From an uncultured Thiotrichaceae bacterium (GTDB lineage: Bacteria > Pseudomonadota > Gammaproteobacteria > SZUA-229): a stretch of DNA of 37,837 nucleotides. Made by a program: the position numbers and the translations under genes. Location of the stretch: assembly GCA_964485705.1 (NCBI GenBank), contig CAZALW010000003.1, positions 1 through 37,837 on the forward strand, written 5' to 3'. Positions 1 through 37,837 of the stretch are shown here, one piece after another; the first letter of the stretch is position 1; each line of letters begins with the position of its first letter. The notes under the pieces are model-generated. The model had not been told where the DNA came from, ran no database searches, and worked only from the letters and a program-made list of their open reading frames with translations.

Positions 1-522
1 AAGCTGGATACAAATCTTAATCGAGTGCATTACCTTGAAATAAGCGTTGATGAATGGAAAAAATCGGCATTAACCTGTGGTGATCAGATATGTTTGGCAG
101 AAACACAATGTCAGGAATTGCGTAAAGAAAATAATGCCATGGAGCAAACACTTCAAAATTATTTAAATCAAAGTTGCTCATCCTGTGATAATCAGGATGT
201 ATGTGTATCAAATGGAAATCTAGCCGGTAGTTGCGTGCTTTATGTAGGTGGTCGTGACAAACAATGTGCTCATTTTCGCGCGCTGGTAGAAGACAAAAAT
301 GGTACATTTATACATCATGATGGTGGTTTAAATGATGGCAGTCAGCATTTAAATTCATTGTTACCGAAAGCTGATATGGTGTTTTGCCCAATTGATTGTA
401 TTAGTCATAATGCTGTTCATCGTGTCAGACAATTTTGCAATCGCACAGGAAAGCCACTGATTATTTTGAGGCGTGCCAGTCTTGCTGCCTTTGCCCGTGG
501 GTTAAACGAAGTTGTGGCATAA
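1..522 (+). CDS. DUF2325-domain protein; 5' end probably lies outside the window
   Basis: The ORF track gives 25..522 (GTG at 25), but the frame has no stop back to nt 1. The C-terminal half (VLYVGGR..HFRALVE..FIHHDGG..ADMVFCPIDCISHNA..GKPLIILRRASL) matches my memory of the DUF2325 signature. Confidence 0.5.
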   Translation, partial: KLDTNLNRVHYLEISVDEWKKSALTCGDQICLAETQCQELRKENNAMEQTLQNYLNQSCSSCDNQDVCVSNGNLAGSCVLYVGGRDKQCAHFRALVEDKNGTFIHHDGGLNDGSQHLNSLLPKADMVFCPIDCISHNAVHRVRQFCNRTGKPLIILRRASLAAFARGLNEVVA

Positions 523-600
523 CATAGAGGTTTTTTACTATTTTTTGGTTCGTTAATGGCACCGCCTTCCTGGCTCTTTGCGCCATAATTGCAAACATGG

Positions 601-658
601 CCGTCCATCCATGGACATAACGGCACAGGGAAGTGCCGTTATGTCCATGGATGGACGG
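601..658. repeat. REP-like perfect palindrome: 26-bp stem, 6-nt loop
   Basis: 601..626 (ccgtccatccatggacataacggcac) is the exact reverse complement of 633..658. The loop is agggaa. It lies in the intergenic region after the DUF2325 gene. Confidence 0.85.
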
Positions 659-861
659 TCCATTTTAACAATACGGGAAAATGCAGGAGAAATTTTCTTG
701 TAACGAATCAAAGGACGGAAAGAATAGGATTGAACGTAAGCCCCTAAGGGGTGATACGAATAATAGAATAATGATGAAGGTATCATTCGAATGAAGGCAG
801 ATTTAACATGTGGATAAGGCAAAAATAATGGATATGAAAGTGATAAAAGATTCAACCAGAC

Positions 862-1006
862 ATGAAAAATTACCGCTTACGGAAACTAAAAATTTTTTTC
901 TACCGACCTGTTCGGAGACAGCAATGAAATTATTATTATTATGCATGGAAAAGAACAATACCGTTTAAGAATAACCCGGCTGAATAAATTAATTTTAACG
1001 AAATAA
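862..1006 (+). pseudogene. hemP: hemP/hmuP-like hemin-uptake mini-protein, reading frame broken at a T7 run
   Basis: Frame 890..1006 reads KFFSTDLFGDSNEIIIIMHGKEQYRLRITRLNKLILTK-stop, which carries the HemP-type G..Y.LR.T...KLILTK tail. The only ATG (862) is in another frame. Deleting one T of T7 (893..899) fuses them into a 47-aa protein. Confidence 0.45.
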
Positions 1007-1134
1007 TGATGGTTTTCATGGATGCTTCCGGGCATAAGGATGTGCCGTTTTTAATTAATTTAATTCAGTTATTTAAAATAACAGGGTATAAATAAATTGT
1101 TGTGATTTAATTATTACTCCCTGCTAGATCATTA

Positions 1135-1416
1135 ATGCCTAAAGACAATATTATAAATATCATGATATTACATAATAGATCGTGCAAACATACTGTCGTG
1201 CAGTTAGAAATTGAGGTTGAAAAACTTGAAGTGTTGTTTAGTAATGGTGAATTATGTGTGTCTGATGTTCGTCCATTAAATAGTCAATCAAAATCAAGCT
1301 TATGGAATCTATGTCTGTCATCATGTGTAAAAAGGTTGCGCTGCAACATCATACATGTGGAATCACCAGGGCAGAACTCTTATAAAGTTAGTTGTAGTGG
1401 CTCAGACTTAACCTGA
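1135..1416 (+). CDS. hypothetical protein (93 aa)
   Basis: It is the only sizeable ORF in this gap, and a stem-loop overlaps its stop codon. I recognised no motif. Confidence 0.3.
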   Translation: MPKDNIINIMILHNRSCKHTVVQLEIEVEKLEVLFSNGELCVSDVRPLNSQSKSSLWNLCLSSCVKRLRCNIIHVESPGQNSYKVSCSGSDLT

Positions 1417-1438
1417 CAAAACGTGTCAGGTTTACTTA
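1410..1438 (+). terminator. candidate rho-independent terminator after the 93-aa ORF
   Basis: A 9-bp stem pairs aacctgaca (1410..1418) with tgtcaggtt (1424..1432), with a 5-nt loop. The tail that follows (tttacttat) is only weakly T-rich. Confidence 0.35.
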
Positions 1439-1500
1439 TCGTGCGAATGACTGCTTACGGTCATTAGCTGACTAACAAATGAGAATTTTTTAGCCGTGAA

Positions 1501-1822
1501 GAACGCAAAAAGCGCAAAGAAAAGCAAAACCTTTACTGTTTTATAGAGCCTTTCAGCACGGTCTACGGTCTAAAATTTAAAAATTTTTCCTGATTAGCCA
1601 TAATATTCAGTCTAACTGAAAGGCCTTAGTTCGTAAAATCATTTTTATTACTGTCATCTCGACCAGAGGGAGAGATCTTATACCACGGTAGTTCAAGATC
1701 TCTCCCTCTGGTCGAGATGACAGTAGCAAGTTAAGCTGTTGCTTTACAATGAAAATATAAATATAGCTGGCTCTCATGGCTAATCAGGAAATTTTCTGTT
1801 TTTTTGTGCTTTTTGCGTTGAC
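1501..1822. repeat. cluster of nested palindromic (REP/MITE-like) elements
   Basis: There are four concentric inverted-repeat pairs. The outermost is ~1502..1515 with ~1806..1819 (aacgcaaaaagcgc/gtgctttttgcgtt, 13 of 14). The next is 1586..1601 with 1776..1791 (16 bp). A separate pair is 1548..1556 with 1616..1624 (9 bp). The innermost is a perfect 31-bp stem, 1649..1679 with 1695..1725. Confidence 0.8.
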
Positions 1823-2052
1823 GTGCATGGATAGCACTAATGTCGCGGGCGCAAGGATGCGCAGGAGCGACCTTCGCGGCTAAAATTATTTTGATTCTAA
1901 ATGTCAGCTATGTGTCGAAACCGGTCGTAAAAATATCTGCTACTGCCTGTCAGACAGAGTGCTGACTTATGCCGCTTAGTATATAAAATAGTAACGTTTT
2001 TTTCGGCACATCCATGTGCCACTACTCATCTAAATCTCCAGGGTTAGCTTTT

Positions 2053-3207
2053 TTAAAACTGGTAACCCATACCTAGATTGAACCCATCACCTAAATTGCT
2101 AATTGTAGGGTCAGGTTCATTTTTAGCATCGTCATTCTGGATTTGCACATCAAACTTGAATACGATGTTTTCGTATGGCCAGTAGTTGAAGCCAGCATCT
2201 GTTTGGCTCTTGTCTATTCCGCGTTCTTGTGACCACTGGTTTTGCCTGACAAAAAATCCTAGTTTTGGTATTGGACGATAACTTAATTCCACATAGCCAC
2301 CATCCTGCTTGTCTTTACCCGCGGCTTTTGCAGCATCACCATCGACTGTCCACATGGCATACAAAGCTGTTGCTTTGAAATCGCCGAATTGGTAAATACC
2401 GTGGCCGCCTAGTAAATAAGCAGAGTCAGCGTAGGAGTTGATGGCGCTTTGATCCAGATCAGGTTGGTATTGTGCATAGGTAGCGATTTCCATTCCAGCT
2501 TTGCCGGTGTATTTTATACGGCCGGTAAGAGCAAGGTCATGCATATCAGCAAAAGAGGTTTTTTGTTTACCGCCTTTGAGGTTAAAGGGCTCGCTGTTTA
2601 GTGATACACTGGGATCATCTGTTTTTAAACCTTCAGAAAGAAAAACATCATAGCTTAAACCGTTAGCAAATCGGTGATTTAATGCGACACCGCCACCCCA
2701 CCACGTTGTTGGAATAATAGTCCTCTCGATAATCGGGCGTTGGGCACCGTAAAATGTTCCCGGCTCATGGGTTTCACTGATAATACCAATAGGCATCAGA
2801 ATAATACCTGTTTTTAAAGATATATTATCTTGCAGATCAAACTCCAGGTAGGCTTGCTCCAGTTCGACAGCGCCACGACTACTTGCACTAACAAAGGTAT
2901 TTTCGACTTCAAGTTCTGAAACAAAGCGAGCTTTGTCGTTAAAGTCATAGCCAAAAAACATCACAAAGCGGCGGAAGTTTAACTCGATGTCATCAACACC
3001 ATTTCGATCAAGGTTGTGATAAAGCAGCTCGCCATAACCACCGATATGCACTTTTGACTCAGAATTGGATTCGCTGGATTCATAAGCGGCGGCTAATGCT
3101 TCGACCTGTTCTTCCAGTGCTTCAATGCGTTGCTGATCAGTCTGTGCCAGCAGTGGTTGACTGAACAGGCAGGCGGCAATTGCAGTACAAAGTTTTGATG
3201 CTTTCAT
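2053..3207 (-). CDS. outer-membrane porin with N-terminal coiled-coil segment
   Basis: I chose the internal start MKASKL (CAT at 3205..3207) because a signal peptide follows it (..LFSQPLLAQT). Next comes the heptad-like DQQRIEALEEQVEALAAA. The rest is beta-strand-like alternating sequence with a C-terminal aromatic end, GMGYQF. It is the last gene of the imelysin operon. Confidence 0.65.
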   Translation of the reverse strand: MKASKLCTAIAACLFSQPLLAQTDQQRIEALEEQVEALAAAYESSESNSESKVHIGGYGELLYHNLDRNGVDDIELNFRRFVMFFGYDFNDKARFVSELEVENTFVSASSRGAVELEQAYLEFDLQDNISLKTGIILMPIGIISETHEPGTFYGAQRPIIERTIIPTTWWGGGVALNHRFANGLSYDVFLSEGLKTDDPSVSLNSEPFNLKGGKQKTSFADMHDLALTGRIKYTGKAGMEIATYAQYQPDLDQSAINSYADSAYLLGGHGIYQFGDFKATALYAMWTVDGDAAKAAGKDKQDGGYVELSYRPIPKLGFFVRQNQWSQERGIDKSQTDAGFNYWPYENIVFKFDVQIQNDDAKNEPDPTISNLGDGFNLGMGYQF

Positions 3208-3366
3208 GGTGTTACCCTGTTTTGTTTTGTTTAATTTATAATGTATAACTATTTCTAAATAAGAACCTTGCATGAGAAGTGCAATGTTCTTTAAGTATTT
3301 ATTTATGTTTGGCAGCTATATGAGATGAATTGATCTGCCAGGTAGTTTGCCTGGATGTGGCGCAGA

Positions 3367-4461
3367 TTAATCCCCATCAGTAAAAACAATACCCAGTGTG
3401 ACATTAAGGCTGTTTGGAATTTCCCGTTTAAAATTGCCATCAAGTAAGCCGATAGAAATTGTCAGTTCACTGCGGTTTTCAGCAATAGCTGCCTGTTTTG
3501 CCGTGTTTAAATTCGCTTTAACAATGTCTACCTGCTCAGAAAAACCGCCTGATAGCATGTGATTGAAGAAGCTATAGCTATCTTCATTAACACCTTGCAA
3601 CAGGCTTTCTATCGCATCCAGACTTGCCAGGATGTTTTGGTAGAAATAGTCTGCAATTTGCGCGTCTAATATTGCTTCGAGCTTGCGTTTTTTCAGATAG
3701 TCAAGGTGCTGTTGAATGACGGTTATTAATGCTGGCACAGATTCTGCGCCATCTGCTAGTTCGCTATTAACTAAAATAGTTTTAAAAGGTTTGCCAGTGT
3801 CTAGATGGTTGACTAACCAGCCGTGCTCAACCTCACTGGCATGACGTTCCAACAATGCGGTCATGCCAGTTAGGTATTCGCATTTTCTGTTGTTATGTGC
3901 CTTATAATCACTAATAATAAGGCTCAAATCTGTGGCATTGGTACCGCCGCTTTCTTCAAAAATTAACACTTCAAGTGCCAGCATACCGACATGGTTAAAG
4001 TTCAAACTATTAAAATAGTTTTGATCCAGTAGTGTGGCATCGCTTAATCTGGTTGCAAGCCCGGTACGTACCGTCGAAGTGTAGTTTGTGCCGCGTAAAC
4101 GCATGGATTCTATAAAATTAATTTTAGGATCAAATAAATTGTCGTTTAACGGTCCGATGTTAAACATGGCGATTTCATTCCATTGTAAAGAAAGTGTTTT
4201 CCACTGGTTTTGCAATGCGGTCAGGTTATCCCGATTTATGCTGTCAGCCGGGTTACTGCAAAAAGTGTTTACTTTGGTTTGCAGTAATTCACTTTCTGTT
4301 TTAAAAGAAGATATGCCTGGCAGGATGTTTTTCTCAATGGCATTGTTTAAGGCAATATTTAATGAGTCGGCTGAGCCTGGTGCAGGCAGGTCATTTTCAC
4401 GCTGGCTTTCACAGGCACTTATTAGCGTAAAGCAAAGGGCAATTAGAAATAGTTTCGTCAT
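3367..4461 (-). CDS. imelysin-like lipoprotein (short paralogue)
   Basis: It has a lipobox (LISAC). Its size, helical composition and position match the second imelysin-like gene of known imelysin/DUF1111/DUF1513 loci. The family call rests mainly on context. Confidence 0.5.
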   Translation of the reverse strand: MTKLFLIALCFTLISACESQRENDLPAPGSADSLNIALNNAIEKNILPGISSFKTESELLQTKVNTFCSNPADSINRDNLTALQNQWKTLSLQWNEIAMFNIGPLNDNLFDPKINFIESMRLRGTNYTSTVRTGLATRLSDATLLDQNYFNSLNFNHVGMLALEVLIFEESGGTNATDLSLIISDYKAHNNRKCEYLTGMTALLERHASEVEHGWLVNHLDTGKPFKTILVNSELADGAESVPALITVIQQHLDYLKKRKLEAILDAQIADYFYQNILASLDAIESLLQGVNEDSYSFFNHMLSGGFSEQVDIVKANLNTAKQAAIAENRSELTISIGLLDGNFKREIPNSLNVTLGIVFTDGD

Positions 4462-4497
4462 GGTGTAACCGTAAAAGTTATGTTGGTGGTGTTGATT

Positions 4498-5652
4498 TTA
4501 TATAGATGCACTTATCATGTGGTTGTCCCAATAAAAATTGGTGAATCGCAGACGTGCAGATTTATTTTCTTTTAGGCTGAAGGCATCAAGCTGGCGTATT
4601 TCACCCAGTGAATTACTGACAATAAAATGTTTTTGATCACGTGAGACACACAAACCGCAGACATCAACTAATTGGTGGTAGCCGGTAAAGTCACCGCTAT
4701 CCATATTCCAGAAAGCAACTAGATTGCCTTTTGGACTGGTAAAACCGGCAATTCGAGATAAATTGTTAATGGCAGCGCTACCGATGTAATCAAGCATTTT
4801 TTCATTGATGATGGGCGGCTCGTGGAATAACTCAATGGCTTTTCCGGGTTGATGAACACCGGCCAGTGGTACGACTTTTTCATGATTAAGCGCTTCACGC
4901 TGAACCTGCATGGCAAGTGTAACAGTGCCATCATCGGCCACGTCAAGATGGCGAATACTGGCTTTGGCTTCGCTAACTTTAAATGTGTCCAGCTTTTTTG
5001 CAGAGGGTAAATCAATATAAGTCAGGTTGGAACTCATGCTTTTCAGATTGAGTTTTTTACGACCAGTTTCAGGACGAGTGTGTATGCCACCGTTTGCTAC
5101 TACCATGGTTTTACCATCAGGCAATAGTTTAATTTCATGTGGACCAATGCCGTAACTCTCTATTTCATCCAGTTGTTTATAGCTCTGCGTATCGCGAACA
5201 ACAATCTTGCCTTTACCAGTGGTTGAGTCGGCTTCAGCAGTAAACAGGGTTTTGCCATCGTGGCTAAAACAGCCATGGCCTTGCAGGTTTCTGTTTTTTG
5301 CCACCTCAAAACGGTGTTTGATATTACCGGTAAGCAGATCTATTTCCATACCAACTTTTCCTGGTCGGCGTGCGAATAAAATGACTGATTTTTTTTGCAC
5401 AGGATTTTGTGCCAGACCGTGACCTCGAAAACCGGTTGATATTGTTTGTAAAGCAGCTTGCGTAGTGTCATGTTTTTTGTTGATAGTGGTTAAGCTGTAA
5501 CTGTCTGCCTGATTGCCTTGAGCGGAAACAAAATATTCTTTTGTGCTGGTGTCAAATTTTGCTGATGATTTCGCCAGTAATGCAGGCGAAAAACCGGCAG
5601 CAATAACACTGGCTAAGAATTGTCTGCGCTTAATTAATGGTTTTTTCATCAT
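4498..5652 (-). CDS. Tat-exported DUF1513-like periplasmic protein
   Basis: It has a twin-arginine signal (KRRQFLASVIAAG). Its ~380-aa repeat-rich beta-type sequence and its genomic context fit DUF1513. Confidence 0.55.
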   Translation of the reverse strand: MMKKPLIKRRQFLASVIAAGFSPALLAKSSAKFDTSTKEYFVSAQGNQADSYSLTTINKKHDTTQAALQTISTGFRGHGLAQNPVQKKSVILFARRPGKVGMEIDLLTGNIKHRFEVAKNRNLQGHGCFSHDGKTLFTAEADSTTGKGKIVVRDTQSYKQLDEIESYGIGPHEIKLLPDGKTMVVANGGIHTRPETGRKKLNLKSMSSNLTYIDLPSAKKLDTFKVSEAKASIRHLDVADDGTVTLAMQVQREALNHEKVVPLAGVHQPGKAIELFHEPPIINEKMLDYIGSAAINNLSRIAGFTSPKGNLVAFWNMDSGDFTGYHQLVDVCGLCVSRDQKHFIVSNSLGEIRQLDAFSLKENKSARLRFTNFYWDNHMISASI

Positions 5653-5761
5653 ATTTTTTTCAGAGTGATATTTCTATGGTTTTCTACTCTTAGGCTTATT
5701 GCCGATACATTCTTGAGCCATTGAAGAGACTGTGTTGTTCATAAAGGTGCTACTGTTAAGC

Positions 5762-7291
5762 CTACAGCGAGCGCACAAATGCCATTAATGCCAGGCGTTG
5801 TTGTTTATCAAGCCGGGCAAATAAGTTTTTACTGTTTTCAGCTTCTCCGCCATGCCAGAGTATCGCTTCTTCAATACTTCGAGCGCGACCATCATGTAAT
5901 AAATTTTTGCTGCCATTCACTGCCTGACCAAGACCTACGCTCCACAGTGGGGCTGTTCGCCATTCCGAGCCCGTGGCTAAATAGTCAGGGCGACCGTCAG
6001 CAAGTCCTGCACCCATGTCGTGAAGTAATAAGTCGGTATAGGGCCAGACTTCCTGTTCTGAAAGGTGCGGGAATTCTTTATTATTTCCTGTGACATAGCT
6101 GGGTGTGTGGCAACTGTGGCATTTTGTCTGATAAAACAGCTCACGACCTTGCAGCACTGTTGGGTGGTCAGGCTTTCGCCTTTCTGGCACAGCAATTGAC
6201 ATATTAAAATCAACCATCAGGGTCAATAATTGTTCCGATATTTCAAAACCATCTTTATTATTGCCATGAACGCTGGTGTTACACAGCACTTGTTGCTCGG
6301 TACAGGGTTGATCGGGAAACACGGGGTTGCTGATGCCCATGTCACCCTGTAACGCCCCCGCTACCTGAAAACGGACGCTGGCTTTGTTGGCTTTTAAGCC
6401 AAAACGTCCGGCTCGTGGTTGACTGGTTTCAAAATCCCATGTCATATTAACGCGACCGGAAATGCCATCCTGGTTTTCATCTAAAGGATCGGCATTTTTA
6501 TTTATATCAGTCTGCTTTATCATCTCCAATAAGCCGACACCGTGAATGGGCGGGGCATTACGCAGGCTGATTAATGTTTCCGGGTGCATGTCGCCATAAC
6601 CCAGGTTGTGAATGACTATTTCTGGCTTGCGTAAGTTAGCGACATCGCCATCCGGGTAGGTGTAGGTACTCTCCACCCAGTTAATATAAATAAAACCTTC
6701 CGGTGGCACTTCTTTACCATCAATGCCGGTAGGCTTGTCCGCTGATAATTGGTGAGGGTTAAGCTGGTGAGACAGGGCAGTGGACTGTGATTGTAATTGA
6801 TCGCCATATATTGGCTCGGGAATAACGCCATGTATCGGCTCAAAACCGGGAATGCTCAGGCGTAAAAAATGGGTAAAGTTTAATTGCTGGTCTTTTTCTG
6901 GCATGTGACCTCTGCCGCCATTGGCGTGGCATACCAGACAGGTTCTTGTGTTGTAGAGCGGGCCGAGACCATCACGTGCATCGGTGATAGTGGGGGCTTT
7001 TATCCAGGGTTGGTGTGCTAATGCCTTGCCAGCATGAAAATCAGCAATTTTATCTATTGCCAGGTTATTTGCAGGCAGCATTAATGATGGCATAGGTTTA
7101 ATGCTAACCGTGGTATCGCCACCCGGTCTGAGTTCGGCGGCTTTAAATGCAGGTACAGCGTTATTGTCAGGTGCCAATATTATCAGGCTAACGATAATGG
7201 CAGATATGAGACTTAATATTATATATAGTGCTGGCTTGTTCATCGGACTGACTATAGAAAAAGATAATGCGGGAATGAAATGACCCTGCAA
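5762..7291 (-). CDS. di-haem cytochrome c, DUF1111 / thiol-oxidoreductase-like
   Basis: It has two CxxCH motifs (CLVCHANGG and CHSCHTP). An N-terminal membrane anchor or signal is present. An alternative start, MNKPALY, lies at 7243. Confidence 0.7.
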   Translation of the reverse strand: MQGHFIPALSFSIVSPMNKPALYIILSLISAIIVSLIILAPDNNAVPAFKAAELRPGGDTTVSIKPMPSLMLPANNLAIDKIADFHAGKALAHQPWIKAPTITDARDGLGPLYNTRTCLVCHANGGRGHMPEKDQQLNFTHFLRLSIPGFEPIHGVIPEPIYGDQLQSQSTALSHQLNPHQLSADKPTGIDGKEVPPEGFIYINWVESTYTYPDGDVANLRKPEIVIHNLGYGDMHPETLISLRNAPPIHGVGLLEMIKQTDINKNADPLDENQDGISGRVNMTWDFETSQPRAGRFGLKANKASVRFQVAGALQGDMGISNPVFPDQPCTEQQVLCNTSVHGNNKDGFEISEQLLTLMVDFNMSIAVPERRKPDHPTVLQGRELFYQTKCHSCHTPSYVTGNNKEFPHLSEQEVWPYTDLLLHDMGAGLADGRPDYLATGSEWRTAPLWSVGLGQAVNGSKNLLHDGRARSIEEAILWHGGEAENSKNLFARLDKQQRLALMAFVRSL

Positions 7292-7330
7292 GGAAATAAT
7301 TTGGGCAAAAAGACCCTGAAAAGATAAGGT

Positions 7331-7369
7331 TACAAACAGCCAGGGCTAAATTAACCCCGGCTGTTTGTA
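7331..7369 (-). terminator. strong hairpin (terminator/attenuator) between imelysin and DUF1111 genes
   Basis: An 11-bp stem pairs tacaaacagcc with ggctgtttgta, extendable via ggg/ccc. On the minus-strand RNA it is followed by ACCUUAUCUUUUC. It lies 25 nt after the imelysin stop. Confidence 0.4.
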
Positions 7370-7393
7370 GCTAAAAACCTACCTGGCCAGTGT

Positions 7394-8935
7394 TTATGGG
7401 CACACGGCTGTTGGGTCTGTGGTATCACATTCAGTGGCACCGGGATCGTTAACATCAGTGGCTGAACCCACATTAAGGTCAGTTGCTATCTTCGCAATGA
7501 CGATAGACTGAGCATTCAGTGACAGAATGGCATCTCTCATCGGTTTTGCATTGTCGCTGTTTTTATCCATAATCAATACGTCCACTGGAAAGCCAGCACG
7601 TGCTTTTGTGTCAATTGCTTCGTAGTTGATTTTTGTGAGGGCAAAGGCACCACTTACACTGGTTGCCAATAGTGTCTGACCACCTAGATCGACCAGGTAA
7701 TCATCAATGCCGTAACCATCAACCGCTCTGCTTGTATTGTCTGCAGTGCCATTAAGCGTGCTGTCATAACCTGCATAAGTACCGGTATACATATTGGCGA
7801 CACCTTCTGCATTCAACCAGATATCACGATGGGTGTTATCAGAAAAACAGGAGTGTTCATCTTCCTGAGAATTAGCGGACAGTGATATTTGCATACGTTC
7901 GCCAGCCAGTTCACCAACAGACATTGTGCCCATGCCGGTCAAAATTTCCAGAAAACTTTTTTCGGCTGCTGTTAAATTAGCCGGGTTGGTGAAGGTATCG
8001 CGGTAGTTGTCTGCGACACCATCTTGCCAGTGATCGCGTACAAATTTCAGATCGTCGATCAATTTATCAACAGCGACAAGCAGGTAATCATGACGACGTT
8101 GGCAGATAACCGATGATGCAGCCAGGGTGTTTATGCCGCTGGTGCATGTTGCATCAAGCATGAAATCGGTAAAAGGGCGTTTGCCACCCGTTGCCAGGTT
8201 ACTCGCATCATGTGTTTTAACAGCTGAATCACGGTCAGTACCTGAAGTCTCGGTTCCTGAATTATTCAGATCCTGCCCCCAAAGTATAAATTCGATAGCA
8301 TGGTAGCCGGAAATAACGTCATGCTCATCTGCGGCTGTCGCTGAATTATCAAGCAGTGCTGCGTTGATAGTAATACTGGTGTTGCCAATAATGTTGTCTG
8401 CTGAGTTAGCATTTGCATGAGCAGCATCGATGGGGGAAGTAATGCCGGTAACGGCATGTGCAGTAACACCAACTTCTGCATTACCAAAATCCGTGGTGCT
8501 TGCCTGTACATAATCAATTAATGCTTCACCTAGTGGCCATGCATTTAAACTACCTTCCGGGCCATCTTCGGCTTCTGCCGTATCCGGATTATCATCGATG
8601 GGACTATTACGAAAACGATACGCTTCGGTTTGGCCATAAGGTTCACGGGCAATCAACCATGCTGTTTTAGCAACATCCAAAGTAGTTTGCGATGGGTTAG
8701 CTGCCAATGCATCTATTGCAGATTTAAGTGCCTCAGCAGTGCTAACTGAATCAGAATAGCTGGCAAAAGCAATATCTGCATTGGTTTCCAGTACTTTTTT
8801 CAGGTTGGTTAAATCGTGGGTTACGCTGCCGGTGTCTGTTTGTATGCTATCAGAGCTTGAGCCACAACCGGTGAGAATCAGTGATGAAAAGACGGCGACT
8901 GCCATTAGTTTTAGCTTCATTGGTTTTAACTTCAT
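7394..8935 (-). CDS. imelysin / iron-regulated-protein-A-like lipoprotein
   Basis: It has a lipobox (LILTGCGSS). The motif GYHAIEFILWGQD matches the imelysin GxHxxE signature. Confidence 0.7.
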   Translation of the reverse strand: MKLKPMKLKLMAVAVFSSLILTGCGSSSDSIQTDTGSVTHDLTNLKKVLETNADIAFASYSDSVSTAEALKSAIDALAANPSQTTLDVAKTAWLIAREPYGQTEAYRFRNSPIDDNPDTAEAEDGPEGSLNAWPLGEALIDYVQASTTDFGNAEVGVTAHAVTGITSPIDAAHANANSADNIIGNTSITINAALLDNSATAADEHDVISGYHAIEFILWGQDLNNSGTETSGTDRDSAVKTHDASNLATGGKRPFTDFMLDATCTSGINTLAASSVICQRRHDYLLVAVDKLIDDLKFVRDHWQDGVADNYRDTFTNPANLTAAEKSFLEILTGMGTMSVGELAGERMQISLSANSQEDEHSCFSDNTHRDIWLNAEGVANMYTGTYAGYDSTLNGTADNTSRAVDGYGIDDYLVDLGGQTLLATSVSGAFALTKINYEAIDTKARAGFPVDVLIMDKNSDNAKPMRDAILSLNAQSIVIAKIATDLNVGSATDVNDPGATECDTTDPTAVCP

Positions 8936-9008
8936 TGTTTTTAGTCCTTCAGAACATGTTTTACGTTTAATTTATAGTCAGGATTGATTTAGAAGGGTTA
9001 GCTTATAT

Positions 9009-9027
9009 GAGAATGAGAACGATTGTC
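9009..9027. promoter_or_regulatory. candidate Fur box in the divergent promoter region
   Basis: GAGAATGAGAACGATTGTC matches 14 of 19 positions of GATAATGATAATCATTATC. It lies between the imelysin start (8935) and the peroxidase start (9162). Confidence 0.35.
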
Positions 9028-9161
9028 AATAAGATTATTATTACTATTAATTGATATTTGTCAATTACATTTAGTTGAGTTTATGCAATATTTAGCTTGC
9101 TGTGTATAAATGCCATTAGGGGTATTTGCGATAGAGAAAATACAAATGAGAGTTTATTATT

Positions 9162-10376
9162 ATGTTCAAAAAATCAGTTTTAATCGGCTTTATTGTTATG
9201 CTTTCTGCCTGCGGAAATTCATCAGACCCCGCTTTTTCAACTAAAGCTGAATTGGGTGATGCGCTGTTTCATGACAAGAACCTGTCATTGGAGCGCACTC
9301 AGTCCTGCGCAACCTGTCACCAACCGGAACATGCTTTTATTGACAGTCGTCTGGATGCTGCTGGCAAAATTCCAGCCGTATCACTCGGTGATGATGGTGT
9401 TTCCCTGGGTGATAGAAATACACCGACTGCCTCTTATGCCATGTTCTCACCTGATTTTCATATTGGCACGCGCCAGCGTTTTCAAACAGAGCAGAAGGCA
9501 CATAGAAATTTTACAGGCGCAATGGGTGGTCAGTTTCTGGATGGTAGAGAGCTTGATTTAAAAGGCCAGGCTGGTGGTCCACCGCTTAATCCAGTGGAAA
9601 TGAATATGCCGGATAAAACCAGCGTAGTTGCCAGGCTACTGGAAAATTTAGATTATATTGATGCCTTTAATCGCTTATTCGGCGACACAATTTTTGATGA
9701 TGTCGATGCGGCTTATGCTGCCATGGCAGAAAGCATCGCCAGTTTTGAAAAAACCGAACAGTTTGCCCCGTTTGATTCTAAATTTGATCGTTCATTGACC
9801 GGTGAATATACAATGACAACGATAGAAAACACCGGAAAATCATTGTTCTTCTCACAGTTTTCAAACTGCGCTATTTGTCACCAGCTACACGATCAATTTG
9901 ATTTTGCAAACAGGACTAAAGAAACTTTCACTGGTTACGAGTACCACAATATTGGCGTGCCACAAAATCCGGTTGTAGCCATACTAAATGCAAACGGATT
10001 TGATTCTGGTCTGGAAAATAATACCGGAGAGTCAACTGACCGGGGTAAATTTAAAACACCCACCTTGCGTAATGTAGCGGTTACTGAACCCTACATGCAT
10101 AACGGAGTTTTTCGTGACCTGGCTACGGTGGTTGAATTTTATAATCATATTGCGAATCGCAGTGATACAACACATGCCATTAACCCTGAAACCAGTGTTG
10201 AATGGAATCCGCCAGAAGTGGATATTAATATAGCCGATGCGGAGCTTGCCTCTGGTAATCGATTTGTTACAACAGCAACCTTCAATGAAAATGAAGCCAT
10301 GGTCTGCTTCCTCAGAACATTAACGGATAAAAAGTATGAGCATTTGATTGAAGGAAAAGGAATCAATTGTGACTAA
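9162..10376 (+). CDS. di-haem cytochrome c peroxidase (CCP/MauG family) lipoprotein
   Basis: It has a lipobox (MLSACG). Two haem c sites are present (CATCHQPEH and CAICHQ). The motifs PTLRNV and EPYMHNG are typical of bacterial CCPs. Confidence 0.8.
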   Translation: MFKKSVLIGFIVMLSACGNSSDPAFSTKAELGDALFHDKNLSLERTQSCATCHQPEHAFIDSRLDAAGKIPAVSLGDDGVSLGDRNTPTASYAMFSPDFHIGTRQRFQTEQKAHRNFTGAMGGQFLDGRELDLKGQAGGPPLNPVEMNMPDKTSVVARLLENLDYIDAFNRLFGDTIFDDVDAAYAAMAESIASFEKTEQFAPFDSKFDRSLTGEYTMTTIENTGKSLFFSQFSNCAICHQLHDQFDFANRTKETFTGYEYHNIGVPQNPVVAILNANGFDSGLENNTGESTDRGKFKTPTLRNVAVTEPYMHNGVFRDLATVVEFYNHIANRSDTTHAINPETSVEWNPPEVDINIADAELASGNRFVTTATFNENEAMVCFLRTLTDKKYEHLIEGKGINCD

Positions 10377-10416
10377 AGGCAAGCCTGCATTTCATCTAAC
10401 AGTAATGTCAGATATT

Positions 10417-10580
10417 GAATGGCTGAGTTCGACACTTAGCAGACATTAAAAACTAAACCCCCTCAATCCCCCTTTGAAAAAAGGGGGAGGTAAAAAGGCT
10501 TTAGTCCCTCCCTTTTTGAAAGGGAGGTTAGGAGGGTTTGTTTTTTCTGTGTGTCCGCTTATGACAGAACTCAGTCATTC
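10417..10580. repeat. MITE/REP-like element with two internal GC hairpins
   Basis: The outer arms are gaatggctgagttc (10417..10430) and gaactcagtcattc (10567..10580), matching at 13 of 14. One inner hairpin is 10467..10475 with 10480..10488 (tcccccttt-gaaa-aaaggggga). The other is 10507..10515 with 10519..10527. Confidence 0.6.
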
Positions 10581-10777
10581 GATCAATAAATAAATAAATC
10601 CGACACACTTTGTTAGCTCAAGTCTGAACCACATCACACGCAAACAATTCACTCAAGTTTTGTCAGCGTCGTTACTTCATGTTTGTAAACTGATTTATAA
10701 ATAAACTAGTTACAACATACTCTCAAGAACATTTCCAATGATTTCTGAAAGACTTTCATTGAATTATTAGTTTTAAT

Positions 10778-10793
10778 TGGCATGAATACTGCT
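10778..10793 (+). promoter_or_regulatory. candidate sigma-54 (-24/-12) promoter upstream of cheR
   Basis: TGGCATGAATACTGCT compares with TGGCAC-N5-TTGCW. The GG and GC elements are at the correct 10-nt spacing. It lies ~135 nt before the cheR ATG. Confidence 0.3.
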
Positions 10794-10928
10794 TAAATAT
10801 AATATATTCACATTAATGCCGGTTATTTGACGGTGCAATAAAGTGGATACTAGGTTAAAGATGCTAGAGAAACTGCCGATAAGATTATAAGCGATAAATA
10901 AGCAGGGGAAAAAAGGTGGAACCGTAAT

Positions 10929-11810
10929 ATGGACAATATAGCATTACAGAAAGTAACTAGTGCATCAACGCACGAACAAGCAGAGTTAACGACGCATGAA
11001 TTAAAGCGAGTTTCTATATTTATAGGTAAAGAAGTAGGCATACAGCTTCCTGATTCAAAACATAAACTGGTCGAAAGTCGTTTGCGTCGCCGCTTAAAGG
11101 TACTGGGTTTTAGTGATTTTAAATCCTATCTTGATCACACCCTGGAAAGTATTGATGGTGAGCTGGAAAAATTGCAGCTTATAGATGTTATTACCACCAA
11201 TAAGACAAATTTTTACCGTGAGTCAGATCATTTCGATTATTTACAGCAATCAGCTGTTCCTGAGCTGGAAAAAATGAAAACCAATGAAGGTCGGCGAGAT
11301 CTTAATATATGGAGCGCAGGATGCTCAACAGGTGAAGAGGCATATACATTAAGCATTATATTAAATGAGATTGCTGCAAAGCAGAAAAACTTCCAGTTTA
11401 ATATTCTGGCTACAGATATTTCGCATAGCTGTTTGAACACAGGCAGTCGTGGTGTTTATACAGAAAATCAGGTTGCAGTTATTCCACTGGAATTGAGAAA
11501 AAAATATTTATTACGCAGCAAAAACACTGCTGATGGGTTGGTGCAAATGGGGCAGAAACTCAGGCAAAATATTCGATTTAAAAGCCTGAATCTAATGGAT
11601 AAGCAATTTTCATTAAGTGAAAAAATGGACGTTATCTTTTGCAGAAATGTAATGATTTATTTCAATAATCAGTTACGTGAAGAGTTAGTTGCCAGATTTG
11701 AAAACCAACTGATTAATGGAGGCTATTTATTTGTTGGTCATTCAGAATCCCTGAATGGCATTAAAAATTCACTTAAACAAGTTGCACCTATGGTTTATCG
11801 AAAAGTTTAA
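10929..11810 (+). CDS. cheR: chemotaxis protein methyltransferase CheR
   Basis: TNKTNFYRESDHFDYL and the SAM-binding IWSAGCSTGEEAYTLSIIL are present, followed by VIFCRNVMIYFN. Confidence 0.85.
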   Translation: MDNIALQKVTSASTHEQAELTTHELKRVSIFIGKEVGIQLPDSKHKLVESRLRRRLKVLGFSDFKSYLDHTLESIDGELEKLQLIDVITTNKTNFYRESDHFDYLQQSAVPELEKMKTNEGRRDLNIWSAGCSTGEEAYTLSIILNEIAAKQKNFQFNILATDISHSCLNTGSRGVYTENQVAVIPLELRKKYLLRSKNTADGLVQMGQKLRQNIRFKSLNLMDKQFSLSEKMDVIFCRNVMIYFNNQLREELVARFENQLINGGYLFVGHSESLNGIKNSLKQVAPMVYRKV

Positions 11811-11914
11811 CCTTTAAAAAATGAGTTGAGTCCTGGTAGGTTCGATAAATTTGCTAGGGTTTAACGCAGATTTAACTATATCAATGAATTATGTATCGAT
11901 AGTACAGAGTTGAA

Positions 11915-13036
11915 ATGGACGTGAATATGCAAGCAGAAAATAAAAAAATGATTAAGGTGATGCTGGTTGATGACTCTGCCGTAGTACGCCAGACCTTAAC
12001 GCAGGTTTTAGATTCAGACCCTGAAATTGAAGTCATTGCAGCATGTCAGGATCCGTTTTTTGCAGCAAAAGAACTGCGTAACGTTTGCCCGGATGTGATG
12101 TTGCTGGATGTGGAAATGCCAAGGATGGATGGCATTACTTTCTTAAAAAAAATCATGTCACAAAACCCTTTGCCCGTTATCATTTGCTCTACTTTGGTCG
12201 GAACTGGCTCAGAAACAACAGTTAAAGCGCTTGAATATGGTGCAATTGATATCATTCAAAAACCAACCATCGGCACGAAAAAATTCCTGCAGGAAGCAAC
12301 CGTTCAGTTAACTGATGCGGTAAAAGCGGCTGCAAAAGTAAATGTCAGACAACTTAAAAGAAACATACAACAAGTTGCGCCTAAATTAACTGCAGATGCT
12401 GTATTGCCGAGTATTTCCGGTAGAGCCATGTCAAAAACGACTGAAAAAATAATTGTTATCGGTGCTTCCACTGGCGGTACTGAAGCAGTACGAAAGGTGC
12501 TGGAAGTCATGCCGCAGGATGCTCCCGGTATTGTTGTTGTACAGCACATGCCACAGGGTTTTACCGCTTCATTTGCAAACAGATTAAATGAACTTTGTAA
12601 AATTAATGTAAAAGAGGCCTCTAATGGTGATTCAGTATTACGTGGTCATGCATTGATAGCACCCGGCAATTACCATACCTTAGTAAAAAGAAGTGGTGCT
12701 CGATATTATGTTGAAGTACGCGAAGGACCACTGGTTTCACGTCATCGCCCGTCTGTTGATGTGTTATTTCGATCCACTGCACGCTATGCAGGTAAAAATG
12801 CCGTAGCAGCCATTCTTACCGGCATGGGCGATGATGGTGCAGCCGGAATGAAAGAAATGCATGAAGCGGGGTCATACACTATTGCACAGGATGAAAAAAC
12901 AAGTGTCGTCTACGGTATGCCGGCAGTTGCTGTTAAACAGGGCGGTGTTGACAGGGTTTTACCTTTAAATTTGATTGCACAAGCTTTGATCGATGATGAA
13001 TCGTTTCAGATGCAACATAAAGCATTAGCGAATTAA
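11915..13036 (+). CDS. cheB: protein-glutamate methylesterase/deamidase CheB (REC + esterase)
   Basis: The REC domain has VDDS and [11 protein letters not shown]. The esterase domain has [15 protein letters not shown] and GMGDDGA. Confidence 0.9.
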
Positions 13037-13043
13037 ATGGTGA

Positions 13044-14981
13044 TTGCTTATGTTTAACATGAATTATGAGCCGGAGATACAGGAAGTCGTTTTATCGGGT
13101 AAATCATTAAATGTGCTGGTTGTGGATGACAGTAAAGTTATACGCTCAGCGATAAGAGAGATACTTGAAATAGGCAATCTTCAGGTAACAGAAGCATGTG
13201 ACGGCATAGAAGCACTGGAATTTATTAAGGAATCCATTAAAGAATCAAATAATAATTTACCTGATCTTATCCTGCTTGATGTTGTTATGCCTAGAATGGA
13301 TGGACTCTCAGTTTTACAAACACTTCGGCAAACTTATTCAAAAATACAGTTACCCATTATTCTGGTTACTTCACAGGGTTCGGCGCGCGAAATGGTGCAG
13401 GCACTGGATTTAGGTGCAAATGATTATGTTACCAAGCCGATAGACTTTGATGTTTTGTGGGCGAGGTTAACTAATCAGTTAATGCAAAAACAGGCTGCGG
13501 AATTCCTGTGTTCTGCACAGCTTAGTCTGGAAAAACAAATTAAACAAAGAACGGCAGAGCTGAAGTCAATCAATCAGAAATTAGAAAAAGAAATGCAAGT
13601 AAGACTGCTTGCAGAAGAAAGATTAAAAAAACAGGCAAGTTATGATGAATTAACAGGTCTGCCCAACCGAAGCCTTGCTGCTGATCGCCTGCAGCAAACA
13701 CTGGTAAAAGCGAAACGACATAAGCTAAAACCATGTGTTGCTTTTCTTGATCTTGATAACTTTAAATATATAAATGATACTTTCGGCCATGCTGCAGGCG
13801 ATGATTTACTCAAAGAAGCCGCAAAAAGATTAACCGAGTGTGCCAGACGAAGTGATACTGTTGCACGTTTAGGTGGTGATGAGTTTTTACTTATTCTTGA
13901 TGATGACAAAACCAACTATCCTCCAGAGTCAGGTATCAGGCACGTCGCGATACGCATAATTGAAAGTTTTTCAAAACCTTTTGTCATTGAAGGACAGGAA
14001 TTAAATATTACCCCAAGCATCGGTTTTGCCGTTTATCCAAAAGATGGTGAAGACAGTAATATATTAATGCGCCATGCCGACGCAGCGATGTATCGTTCAA
14101 AAAATGATGGTAAAAACACCTATTGTTTTTATTCACCTGAAATGACGGTACAGGCAAAATTGCGCATGAATGTTGAGTCACAACTTCGCCATGCACTTGA
14201 ACGTAATGAATTTTATATCGAGTATCAACCGATTGTTAATTTAAAAAATGGTGGAATTGTAAAAGCAGAAGCTCTATTACGGTGGGACTGTGATGCGCTA
14301 GGCATGATAACACCCGATTACTTTATTCCTATTGCTGAAGAAACGGCAATGATTTTGCCAATTGGTGACTGGGTAATTAAACAAGCATGCAAACAGGTGA
14401 AAAACTGGCGTGATTCCGGCTGGAAAAATATTTGTATTACCATTAATGTTTCAGCTCGTCAGTTTAAGTCTGATTCGTCTTTGGTGAAAACGGTTCGTGA
14501 TGCACTTGAAAATAATAATTTAGCATCCGACGCAATACAGCTCGAATTAACTGAAGGTATATTATTGGAAGAAAGCAGTGGTTCTGCTGAAATAATGAAG
14601 CAAATAGAAAACATGGGTATTAAATTACTTATTGATGATTTTGGTACCGGTTATGCCTCATTGTCTTATTTGCAGCGTTACAATTTTGATTCATTAAAAA
14701 TTGATTGTAGTTACATAGCTAATGTTTTACACAGTAAACAGGATGCAAAGCTGGTAAAAGCGGTTATTGCGATGGCAAATAGTCTAGGGTTGTCAGTCAT
14801 ATCCGAAGGCGTTGAGACCAAAGGACAACTGGAATTTTTGTTGGCTTCTGATTGTGAATTTATGCAGGGATATTATTTTAGTAAACCTGTTTCTGCAGAT
14901 GAATTTGTCATATTACTGAATAAAACTAACCGGACACAATGTAACGGAAAATCACTTGAATTGATTCAAGTAGGATTATAG
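13044..14981 (+). CDS. response regulator with GGDEF and EAL domains
   Basis: The REC domain has VVDDS, LLDVVMPRMDG and TKP. The cyclase part has RRSD-TVARL-GGDEF. The EAL half has EALLRW and DDFGTGYASLSYL. The track start is TTG at 13044; an ATG at 13050 is an alternative. Confidence 0.9.
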   Translation: MLMFNMNYEPEIQEVVLSGKSLNVLVVDDSKVIRSAIREILEIGNLQVTEACDGIEALEFIKESIKESNNNLPDLILLDVVMPRMDGLSVLQTLRQTYSKIQLPIILVTSQGSAREMVQALDLGANDYVTKPIDFDVLWARLTNQLMQKQAAEFLCSAQLSLEKQIKQRTAELKSINQKLEKEMQVRLLAEERLKKQASYDELTGLPNRSLAADRLQQTLVKAKRHKLKPCVAFLDLDNFKYINDTFGHAAGDDLLKEAAKRLTECARRSDTVARLGGDEFLLILDDDKTNYPPESGIRHVAIRIIESFSKPFVIEGQELNITPSIGFAVYPKDGEDSNILMRHADAAMYRSKNDGKNTYCFYSPEMTVQAKLRMNVESQLRHALERNEFYIEYQPIVNLKNGGIVKAEALLRWDCDALGMITPDYFIPIAEETAMILPIGDWVIKQACKQVKNWRDSGWKNICITINVSARQFKSDSSLVKTVRDALENNNLASDAIQLELTEGILLEESSGSAEIMKQIENMGIKLLIDDFGTGYASLSYLQRYNFDSLKIDCSYIANVLHSKQDAKLVKAVIAMANSLGLSVISEGVETKGQLEFLLASDCEFMQGYYFSKPVSADEFVILLNKTNRTQCNGKSLELIQVGL

Positions 14982-14994
14982 GAGCGGCCTGATA

Positions 14995-15528
14995 TTGAAA
15001 CATGCAGATAAGAAAGTTTTTCTTCACCCTGGTGAATTTTGTTTTTTGAACAATGCTGCGCATGTGCATACCATACTGGGTTCATGTATTTCCATTACCT
15101 TGTGGCACCCAGAATTATGTATTGGAGGAATGTGTCATTTTACGCTGCCTAAACATCCCCATCTTAAGCATCAATTGAAAAAAAATGAAACAGCTAAACT
15201 TGATGGTCGCTACGCTGACGATGTGATGAAAATGTTTAAGCAGGAAGCGACAAAATATGGCACAAAATTGATGGAGTATGAGGCAAAAATATTCGGTGGT
15301 GGAAATATGATGAAATCCGAAGGTCAGAACATCGAAGACTCTATTGGTACAAAAAACGCTGCAGCGGCAATGCAATTGTTAATGGCAGAAAATATTGCTA
15401 TTCAAGTGGCACATGTGGGTGAATTTGGCCACCGACGTATTGTTTTTGATGTCAATTCAGGTGATGTATGGGTTCGTCATACTGAAGCGAGTGATATTAA
15501 AACGGGAATTATCAATGGAAAAGTCTAA
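14995..15528 (+). CDS. cheD: chemoreceptor glutamine deamidase CheD
   Basis: HTILGSCISITLWHP....GGMCHFTLP is the CheD signature. The start is TTG, with GGAG 10 nt upstream. Confidence 0.8.
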   Translation: MKHADKKVFLHPGEFCFLNNAAHVHTILGSCISITLWHPELCIGGMCHFTLPKHPHLKHQLKKNETAKLDGRYADDVMKMFKQEATKYGTKLMEYEAKIFGGGNMMKSEGQNIEDSIGTKNAAAAMQLLMAENIAIQVAHVGEFGHRRIVFDVNSGDVWVRHTEASDIKTGIINGKV

Positions 15529-15618
15529 TTTCAACTCATAAAAGCTTTAAAAGCATTGGTGGCGCATCGAAGCCGAGGCACACAATGGGTTTGTAAAATT
15601 TTTTACATGGATATACAG

Positions 15619-15665
15619 GATTTTTTTTCATTCCCACGCTCCTGCGTGGGAACGAGAAAAAAATC
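15619..15665. repeat. REP-like hairpin
   Basis: The core is a 9-bp stem, ttcccacgc (15631..15639) with gcgtgggaa (15644..15652), and a 4-nt loop. Complementary T8/A7 runs flank it. Nearby ttagttcgtaaa also occurs at ~1626 in the other repeat thicket. Confidence 0.6.
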
Positions 15666-15849
15666 TCTGTGCTTTCTGTTCATCCTTTAGTTCGTAAACA
15701 GCTCGTCCCTTTACTACTTCTGGCGAACTGTTTTTTTGCTTTAATCAAATTATTTCAATCATCTTCTAAGGATTTTCCACGACCTGCCGATAAGCTTATT
15801 GTGAAGCTATTTTAATTAATAGCCTGGTTTAATGTTTTGGAGGCGTGTT

Positions 15850-16218
15850 ATGTCAGTAAGTCAAGAAGTGTCTAACGATGGGAAAAAAGTACTTATCAAT
15901 ATTTCAGGACGATTCGATTATAAGGTTTCACAGGAGTTTCGAGATACATATCGACAAGTTCCCGGTCAGGAAGATGTTGCTTATTATGTGAATCTAAGTG
16001 AAGCCACTTACATGGATAGCTCGGCACTTGGCATGTTATTGTTGTTACGTGAACATGCAAAATGTCGTGGTGGTTCGGTGTTTATTGATCGCCCTGGTGA
16101 ACAGGTGAATAGTATATTAAAAGTGGCTAATTTCGAGCAACTTTTTACTATTAACTATACAGACCCTGCGGTAGTTGGCGCAAAAGTCGTTGGCATGAAA
16201 TCAGGCACTGGTGCATGA
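15850..16218 (+). CDS. STAS-domain anti-sigma-factor antagonist (SpoIIAA/RsbV/HsbA-like)
   Basis: It is ~120 aa and has the phospho-serine motif context YMDSSALGMLLLL. I chose the ATG at 15850 because GGAGG lies 7 nt upstream. Confidence 0.8.
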   Translation: MSVSQEVSNDGKKVLINISGRFDYKVSQEFRDTYRQVPGQEDVAYYVNLSEATYMDSSALGMLLLLREHAKCRGGSVFIDRPGEQVNSILKVANFEQLFTINYTDPAVVGAKVVGMKSGTGA

Positions 16219-17447
16219 GTCTAAGCTTGATGAAAACGGTGACGGATAACAAAATTTTTAAAAGTCATGGCTGTGTACTTGTCGTTAGTCATTCAGGTAC
16301 TACTAAAACTAGTGTTGATAAAAAACTATTTCAGCTGGGTTTTGACGTTGTGTTAGCGAGTGAAGGTAGAGCAGCTTTAAGCCTGTTTGATACAAATCGT
16401 ATAGACTTTATTTTGATTGAAGCAGACCACATTGATGTTTCAATTAGTGAATTTGTTAATACATTACGTGCTTGTGCTTATGGTACTTTTATTCCGGTCA
16501 TTGTTCTACTTTCTGCTGAAGATGAAGAACTTCTGTCTGAATGTATGCTGGCAGGGTGTGATGACTTTCTGTATAAGCCATTCACAGTAACAGCACTGAA
16601 AGCCAGATTTGCATCATTAAAACAGACTCGTGAATTAAAGGAGTTATATAAAAGTTCAATAGATGAGCAGTTAGTAGCCAGGCAAATATTAGCTTATGCT
16701 TTATCTGAAAGAAATATTCAATTTGAAGAAATTCAGCTTTTGAGTAAGTCTAAAGCAATATTTAGTGGCGATCTTTTTTTAACAGCAAAACGCCCTGATG
16801 GCGGCTTGTATATTCTACTGGCTGATTTTACCGGTCACGGACTTTCTGCCGCTATTGGCGCATTACCGGTTGCCGATATATTTAGTGTAATGACAAATAA
16901 AGGCTTCGAGTTAGAAGATATACTGGAAAATATAAATAATAAGTTACACACCTTATTGCCAGTAAGCATGTTTATGGCGTGTAGTGCATTAAAAATACAT
17001 GCAGATTTAAAACATGCGAGTGTGTGGAACGGAGGCATGCCAGATATTTATCTAAGAAATAGCCAAAATGGTGAGATTAAAAATAAAATAAAGGCCAGCC
17101 ATATACCACTTGGTATCGACAAAACAACAAGCGAAAATTTTAAGCTAAATACGATATCTATAAACCAAAATGATCAGTTTATTATTTATACAGATGGCTT
17201 AACCGAAGCTGAAAACGCCAATGGTGAAATGTTTGGCTATCAGCATTTGAATCAATGTCTTGACAACTGCCGCGGAAAAGAATTTCTTTTTGCAAAGATA
17301 GTTGCAGAATTTACCGAATTTTGTGGTGATATCGAGCCAAATGATGATGTAACCCTTGCCTGTATTCCATGTGCCGAAAACATGACTGAAGTAAAAGAAT
17401 CTGATACTGTAAATAACATACAAGTTGTGAGTAATCGTGATGATTAG
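16215..17447 (+). CDS. PP2C (SpoIIE/RsbU-type) serine phosphatase with degenerate N-terminal receiver
   Basis: The PP2C motifs are FSGDLFL, LLADFTGHGLSAAIG, YTDGLTEA and NDDVTL. The receiver-like N-terminus has SH in place of the DD acidic pair. Its start overlaps the STAS stop in an ATGA. Confidence 0.85.
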   Translation: MSLSLMKTVTDNKIFKSHGCVLVVSHSGTTKTSVDKKLFQLGFDVVLASEGRAALSLFDTNRIDFILIEADHIDVSISEFVNTLRACAYGTFIPVIVLLSAEDEELLSECMLAGCDDFLYKPFTVTALKARFASLKQTRELKELYKSSIDEQLVARQILAYALSERNIQFEEIQLLSKSKAIFSGDLFLTAKRPDGGLYILLADFTGHGLSAAIGALPVADIFSVMTNKGFELEDILENINNKLHTLLPVSMFMACSALKIHADLKHASVWNGGMPDIYLRNSQNGEIKNKIKASHIPLGIDKTTSENFKLNTISINQNDQFIIYTDGLTEAENANGEMFGYQHLNQCLDNCRGKEFLFAKIVAEFTEFCGDIEPNDDVTLACIPCAENMTEVKESDTVNNIQVVSNRDD

Positions 17448-17465
17448 TTGTATATCGAGGTTTTC

Positions 17466-18386
17466 ATGACCGTATCTAATACAACGGACAATCCAACGGC
17501 ATCAGTGACAGTATTAGTAGTCGATGATGAGATATTTAACCTTGATCTCATCACCGATTATTTAAATGAGTTTGAGATAAATGTTGTGTGTGTAGAAAGT
17601 GGTGAGGCGGCATTAACTATTTTGCAGGAATTTCCATATCGTTTTAGTGCTATCCTGCTAGATCGTATGATGCCTGGTATGGATGGTATAGAAGTACTGA
17701 AACGCATTAAAAATGATGAAACGATAAATCGCCTGCCTGTCATTATGCAAACAGCCAGTACCGGCAAGAAAAACATGTTAGAAGGTTTGAATGCGGGTGC
17801 TTATTATTATCTGTCTAAACCTTATGACCAGGCAACACTTATTGCTATAGTAAAAACGGCAATACGTGATTATCAACATTATGTACGAATACAGAAAAAC
17901 CTTAAGCAATCGGTACAAACATTAAAAATGATGGATAAAGGCATTTTTAATTTTCAGTCACTAGAGGAGGGTAGAAGCCTTGCAACGTTATTGGCAAATG
18001 CTTGCCCTGATCCGGAGCGAGTTGTTTTAGGTTTGACAGAATTAATAATCAATGCCGTTGAGCATGGAAATTTGGGTATCACTTATAAAGAAAAGTCCAT
18101 ATTAAATGCAGCTGGTGGTTGGGAGAGTGAAGTTGTAAAAAGGTTGGCTTCTCCAGCCCATAAGGATAAATATGTGACAGTCGAATTTTCTCGTAGAGAT
18201 AATGAAATATCATTTATTATTATCGATCAGGGAAAAGGATTTGACTGGAGAAAGTTCATGGAAATAAGCCCGGATCGAGCATTCGATAGTCATGGTCGTG
18301 GTATTGCACTGGCAAATTCGATTAGCTTTAAAAATATTGAATATCAGGAAAATGGTAATAAAGTCTGTGTAACAGTGCCTTTATAA
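17466..18386 (+). CDS. response receiver fused to RsbW/SpoIIAB-type HATPase serine kinase
   Basis: The receiver is canonical (VVDDE, LLDRMMPGMDG, MQTA, SKP). The kinase half has an N-box (ELIINAVEHGN), G1 (DQGKGFD) and G2 (HGRGIALAN). I chose the ATG at 17466 because it has a GAGG upstream. Confidence 0.8.
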   Translation: MTVSNTTDNPTASVTVLVVDDEIFNLDLITDYLNEFEINVVCVESGEAALTILQEFPYRFSAILLDRMMPGMDGIEVLKRIKNDETINRLPVIMQTASTGKKNMLEGLNAGAYYYLSKPYDQATLIAIVKTAIRDYQHYVRIQKNLKQSVQTLKMMDKGIFNFQSLEEGRSLATLLANACPDPERVVLGLTELIINAVEHGNLGITYKEKSILNAAGGWESEVVKRLASPAHKDKYVTVEFSRRDNEISFIIIDQGKGFDWRKFMEISPDRAFDSHGRGIALANSISFKNIEYQENGNKVCVTVPL

Positions 18387-18396
18387 TGAGGATGAC

Positions 18397-20109
18397 ATGA
18401 AAACATCACCAGAAAATGAAATAAAAAAGATATACCAAAAATCTGTGCGCCTGTTAAATGATAAGCAGGCACGTTTGATGGATATGCAGCAAGTATTAAA
18501 GAAAGCTGTTATCAGGCTATCGCTTGCATCACGTAGTGACAATGATCAGGTTAATAATGTGCTATCTGATATCAATAGTTCAGTTGCTGATCATATTGAT
18601 ATAAATAGTCTAAATAAACATTTAGATGATTTATTTTTACTTATTAATCATGCAGATTTTCGAACTGACGAAACTAAAAAAACGGCATTGTATTCATATT
18701 TAAAAAAATATATTGAGGATAATAAAAACTCACCTCTATCTGATGAGGTCATTTTAAAAGTAAAAACATTTGTTGCTTCAAAACTGCCGGATGACGAGCT
18801 TTCAGCAGAGCTATTAAAGTCATTATCTAAGATGGATAAGGATTTATCAAACAGCAAACAACAATACAGTGATAGCATAAATTTATTTATAAAAGATATT
18901 TCCGAGTGTACTGGTTTTACCTTTGATAGAGCAGACATGGAAATATCTGAAATCATGCAGGATTTAGCCATTGAGCTTGCTAAATATATTTACTCAGAAA
19001 ATAACGATAATAAAACAAGTCAGAATTCAAGTATTGATGATACCGCTGATAATAGCGATAAGAATAATAACATAAGCCACATTCTAAATGAAATAGTTAA
19101 CCAGCTAGCATTGCCGGCATCATCAAAAAGGGACAAATTCCATGCGGTAAAAGGACTTAATGGCCCTGGTGAAAAAAACTGGAAAGATATTATCCACACA
19201 TTAGTACAGTTGGTTAATCAAAGTATTCATTCCGTTCAGCAGGAAAAAAAGACGCTTGAAGCTTACCTAATTAAAATTAGTGCACAGTTGGCAGATATAG
19301 AGTCATTTATGCATTCAATGTCCCGTGATACTGGCGAAGCAACATCCATATCATTGGCTTTAACAGATTCTGTAGAAGCAGGAGTATCAAGTATTGAAAA
19401 AACCATAACACAGTCAACGGATTTAACTGTGCTTAAACGCGATATCGCAACTAACCTGAAAGACATTCGCAAACATGTTGTCGATTATAATCATGCAGAA
19501 AAAATCAGGAATGACATATCCATACAAACGTATTCAAAAATGATAAATGAACTTGTCGATTCACAAAAAGAATCAGATGAGTTACAGTCACAATTACATG
19601 AAAGTAAGACACAACTTTTAAGTGATCCGTTGACAGGTATTGCAAATAGACTGGCTTATGATGAAAGAATTAAGGTAGAGTTCAACCGATGGAAGCGTAC
19701 AAATGCTCCTTTGTGTATTGCTATATGGGATGTTGACCACTTTAAAAAAATTAATGACAAATATGGTCATGCTGTAGGTGATCGCGTATTAAAATTGTTT
19801 GCAGATATAATTAATTCAAAAATCAGAAAGACAGACCTGTTCGCAAGAATAGGTGGTGAAGAATTTGTATTAGTCATGCCAGATACCTCTCTAGAAAAAG
19901 CAATGGCTTTAAATGAGAAATTACGGCTAATGCTCGAAGAGTGCAATTTTCATTATGATGGGCAACAATGCCAAATCACCTCATCAGTAGGAATAGCTGA
20001 ATTTCGACGAGGTGATAATGCCAATATAGCTTTAGACAAAGCAGATCAAGCTCTTTATCAAAGTAAAAATGAAGGCAGAAACCGGTGTACTACTTTTAAA
20101 GATGTTTAA
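18397..20109 (+). CDS. diguanylate cyclase with ~400-aa coiled-coil/low-complexity N-terminal region
   Basis: The C-terminal GGDEF domain has RKTD (an I-site-like RxxD) 5 aa before GGEEF. The N-terminus is helical, has no TM segment, and contains an N/D/S-rich linker. Confidence 0.85.
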   Translation: MKTSPENEIKKIYQKSVRLLNDKQARLMDMQQVLKKAVIRLSLASRSDNDQVNNVLSDINSSVADHIDINSLNKHLDDLFLLINHADFRTDETKKTALYSYLKKYIEDNKNSPLSDEVILKVKTFVASKLPDDELSAELLKSLSKMDKDLSNSKQQYSDSINLFIKDISECTGFTFDRADMEISEIMQDLAIELAKYIYSENNDNKTSQNSSIDDTADNSDKNNNISHILNEIVNQLALPASSKRDKFHAVKGLNGPGEKNWKDIIHTLVQLVNQSIHSVQQEKKTLEAYLIKISAQLADIESFMHSMSRDTGEATSISLALTDSVEAGVSSIEKTITQSTDLTVLKRDIATNLKDIRKHVVDYNHAEKIRNDISIQTYSKMINELVDSQKESDELQSQLHESKTQLLSDPLTGIANRLAYDERIKVEFNRWKRTNAPLCIAIWDVDHFKKINDKYGHAVGDRVLKLFADIINSKIRKTDLFARIGGEEFVLVMPDTSLEKAMALNEKLRLMLEECNFHYDGQQCQITSSVGIAEFRRGDNANIALDKADQALYQSKNEGRNRCTTFKDV

Positions 20110-20172
20110 CCTAAATCCTGCAAGTGCTTGCACACATATAGCACAATCACTTGCAGGATTTAGGTTTGATTT
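20108..20172 (+). terminator. rho-independent terminator of the signalling operon
   Basis: A 19-bp stem (20108..20126 with 20148..20166; core cctaaatcctgcaagtg/cacttgcaggatttagg) is followed by TTTGATTT. Confidence 0.6.
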
Positions 20173-20225
20173 ATTACTTTAGACCATTGATCATTGCTTT
20201 TCATAGGATGATCAGTCGTCACTAT

Positions 20226-20359
20226 GTAGCTTCTCAATAAGTCGGGGCAGTCTATGGTTTTGAGACTGTCGGTAGCAGGGATGCTAGCGTCAAGCCTACA
20301 GGGATGTATTCACGGCGTGTCTCAAAACCATAGACTGCCCCGACTTATTGAGAAGCTAC
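20226..20359. mobile_element. hairpin MITE/REPIN-like element, copy A
   Basis: Perfect 41-bp terminal inverted repeats (20226..20266 and 20319..20359) begin with GTAGC. They flank a 52-bp core. The element is flanked by gtcactat and gtcattat, a 7 of 8 direct repeat. Confidence 0.8.
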
Positions 20360-20366
20360 GTCATTA

Positions 20367-21065
20367 TCAATTAACCCTCTGGTTACTTTTATTCAGCACT
20401 GTTTGAAAGTCTTTAAGAATTGTTTTTGCATCATGCGGCGGGTTAAAGAATGCAGCGAGTCTACCTTCTGGGTTGAGTAATAAAAGTGCAGAGCTGTGAT
20501 CCATCAGGTAATTATTGCTGCCTTCTTCTGCCGGCATTTTCATGTAAACCACGCTCATTTGAAGTGTCAGTGCTTTTATTAATTTCTCACTACCAGTGAC
20601 ACCGATAAAATCTTTATCAAAATACTGAACATAATCGCTTAACATTTCTACTTTATCGCGCTCCGGATCAACCGAGATAAAAAGTACCTGTGGAAATAGA
20701 TGATTGTTTTCTTCTGCTATTTTTTTTGACTGTGCAGTCACGCCCATGGTTACTGGACAAACATCAGGGCAGTGCATATAACCAAAAAAAATCAAACTCC
20801 ACTGTCCTGTCAAATCATCAAGCGTAAAGGGGTTACCATCACCCTTAATTAATGTTGGAATGGAAATTTTACGGGCAGGCGATAGCATCATACCCTGTAT
20901 AGGTGAGAAGTTTTTTCTGGCTTCAGCCAGTTCTTTTTCGCTGGTGCTTTCTAACTTGTTCTGATAAATGTTATCGTTACCGCCTTGTTGTAATAAAGAT
21001 AACCAGAAACCGGCGGACATGGCTGCAACAGCCACTATAACGATGAGTCCTGTTTTTATAAACAT
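20367..21065 (-). CDS. SCO1/SenC copper chaperone
   Basis: It has an N-terminal TM segment, a CPDVCP (CxxxC) motif and a downstream DHS histidine. It is the last gene of the oxidase cluster. Confidence 0.85.
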   Translation of the reverse strand: MFIKTGLIVIVAVAAMSAGFWLSLLQQGGNDNIYQNKLESTSEKELAEARKNFSPIQGMMLSPARKISIPTLIKGDGNPFTLDDLTGQWSLIFFGYMHCPDVCPVTMGVTAQSKKIAEENNHLFPQVLFISVDPERDKVEMLSDYVQYFDKDFIGVTGSEKLIKALTLQMSVVYMKMPAEEGSNNYLMDHSSALLLLNPEGRLAAFFNPPHDAKTILKDFQTVLNKSNQRVN

Positions 21066-21070
21066 AGTAA

Positions 21071-21991
21071 TTAATGAAAGTATGGATAAACAAAATGTGA
21101 AAAATAGTGATCTACAACCATTGCAATAAACAATAGCATCAAATAATTTATTGAATACACAAAAGTGGAAATAGCCGCGTTCTTTCTTTCACTAAACATC
21201 AACATAAAAACTTTATAAAAGAAATACATACCCAGTATAACTGCGGAAAATAAATATATTTCACCATGCATATAAGTAAGATAGGGCAGCAAACTGGCGA
21301 TAAACATCAAGATGGTATAACCCAGAATTGAATATTTGGTGAATTCAATGCCGTGCGTTACCGGCAACATAGGCAGGTTAACTTTGGCGTAGTCATCGCG
21401 ACGATGTATTGCCAGTGCCCAAAAATGTGGTGGTGTCCATGTGTATATAATTAACACCAGTAATAAACCGTGCGGATCTATTGAACCTGTCACTGCTGTC
21501 CAGCCAAGTAATGGTGGTGTTGCTCCTGCCAGGCCACCAATTACAATGTTTTGTGGTGTGGCTTTTTTTAGATACATGGTATATATAACAGCATAACCAA
21601 TCATACTGGCAAAGGTTAAAACAGCGGTTAACACATTTATCCAGGCGACCAAAATAAAAACAGAAGCAGCGGCTATTATCATTGCAAAAATAAAAGCATT
21701 TTGCTGGCTGACCCGCCCCTGAGGTAAAGGCCGGTTTTTTGTCCTCGCCATTCGTGCGTCAATTTCCCTTTCTACAATCTGATTGATGGCTGCACCCGCA
21801 GCCGCACCCAGCCCAATACCAAGTGAGGATATGACTAATATAAATAAAGAAATCTCACCTGGTGGACTGGCGAGCACAACGCCAACAATTGAGGTAAGCA
21901 GAAGCAGTGCAATCACTTTAGGTTTGCATAACGCAAAATAGTCACGCCAGGTAGTGATTTGTTTTACATGGTTCATTGTTTCAGTATTCAT
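21071..21991 (-). CDS. cyoE: protohaem IX farnesyltransferase (haem O synthase)
   Basis: It is a polytopic UbiA-type protein with NQIVEREIDARMARTKNRPL. Confidence 0.9.
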   Translation of the reverse strand: MNTETMNHVKQITTWRDYFALCKPKVIALLLLTSIVGVVLASPPGEISLFILVISSLGIGLGAAAGAAINQIVEREIDARMARTKNRPLPQGRVSQQNAFIFAMIIAAASVFILVAWINVLTAVLTFASMIGYAVIYTMYLKKATPQNIVIGGLAGATPPLLGWTAVTGSIDPHGLLLVLIIYTWTPPHFWALAIHRRDDYAKVNLPMLPVTHGIEFTKYSILGYTILMFIASLLPYLTYMHGEIYLFSAVILGMYFFYKVFMLMFSERKNAAISTFVYSINYLMLLFIAMVVDHYFSHFVYPYFH

Positions 21992-22991
21992 ATCTATTAT
22001 TTAATCCCGAGTAATGTACCAATGCTGTCAAACTCATTAGTAATAAAACAGCAACGCCATTATGTGCAACGGCAACTGGCAAAGGTAATGAAAATACAAT
22101 ATTGGAAACACCTAACGTTAGCTGGGTAATTAATACCAGTGACAGCCACAATGCAAATTTATTCCAGCCTGCGATAAAAATCTTAATAATTAAAAACAAT
22201 AAATATAACGTTGTGAGCAATGCGCCTAAACGATGCATCCAGTGAATAGTGACGCGGGCATCGTTACCCAGATGACCGCCAAGATAATTATTCACACCTT
22301 CAGTGCTAATGGTGAAAGCACCGGAGAAATCCAGTGGTGGAATCAATTTGCCCTGACAGGCAGGAAAATCAGCGCAGATAATGGCAGCATAATTAGCGCT
22401 GGTCCAGCCACCTAATGCTATTTGAACAAAAACAATAGCAACGCCAATTAATGCCAGAGACCGTACCGGGTTGCCACAGGCGATCGGATTATTATGGCGA
22501 ACATTTAAAAATAAAACCAGCAACAATGTCAGCGTAATAAAACCACCTAATAGATGCCCCATAACGATAATGGGTAACAAGCCCATGGTAACCGTCCACA
22601 TACCCAGTGCAGACTGAAAGATGATTATGCCAAGAAGGGCATAAGATAAAACTAGCGGCTGTTCATTTTTGCTACGGTTAATAAAACCGGTTAAGGCTAA
22701 AGCAGCGACCAATAAACCTAAACTACCTGCAAAATAACGGTGTATCATTTCAGGCCAGGCTTTATGTGCTTCTAGCGGTGCATGCGGAAAAGCTTCGTTT
22801 GCCTGATGAATTTCATGTGGCTCATCCGGCACAATTAAAAAGCCATAACAACCCGGCCAGTCAGGGCAACCCAGGCCAGCATCCACTAACCTTGTGTACG
22901 CGCCAAGCAATACCACAGTAAAGGCAAGAAAAATTGCAGCCAAACTTAACTTGTAACTCAGGCTACGGCTTTGTACTGCTGAATCATCCAA
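21981..22991 (-). CDS. ctaA: haem A synthase (COX15/CtaA)
   Basis: It is a polytopic protein with the Cys pairs CPDWPGC and CADFPAC and conserved His residues. It overlaps cyoE by 11 nt. Confidence 0.85.
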   Translation of the reverse strand: MDDSAVQSRSLSYKLSLAAIFLAFTVVLLGAYTRLVDAGLGCPDWPGCYGFLIVPDEPHEIHQANEAFPHAPLEAHKAWPEMIHRYFAGSLGLLVAALALTGFINRSKNEQPLVLSYALLGIIIFQSALGMWTVTMGLLPIIVMGHLLGGFITLTLLLVLFLNVRHNNPIACGNPVRSLALIGVAIVFVQIALGGWTSANYAAIICADFPACQGKLIPPLDFSGAFTISTEGVNNYLGGHLGNDARVTIHWMHRLGALLTTLYLLFLIIKIFIAGWNKFALWLSLVLITQLTLGVSNIVFSLPLPVAVAHNGVAVLLLMSLTALVHYSGLNNRYEY

Positions 22992-23613
22992 TTTGTGAAG
23001 CCTTTAGTAATTTTTTCAAATCATGCAAGAATTCTTTATTTGGTTGATCCTGCATAAAACGCATCATGACATTACCCCTTGGATCCATAATATAGGTTTC
23101 ATTATTGTTGATACCAGCATCGATACGAATGTTATTGCCCAGGGCTTTAACAATTGTATCTGCGTTGCCATTTACCTGTATAACATCGGGGTGAGTGTTA
23201 GCAATGAATTGAGATAACGTTTCACCTGCTGTCTCAAGGTGAACAAACATACGAATCAGGCGATGTTGTCTTTTAGCTAAAGAGGTATGAATTTGCCGCG
23301 TATCGTATAGTTGTTTTTCACACTGCTGATCACAATCTTTAGCTACAAAAGAAATTAACCGCCATTTATAAGTTAGTTCTTTTTCCGGGATAATTTCACC
23401 GCTGTCATTTTTCAATTCAAAGTTTTTTATATGAACAATAGGGTTTAAAATTTCACCATGATTGACAAATGATTTAACATCAACAAAAAAGAATATAGCG
23501 TATGCTAAAGCGACGGGCGCGATAAAAGCCAGAACAACAAACCAGACTGTATATGGGTTTCTTTTTTTACCAGAAATTGTATTGTTCGCTGTTTGTGTTT
23601 CAATTTCACTCAT
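22984..23613 (-). CDS. membrane-anchored oxidase-cluster protein with SCO-like CxxxC
   Basis: It has a single N-terminal TM segment. WRLISFVAKDCDQQCEKQL aligns by eye with WSLIFFGYMHCPDVCPVTM of the SCO1 gene. It occupies the position of the hypothetical gene between SURF1 and ctaA in Pseudomonas-type clusters. Confidence 0.5.
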   Translation of the reverse strand: MSEIETQTANNTISGKKRNPYTVWFVVLAFIAPVALAYAIFFFVDVKSFVNHGEILNPIVHIKNFELKNDSGEIIPEKELTYKWRLISFVAKDCDQQCEKQLYDTRQIHTSLAKRQHRLIRMFVHLETAGETLSQFIANTHPDVIQVNGNADTIVKALGNNIRIDAGINNNETYIMDPRGNVMMRFMQDQPNKEFLHDLKKLLKASQIG

Positions 23614-23636
23614 ATTTTATATTCACTTAGTTAGTA

Positions 23637-23774
23637 TATTAATCGTTGCATAAGTATTCGCAGTGTGTGCTTTTTAAACTGTTGGTAGCATGGATGCTAC
23701 CGTCAAGCCTATAGGGACATATTTACTGCGTGTTTCAAAAGTACGCGTTGCGAATACTTATGCAACGATTAATA
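23637..23774. repeat. hairpin element copy B: same core as copies A/C, different arms
   Basis: The arms tattaatcgttgcataagtattcgca and tgcgaatacttatgcaacgattaata are 26 bp and perfect, then imperfect further in. The core ctgttggtagcatggatgctaccgtcaagcctatagggac is near-identical to the cores at 20265 and 28096. Confidence 0.75.
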
Positions 23775-23788
23775 CTTGATGACACCGG

Positions 23789-24580
23789 TTAGATACATCG
23801 GTCATCGTTTCTGAGCACTGCGTTTTTTCGTTTGCTATTAACAGCAATATAAATAATTAACAATGCTGCTGACAGGGCAAACCACTGAAAAGCATAACCA
23901 TTATTTTTTGCTGCGTTTAAATTGAGTACGGGAAGGTCATACTCAAAATTCCCGCTTTCATTCTGGTTAAGCCATAGCACCATGTCATACAGCTCAACGC
24001 CCAATAACTGATTAATCTCATTTAAATCAATGTACTGTAATACCACTGGCCATTGTGCCGTTTCCTGTATGTTGTCAGCTAAAATCAATGCGTGTGATGG
24101 CGTCAAATCCAGTAATCCAGAAATTTCAATTTTGCCAGCAGGTGTTTTTATTTCAGGTAAATCCTGTCGCGTTTTACCTTGAGAAATAAATCCTCTGTTC
24201 ACCAAAATCATTTTAGTCGGGTTCATTTTTACGGGTGTAAAAACATGATAACCAACGCGTCCATTAAAAATTTTATTATCAAGCAATAAGTTGTGTTTAC
24301 CATCATATTCACCAATAAAAGTTACCGGACGATAGCGCCGTTGATTGATCGACTGTGGTAATTCATTAAGATTTACTGTCGATAAATTTTTACGCTCAGT
24401 AATATTTTGTTGTAAAGTATCTTTGTATTCAGCACGATCGAGTTGCCAGAATCCCAGTGACATCATTACATATAAAAAACCAGCAGTGATAAGACTGCTG
24501 AGCAAGCCAGGGTTAAAATGATATGAGGCAATATGAAACGAAACTAATCGGTACTGCCTTATGTTGTTAATAATATTCAC
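23789..24580 (-). CDS. SURF1-family cytochrome oxidase assembly protein
   Basis: It has N- and C-terminal TM segments and the FWQLDRAEYK motif. Its position in the cluster fits. Confidence 0.75.
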   Translation of the reverse strand: MNIINNIRQYRLVSFHIASYHFNPGLLSSLITAGFLYVMMSLGFWQLDRAEYKDTLQQNITERKNLSTVNLNELPQSINQRRYRPVTFIGEYDGKHNLLLDNKIFNGRVGYHVFTPVKMNPTKMILVNRGFISQGKTRQDLPEIKTPAGKIEISGLLDLTPSHALILADNIQETAQWPVVLQYIDLNEINQLLGVELYDMVLWLNQNESGNFEYDLPVLNLNAAKNNGYAFQWFALSAALLIIYIAVNSKRKNAVLRNDDRCI

Positions 24581-24598
24581 TATTAAACAGGTTTACAC

Positions 24599-24802
24599 AT
24601 GATATTTAAAATTGTTATTCTCAGTTTATTGCTGGTTGTCATTATCAGTCTGGGCTCTGCACTGGTTGCCATGGCACGGGGTGATAAGTCAGACAAAATG
24701 TTGAAAGCTTTAACCTGGCGTATTGGTTTATCAGTGGGGATTTTTGTACTACTTTTAATCGGACAGGCAATGGGGCTTATTACACCCCATGGCTTGTCCT
24801 AA
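24599..24802 (+). CDS. twin-transmembrane-helix small protein (oxidase-cluster associated)
   Basis: It is 67 aa with two hydrophobic helices separated by ARGDKSDKMLKALTWR. It sits on the opposite strand inside the oxidase cluster, as in other proteobacteria. Confidence 0.6.
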   Translation: MIFKIVILSLLLVVIISLGSALVAMARGDKSDKMLKALTWRIGLSVGIFVLLLIGQAMGLITPHGLS

Positions 24803-24850
24803 ATCCAATGAATAGTGCAGAGCTACTCACGATTAATTTGGCACTGATTT

Positions 24851-25729
24851 TTAGAGCCAGTAAACAAATATAAATAGACCTAGCCAGACAACATCAACAA
24901 AGTGCCAGTACCAGGCAACTGCTTCGAATGCAAAATGATTGTCTGCTGTAAAGTGACCTTTAATTGCGCGGACTAACATAACCAACAGCATAATGGTTCC
25001 CATGGTTACGTGAAACCCGTGGAATCCCGTTAATAGAAAGAAAGTGCTACCATAAATACCTGAGCCCATGGTCAAGCCTAATTCTGTGTAGGCATGAATA
25101 TATTCTTCTGCCTGTAAGAACAGGAAAATAATACCTAACACCACTGTAGCAGCTAACCATAAAATTAATGGTTTCCTGTTACCGGCGCGTAATGCGTGAT
25201 GCGCAATGGTTACGGTTACCGATGAGGTCAGTAGTATTGCTGTGTTTATTGCAGGCAATCCAAATGCCGGGATGACATCTGTCGGCGGAACAAATTTGGT
25301 GTTATCCGGGTTGCTTATTAGTGGCCAAACTGCTTCAAATGCAGGCCATAAAAGTTCATGTGTCATTGCATTGTTGCTTGACCCGCCTAACCATTGCACT
25401 GCGATGGTTCGTGCATAGAAGAGGGCACCGAAGAAAGCAGCAAAAAACATGACCTCTGAAAAAATAAACCATAACATGCCAATGCGAAAAGATTTATCTA
25501 CCTGAGTATTGTAACTATCCGACATGGATTCATTTATAACTGTACCAAACCATGCAAAAAACATAACGGCGATCATTAAAAAACCGACTGGCAAAATCAA
25601 ATTAATGGCACCGGCATGAATTGAAGTAACAGCGCCAATAGCGGTTGTGGTCAGTGCGATAGTAGCAATAAATGGCAGCTTACTTGGTTCAGGTATGAAA
25701 TATACATTATGATCTGTACTTGATGACAT
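24851..25729 (-). CDS. coxC: cytochrome c oxidase subunit III
   Basis: It has seven-helix CoxIII-like sequence (FHGFHV, WYWHFVDVVW). I chose the MSSSTDH start at 25729, which has AGGAAA upstream. Confidence 0.9.
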   Translation of the reverse strand: MSSSTDHNVYFIPEPSKLPFIATIALTTTAIGAVTSIHAGAINLILPVGFLMIAVMFFAWFGTVINESMSDSYNTQVDKSFRIGMLWFIFSEVMFFAAFFGALFYARTIAVQWLGGSSNNAMTHELLWPAFEAVWPLISNPDNTKFVPPTDVIPAFGLPAINTAILLTSSVTVTIAHHALRAGNRKPLILWLAATVVLGIIFLFLQAEEYIHAYTELGLTMGSGIYGSTFFLLTGFHGFHVTMGTIMLLVMLVRAIKGHFTADNHFAFEAVAWYWHFVDVVWLGLFIFVYWL

Positions 25730-25751
25730 AGTTTTTATTTCCTGGTTATAA

Positions 25752-26381
25752 TTAATGTTGTGCCAAAGGTGTGTTAAATGCAATTTTCTTTGCGTTTACC
25801 CGTAGATAGTCATCAGCTGATGCCGTTACGTCCTCTGATCCTGGCTTTACAAAAAATGTATACGACAGAGTTATCTCGCGAACATCTTTATCAATCGCAG
25901 GATCAACAATAAATACCACGGGCATTATTTTCTCTTCGCCAGCTTTTAATGGTTGCTCAGTAAAACAGAAACATTCTGTTTTTTGAAAATAGGCGGCAGC
26001 TTGACCCGGTGTAACACTGGGTGTTGCAGTGCCAATGATATCTCTATTGGTTTTGTTCCGGACAACATATTCAACTCGGGTAGCTTTGCCAGGATGTACT
26101 TTAACGGAGTAGGTTAAGGGCTTAAATTCCCATGGCATACCATCATTTAAATTTGCCAGAAACTCTACTTTTATTTCTCGGCTGGTGTCTACCTGCATTG
26201 GTTCCGTTGATACATATTGCTCACCCGTTTTACCGTTTAGTCCAGTAATATCACAAAAGACATCGTACAAAGGCACTAAAGCAAAGCCGAAACCAAACAT
26301 GCCAAACACAACAAATAATAAGTTTTGTATCACTTTTTTATTGCTACTGTTTGTATTGTCCATGTCTTTACCTTTGTTCAA
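25752..26381 (-). CDS. ctaG: cytochrome c oxidase assembly protein CtaG/Cox11
   Basis: It has an N-terminal TM segment, LYDVFCDITG and the copper motif CFCF. Confidence 0.9.
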   Translation of the reverse strand: MNKGKDMDNTNSSNKKVIQNLLFVVFGMFGFGFALVPLYDVFCDITGLNGKTGEQYVSTEPMQVDTSREIKVEFLANLNDGMPWEFKPLTYSVKVHPGKATRVEYVVRNKTNRDIIGTATPSVTPGQAAAYFQKTECFCFTEQPLKAGEEKIMPVVFIVDPAIDKDVREITLSYTFFVKPGSEDVTASADDYLRVNAKKIAFNTPLAQH

Positions 26382-26406
26382 ACTTATAGACTACTCGCCG
26401 GGTTTT

Positions 26407-28008
26407 TTACTTAACCGTAGGTGGGGTAGTAAAACTATGGAATGGAGCTGGTGAAGGCAAAGTCCATTCTAAACCTTCGGCATTTTCCCAAACCTGATCC
26501 GTTGCTTTTTCTGTACTACGACCACGAATTGTCTTAATGACGTTGTACAGCAGAATTAGCTGCGCAAATCCAAAGACAAAGGCACCGACTGAGGCGATAG
26601 CATTAAATTCAGCAAACTGCATATTGTAGTCAGGAATGCGCCGTGGCATACCCGCCAAACCAACAAAATGCATAGGGAAGAAAAGCACGTTGACTGAAAC
26701 AGTTGATACCCAGAAATGCAGTTTACCCAGACTTTCATCATACATATTGCCAGTCCATTTCGGCAGCCAAAAATATATTGCTGCGAAAATAGAGAACAAA
26801 GAACCGGTTACTAATACATAATGAAAGTGCGCTACTACAAAATAAGTATCGTGATACTGGAAATCAGCAGGCACAATACTTAGCATCAAACCGGTAAAGC
26901 CACCAATGGTAAACATAAAGATAAAACCAATAGCAAACAACATCGGTGTTTCAAAACTTAACGAACCCTGCCACATGGTACTTACCCAGTTAAAAACTTT
27001 TACCCCCGTTGGTACCGCAATCAACATGGTTGCATACATAAAAAACAATTCAGTTGCAACGGGCATGCCAGTCGTAAACATATGATGAGCCCATACGATA
27101 AAAGACAGAAAAGCAATGGAGGAGGTTGCATAAACCATTGAGGTGTAACCAAAAAGTTTTTTACGTGAGAAGGTAGGGATGATCTGAGAGATAATGCCGA
27201 AAGCGGGCAGTATCATAATATACACTTCAGGGTGACCAAAAAACCAGAAAATATGCTGGAACAACACCGGGTCGCCGCCGCCTGCTGCATTAAAGAAGCT
27301 GGTGCCGAAATTACGGTCAGTCAACATCATGGTGACAACACCCGCCAAAATAGGCATCACCGCGATCAACAGGTAGGCGGTAATAAACCATGTCCAGATA
27401 AAAATAGGCATTTTCATGTAGGTCATGCCAGGTGCACGCATGTTGATAATGGTTGCGATAATGTTAATTGCACCCATGATTGATGAGATGCCCATTAAAT
27501 GCACTGAGAATATAAAATAATCTGTACTGTCCGGGCCGTAAGTTGTGGACAATGGTGCATAAAATGTCCAGCCGAAATTCGGTGCTGACCCCATACCCAT
27601 CAAGCTCATCACCAAGCTTGAAAGCAATATACCAAAAGCTGCCACCAGTAACCAGAAACTGAGGTTATTCATGCGCGGCAGAGCCATATCCGGCGCACCA
27701 ATCATTAACGGTACCATCCAGTTAGCCAGTCCAACAAATGCCGGCATAATGACCCCGAACACCATAATAAGACCGTGCAGGGTAGTCAGTTGATTGAAAA
27801 ATTCAGGTTCAACAAATTGTAAACCCGGTTGAAACAGTTCCGCACGAATAATTAGTGCCAGGCCGCCACCAATAAACAGCATAGTGAAGCTGAACCACAG
27901 ATACATGGTGCCAATGTCTTTATGGTTGGTGCTAAATAACCAGCGACCTATACCAGTAGGTTTGTGATCATAATGCTCATCATGAAGATCTTCGATAACA
28001 GCGCTCAT
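26407..28008 (-). CDS. coxA: cytochrome c oxidase subunit I
   Basis: NHKDIGTMY, WFFGHPEVY and HHMF are present in a 12-helix layout. GAGGAA lies upstream of the ATG. Confidence 0.95.
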   Translation of the reverse strand: MSAVIEDLHDEHYDHKPTGIGRWLFSTNHKDIGTMYLWFSFTMLFIGGGLALIIRAELFQPGLQFVEPEFFNQLTTLHGLIMVFGVIMPAFVGLANWMVPLMIGAPDMALPRMNNLSFWLLVAAFGILLSSLVMSLMGMGSAPNFGWTFYAPLSTTYGPDSTDYFIFSVHLMGISSIMGAINIIATIINMRAPGMTYMKMPIFIWTWFITAYLLIAVMPILAGVVTMMLTDRNFGTSFFNAAGGGDPVLFQHIFWFFGHPEVYIMILPAFGIISQIIPTFSRKKLFGYTSMVYATSSIAFLSFIVWAHHMFTTGMPVATELFFMYATMLIAVPTGVKVFNWVSTMWQGSLSFETPMLFAIGFIFMFTIGGFTGLMLSIVPADFQYHDTYFVVAHFHYVLVTGSLFSIFAAIYFWLPKWTGNMYDESLGKLHFWVSTVSVNVLFFPMHFVGLAGMPRRIPDYNMQFAEFNAIASVGAFVFGFAQLILLYNVIKTIRGRSTEKATDQVWENAEGLEWTLPSPAPFHSFTTPPTVK

Positions 28009-28056
28009 AATTTCCTCATTTATCCATTATTATTCAATAAGTTATTTTATGTTTTT

Positions 28057-28190
28057 GTAGCTTCTCAATAATCCGTGGCAGTCTATCGTTTTGAGACTGT
28101 CGGTATCATGGATGCTACCGTCAAGCCTACAGGGACGTATTCACGGCGTATATCAAAATGATAGACTGCCACGGCTTATTGAGAAGCTAC
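28057..28190. mobile_element. hairpin MITE/REPIN-like element, copy C, with perfect 8-bp target-site duplication
   Basis: The 41-bp arms match at 37 of 41. ATGTTTTT lies directly before (28049..28056) and after (28191..28198) the element. It sits in the coxB-coxA intercistronic gap. Confidence 0.85.
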
Positions 28191-28228
28191 ATGTTTTTAA
28201 TGTCAAAAGTTAAAGTATAAGCACTGCT

Positions 28229-29353
28229 TTATCTAGCCGCCTTAATATCTGCTGGCTGTACCATATCGCCAGTATCGTTACCCCAGGCATTACGCTCATA
28301 AGTAATTAATGCTGCAAGGTCAGCATCATTTAGCTGGACACCAAATGCCTGCATCGCAGTTGCTGATACGCCATTGATTACTATATCTATATGTTTAGCA
28401 ACATCACCGGTAGTAATGCCACCTTTAAGACCCGGGAATACGTTAGCAAGACCTTCACCATTTGCCTGGTGACAGGCCGCACAATTTGTTGTATAAACGG
28501 TTTTACCGTGATCCATCAATTCATTCATCGTCCATGTTTTGTTGGCACTGGCAACAGCCGCCGCTGCATCTTGTTTCTGACTGGCAATCCATGTTGTGTA
28601 ATCATCTGCTGATACAACATCAACAACAATTGGCATAAAACCGTGATTAGTTCCACATAGTTCAGCGCATTGACCACGGTAAGTGCCGATCTTGTCTGTC
28701 TTGAACCAGCTTTCATTTATGTAACCCGGGATCGCGTCTTTTTTAACCGCAAAATCAGGTATCCACCAGGCGTGAATAACATCATTTGAGGTAAACAATA
28801 AACGAATTTTTTTATTGACAGGAACAACAAGTCGGTTATCAACTTCTAATAAGTAATGCTCGTTTTTCGTTGCTTTGTTTTGAATTTCCTGGATGGGTGT
28901 AGAGAGGTTGCTAAAGAAGCTGATGTCTTCACCAAGATAATCATAATGCCATTTCCATTGATAACCGGTTACCTTAATAGACATATCAGAATTAGTTACA
29001 TCTTCCATGGCAAGCAATACTTTGGTTGCTGGCACCGCCATAAAGCCCAGAATAATGAATGGAATAATCGTCCAGACAATTTCTATGGTTAAATTGTCAT
29101 CAAATTTAGCGGCTTTATAATCACGTGATTTTCGATGCATAATGATTGAATAAATCATTGCACCAAAAACGATAATGCCGATGGCGACACATATCCACAT
29201 AACCAAAGTATGTATGTTATACGCACCCTGGCTAACTGAAGTGACACCTGGACGAAGGTCCAACTGGTATTCAGCCCAGGACTGCATGCTAATAAGCATC
29301 AGTCCGATAAAGCTGGCAACACGGATTGCTGCACTCATGTTTACTCCCAACAA
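28229..29353 (-). CDS. coxB: cytochrome c oxidase subunit II with fused C-terminal cytochrome c domain
   Basis: The CuA site is CAELCGTNHGFM, with HAWWIPDF nearby. The C-terminal domain has CAACHQ. Confidence 0.95.
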   Translation of the reverse strand: MLGVNMSAAIRVASFIGLMLISMQSWAEYQLDLRPGVTSVSQGAYNIHTLVMWICVAIGIIVFGAMIYSIIMHRKSRDYKAAKFDDNLTIEIVWTIIPFIILGFMAVPATKVLLAMEDVTNSDMSIKVTGYQWKWHYDYLGEDISFFSNLSTPIQEIQNKATKNEHYLLEVDNRLVVPVNKKIRLLFTSNDVIHAWWIPDFAVKKDAIPGYINESWFKTDKIGTYRGQCAELCGTNHGFMPIVVDVVSADDYTTWIASQKQDAAAAVASANKTWTMNELMDHGKTVYTTNCAACHQANGEGLANVFPGLKGGITTGDVAKHIDIVINGVSATAMQAFGVQLNDADLAALITYERNAWGNDTGDMVQPADIKAAR

Positions 29354-29670
29354 TATTTATAATAGTTTTTAGGAAATTATGACAGTCAAGTTAAAAGTAA
29401 AGGTTTCTTGACTTACATCATCACATTGTTGCAAGCATCCTACTTTTATTAATCTCCTTGCACAAGAGTAGATAGAAAATAAATGTGTTATTTCACACAC
29501 TTAATTTAAAAAAAAGTAGAAAAAAATTATAATATAATCATTTACTTATTTTAAATAACTGGTTTAAGTATAACTATGAGTGAGAATTGTTCTGTAGCTA
29601 TTGTAGTTTTAACAATACGGCAGGTTGCCACAACTGGGCACTGAATATCATAAGCCAGATAAATATTACC

Positions 29671-29729
29671 ATGAAGCGCATGAAGGATATGAAGGATATG
29701 AAGGCACCAGATCTTCATGTCCTTCATGG
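29671..29729. repeat. cluster of ATGAAG(G) repeats at the presumed ICE/chromosome junction
   Basis: Four tandem 9-mers (ATGAAGCGC, ATGAAGGAT, ATGAAGGAT, ATGAAGGCA) are followed by two inverted copies (TCTTCAT, TCCTTCAT). Confidence 0.7.
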
Positions 29730-29855
29730 TGAATTGAAAAGATAGAAGTCTTGAGACCAATAAAACAAGAATGCCGTGATTTTTCAAACTAAATAATATG
29801 CATTTACTACATAGGTGTTTTACTTAGTCAAAAACGCAACTTTCATTTTAAAGAA

Positions 29856-31106
29856 TTAGTAAATATCTTTTATACGCTTTTTTCGACCAGACTCATGCCT
29901 TTCACGCAGATCAGAGTCAATATAACGATCTGTGGTGGCCATGCTGGCATGCCCGGCATCATCGCGCACATGTTCACGAGGACGAAACTTAACGTCCTCT
30001 GAGATGCCGGTGTGCCTTAACCAGTGAACAGTAGCCGTTTTTAGCTCAATAGCATCAGCTTTAAGACCGTCTTTTTTCATACGATCATATGCAGCATCAA
30101 AACATTGCTGCACGATACGTCTAATGTGCCTGGTGCTTGTGATAGAGCCTTTGCCAATAGCTTTAGATATGAGCGGTACTTGCTCACTGTATGCTGGTAA
30201 TTCTGGCAGGCCTAAATGTTTACGGTAACGTTTAAGTGCTTTAAGCATATCGTCACACACTGTTATAGAACGATTTTTATTGCCTTTACCTGTTACGTCA
30301 AACCACCAGTTATTGTCCTGATCTTTTCTAAAATCACTCATTACCGGCATGGAGCGTTCATCAGCAACTAGCTCTGAGATGCGAAGATACATGGCAAATA
30401 AGCAGTTCATAATAAATAAGGTGCGCTCATGTTCAGGGTCACTAGCAGCCATTAACTCGGCTGTTTCCAACACATAATCCCACTGCAGCGTACTGATGCG
30501 TCTTACAATGGGCTTCAACTGGTCTTTACGGATGAATTTACTTTTTTGTTTGATCAAAGCAACAGGATTCGATGCAACAAGATTTTCTTGAATCAGGTAT
30601 TCATAAAATGAAGATAACGCTGTAAATATACCTTTAATGGCCGCCTGAGATGGACAAAATTGATTTGCATCAGCAACTATATGGTTGCTATGTTCTGATT
30701 TTGAAACGGATACCACAAAGGGTCGCCATTCATCGTTGGCTGATCGTTTACCATTTTTATTCTTAAATCGCGCAACATTTTTTATACCTATCCAGGCTTT
30801 CGGCGGGTCGAAACAGAAACGTATAAAATCTTCAATGTGTTCGCGTTTCAGATTTAATAAAGAAGTTTGTTCGATACGCCAGCACCACTGAAGCAATCTT
30901 TCCAAATCACGTCGGTAGCTATTAAAAGTTGCGGTGCTGCCATTATAGCTATACAGAAATTTAAGGGCGAATTCCAGATCAGTGTCAGCACCAATTATTC
31001 TGGTGTCCAAATATGACTCAGCAGAAAAGTGCTTTTGCTTAAATGGATTACCGATATGGTTGAGATTATCAATTATCGCTATAGGTGGTATTCGTATCGG
31101 GTTCAT
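29856..31106 (-). CDS. tyrosine recombinase / integrase
   Basis: The catalytic motifs are YLRISEL (Arg), HWLRHTG (H-x-x-R-H) and ATTDRYI (Tyr). Confidence 0.9.
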   Translation of the reverse strand: MNPIRIPPIAIIDNLNHIGNPFKQKHFSAESYLDTRIIGADTDLEFALKFLYSYNGSTATFNSYRRDLERLLQWCWRIEQTSLLNLKREHIEDFIRFCFDPPKAWIGIKNVARFKNKNGKRSANDEWRPFVVSVSKSEHSNHIVADANQFCPSQAAIKGIFTALSSFYEYLIQENLVASNPVALIKQKSKFIRKDQLKPIVRRISTLQWDYVLETAELMAASDPEHERTLFIMNCLFAMYLRISELVADERSMPVMSDFRKDQDNNWWFDVTGKGNKNRSITVCDDMLKALKRYRKHLGLPELPAYSEQVPLISKAIGKGSITSTRHIRRIVQQCFDAAYDRMKKDGLKADAIELKTATVHWLRHTGISEDVKFRPREHVRDDAGHASMATTDRYIDSDLRERHESGRKKRIKDIY

Positions 31107-31168
31107 TATTCATTAATTGCTCATAATAGATATGAGCCAAGTATAGCTAAATAACCCGCAAATACAAC

Positions 31169-31196
31169 ATGTCCGATATTCACAAATATCGGACAT
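31169..31196. promoter_or_regulatory. 11-bp perfect inverted repeat (operator candidate) between int and parA
   Basis: The sequence is ATGTCCGATAT-tcacaa-ATATCGGACAT. Confidence 0.5.
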
Positions 31197-31228
31197 TGAG
31201 ATTTTAGAGGCTGTTGTGAACAAAATAA

Positions 31229-31249
31229 AACTAACAACTAACAACTAAC
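31229..31249 (+). repeat. three perfect tandem AACTAAC heptamers just upstream of the parA RBS
   Basis: It is read directly as aactaac aactaac aactaac. It could be an iteron, centromere-like site or operator. Confidence 0.6.
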
Positions 31250-31266
31250 CTTGCGGGTATAAGGAA

Positions 31267-32139
31267 ATGGCTAAAGTATTTGGTATCGTATCAACCAAAG
31301 GCGGCGTAGGTAAAACATCTATCGCTGCAAATATTGGTGGCATTCTTGCCGACATGGGACAACACGTCCTGTTAATTGACGGTGATTTTCAGCAATCACT
31401 GTCGGATTGGTTTGAAATTACAGACAAAGCAGAATTCGGGCTACGGCAATTCATCACGAAGGCTCAACCAACTAACTGCATCTCAAGCACAGCAATAGAT
31501 AATCTGGACATTGTTCTGTCCGATGACCCTAGCGGCAAACTAATCGACTGGTTTCGCGCTTCGACCAATAATGTCTACTATTTGCTTGCGTCAATAAAGA
31601 GACTCTCTGATTACTACGATTACGTGATTATTGATTCTCAAGGTGCGCGTGGCATCCTCCAGGAAAGCATTATTCTTGCTAGTGATTCATTGATTTGCCC
31701 ATTAGTGCCAAACGTGATGGAGTCACGCGAGTTTATTCGCGGCACGATCCAGATGCTCAAATCACTGGAGCCACCTGCCGGTGTGTCCGTGCCAGTCCCT
31801 AATATCCCACCTCTATATGGTGTTATTTACAAACAGGACAGAACCAATAATTCTATCAAAATTGCGAACGCTATTCGCAAACAGTTCTATCAAGGATCCG
31901 GTGGCAAAATCAGTGTTCTGGATACCTTTGTGCCTAACTTGACTGCCTACAAGAAGGCGGTGGCTGCCGGACTGCCAGTACATCGTGTTGAGGTCACGCG
32001 ATCAGGGCCAACACCCAGCGCACACGACACCATTCTGTCGCTGGTGCATGAGCTTCTCCCGCACCTTAGTGACACCTATCCAGTCTGGGATAAAAACAAC
32101 GTCTCCCCTATTAAGAAAGCAGCCGGAGGAGAAGAATAA
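31267..32139 (+). CDS. parA: ParA/Soj partition ATPase
   Basis: It has the deviant Walker A motif STKGGVGKTS, plus LLIDGD. Confidence 0.9.
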   Translation: MAKVFGIVSTKGGVGKTSIAANIGGILADMGQHVLLIDGDFQQSLSDWFEITDKAEFGLRQFITKAQPTNCISSTAIDNLDIVLSDDPSGKLIDWFRASTNNVYYLLASIKRLSDYYDYVIIDSQGARGILQESIILASDSLICPLVPNVMESREFIRGTIQMLKSLEPPAGVSVPVPNIPPLYGVIYKQDRTNNSIKIANAIRKQFYQGSGGKISVLDTFVPNLTAYKKAVAAGLPVHRVEVTRSGPTPSAHDTILSLVHELLPHLSDTYPVWDKNNVSPIKKAAGGEE

Positions 32140-33857
32140 TGGCAAATAACAAAGGACAGATAACGGACGGCGATAATGTACTGGATTTTTTAAACCTCAA
32201 AAATACTGAGGATAAGTCTAGTTTTGATGACCCGATTACTAAGTCATCAGTACCTATTACGATAGATCAGCTGCGACCTTACGATAATAATCCACGAACC
32301 ACCAGAAACCCTAATTACGATGAAATCCGCGACATGATTGAGGCGCGTGGATTAGATAGCCCGCCAAACATCAGTCGCAGAAACCCAGATGATGAACACT
32401 ACATCATCATCGATGGCGGCAATACGCGGCTGGAAATTCTTCGAGAACTGTATGAAAAATATACAGTGCTTGCTGAACAGGCAACTTCGCTTGATGAAAA
32501 AAACAAACTGACTGAAAAAGCACAAAGCTTTTTTGCCCACAAATGTGTTTTCAAGCCATGGAAATCAGAATCCGATGCTCTGGCCGGTCACATGTGCGAG
32601 AACGAAGCACGAGGCCCGGTCAAGTTCATCGAAAAAGCCATGGCCGCGCAAAAATTCCGCGAAATCTATGCACAAGATGACAAGCAGGCGTTGATTGATG
32701 CGGGTGGAGATATTGATGAAGATTATGAATCCCCACCTTTATCCATGCGGGCGTTATCCAGACGAATGGCAAGCCAGGGCTGGAAAGTTAGTGACAGCCA
32801 CCTCACCCGCTTTAATTATGCAGTAACGGTTTTAATTGACGTGATTCCTCTGGCGTTATGGGCCGGTGCTGGTCAACCGATTGTAAGAAGCGTCCGCAAA
32901 TACAAAAAAGCCTACGAAGACTTCTGGCAACAAATTGACGCGCCAGAACCAGACAAAATAAGCGACTATTTTTTCGAACAGTTGCACGAGTTTGACAATG
33001 AAGAACTCGACTTCAAAGCCTTTATTGATTTCTTTAACCGTTATTTAGCAGACAAACTGGACATGCCGGTAATCAGCGTTTCGGCTGAAGTAAATGCGCT
33101 GCTCAACAACAAAGCAATCAACGTGCCACCAGAGCTTTTACAGCAATCACTTAATTCTTCAGATGCGGGTATGAGTGAGGCAGAAGCCATTGCCAGGCGT
33201 TATCAGGAAACCCGTAACCCTGGTGAGACAGTTAGAGACCCTGGCCCTGCTGATACGCCCTCCCCTACACCTAAACAACAACGCTCAGTCGCTCAGTCGC
33301 CAGATGTAAAACAAGATACAAACAATAATGAGCATTCGGATAACCAACAAAATGTACCAGTAGCCGGTAGCGAGCCACAAACACAGGGTTTCTTCATACC
33401 TTCAGACATTGAATCCGTCTGGCAGGGAATATTTGATCGTGCCGCTATTGTGGCCGAACAATATGATTTGATGATGACGCTTGTTGATGATGGTTCGGGC
33501 TTTAAACAGTATGCCGTCATGAACTGCATTCCCTTTAAACCAGAACGGGCAAACGAACCAAGAGAACGGCTCATTTTTGATAAATCAAAAGATGATGAGA
33601 GAGCCGCTATGTGGTGGGCAATGTCTTGCATTTCAGGCTCTTATAAAAATGAGACTATTGCTGATTTTACCGATTCAGTGTTTGCCAATATATATCAAAA
33701 CTATCTTCTTGATTTTGATCACAACATCATGGCAATGATTTTGTTTCTGGAAGAAATAACATTGATGCTGCCGGATGAAACGCAAAAGTTGTTGTATGAA
33801 TTACGATTATTAACAAAACAGTATCTGATTTTACGGCAAGGAGGTTCTCATGACTAA
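32139..33857 (+). CDS. ICE-type ParB-family protein with long C-terminal extension
   Basis: The ParB N-terminal-domain-like region is ITIDQLRPYDNNPR....IIIDGGNTRLEIL. The start overlaps the parA stop (TAATG). Size and position fit the PFGI-1-class ParB. Confidence 0.7.
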   Translation: MANNKGQITDGDNVLDFLNLKNTEDKSSFDDPITKSSVPITIDQLRPYDNNPRTTRNPNYDEIRDMIEARGLDSPPNISRRNPDDEHYIIIDGGNTRLEILRELYEKYTVLAEQATSLDEKNKLTEKAQSFFAHKCVFKPWKSESDALAGHMCENEARGPVKFIEKAMAAQKFREIYAQDDKQALIDAGGDIDEDYESPPLSMRALSRRMASQGWKVSDSHLTRFNYAVTVLIDVIPLALWAGAGQPIVRSVRKYKKAYEDFWQQIDAPEPDKISDYFFEQLHEFDNEELDFKAFIDFFNRYLADKLDMPVISVSAEVNALLNNKAINVPPELLQQSLNSSDAGMSEAEAIARRYQETRNPGETVRDPGPADTPSPTPKQQRSVAQSPDVKQDTNNNEHSDNQQNVPVAGSEPQTQGFFIPSDIESVWQGIFDRAAIVAEQYDLMMTLVDDGSGFKQYAVMNCIPFKPERANEPRERLIFDKSKDDERAAMWWAMSCISGSYKNETIADFTDSVFANIYQNYLLDFDHNIMAMILFLEEITLMLPDETQKLLYELRLLTKQYLILRQGGSHD

Positions 33858-34476
33858 CGTTGCTCATGCTCAATTTTCATATAAAAACAATTCCTTGCTC
33901 ACTGAGCTTAACCATGTCATTACACGGTTTATTATCGACCTGTATCACAACGGTGATTTTGATGCGCTGGAACAATTTGGCGTATCGAAATCAACAGCAA
34001 AAGAATTGTCGGGATTATCGATTAGCAATCATCATCGTCTAACAAAATGCCAGCAATTACTGGGCAATGTTTTTGTTGATGAGAAGCGTTTGAAGCGACT
34101 AATGCAATACATTATTAACAACGAAAACAAAGACAGTTTCATCAACCAGTTGATAAAAATGCAGGCAAGCCAATCCATGCTGGAGCGTCTGGCCGGTGTT
34201 GATCACCATGATTTCAGACAACGGCGAAATTTACTGGATCTGCCAAAGGCCGCTGCTGGTCGCCCTGCCGTACTAAACGATAAAGAAGCAATAAGGCTGA
34301 CTGAATCATGGCAACGACATGTTGATAAAGAACACGATCTCCTGCAGCGGTATTTTTATGTTGGCCTTGATACCGGTATACCGTTATCAAGGCTATGGAA
34401 TCACATGCAGTTATCTGGTTACGATTGCAACAACGTAATCAAACCTTGGACAAATAACAACCGCCAGGAAATATAA
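33850..34476 (+). CDS. STY4526/DUF2857-like ICE protein (positional call)
   Basis: It is a ~200-aa helical protein directly after the ICE parB, overlapping it by 8 nt. The family assignment rests on synteny memory only. Confidence 0.4.
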   Translation: MTNVAHAQFSYKNNSLLTELNHVITRFIIDLYHNGDFDALEQFGVSKSTAKELSGLSISNHHRLTKCQQLLGNVFVDEKRLKRLMQYIINNENKDSFINQLIKMQASQSMLERLAGVDHHDFRQRRNLLDLPKAAAGRPAVLNDKEAIRLTESWQRHVDKEHDLLQRYFYVGLDTGIPLSRLWNHMQLSGYDCNNVIKPWTNNNRQEI

Positions 34477-34478
34477 AT

Positions 34479-35066
34479 ATGGGTCATTTATTTAAAAAAT
34501 TGATTTGTAAATTTAAAGGTCATGCGTATGCAGCTCCTTATGATGACCTTGAGCCAACACCAGATAATAATGATCTGGAGCGTATAAATAACTATACAAA
34601 TTTAGCAATAACAGAACCGAGCAATTTTGATTCAAGCCACCCTGACCTGGCGCGGATTTTTTTAGGTTGGCTACAACAAAATTTACGCACTGGAAAATTA
34701 AAGATAAACCGGCGTGACGCTATGGTTCATATTGTGGCAGAAGGCGTTTTACTGGTATCACCAAAAATTTTTAAGGCTTTTGTTAATGATTATGATGCAT
34801 TACGTGACGATAGTTTCGCATTCAAACAGATACAAAATAAATTAGAAAAGTTAATGAGAAAAAATAATCTTGGAATACGCACAGGTGATGGCGGGAACAT
34901 CCATACCTACCTGGTACAAGGGCCAAAGCGTAAAACAACACTGAATGGCTGGTTATTGCCACTATCTGTTATTTATCAAGTGCCAAACATTAACTATGCA
35001 TTGATTAATACTACAGGCATTTGGAAGTCAGGTAAAAAATCAAGAATCAACAGAAAAAAACAATGA
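34479..35066 (+). CDS. hypothetical ICE protein, possibly TraI C-terminal-like DNA-binding domain
   Basis: MVHIVAEGVLLVSPKIFKAF resembles what I recall of the putative nickase/helicase TraI C-terminal domain. This is weak. Confidence 0.35.
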   Translation: MGHLFKKLICKFKGHAYAAPYDDLEPTPDNNDLERINNYTNLAITEPSNFDSSHPDLARIFLGWLQQNLRTGKLKINRRDAMVHIVAEGVLLVSPKIFKAFVNDYDALRDDSFAFKQIQNKLEKLMRKNNLGIRTGDGGNIHTYLVQGPKRKTTLNGWLLPLSVIYQVPNINYALINTTGIWKSGKKSRINRKKQ

Positions 35067-35257
35067 GTACGAAGATTACAAAAAGAAAAGAATTGAGTGG
35101 GGTGGCCCCGTCTGGCAAGCCATCAATGCAATACCAACTGCTAAATGTAGCAGCACACTGGTTACGCGTAACCAGAGGAGTGTCAGGCATCCAGCCTGAA
35201 CGTAGTTCGGGGTCTGATGCATACACAGGCCTAAGGTGCTTCGTTTATGCGTATTGA
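35063..35257 (+). CDS. 64-aa ORF of doubtful coding status (ATGA-coupled to the upstream gene)
   Basis: The ATGA overlap suggests coupling. However, the sequence is unusually GC-rich, has no protein-like pattern, and overlaps a structured segment. Confidence 0.25.
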   Translation: MSTKITKRKELSGVAPSGKPSMQYQLLNVAAHWLRVTRGVSGIQPERSSGSDAYTGLRCFVYAY

Positions 35258-35317
35258 TAACAAGGGAGGCCGAAACAGCCTATTTTGTCTCATTAGTGGC
35301 GACGAGCCACCCCACTC
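35095..35317 (+). other. GC-rich structured segment (candidate ncRNA or ssDNA element)
   Basis: A 12-bp long-range helix pairs GAGTGGGGTGGC (35095..35106) with GCCACCCCACTC (35306..35317). It encloses at least three local hairpins: 35138..35153, the 18-nt palindrome 35158..35175, and 35184..35198. A CCCCG/CGGGG sub-helix (35106..35110 with 35208..35212) is also present. Confidence 0.35.
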
Positions 35318-35396
35318 GCCTATTATAGCGGGTGTTCATAATCATGCAAATGAATGAACATCTTAGTAATTATTAAACCAGATTAGGAGATAGCTC

Positions 35397-36431
35397 ATGA
35401 CAAATACAACAACACAACTTCGTTATCCTGATGTATTCAACGATAATAAACGTCTAAAACTATACGCAAATAAAATACTTGCCGATCTTGAATCAAAAGA
35501 CCGGCAATATGTTTTGGATTACCTGTCAGATAGATTAAGAGCCACAAAACAAGATGGTTTGCCGCCTATTACTAACGTAACGGCTTATCTTGACTGGATC
35601 GTAAAAACCACTAAAACGGCAAAAAACAACACATCCTTTGGGATTAGAGATAAGGCTGTTTTTCGTTCTACTGAGCTTTCCAGAACAATTACTCAAATAG
35701 CGGCTGATTTATTGCCTCATCGCGTTACAAATTTATCAACACTGGATGATAAGCAGTTTGATACTAAATTTGAAAAACTAAGCGAACAAATACTTGTTTT
35801 ACACAATAAAACTTTTGAAAAAATCAGTGCTATTGGAGAAAAAGAGAAAATTTCAATAACATTAGCTCATAAAGAAGCTAGTGAAAACAAAAAAATAGCT
35901 GACAAAGAAGAAAGAATGCAGTCTGGCAATAATGCGTTTGATCGCCTCCATGAGAAATACCCCGGTATGTCATCAGAAGACGATTATTTTTTTGAAGCAT
36001 TTGTAACTGATTATGTAGATGCCATTCTTGCTGTAACACGGCAAATAAGCAGTGAACAGGGTCGTGACGTTATATTAAAATATGCACAGGATATAGAATC
36101 ACTGGTTAAAGATTATATGGAAATGCTTTGCTCTAACAATGATGCCAGTGGGCAATGGAAAGACACAGTTAAATATATTGAAGATGCTTTTAACGATTCA
36201 GATAATAATGAATATCGCATCCCGCGCAGAATGGCTACGCGAAATCGGTATGTGGTTGCATTGTTTTTTTATTGTAAAAATAAATCGCTGATAGACAAAA
36301 ATAGCGAAATATTAACCAGTGTTTTTGGATATGATCGAGGCTATATCGACAAACTAACTTCAAGTTTATTACCAATCATTGAAAAACAGATTGACAAAAA
36401 ACTTGAAAATATAGCACTAAGCAATGCTTAA
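35397..36431 (+). CDS. hypothetical helical ICE protein (344 aa)
   Basis: It has a good RBS (AGGAGA 7 nt upstream) and protein-like composition. It shares an internal domain with the convergent gene at 36450..36758. Confidence 0.6.
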   Translation: MTNTTTQLRYPDVFNDNKRLKLYANKILADLESKDRQYVLDYLSDRLRATKQDGLPPITNVTAYLDWIVKTTKTAKNNTSFGIRDKAVFRSTELSRTITQIAADLLPHRVTNLSTLDDKQFDTKFEKLSEQILVLHNKTFEKISAIGEKEKISITLAHKEASENKKIADKEERMQSGNNAFDRLHEKYPGMSSEDDYFFEAFVTDYVDAILAVTRQISSEQGRDVILKYAQDIESLVKDYMEMLCSNNDASGQWKDTVKYIEDAFNDSDNNEYRIPRRMATRNRYVVALFFYCKNKSLIDKNSEILTSVFGYDRGYIDKLTSSLLPIIEKQIDKKLENIALSNA

Positions 36432-36449
36432 CATCAGTAAGCAATTATT

Positions 36450-36758
36450 TTATCCTGAGCGTTTATTCTCACCCAGGATGTATCCTTGTAAGCGTTCGAC
36501 GTTACCATATAGCTGCGCCTCTAAATCAAACGCAGGATCAATTTCAGCTACTATTTTACGATGCACAAGCATTAAATGGTTTGTTAATTTTTGCAATTCA
36601 AACTCAAAAGCATTGTTTGACAATGTTGGTAGATTTTCTACCCGATGCGGTAACAAAGTAGCTGCTATTTGCATCGCTTGCAAAGATGTTCTCTCAATAA
36701 ATTCTTTTTTCCGAATAGCCTCAATCTCAGCTATTTCTTTTTCAGTTTTTTCAGTCAT
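36450..36758 (-). CDS. hypothetical 102-aa protein, paralogous to the central domain of the 344-aa neighbour
   Basis: I chose the MTEKTEKE start (CAT at 36756..36758) because GGAGAG lies 5 nt upstream. QIAATLLPHRVENLPTL..F...LQKL...LMLVHRK aligns with QIAADLLPHRVTNLSTL..F...FEKL...ILVLHNK. Confidence 0.6.
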   Translation of the reverse strand: MTEKTEKEIAEIEAIRKKEFIERTSLQAMQIAATLLPHRVENLPTLSNNAFEFELQKLTNHLMLVHRKIVAEIDPAFDLEAQLYGNVERLQGYILGENKRSG

Positions 36759-36862
36759 GACGACTCTCCTCATTAGGTTTGTGATGTTTAGGAAATTGTT
36801 GTGCGGGAGTCTTCGAAAACTTAACCCGCACAACGAGGATAGCACACACGAGGAGAGTCGTC
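36759..36862. promoter_or_regulatory. nested inverted repeats in the divergent promoter/leader region
   Basis: The outer repeat is 13 bp and perfect: GACGACTCTCCTC (36759..36771) with GAGGAGAGTCGTC (36850..36862). The inner repeat is 10 bp: GTTGTGCGGG (36798..36807) with CCCGCACAAC (36825..36834). Confidence 0.6.
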
Positions 36863-36964
36863 TTTTTACTTACCCAAGATGTCAACACACAGTAAATCAG
36901 GTTTCAGTATAGGGTTTAGATAAATGAAACATCGACATAAAAATAATAATAGATGGAGCCTGAT

Positions 36965-37837
36965 ATGAACGAACCAGACAGCCGACTCATTCACCTGAAA
37001 CAACACATTAGTCATGCGGCAGATGAGTTAGCCAGATCATCGAATGCCGATGATGGTCTGGGTTCGCTTATTTATTTAGGCAATCATCACGACTCAGTAC
37101 CAAGAGAACTAATCATTGATCCGCATCTGGAATCTGGTGAATTTCATACCTGGTTGCTAATGAAAATACAGTTCACTGATCCAGCGGCAGTGACATCAAT
37201 CCCAAGTCAAAGCCAATTAGCGAAATACTTAAAATGCTCAAGACCAGTTGTTAGTCGGCATTTACAAGTATTACGTGCATTGCGCTGGATAACCCTGTGT
37301 AAAACTGTAAGAGGTTCTAATGGTCAATACAAGGGTTGTGTATATGCACAGCATGACAAGCCATTAAATCTTACTGATACTTTGTTTCTGGATCAGCACT
37401 ATATTGAGTTTTTAGAATCACCAAACAAAGCCGATTCATTCAAGCGACTACGCACCGTCAAACAAGCCGTTCTAATGCACATGGACTATCAGGTAGTAAC
37501 AGACACCGCTTTTGTTGCGCCAACCGTCTTAGAGGCTGCCACAAGCCACCTACTAAACGAGAATAAAACAGCATTACAAACTAGCCGTGCTTGCCCTGAG
37601 CAACGAATTGAAGATATTCCTGATGAGATTTATTTTGAATCAGCGATAACAACGGATAAACAAATAGACGAATCTGAAAAACACCATGTTAAAGTTATGC
37701 ACCGTGTTAATAATATTAACACGGTGAAAAGAGCTAAAAACAACCATGTTAATATTATTAACATGGACAAAAGCCCGTCACAGCGCGATTCTCACCATGT
37801 TAATAATATTAACATGGTTGAAAATGATGACCGTGTT
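36965..37837 (+). CDS. STY4528-like pathogenicity-island/ICE replication protein (3' end outside window)
   Basis: The ATG has GGAG 7 nt upstream, and the frame is open to the window end (291 codons). A wHTH-like segment is SQSQLAKYLKCSRPVVSRHLQVLRALRWI. Its position relative to parA/parB matches SPI-7-type elements. Confidence 0.5.
   Translation, partial: MNEPDSRLIHLKQHISHAADELARSSNADDGLGSLIYLGNHHDSVPRELIIDPHLESGEFHTWLLMKIQFTDPAAVTSIPSQSQLAKYLKCSRPVVSRHLQVLRALRWITLCKTVRGSNGQYKGCVYAQHDKPLNLTDTLFLDQHYIEFLESPNKADSFKRLRTVKQAVLMHMDYQVVTDTAFVAPTVLEAATSHLLNENKTALQTSRACPEQRIEDIPDEIYFESAITTDKQIDESEKHHVKVMHRVNNINTVKRAKNNHVNIINMDKSPSQRDSHHVNNINMVENDDRV
37700..37818. repeat. array of perfect palindromes inside the replication-protein gene
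   Basis: Three palindromes are present. 37700..37726 is CACCGTGTTAATA-A-TATTAACACGGTG. 37744..37766 is CCATGTTAATA-T-TATTAACATGG. 37794..37818 is ACCATGTTAATA-A-TATTAACATGGT. Half-sites lie at 37683 and 37829. Confidence 0.9.

Follow-up and report, generated by a model that had tools for sequence, protein, structure and literature searches.

A REC-GGDEF-EAL gene embedded among detached cheR, cheB and cheD genes behind a putative sigma-28 promoter

In Pseudomonas and Vibrio, F6 chemosensory sets are split, with cheV-cheR placed beside flgA-flgM-flgN, away from cheA-cheB-cheW. A published locus description touches this arrangement (PMC5085249). Ancestral (stage 1/2) F7 clusters of gammaproteobacteria include V. 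cholerae cluster III, P. aeruginosa Che2 and S. oneidensis Che1 with CrsR/CrsA (PMC7184735; Fortier et al. 2022, PMC9855816), and F7 clusters with STAS and serine phosphatase, as well as the partner-switch link, are documented (PMC7184735). In P. aeruginosa, the HptB-HsbR-HsbA-HsbD pathway adjoins cheR-like PA3348, cheW-like PA3349 and flgM (Valentini et al. 2016, PMC5085249). P. putida BifA is a FliA-controlled GGDEF-EAL phosphodiesterase (PMC5300878). Split che sets and partner-switch links of F7 systems are known; the unusual feature of the locus described here is a c-di-GMP enzyme embedded among detached adaptation genes.

The locus is situated in a 37.8 kb window (the whole stretch of DNA that was analysed), where cheR, cheB and cheD enclose the gene of a REC-GGDEF-EAL protein, RGE (Table 1). 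As in the split F6 sets, the adaptation enzymes are away from kinase and receptors, would act in trans and appear to belong to the sigma-28/late flagellar class, but here cheB and cheD are detached along with cheR and enclose a c-di-GMP enzyme. Like ancestral F7 clusters, the clusters of relatives join a mcpA-like short receptor, cheY, STAS, cheA, cheW, PAS/HAMP (Aer2-like) receptors and cheR/B/D, coexist with an F6 system and are tied to a STAS/serine-phosphatase partner switch. Unlike them, the order is cheR-cheB-cheD instead of cheR-cheD-cheB, STAS lies between cheY and cheA, the R/B/D tail is apart from the kinase core in the lineage of the window, a REC-GGDEF-EAL gene interrupts the cheB-cheD pair, and the partner-switch phosphatase and kinase are two separate REC proteins. 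The HptB-HsbR pathway is similar in its Hpt phosphorelay into a REC-PP2C/kinase regulator, its STAS partner-switch protein and diguanylate cyclase, the adjacent cheR and flagellar genes and the sigma-28/FlgM link. However, HsbR is a single REC-PP2C-HATPase polypeptide in place of two proteins, HsbD has six transmembrane helices while the cyclase here has a coiled-coil N-terminus, and genes for a REC-GGDEF-EAL protein, CheB and CheD are missing there. This window lacks the Hpt kinase. BifA matches what is proposed for RGE, a GGDEF-EAL enzyme behind a sigma-28-type promoter in motile cells, but it lacks a receiver domain and does not lie among che genes, and the phosphodiesterase role is only presumed for RGE. 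The initial annotation had compared the locus with the Wsp system (ACF class, REC-GGDEF output WspR). The likeness is functional only: both show a chemosensory-type pathway coupled to a receiver c-di-GMP enzyme and a CheR/CheB pair. Wsp is however a single operon that encodes a receptor, a CheA-REC hybrid and two CheW-like proteins. Its output protein carries GGDEF alone, and CheD, CheY and STAS are lacking, while the nearest CheB, CheR and CheD relatives are in F7-type-like clusters holding CheY and STAS, not in Wsp-type ones.

Table 1. Features of the locus and its flanks, with coordinates in the window
Feature	Coordinates	Strand	Length	Basis or remark
CCP_MauG di-haem peroxidase gene	9162-10376			5' of the 552-nt stretch
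Sigma-28 (FliA)-type promoter match, TAAAG-N14-GCCGATAA	10856..10882	+		ends 47 nt 5' of cheR ATG
cheR, protein-glutamate O-methyltransferase	10929..11810	+	293 aa	Pfam CheR_N + CheR (E 9e-62)
cheB, REC-methylesterase/deamidase	11915..13036	+	373 aa	Pfam REC + CheB_methylest (1e-66)
RGE, c-di-GMP enzyme REC-GGDEF-EAL	13044..14981	+	645 aa from TTG	Pfam REC (8e-28), GGDEF (3e-48), EAL (9e-70)
cheD, chemoreceptor glutamine deamidase	14995..15528	+	177 aa	Pfam CheD (8e-24)
Perfect hairpin, TTCCCACGC-TCCT-GCGTGGGAA	15631..15652	.	9-bp stem	between cheD and STAS operon
Second sigma-28-type match, TAAGG-N14-GCCGATAA	15767..15793	+		ends 39 nt 5' of STAS ATG; 12/13
STAS anti-sigma-factor-antagonist-like, DSS motif	15832..16218	+	128 aa	Pfam STAS/STAS_2; syntenic in all orthologous loci
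REC-PP2C (SpoIIE) serine phosphatase response regulator	16215..17447	+		Pfam; synteny
REC-HATPase_c_2 (RsbW-type serine kinase/anti-sigma-like) response regulator	17448..18386	+		Pfam; synteny
DGCcoil-GGDEF diguanylate cyclase	18397..20109	+	570 aa	Pfam GGDEF (1e-44), DGCcoil (1e-5)

All four proteins encoded at 10929-15528 are intact in reading frame and catalytic residues, and the domains and motifs quoted for them in the initial annotation were confirmed by Pfam and motif check. CheR possesses IWSAGCSTGEE and, by motif comparison, keeps the SAM-binding motifs. In CheB, GASTGG, VVQHMP and GMGDDG were found, the Asp, Ser, His and Asp motifs are unbroken and the NCBIfam CheB subfamily matched with 437 bits, over the cutoff. 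CheD contains GSCI and GGMCHF with its Cys and His motifs kept, and the phospho-acceptor Asp is retained in the REC domains of both CheB and RGE. Strong purifying selection acts on all four (dN/dS 0.05-0.16). Compared with the related loci L081 and L001, dN/dS was 0.15-0.16 for cheR, 0.06-0.08 for cheB and 0.05-0.07 for cheD at unsaturated dS (0.56-0.90), and for RGE it was 0.09-0.12.

The RGE reading frame begins with TTG at 13044, while its orthologues begin two codons on, at the position of ATG 13050 (MFNMNYEPE), which is the likely start. The database gene call for RGE of the window (P0020) has only 505 aa and misses the REC domain. The protein shows RRSD separated from GGDEF by 5 aa, along with EALLR, ELTE, DDFGTG, LKID, EGVE and MQGY; the RxxD-5aa-GGDEF pattern is unbroken in 15/15 orthologues, most of which also keep the EAL catalytic motifs. 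More than 120 clusters of orthologues with at least 60% identity occur in metagenomes. The REC domain of RGE showed no specific closeness to CheY, CheB or other class when these were compared.

The absence of CheA, CheW and MCP from the window was confirmed by Pfam, with zero matches in the 29 larger ORFs, and by tblastn of CheA, CheW, MCP, CheY and STAS from the complete clusters of four relatives against the six frames, with nothing at E <= 1e-3. No relic of CheA, CheW or MCP was found in the window, and flagellar, cheA, cheW or mcp genes were found neither within 11 kb upstream nor within 22 kb downstream of the module.

The closest relatives of CheR, CheB and CheD form the 3' end of complete clusters, mcp-cheY-STAS-cheA-cheW-mcp-cheR-cheB-cheD. 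In one of these (L173/L174, a single JGI contig of 206,419 nt), the order is mcp-cheY-STAS-cheA-cheW-mcp-mcp-cheV-cheR-cheB-cheD-HDOD-...-motAB-sigma54 activator-hybrid HK; the contiguous operon has no RGE, and its CheR, CheB and CheD are 75%, 79% and 76% identical to those of the window. CheB homologues further off (69-73%) occur in complete clusters of identical gene order. Split arrangements were also found. On ENA contig_41949, cheR-cheB-RGE-cheD adjoins flgA-flgM-flgN-cheV with no partner-switch/cyclase operon (L167), and ~51 kb apart F6 che genes are followed by mcp-cheY-STAS-cheA-cheW-mcp-cheW..., without cheR/B/D (L170). Another mcp-cheY-STAS-cheA-cheW-mcp core ends with cheW-HDOD and has no cheR/B/D (L172, contig of 55,535 nt); RGE (71%) and CheB (78%) orthologues are carried on a contig likewise of 55,535 nt. 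In relatives, the F7-like core adjoins the F6 flagellar che genes flhF-flhG-fliA-cheY-cheZ-cheA-parC-cheW, and the F6 clusters have no cheB. CheA and CheW of E. coli (F7) are nearer to the STAS-class proteins than to their F6 counterparts, while its CheY and CheZ are nearer to F6, in line with the pattern that Ortega et al. 2020 (PMC7184735) described. Judged by CheY/STAS content and protein similarity, the clusters of relatives resemble the F7 type and not Wsp.

The cheB-RGE-cheD arrangement spans a clade with 59-100% RGE identity. In a tree of CheR, CheB and CheD together, the contiguous L174 operon is nested within this clade (bootstrap 87% and 100%), so the history of relocation was not one clean event. 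In L165, a complete che cluster, cheR and cheB are separated by the gene of a REC protein that shares 43% identity with the RGE receiver. Parts of the locus are decayed or missing in related lineages: beside RGE (80-82% identical), only pseudogene relics of cheB and cheD are left in L084, L085 and L092, which fits a reliance of these genes on a partner, RGE and the partner-switch/cyclase genes are retained without cheRBD in L084, L086 and L083, and L088 retained cheRBD while the cyclase is absent. In relatives without cheRBD, a HisKA-HATPase-REC-Hpt kinase gene is present immediately 5' of RGE, and cheR is preceded by a REC-Hpt or HK-Hpt gene in L088 and L003.

The spacing within the module on the + strand is 104 nt between cheR and cheB, 7 nt between cheB and RGE and 13 nt between RGE and cheD. 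The 550 bp upstream, annotated initially as non-coding, indeed comprise 552 nt without a credible ORF but contain a sigma-28 promoter match. It agrees in 13/13 positions and with exact spacing, as a sequence match alone, with the consensus TAAAGTTT-n11-GCCGATAA (PMC2859248). In L081, L001, L088, L090 and L003 both elements of this match are constant and the spacer varies, while the match before STAS is kept in L081, L001, L084 (twice), L085, L002, L004, L083 and L086. GCCGATAA occurs just twice in the window, before cheR and before STAS, and the same motif was found 5' of flgM and cheV in relatives. The four genes are predicted to form one co-transcribed unit, and their tight packing behind the sigma-28 match suggests assignment to the late flagellar/chemotaxis regulon.

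With a probability of roughly 0.7, the locus is a FliA-regulon operon whose adaptation enzymes act in trans on MCP arrays that are encoded at other sites. RGE, as a phospho-regulated enzyme, would be co-expressed, and a partner-switch/diguanylate-cyclase operon follows downstream. On the basis of relatives, CheR, CheB and CheD would be the adaptation enzymes of chemoreceptor arrays elsewhere on the chromosome, and their genes the relocated 3' tail of an F7-like operon whose core comprises a mcpA-like mcp, cheY, STAS, cheA, cheW and a PAS/HAMP mcp. Since the F6 part lacks a cheB, the trio could act on F6 and F7-like arrays alike. RGE would be produced alongside the adaptation enzymes, its receiver could be phosphorylated by a CheA or by a HisKA-HATPase-REC-Hpt phosphorelay as in relatives, and the phospho-input may lead to c-di-GMP synthesis, although hydrolysis is more likely in motile cells. 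The downstream operon, if it works like HptB/HsbR/HsbA/HsbD and CrsR/CrsA, might connect these phospho-signals with a partner switch and with another source of c-di-GMP. Since the trio appears as the relocated tail of an ordinary che operon with its core elsewhere in related genomes, the embedded c-di-GMP enzyme is the unusual part, not orphan methylation.

Use of a distant Che array was one of two possibilities raised in the initial annotation, and the split on contig_41949 and the L172 core without cheR/B/D bear it out in related genomes. The other possibility was that the trio acts on a non-MCP substrate encoded nearby. Spelled out, CheR, CheB and CheD would methylate, demethylate and deamidate, for example, the DGCcoil cyclase, STAS or RGE itself in a self-contained covalent c-di-GMP circuit, which is very improbable. 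The missing MCP, CheA and CheW, the long coiled coil of the cyclase N-terminus and the constant order of an eight-gene block with different flanks in the window, L081 and L088 would fit such a circuit. However, the orthologues of the trio (75-79%) form the tail of a standard operon with MCPs, relatives with the same module hold on the same contig a MCP-CheA-CheW core without adaptation enzymes, and Pfam found the MCPsignal domain in no neighbour. Moreover, no neighbour co-varies with the trio (L167, L084, L086, L083, L088), and in sister lineages cheB and cheD decay while RGE and the partner-switch operon stay. The reading of an adaptation-only module fails too: in relatives, a cheA-cheW-mcp set of matching class is encoded at another genomic site, and the trio descends from a standard che operon.

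The decay in L084, L085 and L092 and the window without a che core could also hint that the chemosensory core was lost and the trio persists as a dead remnant, with only RGE and the partner switch still working. This is the least probable explanation, given the low dN/dS of cheR, cheB and cheD (0.05-0.16), the unbroken catalytic residues and reading frames, and sigma-28 elements that are constant despite the varying spacer. A dedicated c-di-GMP chemosensory pathway of Wsp-like logic, in which the module supplies output and adaptation, an F7-like CheA phosphorylates RGE as its main response regulator and CheR/B/D serve that array alone and not F6, is unlikely but deserves more weight. The translational packing of RGE between cheB and cheD across the clade and the REC protein of L165 are consistent with it, and no biological output is known for ancestral F7 systems (PMC7184735). 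Against it, the Hpt-type genes preceding RGE or cheR in relatives point to an Hpt phosphorelay as the donor for RGE, the F6 clusters without cheB suggest that the trio probably serves F6 receptors too, and RGE is absent from the contiguous L174 operon.

The peroxidase gene upstream and the partner-switch operon downstream, both noted initially, were verified by Pfam. The hairpin between cheD and the STAS operon is a single copy in the window, with a T8 run before and an A7 run after. The terminator scan made no call at this hairpin, and it was rejected as a canonical intrinsic terminator because the order of the runs (T first, A last) is wrong on both strands. In the downstream operon, the cyclase gene varies among relatives: it is shorter in L002 and L083, and in L088 a 149-aa coil protein is present instead.

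The module consists of cheR, cheB, RGE (a gene for a REC-GGDEF-EAL protein) and cheD in that order. Pfam, NCBIfam and motif reading bore out the initial annotation in describing four intact plus-strand ORFs with every motif it quoted. The genes are tightly packed, with intergenic gaps of 104, 7 and 13 nt. In RGE, RRSD is situated exactly five residues ahead of GGDEF and the catalytic set of the EAL domain is complete (EALLR, N, ELTE, DDFGTG, KxD, EGVE and QGY). CheR possesses its SAM-binding motifs, CheB the Asp of its receiver along with the Ser-His-Asp triad, and CheD the Cys/His pair. Pfam, NCBIfam and motif comparison revealed that CheR, CheB and CheD have their family domains and intact catalytic motifs, the motifs being kept in all orthologues. 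The dN/dS values were calculated between the window and the related loci L081 and L001, at an unsaturated dS of 0.56-0.90, and they indicate purifying selection. On sequence grounds, the trio of cheR, cheB and cheD is predicted to be functional in the lineage of the window. The database gene call for RGE (P0020) is 505 aa long and begins 140 codons inside the ORF, so that the REC domain is dropped. Orthologues place the true start at the ATG at 13050, and the affected stretch is 13044-13470.

Genes of the module in the window, with domain assignments and dN/dS against L081 and L001
Gene	Position	Strand	Domains	dN/dS
cheR	10929-11810	+	Pfam CheR_N + CheR	0.15-0.16
cheB	11915-13036	+	Pfam REC + methylesterase; NCBIfam	0.06-0.08
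RGE	13044-14981	+	Pfam REC-GGDEF-EAL	0.09-0.12
cheD	14995-15528	+	Pfam	0.05-0.07

No CheA, CheW or MCP was found among the 29 larger ORFs of the window scanned by Pfam. Similarly, tblastn of the CheA, CheW, MCP, CheY and STAS proteins of four complete clusters of relatives against all frames, the 552-nt gap upstream of cheR included, gave no hit or relic, and the absence of these genes from the window as first described was thereby confirmed. The 552-nt gap contains no credible ORF and is preceded by a gene for a di-haem cytochrome c peroxidase (CCP_MauG). A CCP_MauG gene also precedes the complete che cluster of L168; shared peroxidase-che synteny was considered and dropped, the two peroxidases being only 32% identical. 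On the 3' side of cheD, Pfam identified STAS, REC-PP2C, REC-HATPase_c_2 (RsbW-like) and DGCcoil-GGDEF cyclase genes on the same strand, together referred to as the partner-switch operon. The rest of the window holds an imelysin/DUF1513/di-haem oxidoreductase cluster, an aa3-type cytochrome oxidase operon with assembly genes, and an integrase/ParA/DUF2857 island. The first of these (2053-10376) is composed of minus-strand genes for imelysin, DUF1513, a DHOR di-haem oxidoreductase and another imelysin, plus one for a protein of 406 aa that Pfam did not match, followed by the plus-strand peroxidase gene; the region resembles an iron-uptake or peroxide-handling locus. Just 3' of the peroxidase gene, at 10455-10545, are two G/C-rich palindromes, CCCCCTTTGAAAAAAGGGGGAGG and CCCTCCCTTTTTGAAAGGGAGG, which could be REP-like elements or a terminator. 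The island carries a minus-strand tyrosine-recombinase integrase (29856-31106), ParA (31267-32139), a protein of 572 aa that Pfam did not match, one with DUF2857 (33850-34476) and additional ORFs. This region (29856-37000) resembles the margin of an integrative element or genomic island, next to the cytochrome oxidase operon. The window contains no tRNA gene.

To place the trio, its homologues in related genomes and metagenome contigs were compared. CheB homologues of 69-73% identity (L165, L166, L168, L169 and L171) are all situated in complete clusters of the order (mcp)-cheY-STAS-cheA-mcp-cheW-cheR-cheB-(cheD), and the complete cluster of L171 has no RGE. Kinase cores in relatives were sought with the CheA of one such cluster as query. 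One JGI contig of 206,419 nt (L173/L174) encodes CheR, CheB and CheD 75, 79 and 76% identical to those of the window. It carries flhF-flhG-fliA-cheY-cheZ-cheA-parC-x-cheW and continues with mcp(short)-cheY-STAS-cheA-cheW-mcp(PAS/HAMP)-mcp-cheV-cheR-cheB-cheD-HDOD-x-RR-motA-motB-sigma54 activator-hybrid HK. Here cheB is followed by cheD without RGE in between, and the arrangement represents the undivided form; its last two genes are those which precede HK-Hpt-RGE-STAS in L083, L002 and L088. A divided form is found in contig_41949 of an ENA record (128,660 nt), which carries both the four-gene module (L167) and a core (L170). In L170, genes of the flagellar chemosensory class F6 are followed by mcp-cheY-STAS-cheA-(803 aa)-cheW-mcp-cheW-...-mcp-cheW-mcp, and cheR, cheB and cheD are absent. 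By the record coordinates, module and core have the same orientation and are separated by about 51 kb, with at least fliK, flgA, flgM, flgN and cheV in between. L172 has the same core, ending in cheW-HDOD-RR-motAB-PilZ, again with cheR, cheB and cheD absent, and this core appears to share its 55,535-nt contig with orthologues of RGE (71%) and CheB (78%). The F6 set in L170, L172 and L173 reads fliA-cheY-cheZ-cheA-parC-(cheW-like)-cheW with no cheB in all three, and the flagellar genes of these relatives may have no cheB nearby other than that of the F7-like cluster.

The initial annotation had taken the four genes for an adaptation-only module, which either served a distant array in trans or modified a non-MCP substrate encoded nearby. 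The comparative evidence favors the trans alternative, as MCPs and CheA are on the same contig as the module in one relative (L167/L170) and contiguous with the trio in another (L173/L174). It lends no support to a non-MCP substrate. Orthology to the operon tail along with the split core in relatives suggests that the trio of the window was once the tail of a standard chemosensory operon and has been relocated, and relatives with the same module keep a kinase and receptor core with no adaptation enzymes of its own. The relocation does not seem to be a single event. In a tree of concatenated CheR, CheB and CheD, the contiguous operon of L174 grouped with the clade of the window (87% bootstrap) and was positioned inside the RGE-wrapped clade with L167 excluded (100%), so the arrangement changed more than once. 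Repeated relocation, reversion, or duplication with reciprocal loss are the possible histories.

The class of the parent operon was analyzed with E. coli proteins, whose CheA and CheW belong to class F7. In its kinase core, E. coli CheA is 44% identical to the CheA next to STAS in L173 vs 34% to the F6 CheA. CheW showed the same tendency (34% vs 30%), while E. coli CheY (64%) and CheZ are closer to the F6 proteins of L173. This split is the pattern described for F7 evolution, and the 'stage 1' F7 cluster, always found alongside F6, ends 3' with STAS genes and one for a serine phosphatase (Ortega et al. 2020, PMC7184735). A partner switch, CrsR/CrsA, is also carried by che1 of S. oneidensis (PMC9855816). 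The F7 content listed by Ortega et al. 2020 comprises STAS, cheY, cheA, cheW, Aer2-like and McpA-like receptors, cheR, cheD, cheB, another STAS and a serine phosphatase, in a genome that also has an F6 system. Every component is present in L170, L172 and L173/L174, adjoining F6 genes, although the gene order of these clusters differs from the published stages (PMC7184735). The share of the window in this content is cheR, cheB, cheD, STAS and the phosphatase. In content, the parent operon is best described as F7-like, and the locus as a putative F7-like chemosensory operon that has been split and has a c-di-GMP enzyme embedded in it. In that case the apparent anomaly is removed, and what looked like an orphan methylation system would be a divided operon whose kinase core is kept elsewhere in relatives.

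Wsp-type (ACF) systems are encoded in a single operon of MCP, CheW-like proteins, a CheA-REC hybrid kinase, CheR, CheB and a REC-GGDEF output. The module of the window is not of this type. It has no MCP, CheW or CheA, its output protein possesses an EAL domain too, and it includes a CheD; the clusters most closely homologous to it contain a classical CheA along with CheY and STAS.

Among reference genomes, a MAG labelled uncultured Thiotrichaceae is the closest (RGE 83%). The window was present in two seawater-metagenome runs, and more than 120 clusters of RGE orthologues were found in metagenomes at an identity of at least 60%. Mapping of the window proteins onto 27 related loci revealed that the order cheR-cheB-RGE-cheD-STAS-PP2C-RsbW-(DGC) recurs in L081/L082 (RGE 89%) and L001 (83%), and the same eight-gene order in L003, L087, L088, L090 and L091 (about 71-73%), with variable flanks outside the block. 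The trio is missing beside equally close RGEs in L002 (81%), L084 (82%), L086 (74%), L083 (66%) and L004 (65%), where a HisKA-HATPase-REC-Hpt hybrid kinase is directly 5' and STAS directly 3' of RGE. The losses came about by decay, and relics were observed: L092 retains a piece of CheB (aa 212-262) immediately 5' of RGE, L085 the CheB C-terminus with an in-frame stop, and L084 remnants of CheD, broken by stops and frameshifts, in the stretch from RGE to STAS. These three lineages show the fate of the trio when it is not needed. In L167 (RGE 59%, CheB 75%), the four-gene module occurs without the partner-switch operon, beside fliK, flgA, flgM, flgN and cheV. Recurrence, losses and L167 together distinguish two units: the four-gene module, a recurring unit under selection, and RGE with the partner switch, found with or without that module. 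In the surveyed loci, whether the trio is present bears no relation to whether the DGC-coil cyclase is there or how long it is. The presence or absence of the trio, with pseudogene relics in sister lineages, provides a natural experiment on the dispensability of adaptation enzymes. In L084, L002 and L085, lineages without the trio, the conserved receiver Thr/Ser position of RGE (LVTS in the other orthologues) reads IAS or IAP, and Ala replaces Val right after the phospho-acceptor Asp; these substitutions may reflect changed receiver signalling.

The consensus of sigma-28 (FliA) promoters is TAAAGTTT-n11-GCCGATAA (PMC2859248). Ahead of cheR, TAAAGATGCTAGAGAAACTGCCGATAA (10856-10882) fits it at 13/13 scored positions (TAAAG + GCCGATAA) with exact spacing, its 3' end 47 nt from the ATG. 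A 12/13 match, TAAGG-N14-GCCGATAA (15767-15793), ends 39 nt ahead of the STAS ATG. The GCCGATAA octamer has only two copies in the window, which are these two matches, both on the coding strand. The first site is kept before cheR in L081 (13/13, with a different spacer), L001, L088, L090 and L003, and the second before STAS in L081, L001, L084, L085, L002, L004, L083 and L086. In L084 it is duplicated (3158-3184 and 3339-3365, ~180 nt apart), the first copy overlapping the stretch with the decayed cheD fragments and the second just downstream of these. The same motif is found upstream of flgM and cheV in L167 and of cheV in L174. Since flgM and cheV are canonical sigma-28 targets, this supports the motif as the FliA promoter of the lineage. 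Both operons are predicted to be in the late flagellar regulon, from which the host would be flagellated and chemotactic, with MCP arrays. Sigma-54 promoters, sought on account of the sigma-54 activator conserved in relatives, were not enriched (26 matches vs 27.6 expected); the sole match in the promoter regions of the module, at 10778, has 2 mismatches and was rejected. A sigma-70 promoter scan gave fewer matches than shuffled sequences. The terminator scan detected no convincing terminator in the cheD-STAS gap. Within 15621-15665 is a perfect hairpin unique in the window, TTCCCACGC-TCCT-GCGTGGGAA, with a T8 run before and an A7 run after it; in a canonical bidirectional terminator the two runs would stand the other way round.

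The HptB-HsbR-HsbA-HsbD pathway comprises an Hpt donor, a regulator of REC-PP2C-HATPase architecture, a STAS protein whose Ser can be phosphorylated and a partner diguanylate cyclase, and its STAS protein alternates between this cyclase and FlgM (PMC5085249). The window has a STAS protein containing a DSS motif, REC-PP2C, REC-HATPase_c_2 and one protein with GGDEF; it differs in that the Hpt kinase is found only in relatives, the regulator is split in two, and the N-terminus of the cyclase is unlike that of HsbD. By analogy, the partner-switch operon could work like this pathway. CheR, CheB and CheD would act in trans on the MCPs of an F7-like array and probably also on the F6 array, which has no cheB in relatives. 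CheB would be phosphorylated by a CheA, and RGE by CheA or by the Hpt phosphorelay preceding it in relatives. RGE would then adjust c-di-GMP in motile cells, a role with precedent in BifA, a FliA-controlled GGDEF-EAL phosphodiesterase (PMC5300878). Receiver similarity singled out no phosphodonor for RGE. The best match to its receiver (43%) belongs to an uncharacterised 275-aa REC protein with a faint HisKA hit, encoded between cheR and cheB of the complete che cluster of L165 (7753-8580), and the rest were at 26-38%.

A receiver-controlled GGDEF-EAL enzyme is embedded between cheB and cheD repeatedly and under selection, which is a new feature, and sigma-28 matches are situated ahead of both the module and the adjoining partner-switch/cyclase operon; a literature search found no description of the order cheR-cheB-REC.GGDEF.EAL-cheD. 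It is conceivable, though we consider it unlikely, that the F7-like system acquired a dedicated c-di-GMP output in this uncultured gammaproteobacterial lineage. A single sigma-28 transcript would yield RGE in stoichiometric amounts with CheB and CheD, CheA would phosphorylate RGE, the signalling and adaptation state of the receptors would be read directly as c-di-GMP turnover, and the signal would pass to the STAS partner switch, possibly feeding back on FlgM/sigma-28. We know of no output established for the ancestral F7-like system in model organisms. The locus offers a concrete testable hypothesis for coupling of an F7-like system to c-di-GMP and the motile-sessile switch, and its main value lies in the clue it gives to what ancestral F7 systems have as their output.

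Further differences were observed in L088, of the clade with about 72% RGE identity. A PD-(D/E)XK_3 ORF (8409-8861) is situated between cheR and cheB, and a 149-aa protein without GGDEF (15736-16185) takes the place of the DGC-coil cyclase. A convergent HDOD gene and a HisKA-HATPase-REC-GGDEF-EAL gene come next.

Follow-up and report, generated by a model that had tools for sequence, protein, structure and literature searches.

Genes for virulence, resistance and catabolism are spread by the ICE family that includes pKLC102, PAPI-1, PFGI-1, ICEHin1056 and ICEclc, several members of which persist as plasmid-like circles. The label oriV in this family rests on sequence inspection carried out from 2004 to 2009. 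For pKLC102 of P. aeruginosa C, Klockgether et al. reportedly gave this name in 2004 to sixteen 57-bp direct repeats. We inspected the pKLC102 sequence (NC_019202), where the order is ParB-family, DUF2857, STY4528-family, repeats, PFL_4669-family, DUF3158 and SSB. Four dyads lie inside the STY4528-family gene and are followed by the 57-bp tandem repeats, each of which holds a 19-bp perfect dyad. It is this downstream array that received the name oriV, not the in-gene palindromes. For PFGI-1 of Pseudomonas protegens/fluorescens Pf-5, a putative oriV was described from sequence alone (Mavrodi 2009, PMC2647930). In its A+T-rich half, a perfect 23-bp palindrome, CTGAGTTCGGAATCCGAACTCAGT, occurs as four direct repeats. 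After these come tandem 46-bp repeats, each with an inverted repeat of ~21 bp, upstream of a PFL_4669-family gene (PMC2647930). The class is defined here as several ~23-bp palindromes in an A+T-rich stretch, then tandem repeats of 36-57 bp with an inverted repeat of ~19-21 bp.

Two other systems bear on this region. In iteron plasmids (pPS10 RepA, F RepE, R6K pi) the initiator is a wHTH protein whose repeated binding sites lie close to the gene that encodes it. Its dimers autoregulate from inverted repeats, and an A+T-rich region lies beside tandem repeats. The iterons of such an origin are tandem, directly oriented, asymmetric repeats of ~17-22 bp bound by Rep monomers. The other system is the ParB-like BisD-CTP clamp of ICEclc, whose loading sites are termed bisS (Antar 2025, PMC12409273).

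The window, which is the whole stretch of DNA analysed, is 37,837 nucleotides long, and the genomes closest to the element that it carries are Thiotrichaceae-like MAGs. Near its end, a series of palindromes lies inside an STY4528-family gene. The features of the locus are these:

32139-33857, gene of a ParB-like BisD homologue (TIGR03764 ParB family)
33850-34476, gene of the DUF2857/BisC protein
36965..37837, plus strand, first 291 of 443 codons of the STY4528-family gene (translation, NF040582), which runs off the window end
37684..37694, no strand, degenerate unit 0, with a good left half-site CCATGTTAAAG and a decayed right arm; a copy at 65% identity
37700..37726, no strand, dyad unit 1, CACCGTGTTAATA-A-TATTAACACGGTG, perfect, 13-nt arms, codes H-RVNNINT-V
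37744..37766, no strand, dyad unit 2, CCATGTTAATA-T-TATTAACATGG, perfect, 11-nt arms, codes HVNIINM
37794..37818, no strand, dyad unit 3, ACCATGTTAATA-A-TATTAACATGGT, perfect, 12-nt arms, codes HVNNINM
37831..37837, no strand, start of shortened unit 4, CCGTGTTAA-CT-TTAACATGG, cut across by the window end
L001 7336-7506, 3' of the stop codon and beyond the window, three 57-bp repeats, each holding the 19-bp dyad GTGATGGCA-C-TGCCATCAC

The three perfect palindromes of the original prediction were all recovered where it had placed them, with the arm lengths it gave, and the half-site that it noted near 37683 is present as unit 0. Units 1-3 each have a 1-nt centre, and their centre-to-centre distances are 42 and 51 bp. 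Within a unit, 17 bp separate the centres of the outer half-sites. Unit 1 carries the CGTG variant in both arms, a matched CGTG/CACG change. Each of the three units starts on the first base of a codon in the ORF 36965->37837. The single codon phase that had been claimed thus holds in this window, but it does not extend to the family, where L003, L006 and pKLC102 use several frames. A further copy had been predicted at the window end. A unit does begin at 37831, but in the full contig (L001) it is shortened and imperfect, with 8 nt rather than 11 between its outer pentamers and a single G-T mismatch. Extension into L001, which had also been proposed, gave the end of the gene (L001 6001-7332 in full), the 57-bp repeats and a second degenerate copy beyond the window, unit 5 (CCGTGTTAA-CT-TTAACTCGG). 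Shortened units 4 and 5 occupy L001 6867-6886 and 6888-6907. In total the array consists of three perfect and three degenerate palindrome copies. GC content is lower in the array than anywhere else in the gene, 29-34% compared with 40-49% in the flanks. Unit 0 is identical in L049, an 81%-identical relative, and the short unit is orthologously kept in L049, L050 and L003. Neither dyad type was found elsewhere in the 37.8-kb window.

The surroundings match those of the described regions. The gene order ParA, ParB-like, DUF2857, STY4528-family, PFL_4669-family is that of pKLC102 and ICEHin1056, and the 57-bp repeats sit upstream of the TIGR03761 PFL_4669-family gene. The locus has the location, the A+T-rich palindrome half and the tandem-repeat half of the pKLC102/PFGI-1-type region of MPF_G/MOBH ICEs. 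Architecture and location are shared with PFGI-1, the locus here having three perfect 23-27-bp palindromes, degenerate copies and three 57-bp repeats. The two differ in half-site (GAGTTCGGA in PFGI-1, the unrelated CCRTGTWAAWA here) and in host lineage, the nearest genomes here being the Thiotrichaceae-like MAGs. Compared with the PFGI-1 putative oriV, the dyads here lie demonstrably within the STY4528-family gene, in the part that codes for the linker. With pKLC102, L001 shares the repeat period of 57 bp, but it has 3 repeat copies where pKLC102 has 16, and the in-gene dyads of pKLC102 read GAGTTCGG-NNN-CCGAACTC and fall in three codon phases. The dyads of the downstream repeats are unlike the in-gene ones, in that each unit keeps its own self-complementarity. 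The array is a new sequence variant of the repeat block already described as the putative oriV of a known ICE family, its counterpart in the putative oriV of PFGI-1 being the A+T-rich half.

The palindromes did not arise by chance. The window contains three palindromes with arms of at least 11 nt, where 200 first-order Markov simulations gave an expectation of 0.04. The pattern CCRTGT-N11-ACAYGG, with at most one mismatch, has three matches against 0.24 expected and none elsewhere in the 37.8 kb. We also recoded residues 235-305 synonymously 100,000 times, drawing on the element's own codon usage and counting a dyad at 10-nt arms. Three dyads were obtained in none of these recodings and two in only 16.

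The position of the array is conserved in Thiotrichaceae-like MAGs, Pseudomonas, Enterobacterales, Haemophilus and Ralstonia. Every complete homologue examined has a comparable array, ~650-1000 nt into the gene. Of the scanned MAG loci whose ORF is intact, 13/13 contain CRTGT-N11-ACAYG units, located ~690-1000 nt from the start of that ORF. They nearly always have a C before and a G after, and spacings of 42 and 51 bp are seen again. Three such units each are present in L049 and L050, both close relatives. Among Enterobacterales and Pseudomonas, all 31 complete ORFs scanned (pKLC102 included) carry one to four copies of GTTCGG-N3-CCGAAC at nt 655-880. ICEHin1056 has four or five copies of AGTTCC-N5-GGAACT, and a Ralstonia ICEclc-like element has two of CTTCGGA-W-TCCGAA. 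The half-site is thus clade-specific, C-CRTGT-N11-ACAYG-G here as against GTTCGG-N3-CCGAAC in Pseudomonas and Enterobacterales.

The original prediction had proposed comparing STY4528-family genes, and homologues that kept the peptide but lost the dyads would have told against it. The opposite was seen. The DNA dyads recur with differing peptides and frames, and their arms change together while the peptide changes. In orthologous units of close relatives, the arms read GTT..AAC here, GTA..TAC in P0003 and AAAGA/TCTTT in L003. Within the single gene of L003, one DNA dyad is read both as HVKNLYM and as PCKESLHG. L006 likewise translates the same dyad in two frames, the other-frame reading also occurs in Pectobacterium, and the four units of pKLC102 are spread over three codon phases. 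In the other clade, wholly different peptides (LSSESELS and SVRNPNR) are encoded at the same gene position. The array is kept whatever its reading frame or encoded peptide, and its half-site is specific to clade and element. The recodings, the changes of reading frame in relatives and the coordinated arm changes together bear out the earlier claim that DNA rather than peptide is selected. The in-gene palindromes show DNA-level selection, the behaviour of sites for a dimeric protein and a specificity that shifts between clades. The region is a clean example of a coding segment with a second, non-protein code.

The protein encoded by the host gene begins with a winged helix-turn-helix domain (HTH matches at aa 76-112) and ends with a helical domain, the two being joined by a linker that was modelled at very low confidence. 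Against NCBIfam NF040582, the window fragment scored 128.5 bits and the full-length protein (P0001) 129.9 bits (E=2.1e-37), with a cut-off of 130. On these scores homology to the STY4528 family is clear, and the protein appears to be a borderline, divergent member. In an AlphaFold2 model, residues 220-312 have pLDDT <50, and the dyad array falls in the stretch that codes for them, which fits weak protein-level constraint on the array-bearing segment. Pfam gave no match for the C-terminal domain, and a PDB sequence search with the STY4528-family protein returned nothing significant. A Rep (WH1-WH2) fold was looked for with Foldseek, whose matches were all non-significant (MarR/ArsR-type wHTH regulators at E>=0.29, RctB domain 1 at E=0.74). 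The name 'replication protein' therefore lacks structural support. There is a weak match to PHROG 8102, 'replication initiation protein' (E=1.7e-4). The start of the recognition helix differs by dyad class: SRPV with CCRTGT, SRET with GAGTTCGG, SRKL with AGTTCC and SSET with CTTCGGA. This correspondence is weak because there are only four classes, confounded with phylogeny, and assigning the binder by helix/dyad co-variation was rejected for the same reason.

Our proposal, to which we give a probability of about 50%, is that the palindromes act in cis as a set of dyad-symmetric binding sites for a protein, placed where the STY4528-family gene codes for the linker. A dimer of an ICE-encoded DNA-binding protein would occupy the three to six sites, which are spaced at ~4-5 helical turns. 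The wHTH protein of this same gene would be the most likely binder and is our favoured candidate. Binding may build a nucleoprotein complex beside the tandem 57-bp repeats past the stop codon. Both blocks together could then form the 'putative oriV', a region for maintenance or replication control once the element has excised, and binding inside the gene would also permit autoregulation. We hold only tentatively that an STY4528-family dimer binds operators in its own gene and that the array is a functional half of the origin or copy-control region of the excised ICE. If both were so, transcription and translation of the initiator gene would be physically coupled to occupancy of its own sites. 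The arrangement, with co-evolving helix and half-site specificities, would then extend from Haemophilus and Pseudomonas to uncultured sulfur-oxidiser-like Gammaproteobacteria.

The origin part of this proposal departs from the iteron model that had been suggested for the locus. Instead of iterons set head to tail, the locus has palindromic units spaced at 42 and 51 bp. Iteron plasmids have directly oriented iterons in an intergenic origin, whereas full palindromes lie here inside coding sequence, with no Rep fold detected and no DnaA boxes nearby. A search for DnaA boxes close to the array, also suggested, did not bear out an origin of that kind. The motif TTWTNCACA was not enriched in 13.3 kb of L001 (4 compared with 2.2 expected), and none adjoined the dyad array or the 57-bp array. 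Delavat 2019 reportedly found that ICEclc needs the relaxase and oriT for its transient replication, a point that also weighs against the proposal.

Several observations count against the proposal as a whole. These are the weak helix-to-dyad match, the non-significant folds, the lack of DnaA enrichment and the 11+1+11 geometry, which is that of bisS. The shortened unit, with its 8-nt spacer, sits poorly with a rigid dimer. The 17-bp half-site distance counts against it as well, and a typical MarR-type operator is narrower than this.

In the strongest alternative, the element's own ParB-like CTP clamp, the BisD homologue, would load on the dyads, which would then be parS-like sites of the bisS type. 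The clamp would slide over the ICE from the dyads and act with DUF2857/BisC in gene activation, partition or both. ParA, the TIGR03764 ParB-family protein and DUF2857 are encoded directly upstream. BisD of ICEclc loads on a 23-bp palindrome in coding sequence with 11-nt arms and a 1-nt centre, the same geometry as here (PMC12409273). In both cases the palindromes lie inside protein-coding genes of the regulatory/replication module of the same ICE superfamily. Only two strong palindrome families occur in the regulatory region of L001 and of pKLC102, one made up of the in-gene dyads and the other of the dyads in the downstream repeats. A clamp loader would therefore need one of these two families or the single palindrome at 35158-35175. 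The units have the size of a parS or bisS palindrome (16-23 bp) but not the sequence. Set by eye against known parS or bisS sequence, the half-site CCATGTTAATA is unlike both TGTTCCAC and GAGCTATCCCC. The bisS sequence itself, GAGCTATCCCCnGGGGATAGCTC, differs, and its pattern was absent from 48/48 loci searched, L001 included. ICEclc, moreover, has two isolated bisS copies, in inrR and ssb, whereas an array lies here in the STY4528-family gene. The only experiment that we found at the equivalent position concerns the ICEclc candidate bisS-3 (CTTCGGAtTCCGAAG, in orf96323), and what it shows is just that this palindrome gave no BisD foci (PMC12409273). In ICEclc, this result removes the main competing binder. 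In the Ralstonia ICEclc-like locus, the gene after bisC is an STY4528 homologue that carries the motif. The downstream dyads (in pKLC102, for example, GTGTTTCCA-G-TGGAAACAC) look more parS-like by eye, and their tandem array is reminiscent of F sopC. Being both parS-like and tandem, they are better ParB candidates than the in-gene dyads, and we consider it unlikely that the latter load the clamp.

Considerably less probable is that the palindromes are extruded in single-stranded DNA or RNA and act as hairpins or cruciforms. On the transferred strand they could then serve as a signal for priming or as a single-strand origin, or in the mRNA they could form a structure that controls how the gene's own message is translated or decays. 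ICEs transfer as single strands, and as single-stranded DNA the region folds at -50 kcal/mol (z=-9.5 against shuffled controls). In some units variable but complementary flanks lengthen the arms (to 13 nt in this window, 18 nt in L003 and 15 nt in L006), and the change in unit 1 is matched between its arms. Within a locus, however, the two arms of a unit pair no better with each other than with arms taken from other units. At the five inner positions, own-arm complementarity was 3.85 of 5, compared with 3.80 for swaps within a locus (p=0.42); for arms swapped across loci, p<1e-4. Arm mismatches comprised 13 G-T, 11 A-C and 32 transversions, with G-T not favoured over A-C. Perfect units make up only 9/36 distinct units, and conserved units with two purine-purine stem mismatches recur in several elements. 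The outer pentamers are near-invariant, while the inner A/T-rich bases are variable and often asymmetric. One unit with asymmetric inner bases, CATGTAAAGA-A-TATTGACATG, recurs in L007, L008 and L014. Rfam gave no family at threshold, the sub-threshold matches being miRNA-hairpin look-alikes only. The arm-swap and mismatch tests thus favour dimer-bound half-sites over hairpins, and a hairpin or RNA explanation is disfavoured. The suggestion of sites for a dimeric protein gains from the same tests and from the element-specific half-site consensus.

Finally, selection of an H-V-N-N-I-N-M peptide repeat, with DNA symmetry as a by-product of codon choice or recent unit duplication, would account for the common codon phase in the window and for the HVxNxxM-like peptide of many relatives, but it is hardly credible given the recodings, the other frames in relatives, the peptide-altering coordinated arm changes, the unrelated peptides of the other clade and the low pLDDT of the segment.

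A promoter and terminator scan of the region gave nothing beyond shuffled expectation. Its one minus-strand terminator-like call is dyad unit 2 itself.

The palindromes lie in a gene of the STY4528 family that runs off the end of the window and ends at position 7332 of the full contig (L001, numbered with an offset of 30,964 from the window), which continues past it. The product carries a winged helix-turn-helix (wHTH) at residues 76–112 of the window ORF. Against NCBIfam NF040582 (‘STY4528 family pathogenicity island replication protein’) the window fragment scores 128.5 bits. The full-length protein (P0001, 443 aa, identical to the window fragment) reaches 129.9 bits, where the cut-off is 130, and by sequence we therefore class it as a clear yet divergent STY4528 homologue. 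PHROG gave one weak ‘replication initiation protein’ match, and Foldseek returned non-significant matches, to MarR/ArsR-type regulators. The ORF and the genes upstream of it are as follows.

29856–31106, minus strand, tyrosine integrase
31267–32139, ParA
32139–33857, TIGR03764 ParB-family protein
33850–34476, DUF2857 protein
34479–35066, TraI_2_C protein
36965 to beyond 37837, plus strand, STY4528-family ORF, cut by the window end, 291 residues translated

Cytochrome oxidase genes precede the integrase, so the window holds no more than the first 8 kb of an integrative conjugative element (ICE) of the pKLC102/PFGI-1/ICEclc type.

The original prediction of three perfect palindromes is correct to the nucleotide. 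They lie at 37700–37726, 37744–37766 and 37794–37818, with arms of 13, 11 and 12 nt, 1-nt centres and centre-to-centre distances of 42 and 51 bp. Their occurrence is non-random. Three palindromes with arms of at least 11 nt were observed against 0.04 expected, and CCRTGT-N11-ACAYGG with at most one mismatch matches three times against 0.24 expected and nowhere else in the window. Past the window end the array extends by two shortened, imperfect units, CCGTGTTAA-CT-TTAACATGG and CCGTGTTAA-CT-TTAACTCGG. In an AlphaFold2 model the array falls within residues 220–312, which have pLDDT <50 throughout and separate a confident N-terminal wHTH domain from a C-terminal helical domain. The array-coding segment fits a weakly constrained, probably disordered linker able to hold a second code.

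The comparison covered 47 homologous proteins, 44 genome loci and two close metagenomic relatives, together with pKLC102, ICEHin1056, a Ralstonia ICEclc-like element and a P. veronii plasmid. An array lies at the equivalent place, ~650–1000 nt into the ORF, in all the complete homologues that we examined, and the half-site sequence varies by clade. The clade of the window’s element (uncultured Gammaproteobacteria, nearest Thiotrichaceae MAGs) uses CRTGT-N11-ACAYG, nearly always with C/G flanks. Its outer pentamers are near-invariant and enclose a variable, A/T-rich interior; spacings of 42 and 51 bp occur repeatedly among its loci. Enterobacterales and Pseudomonas carry one to four units of GTTCGG-N3-CCGAAC (31/31 complete ORFs scanned), ICEHin1056 carries AGTTCC-N5-GGAACT, and the Ralstonia element carries CTTCGGA-W-TCCGAA.

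In our judgement the units are likely to be dyads that bind a protein and are selected at the DNA level, and the most likely binder is the STY4528 wHTH protein itself. The start of its recognition helix varies with dyad class (SRPV/CCRTGT, SRET/GAGTTCGG, SRKL/AGTTCC, SSET/CTTCGGA), over four classes only that are confounded with phylogeny. Alternatively, the dyads could be sites of a ParB-like protein. BisD of ICEclc, a ParB-like CTP clamp, loads on two 23-bp palindromes (11+1+11 nt) within the inrR and ssb coding sequences (Antar et al. 2025, PMC12409273). This alternative is retained because the in-gene dyads have the same geometry and because ICEs of this type lack other strong palindromes, except for dyads in downstream repeats and a palindrome at 35158–35175. 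However, a third ICEclc candidate, bisS-3 (CTTCGGAtTCCGAAG in orf96323), gave no BisD foci (Antar et al. 2025, PMC12409273), and its motif is that of the Ralstonia in-gene array. On the Ralstonia solanacearum megaplasmid (L051 6627–6685) the STY4528 homologue has CTTCGGATTCCGAAA and CTTCGGAATCCGAAC, 44 bp apart, at the usual position, and the gene order is alpA, parA, bisD-like, DUF2857, STY4528 homologue. By synteny through this locus, the BisD-negative site would correspond to the in-gene array, which argues against BisD and leaves the gene’s own wHTH protein favoured. That Ralstonia homologue, after the DUF2857 (bisC-like) gene, is annotated just ‘hypothetical protein’.

Selection for intramolecular pairing, as in a hairpin, fares worse. 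Across five inner positions in 46 units of the window’s clade, own-arm complementarity was 3.85/5 versus 3.80/5 for arms exchanged within a locus (p=0.42), and it fell strongly for arms exchanged across loci (p<1e-4). Mismatches comprised 13 G-T, 11 A-C and 32 transversions, and so show neither a wobble nor a strand bias. Of 36 distinct units only 9 were perfect, and hybrids with asymmetric arms, for example CATGTAAAGA-A-TATTGACATG, were found repeatedly across several elements. Together, the arm-swap, mismatch and asymmetry patterns argue against pairing and for dimer recognition; half-sites fitting an element-specific consensus would give just this pattern. The window’s perfect palindromes are units with both half-sites at the local optimum, CCATGTTAATA. 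The predicted dimer-binding sites are thus probably real.

A peptide repeat as the sole cause is ruled out, as three dyads arose in 0/100,000 synonymous recodings of residues 235–305 (weighted by the element’s own codon usage) and frames differ in relatives. The proposal that the DNA itself is selected gains support from coordinated, peptide-altering arm changes. The refuting case put forward with the original prediction was homologues that keep the peptide and lose the dyads by synonymous change, and we saw the opposite. In orthologous units of four close relatives, V(GTT)..N(AAC) in the window becomes V(GTA)..Y(TAC) in one relative’s protein (P0003) and AAAGA/TCTTT at another locus (L003), with dyads retained. 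At L003 one 21-nt dyad is translated as HVKNLYM, and twice as PCKESLHG. Dyads are also read in two frames in L006, a further homologous locus, and in Pectobacterium, and in three in pKLC102. The single codon phase noted earlier is therefore a local accident of the window rather than a property of the element.

Right after the stop codon are three perfect 57-bp direct repeats (L001 7336–7506, window-equivalent 38300–38470), each containing a 19-bp dyad, GTGATGGCA-C-TGCCATCAC. Both design and period match those of pKLC102, where ~930 bp 3′ of the gene (L047 7321–8250) form 16 units of 57 bp, one dyad each, against three copies here. Although inner bases vary among the eight distinct pKLC102 downstream dyads, each remains self-complementary (own arms pair 8.75/9 versus 6.48/9 swapped, p<1e-4), which suggests that symmetry or pairing as such is selected in the downstream dyads. 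No unit-level covariation of this kind is seen in the in-gene dyads.

This arrangement has been described before. PFGI-1 has a putative oriV of ~1.1 kb upstream of PFL_4669, with a perfect 23-bp palindrome, CTGAGTTCGGAATCCGAACTCAGT, as four direct repeats in its A+T-rich first half and a 46-bp direct repeat in four copies, each holding an imperfect inverted repeat of 21 bp, in its second (Mavrodi et al. 2009, PMC2647930). A putative oriV was assigned to the equivalent module of ICEHin1056 on similar grounds (Juhas 2007). We find CTGAGTTCGGAATCCGAACTCAGT inside STY4528-family genes of Pectobacterium, Brenneria and Pseudomonas. Because PFGI-1, pKLC102 and ICEHin1056 match, the array reads as a sequence-divergent addition to an already described putative architecture, which the window splits in half, and the origin or iteron label repeats the family’s existing putative annotation. 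DnaA boxes were not enriched. ICEclc replication is reportedly due to its relaxase and oriT.

The locus is a frame-independent, DNA-level array of dyad half-sites in linker-coding sequence with tandem repeats adjoining. Dimers of an ICE-encoded protein, most likely the STY4528 wHTH protein, would occupy 3–6 sites ~4–5 helical turns apart. The array and the 57-bp block would jointly organise a putative replication/maintenance-control region of the excised ICE, a reading to which we give a probability of about 0.5. Binding within the gene could also allow autoregulation.

Relatives’ downstream arrays have other periods, of 36–48 bp (L007 5447–5907, L006 5440–5554, L015 5420–5658); in L007 two dyad types alternate, TTGTTGGGA-C-TCCCAACAA and TTGTTGTG-CCC-CACAACAA. 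The palindrome at 35158–35175, CTGGTTACGCGTAACCAG, is perfect over 18 bp (9+9, centreless), parS-like in geometry and intergenic between the TraI_2_C gene and a 344-aa ORF; it is the sole other ICE-side palindrome in the window with arms of at least 9 nt. Residues 2–85 of the 344-aa ORF (35397–36431, plus strand) share 48% identity (E=2e-21) with the C-terminal domain of the STY4528-family protein, at its residues 312–401, and an antisense 131-aa ORF (36450–36845, minus strand) resembles residues 60–143 of the 344-aa ORF (E=3e-14). These similarities suggest that domains have been duplicated or shuffled in the vicinity of the gene. Upstream of the gene and overlapping the antisense ORF start, nested perfect inverted repeats (36759–36771/36850–36862, 13 nt; 36798–36807/36825–36834, 10 nt) form a long hairpin (L001 5795–5898).
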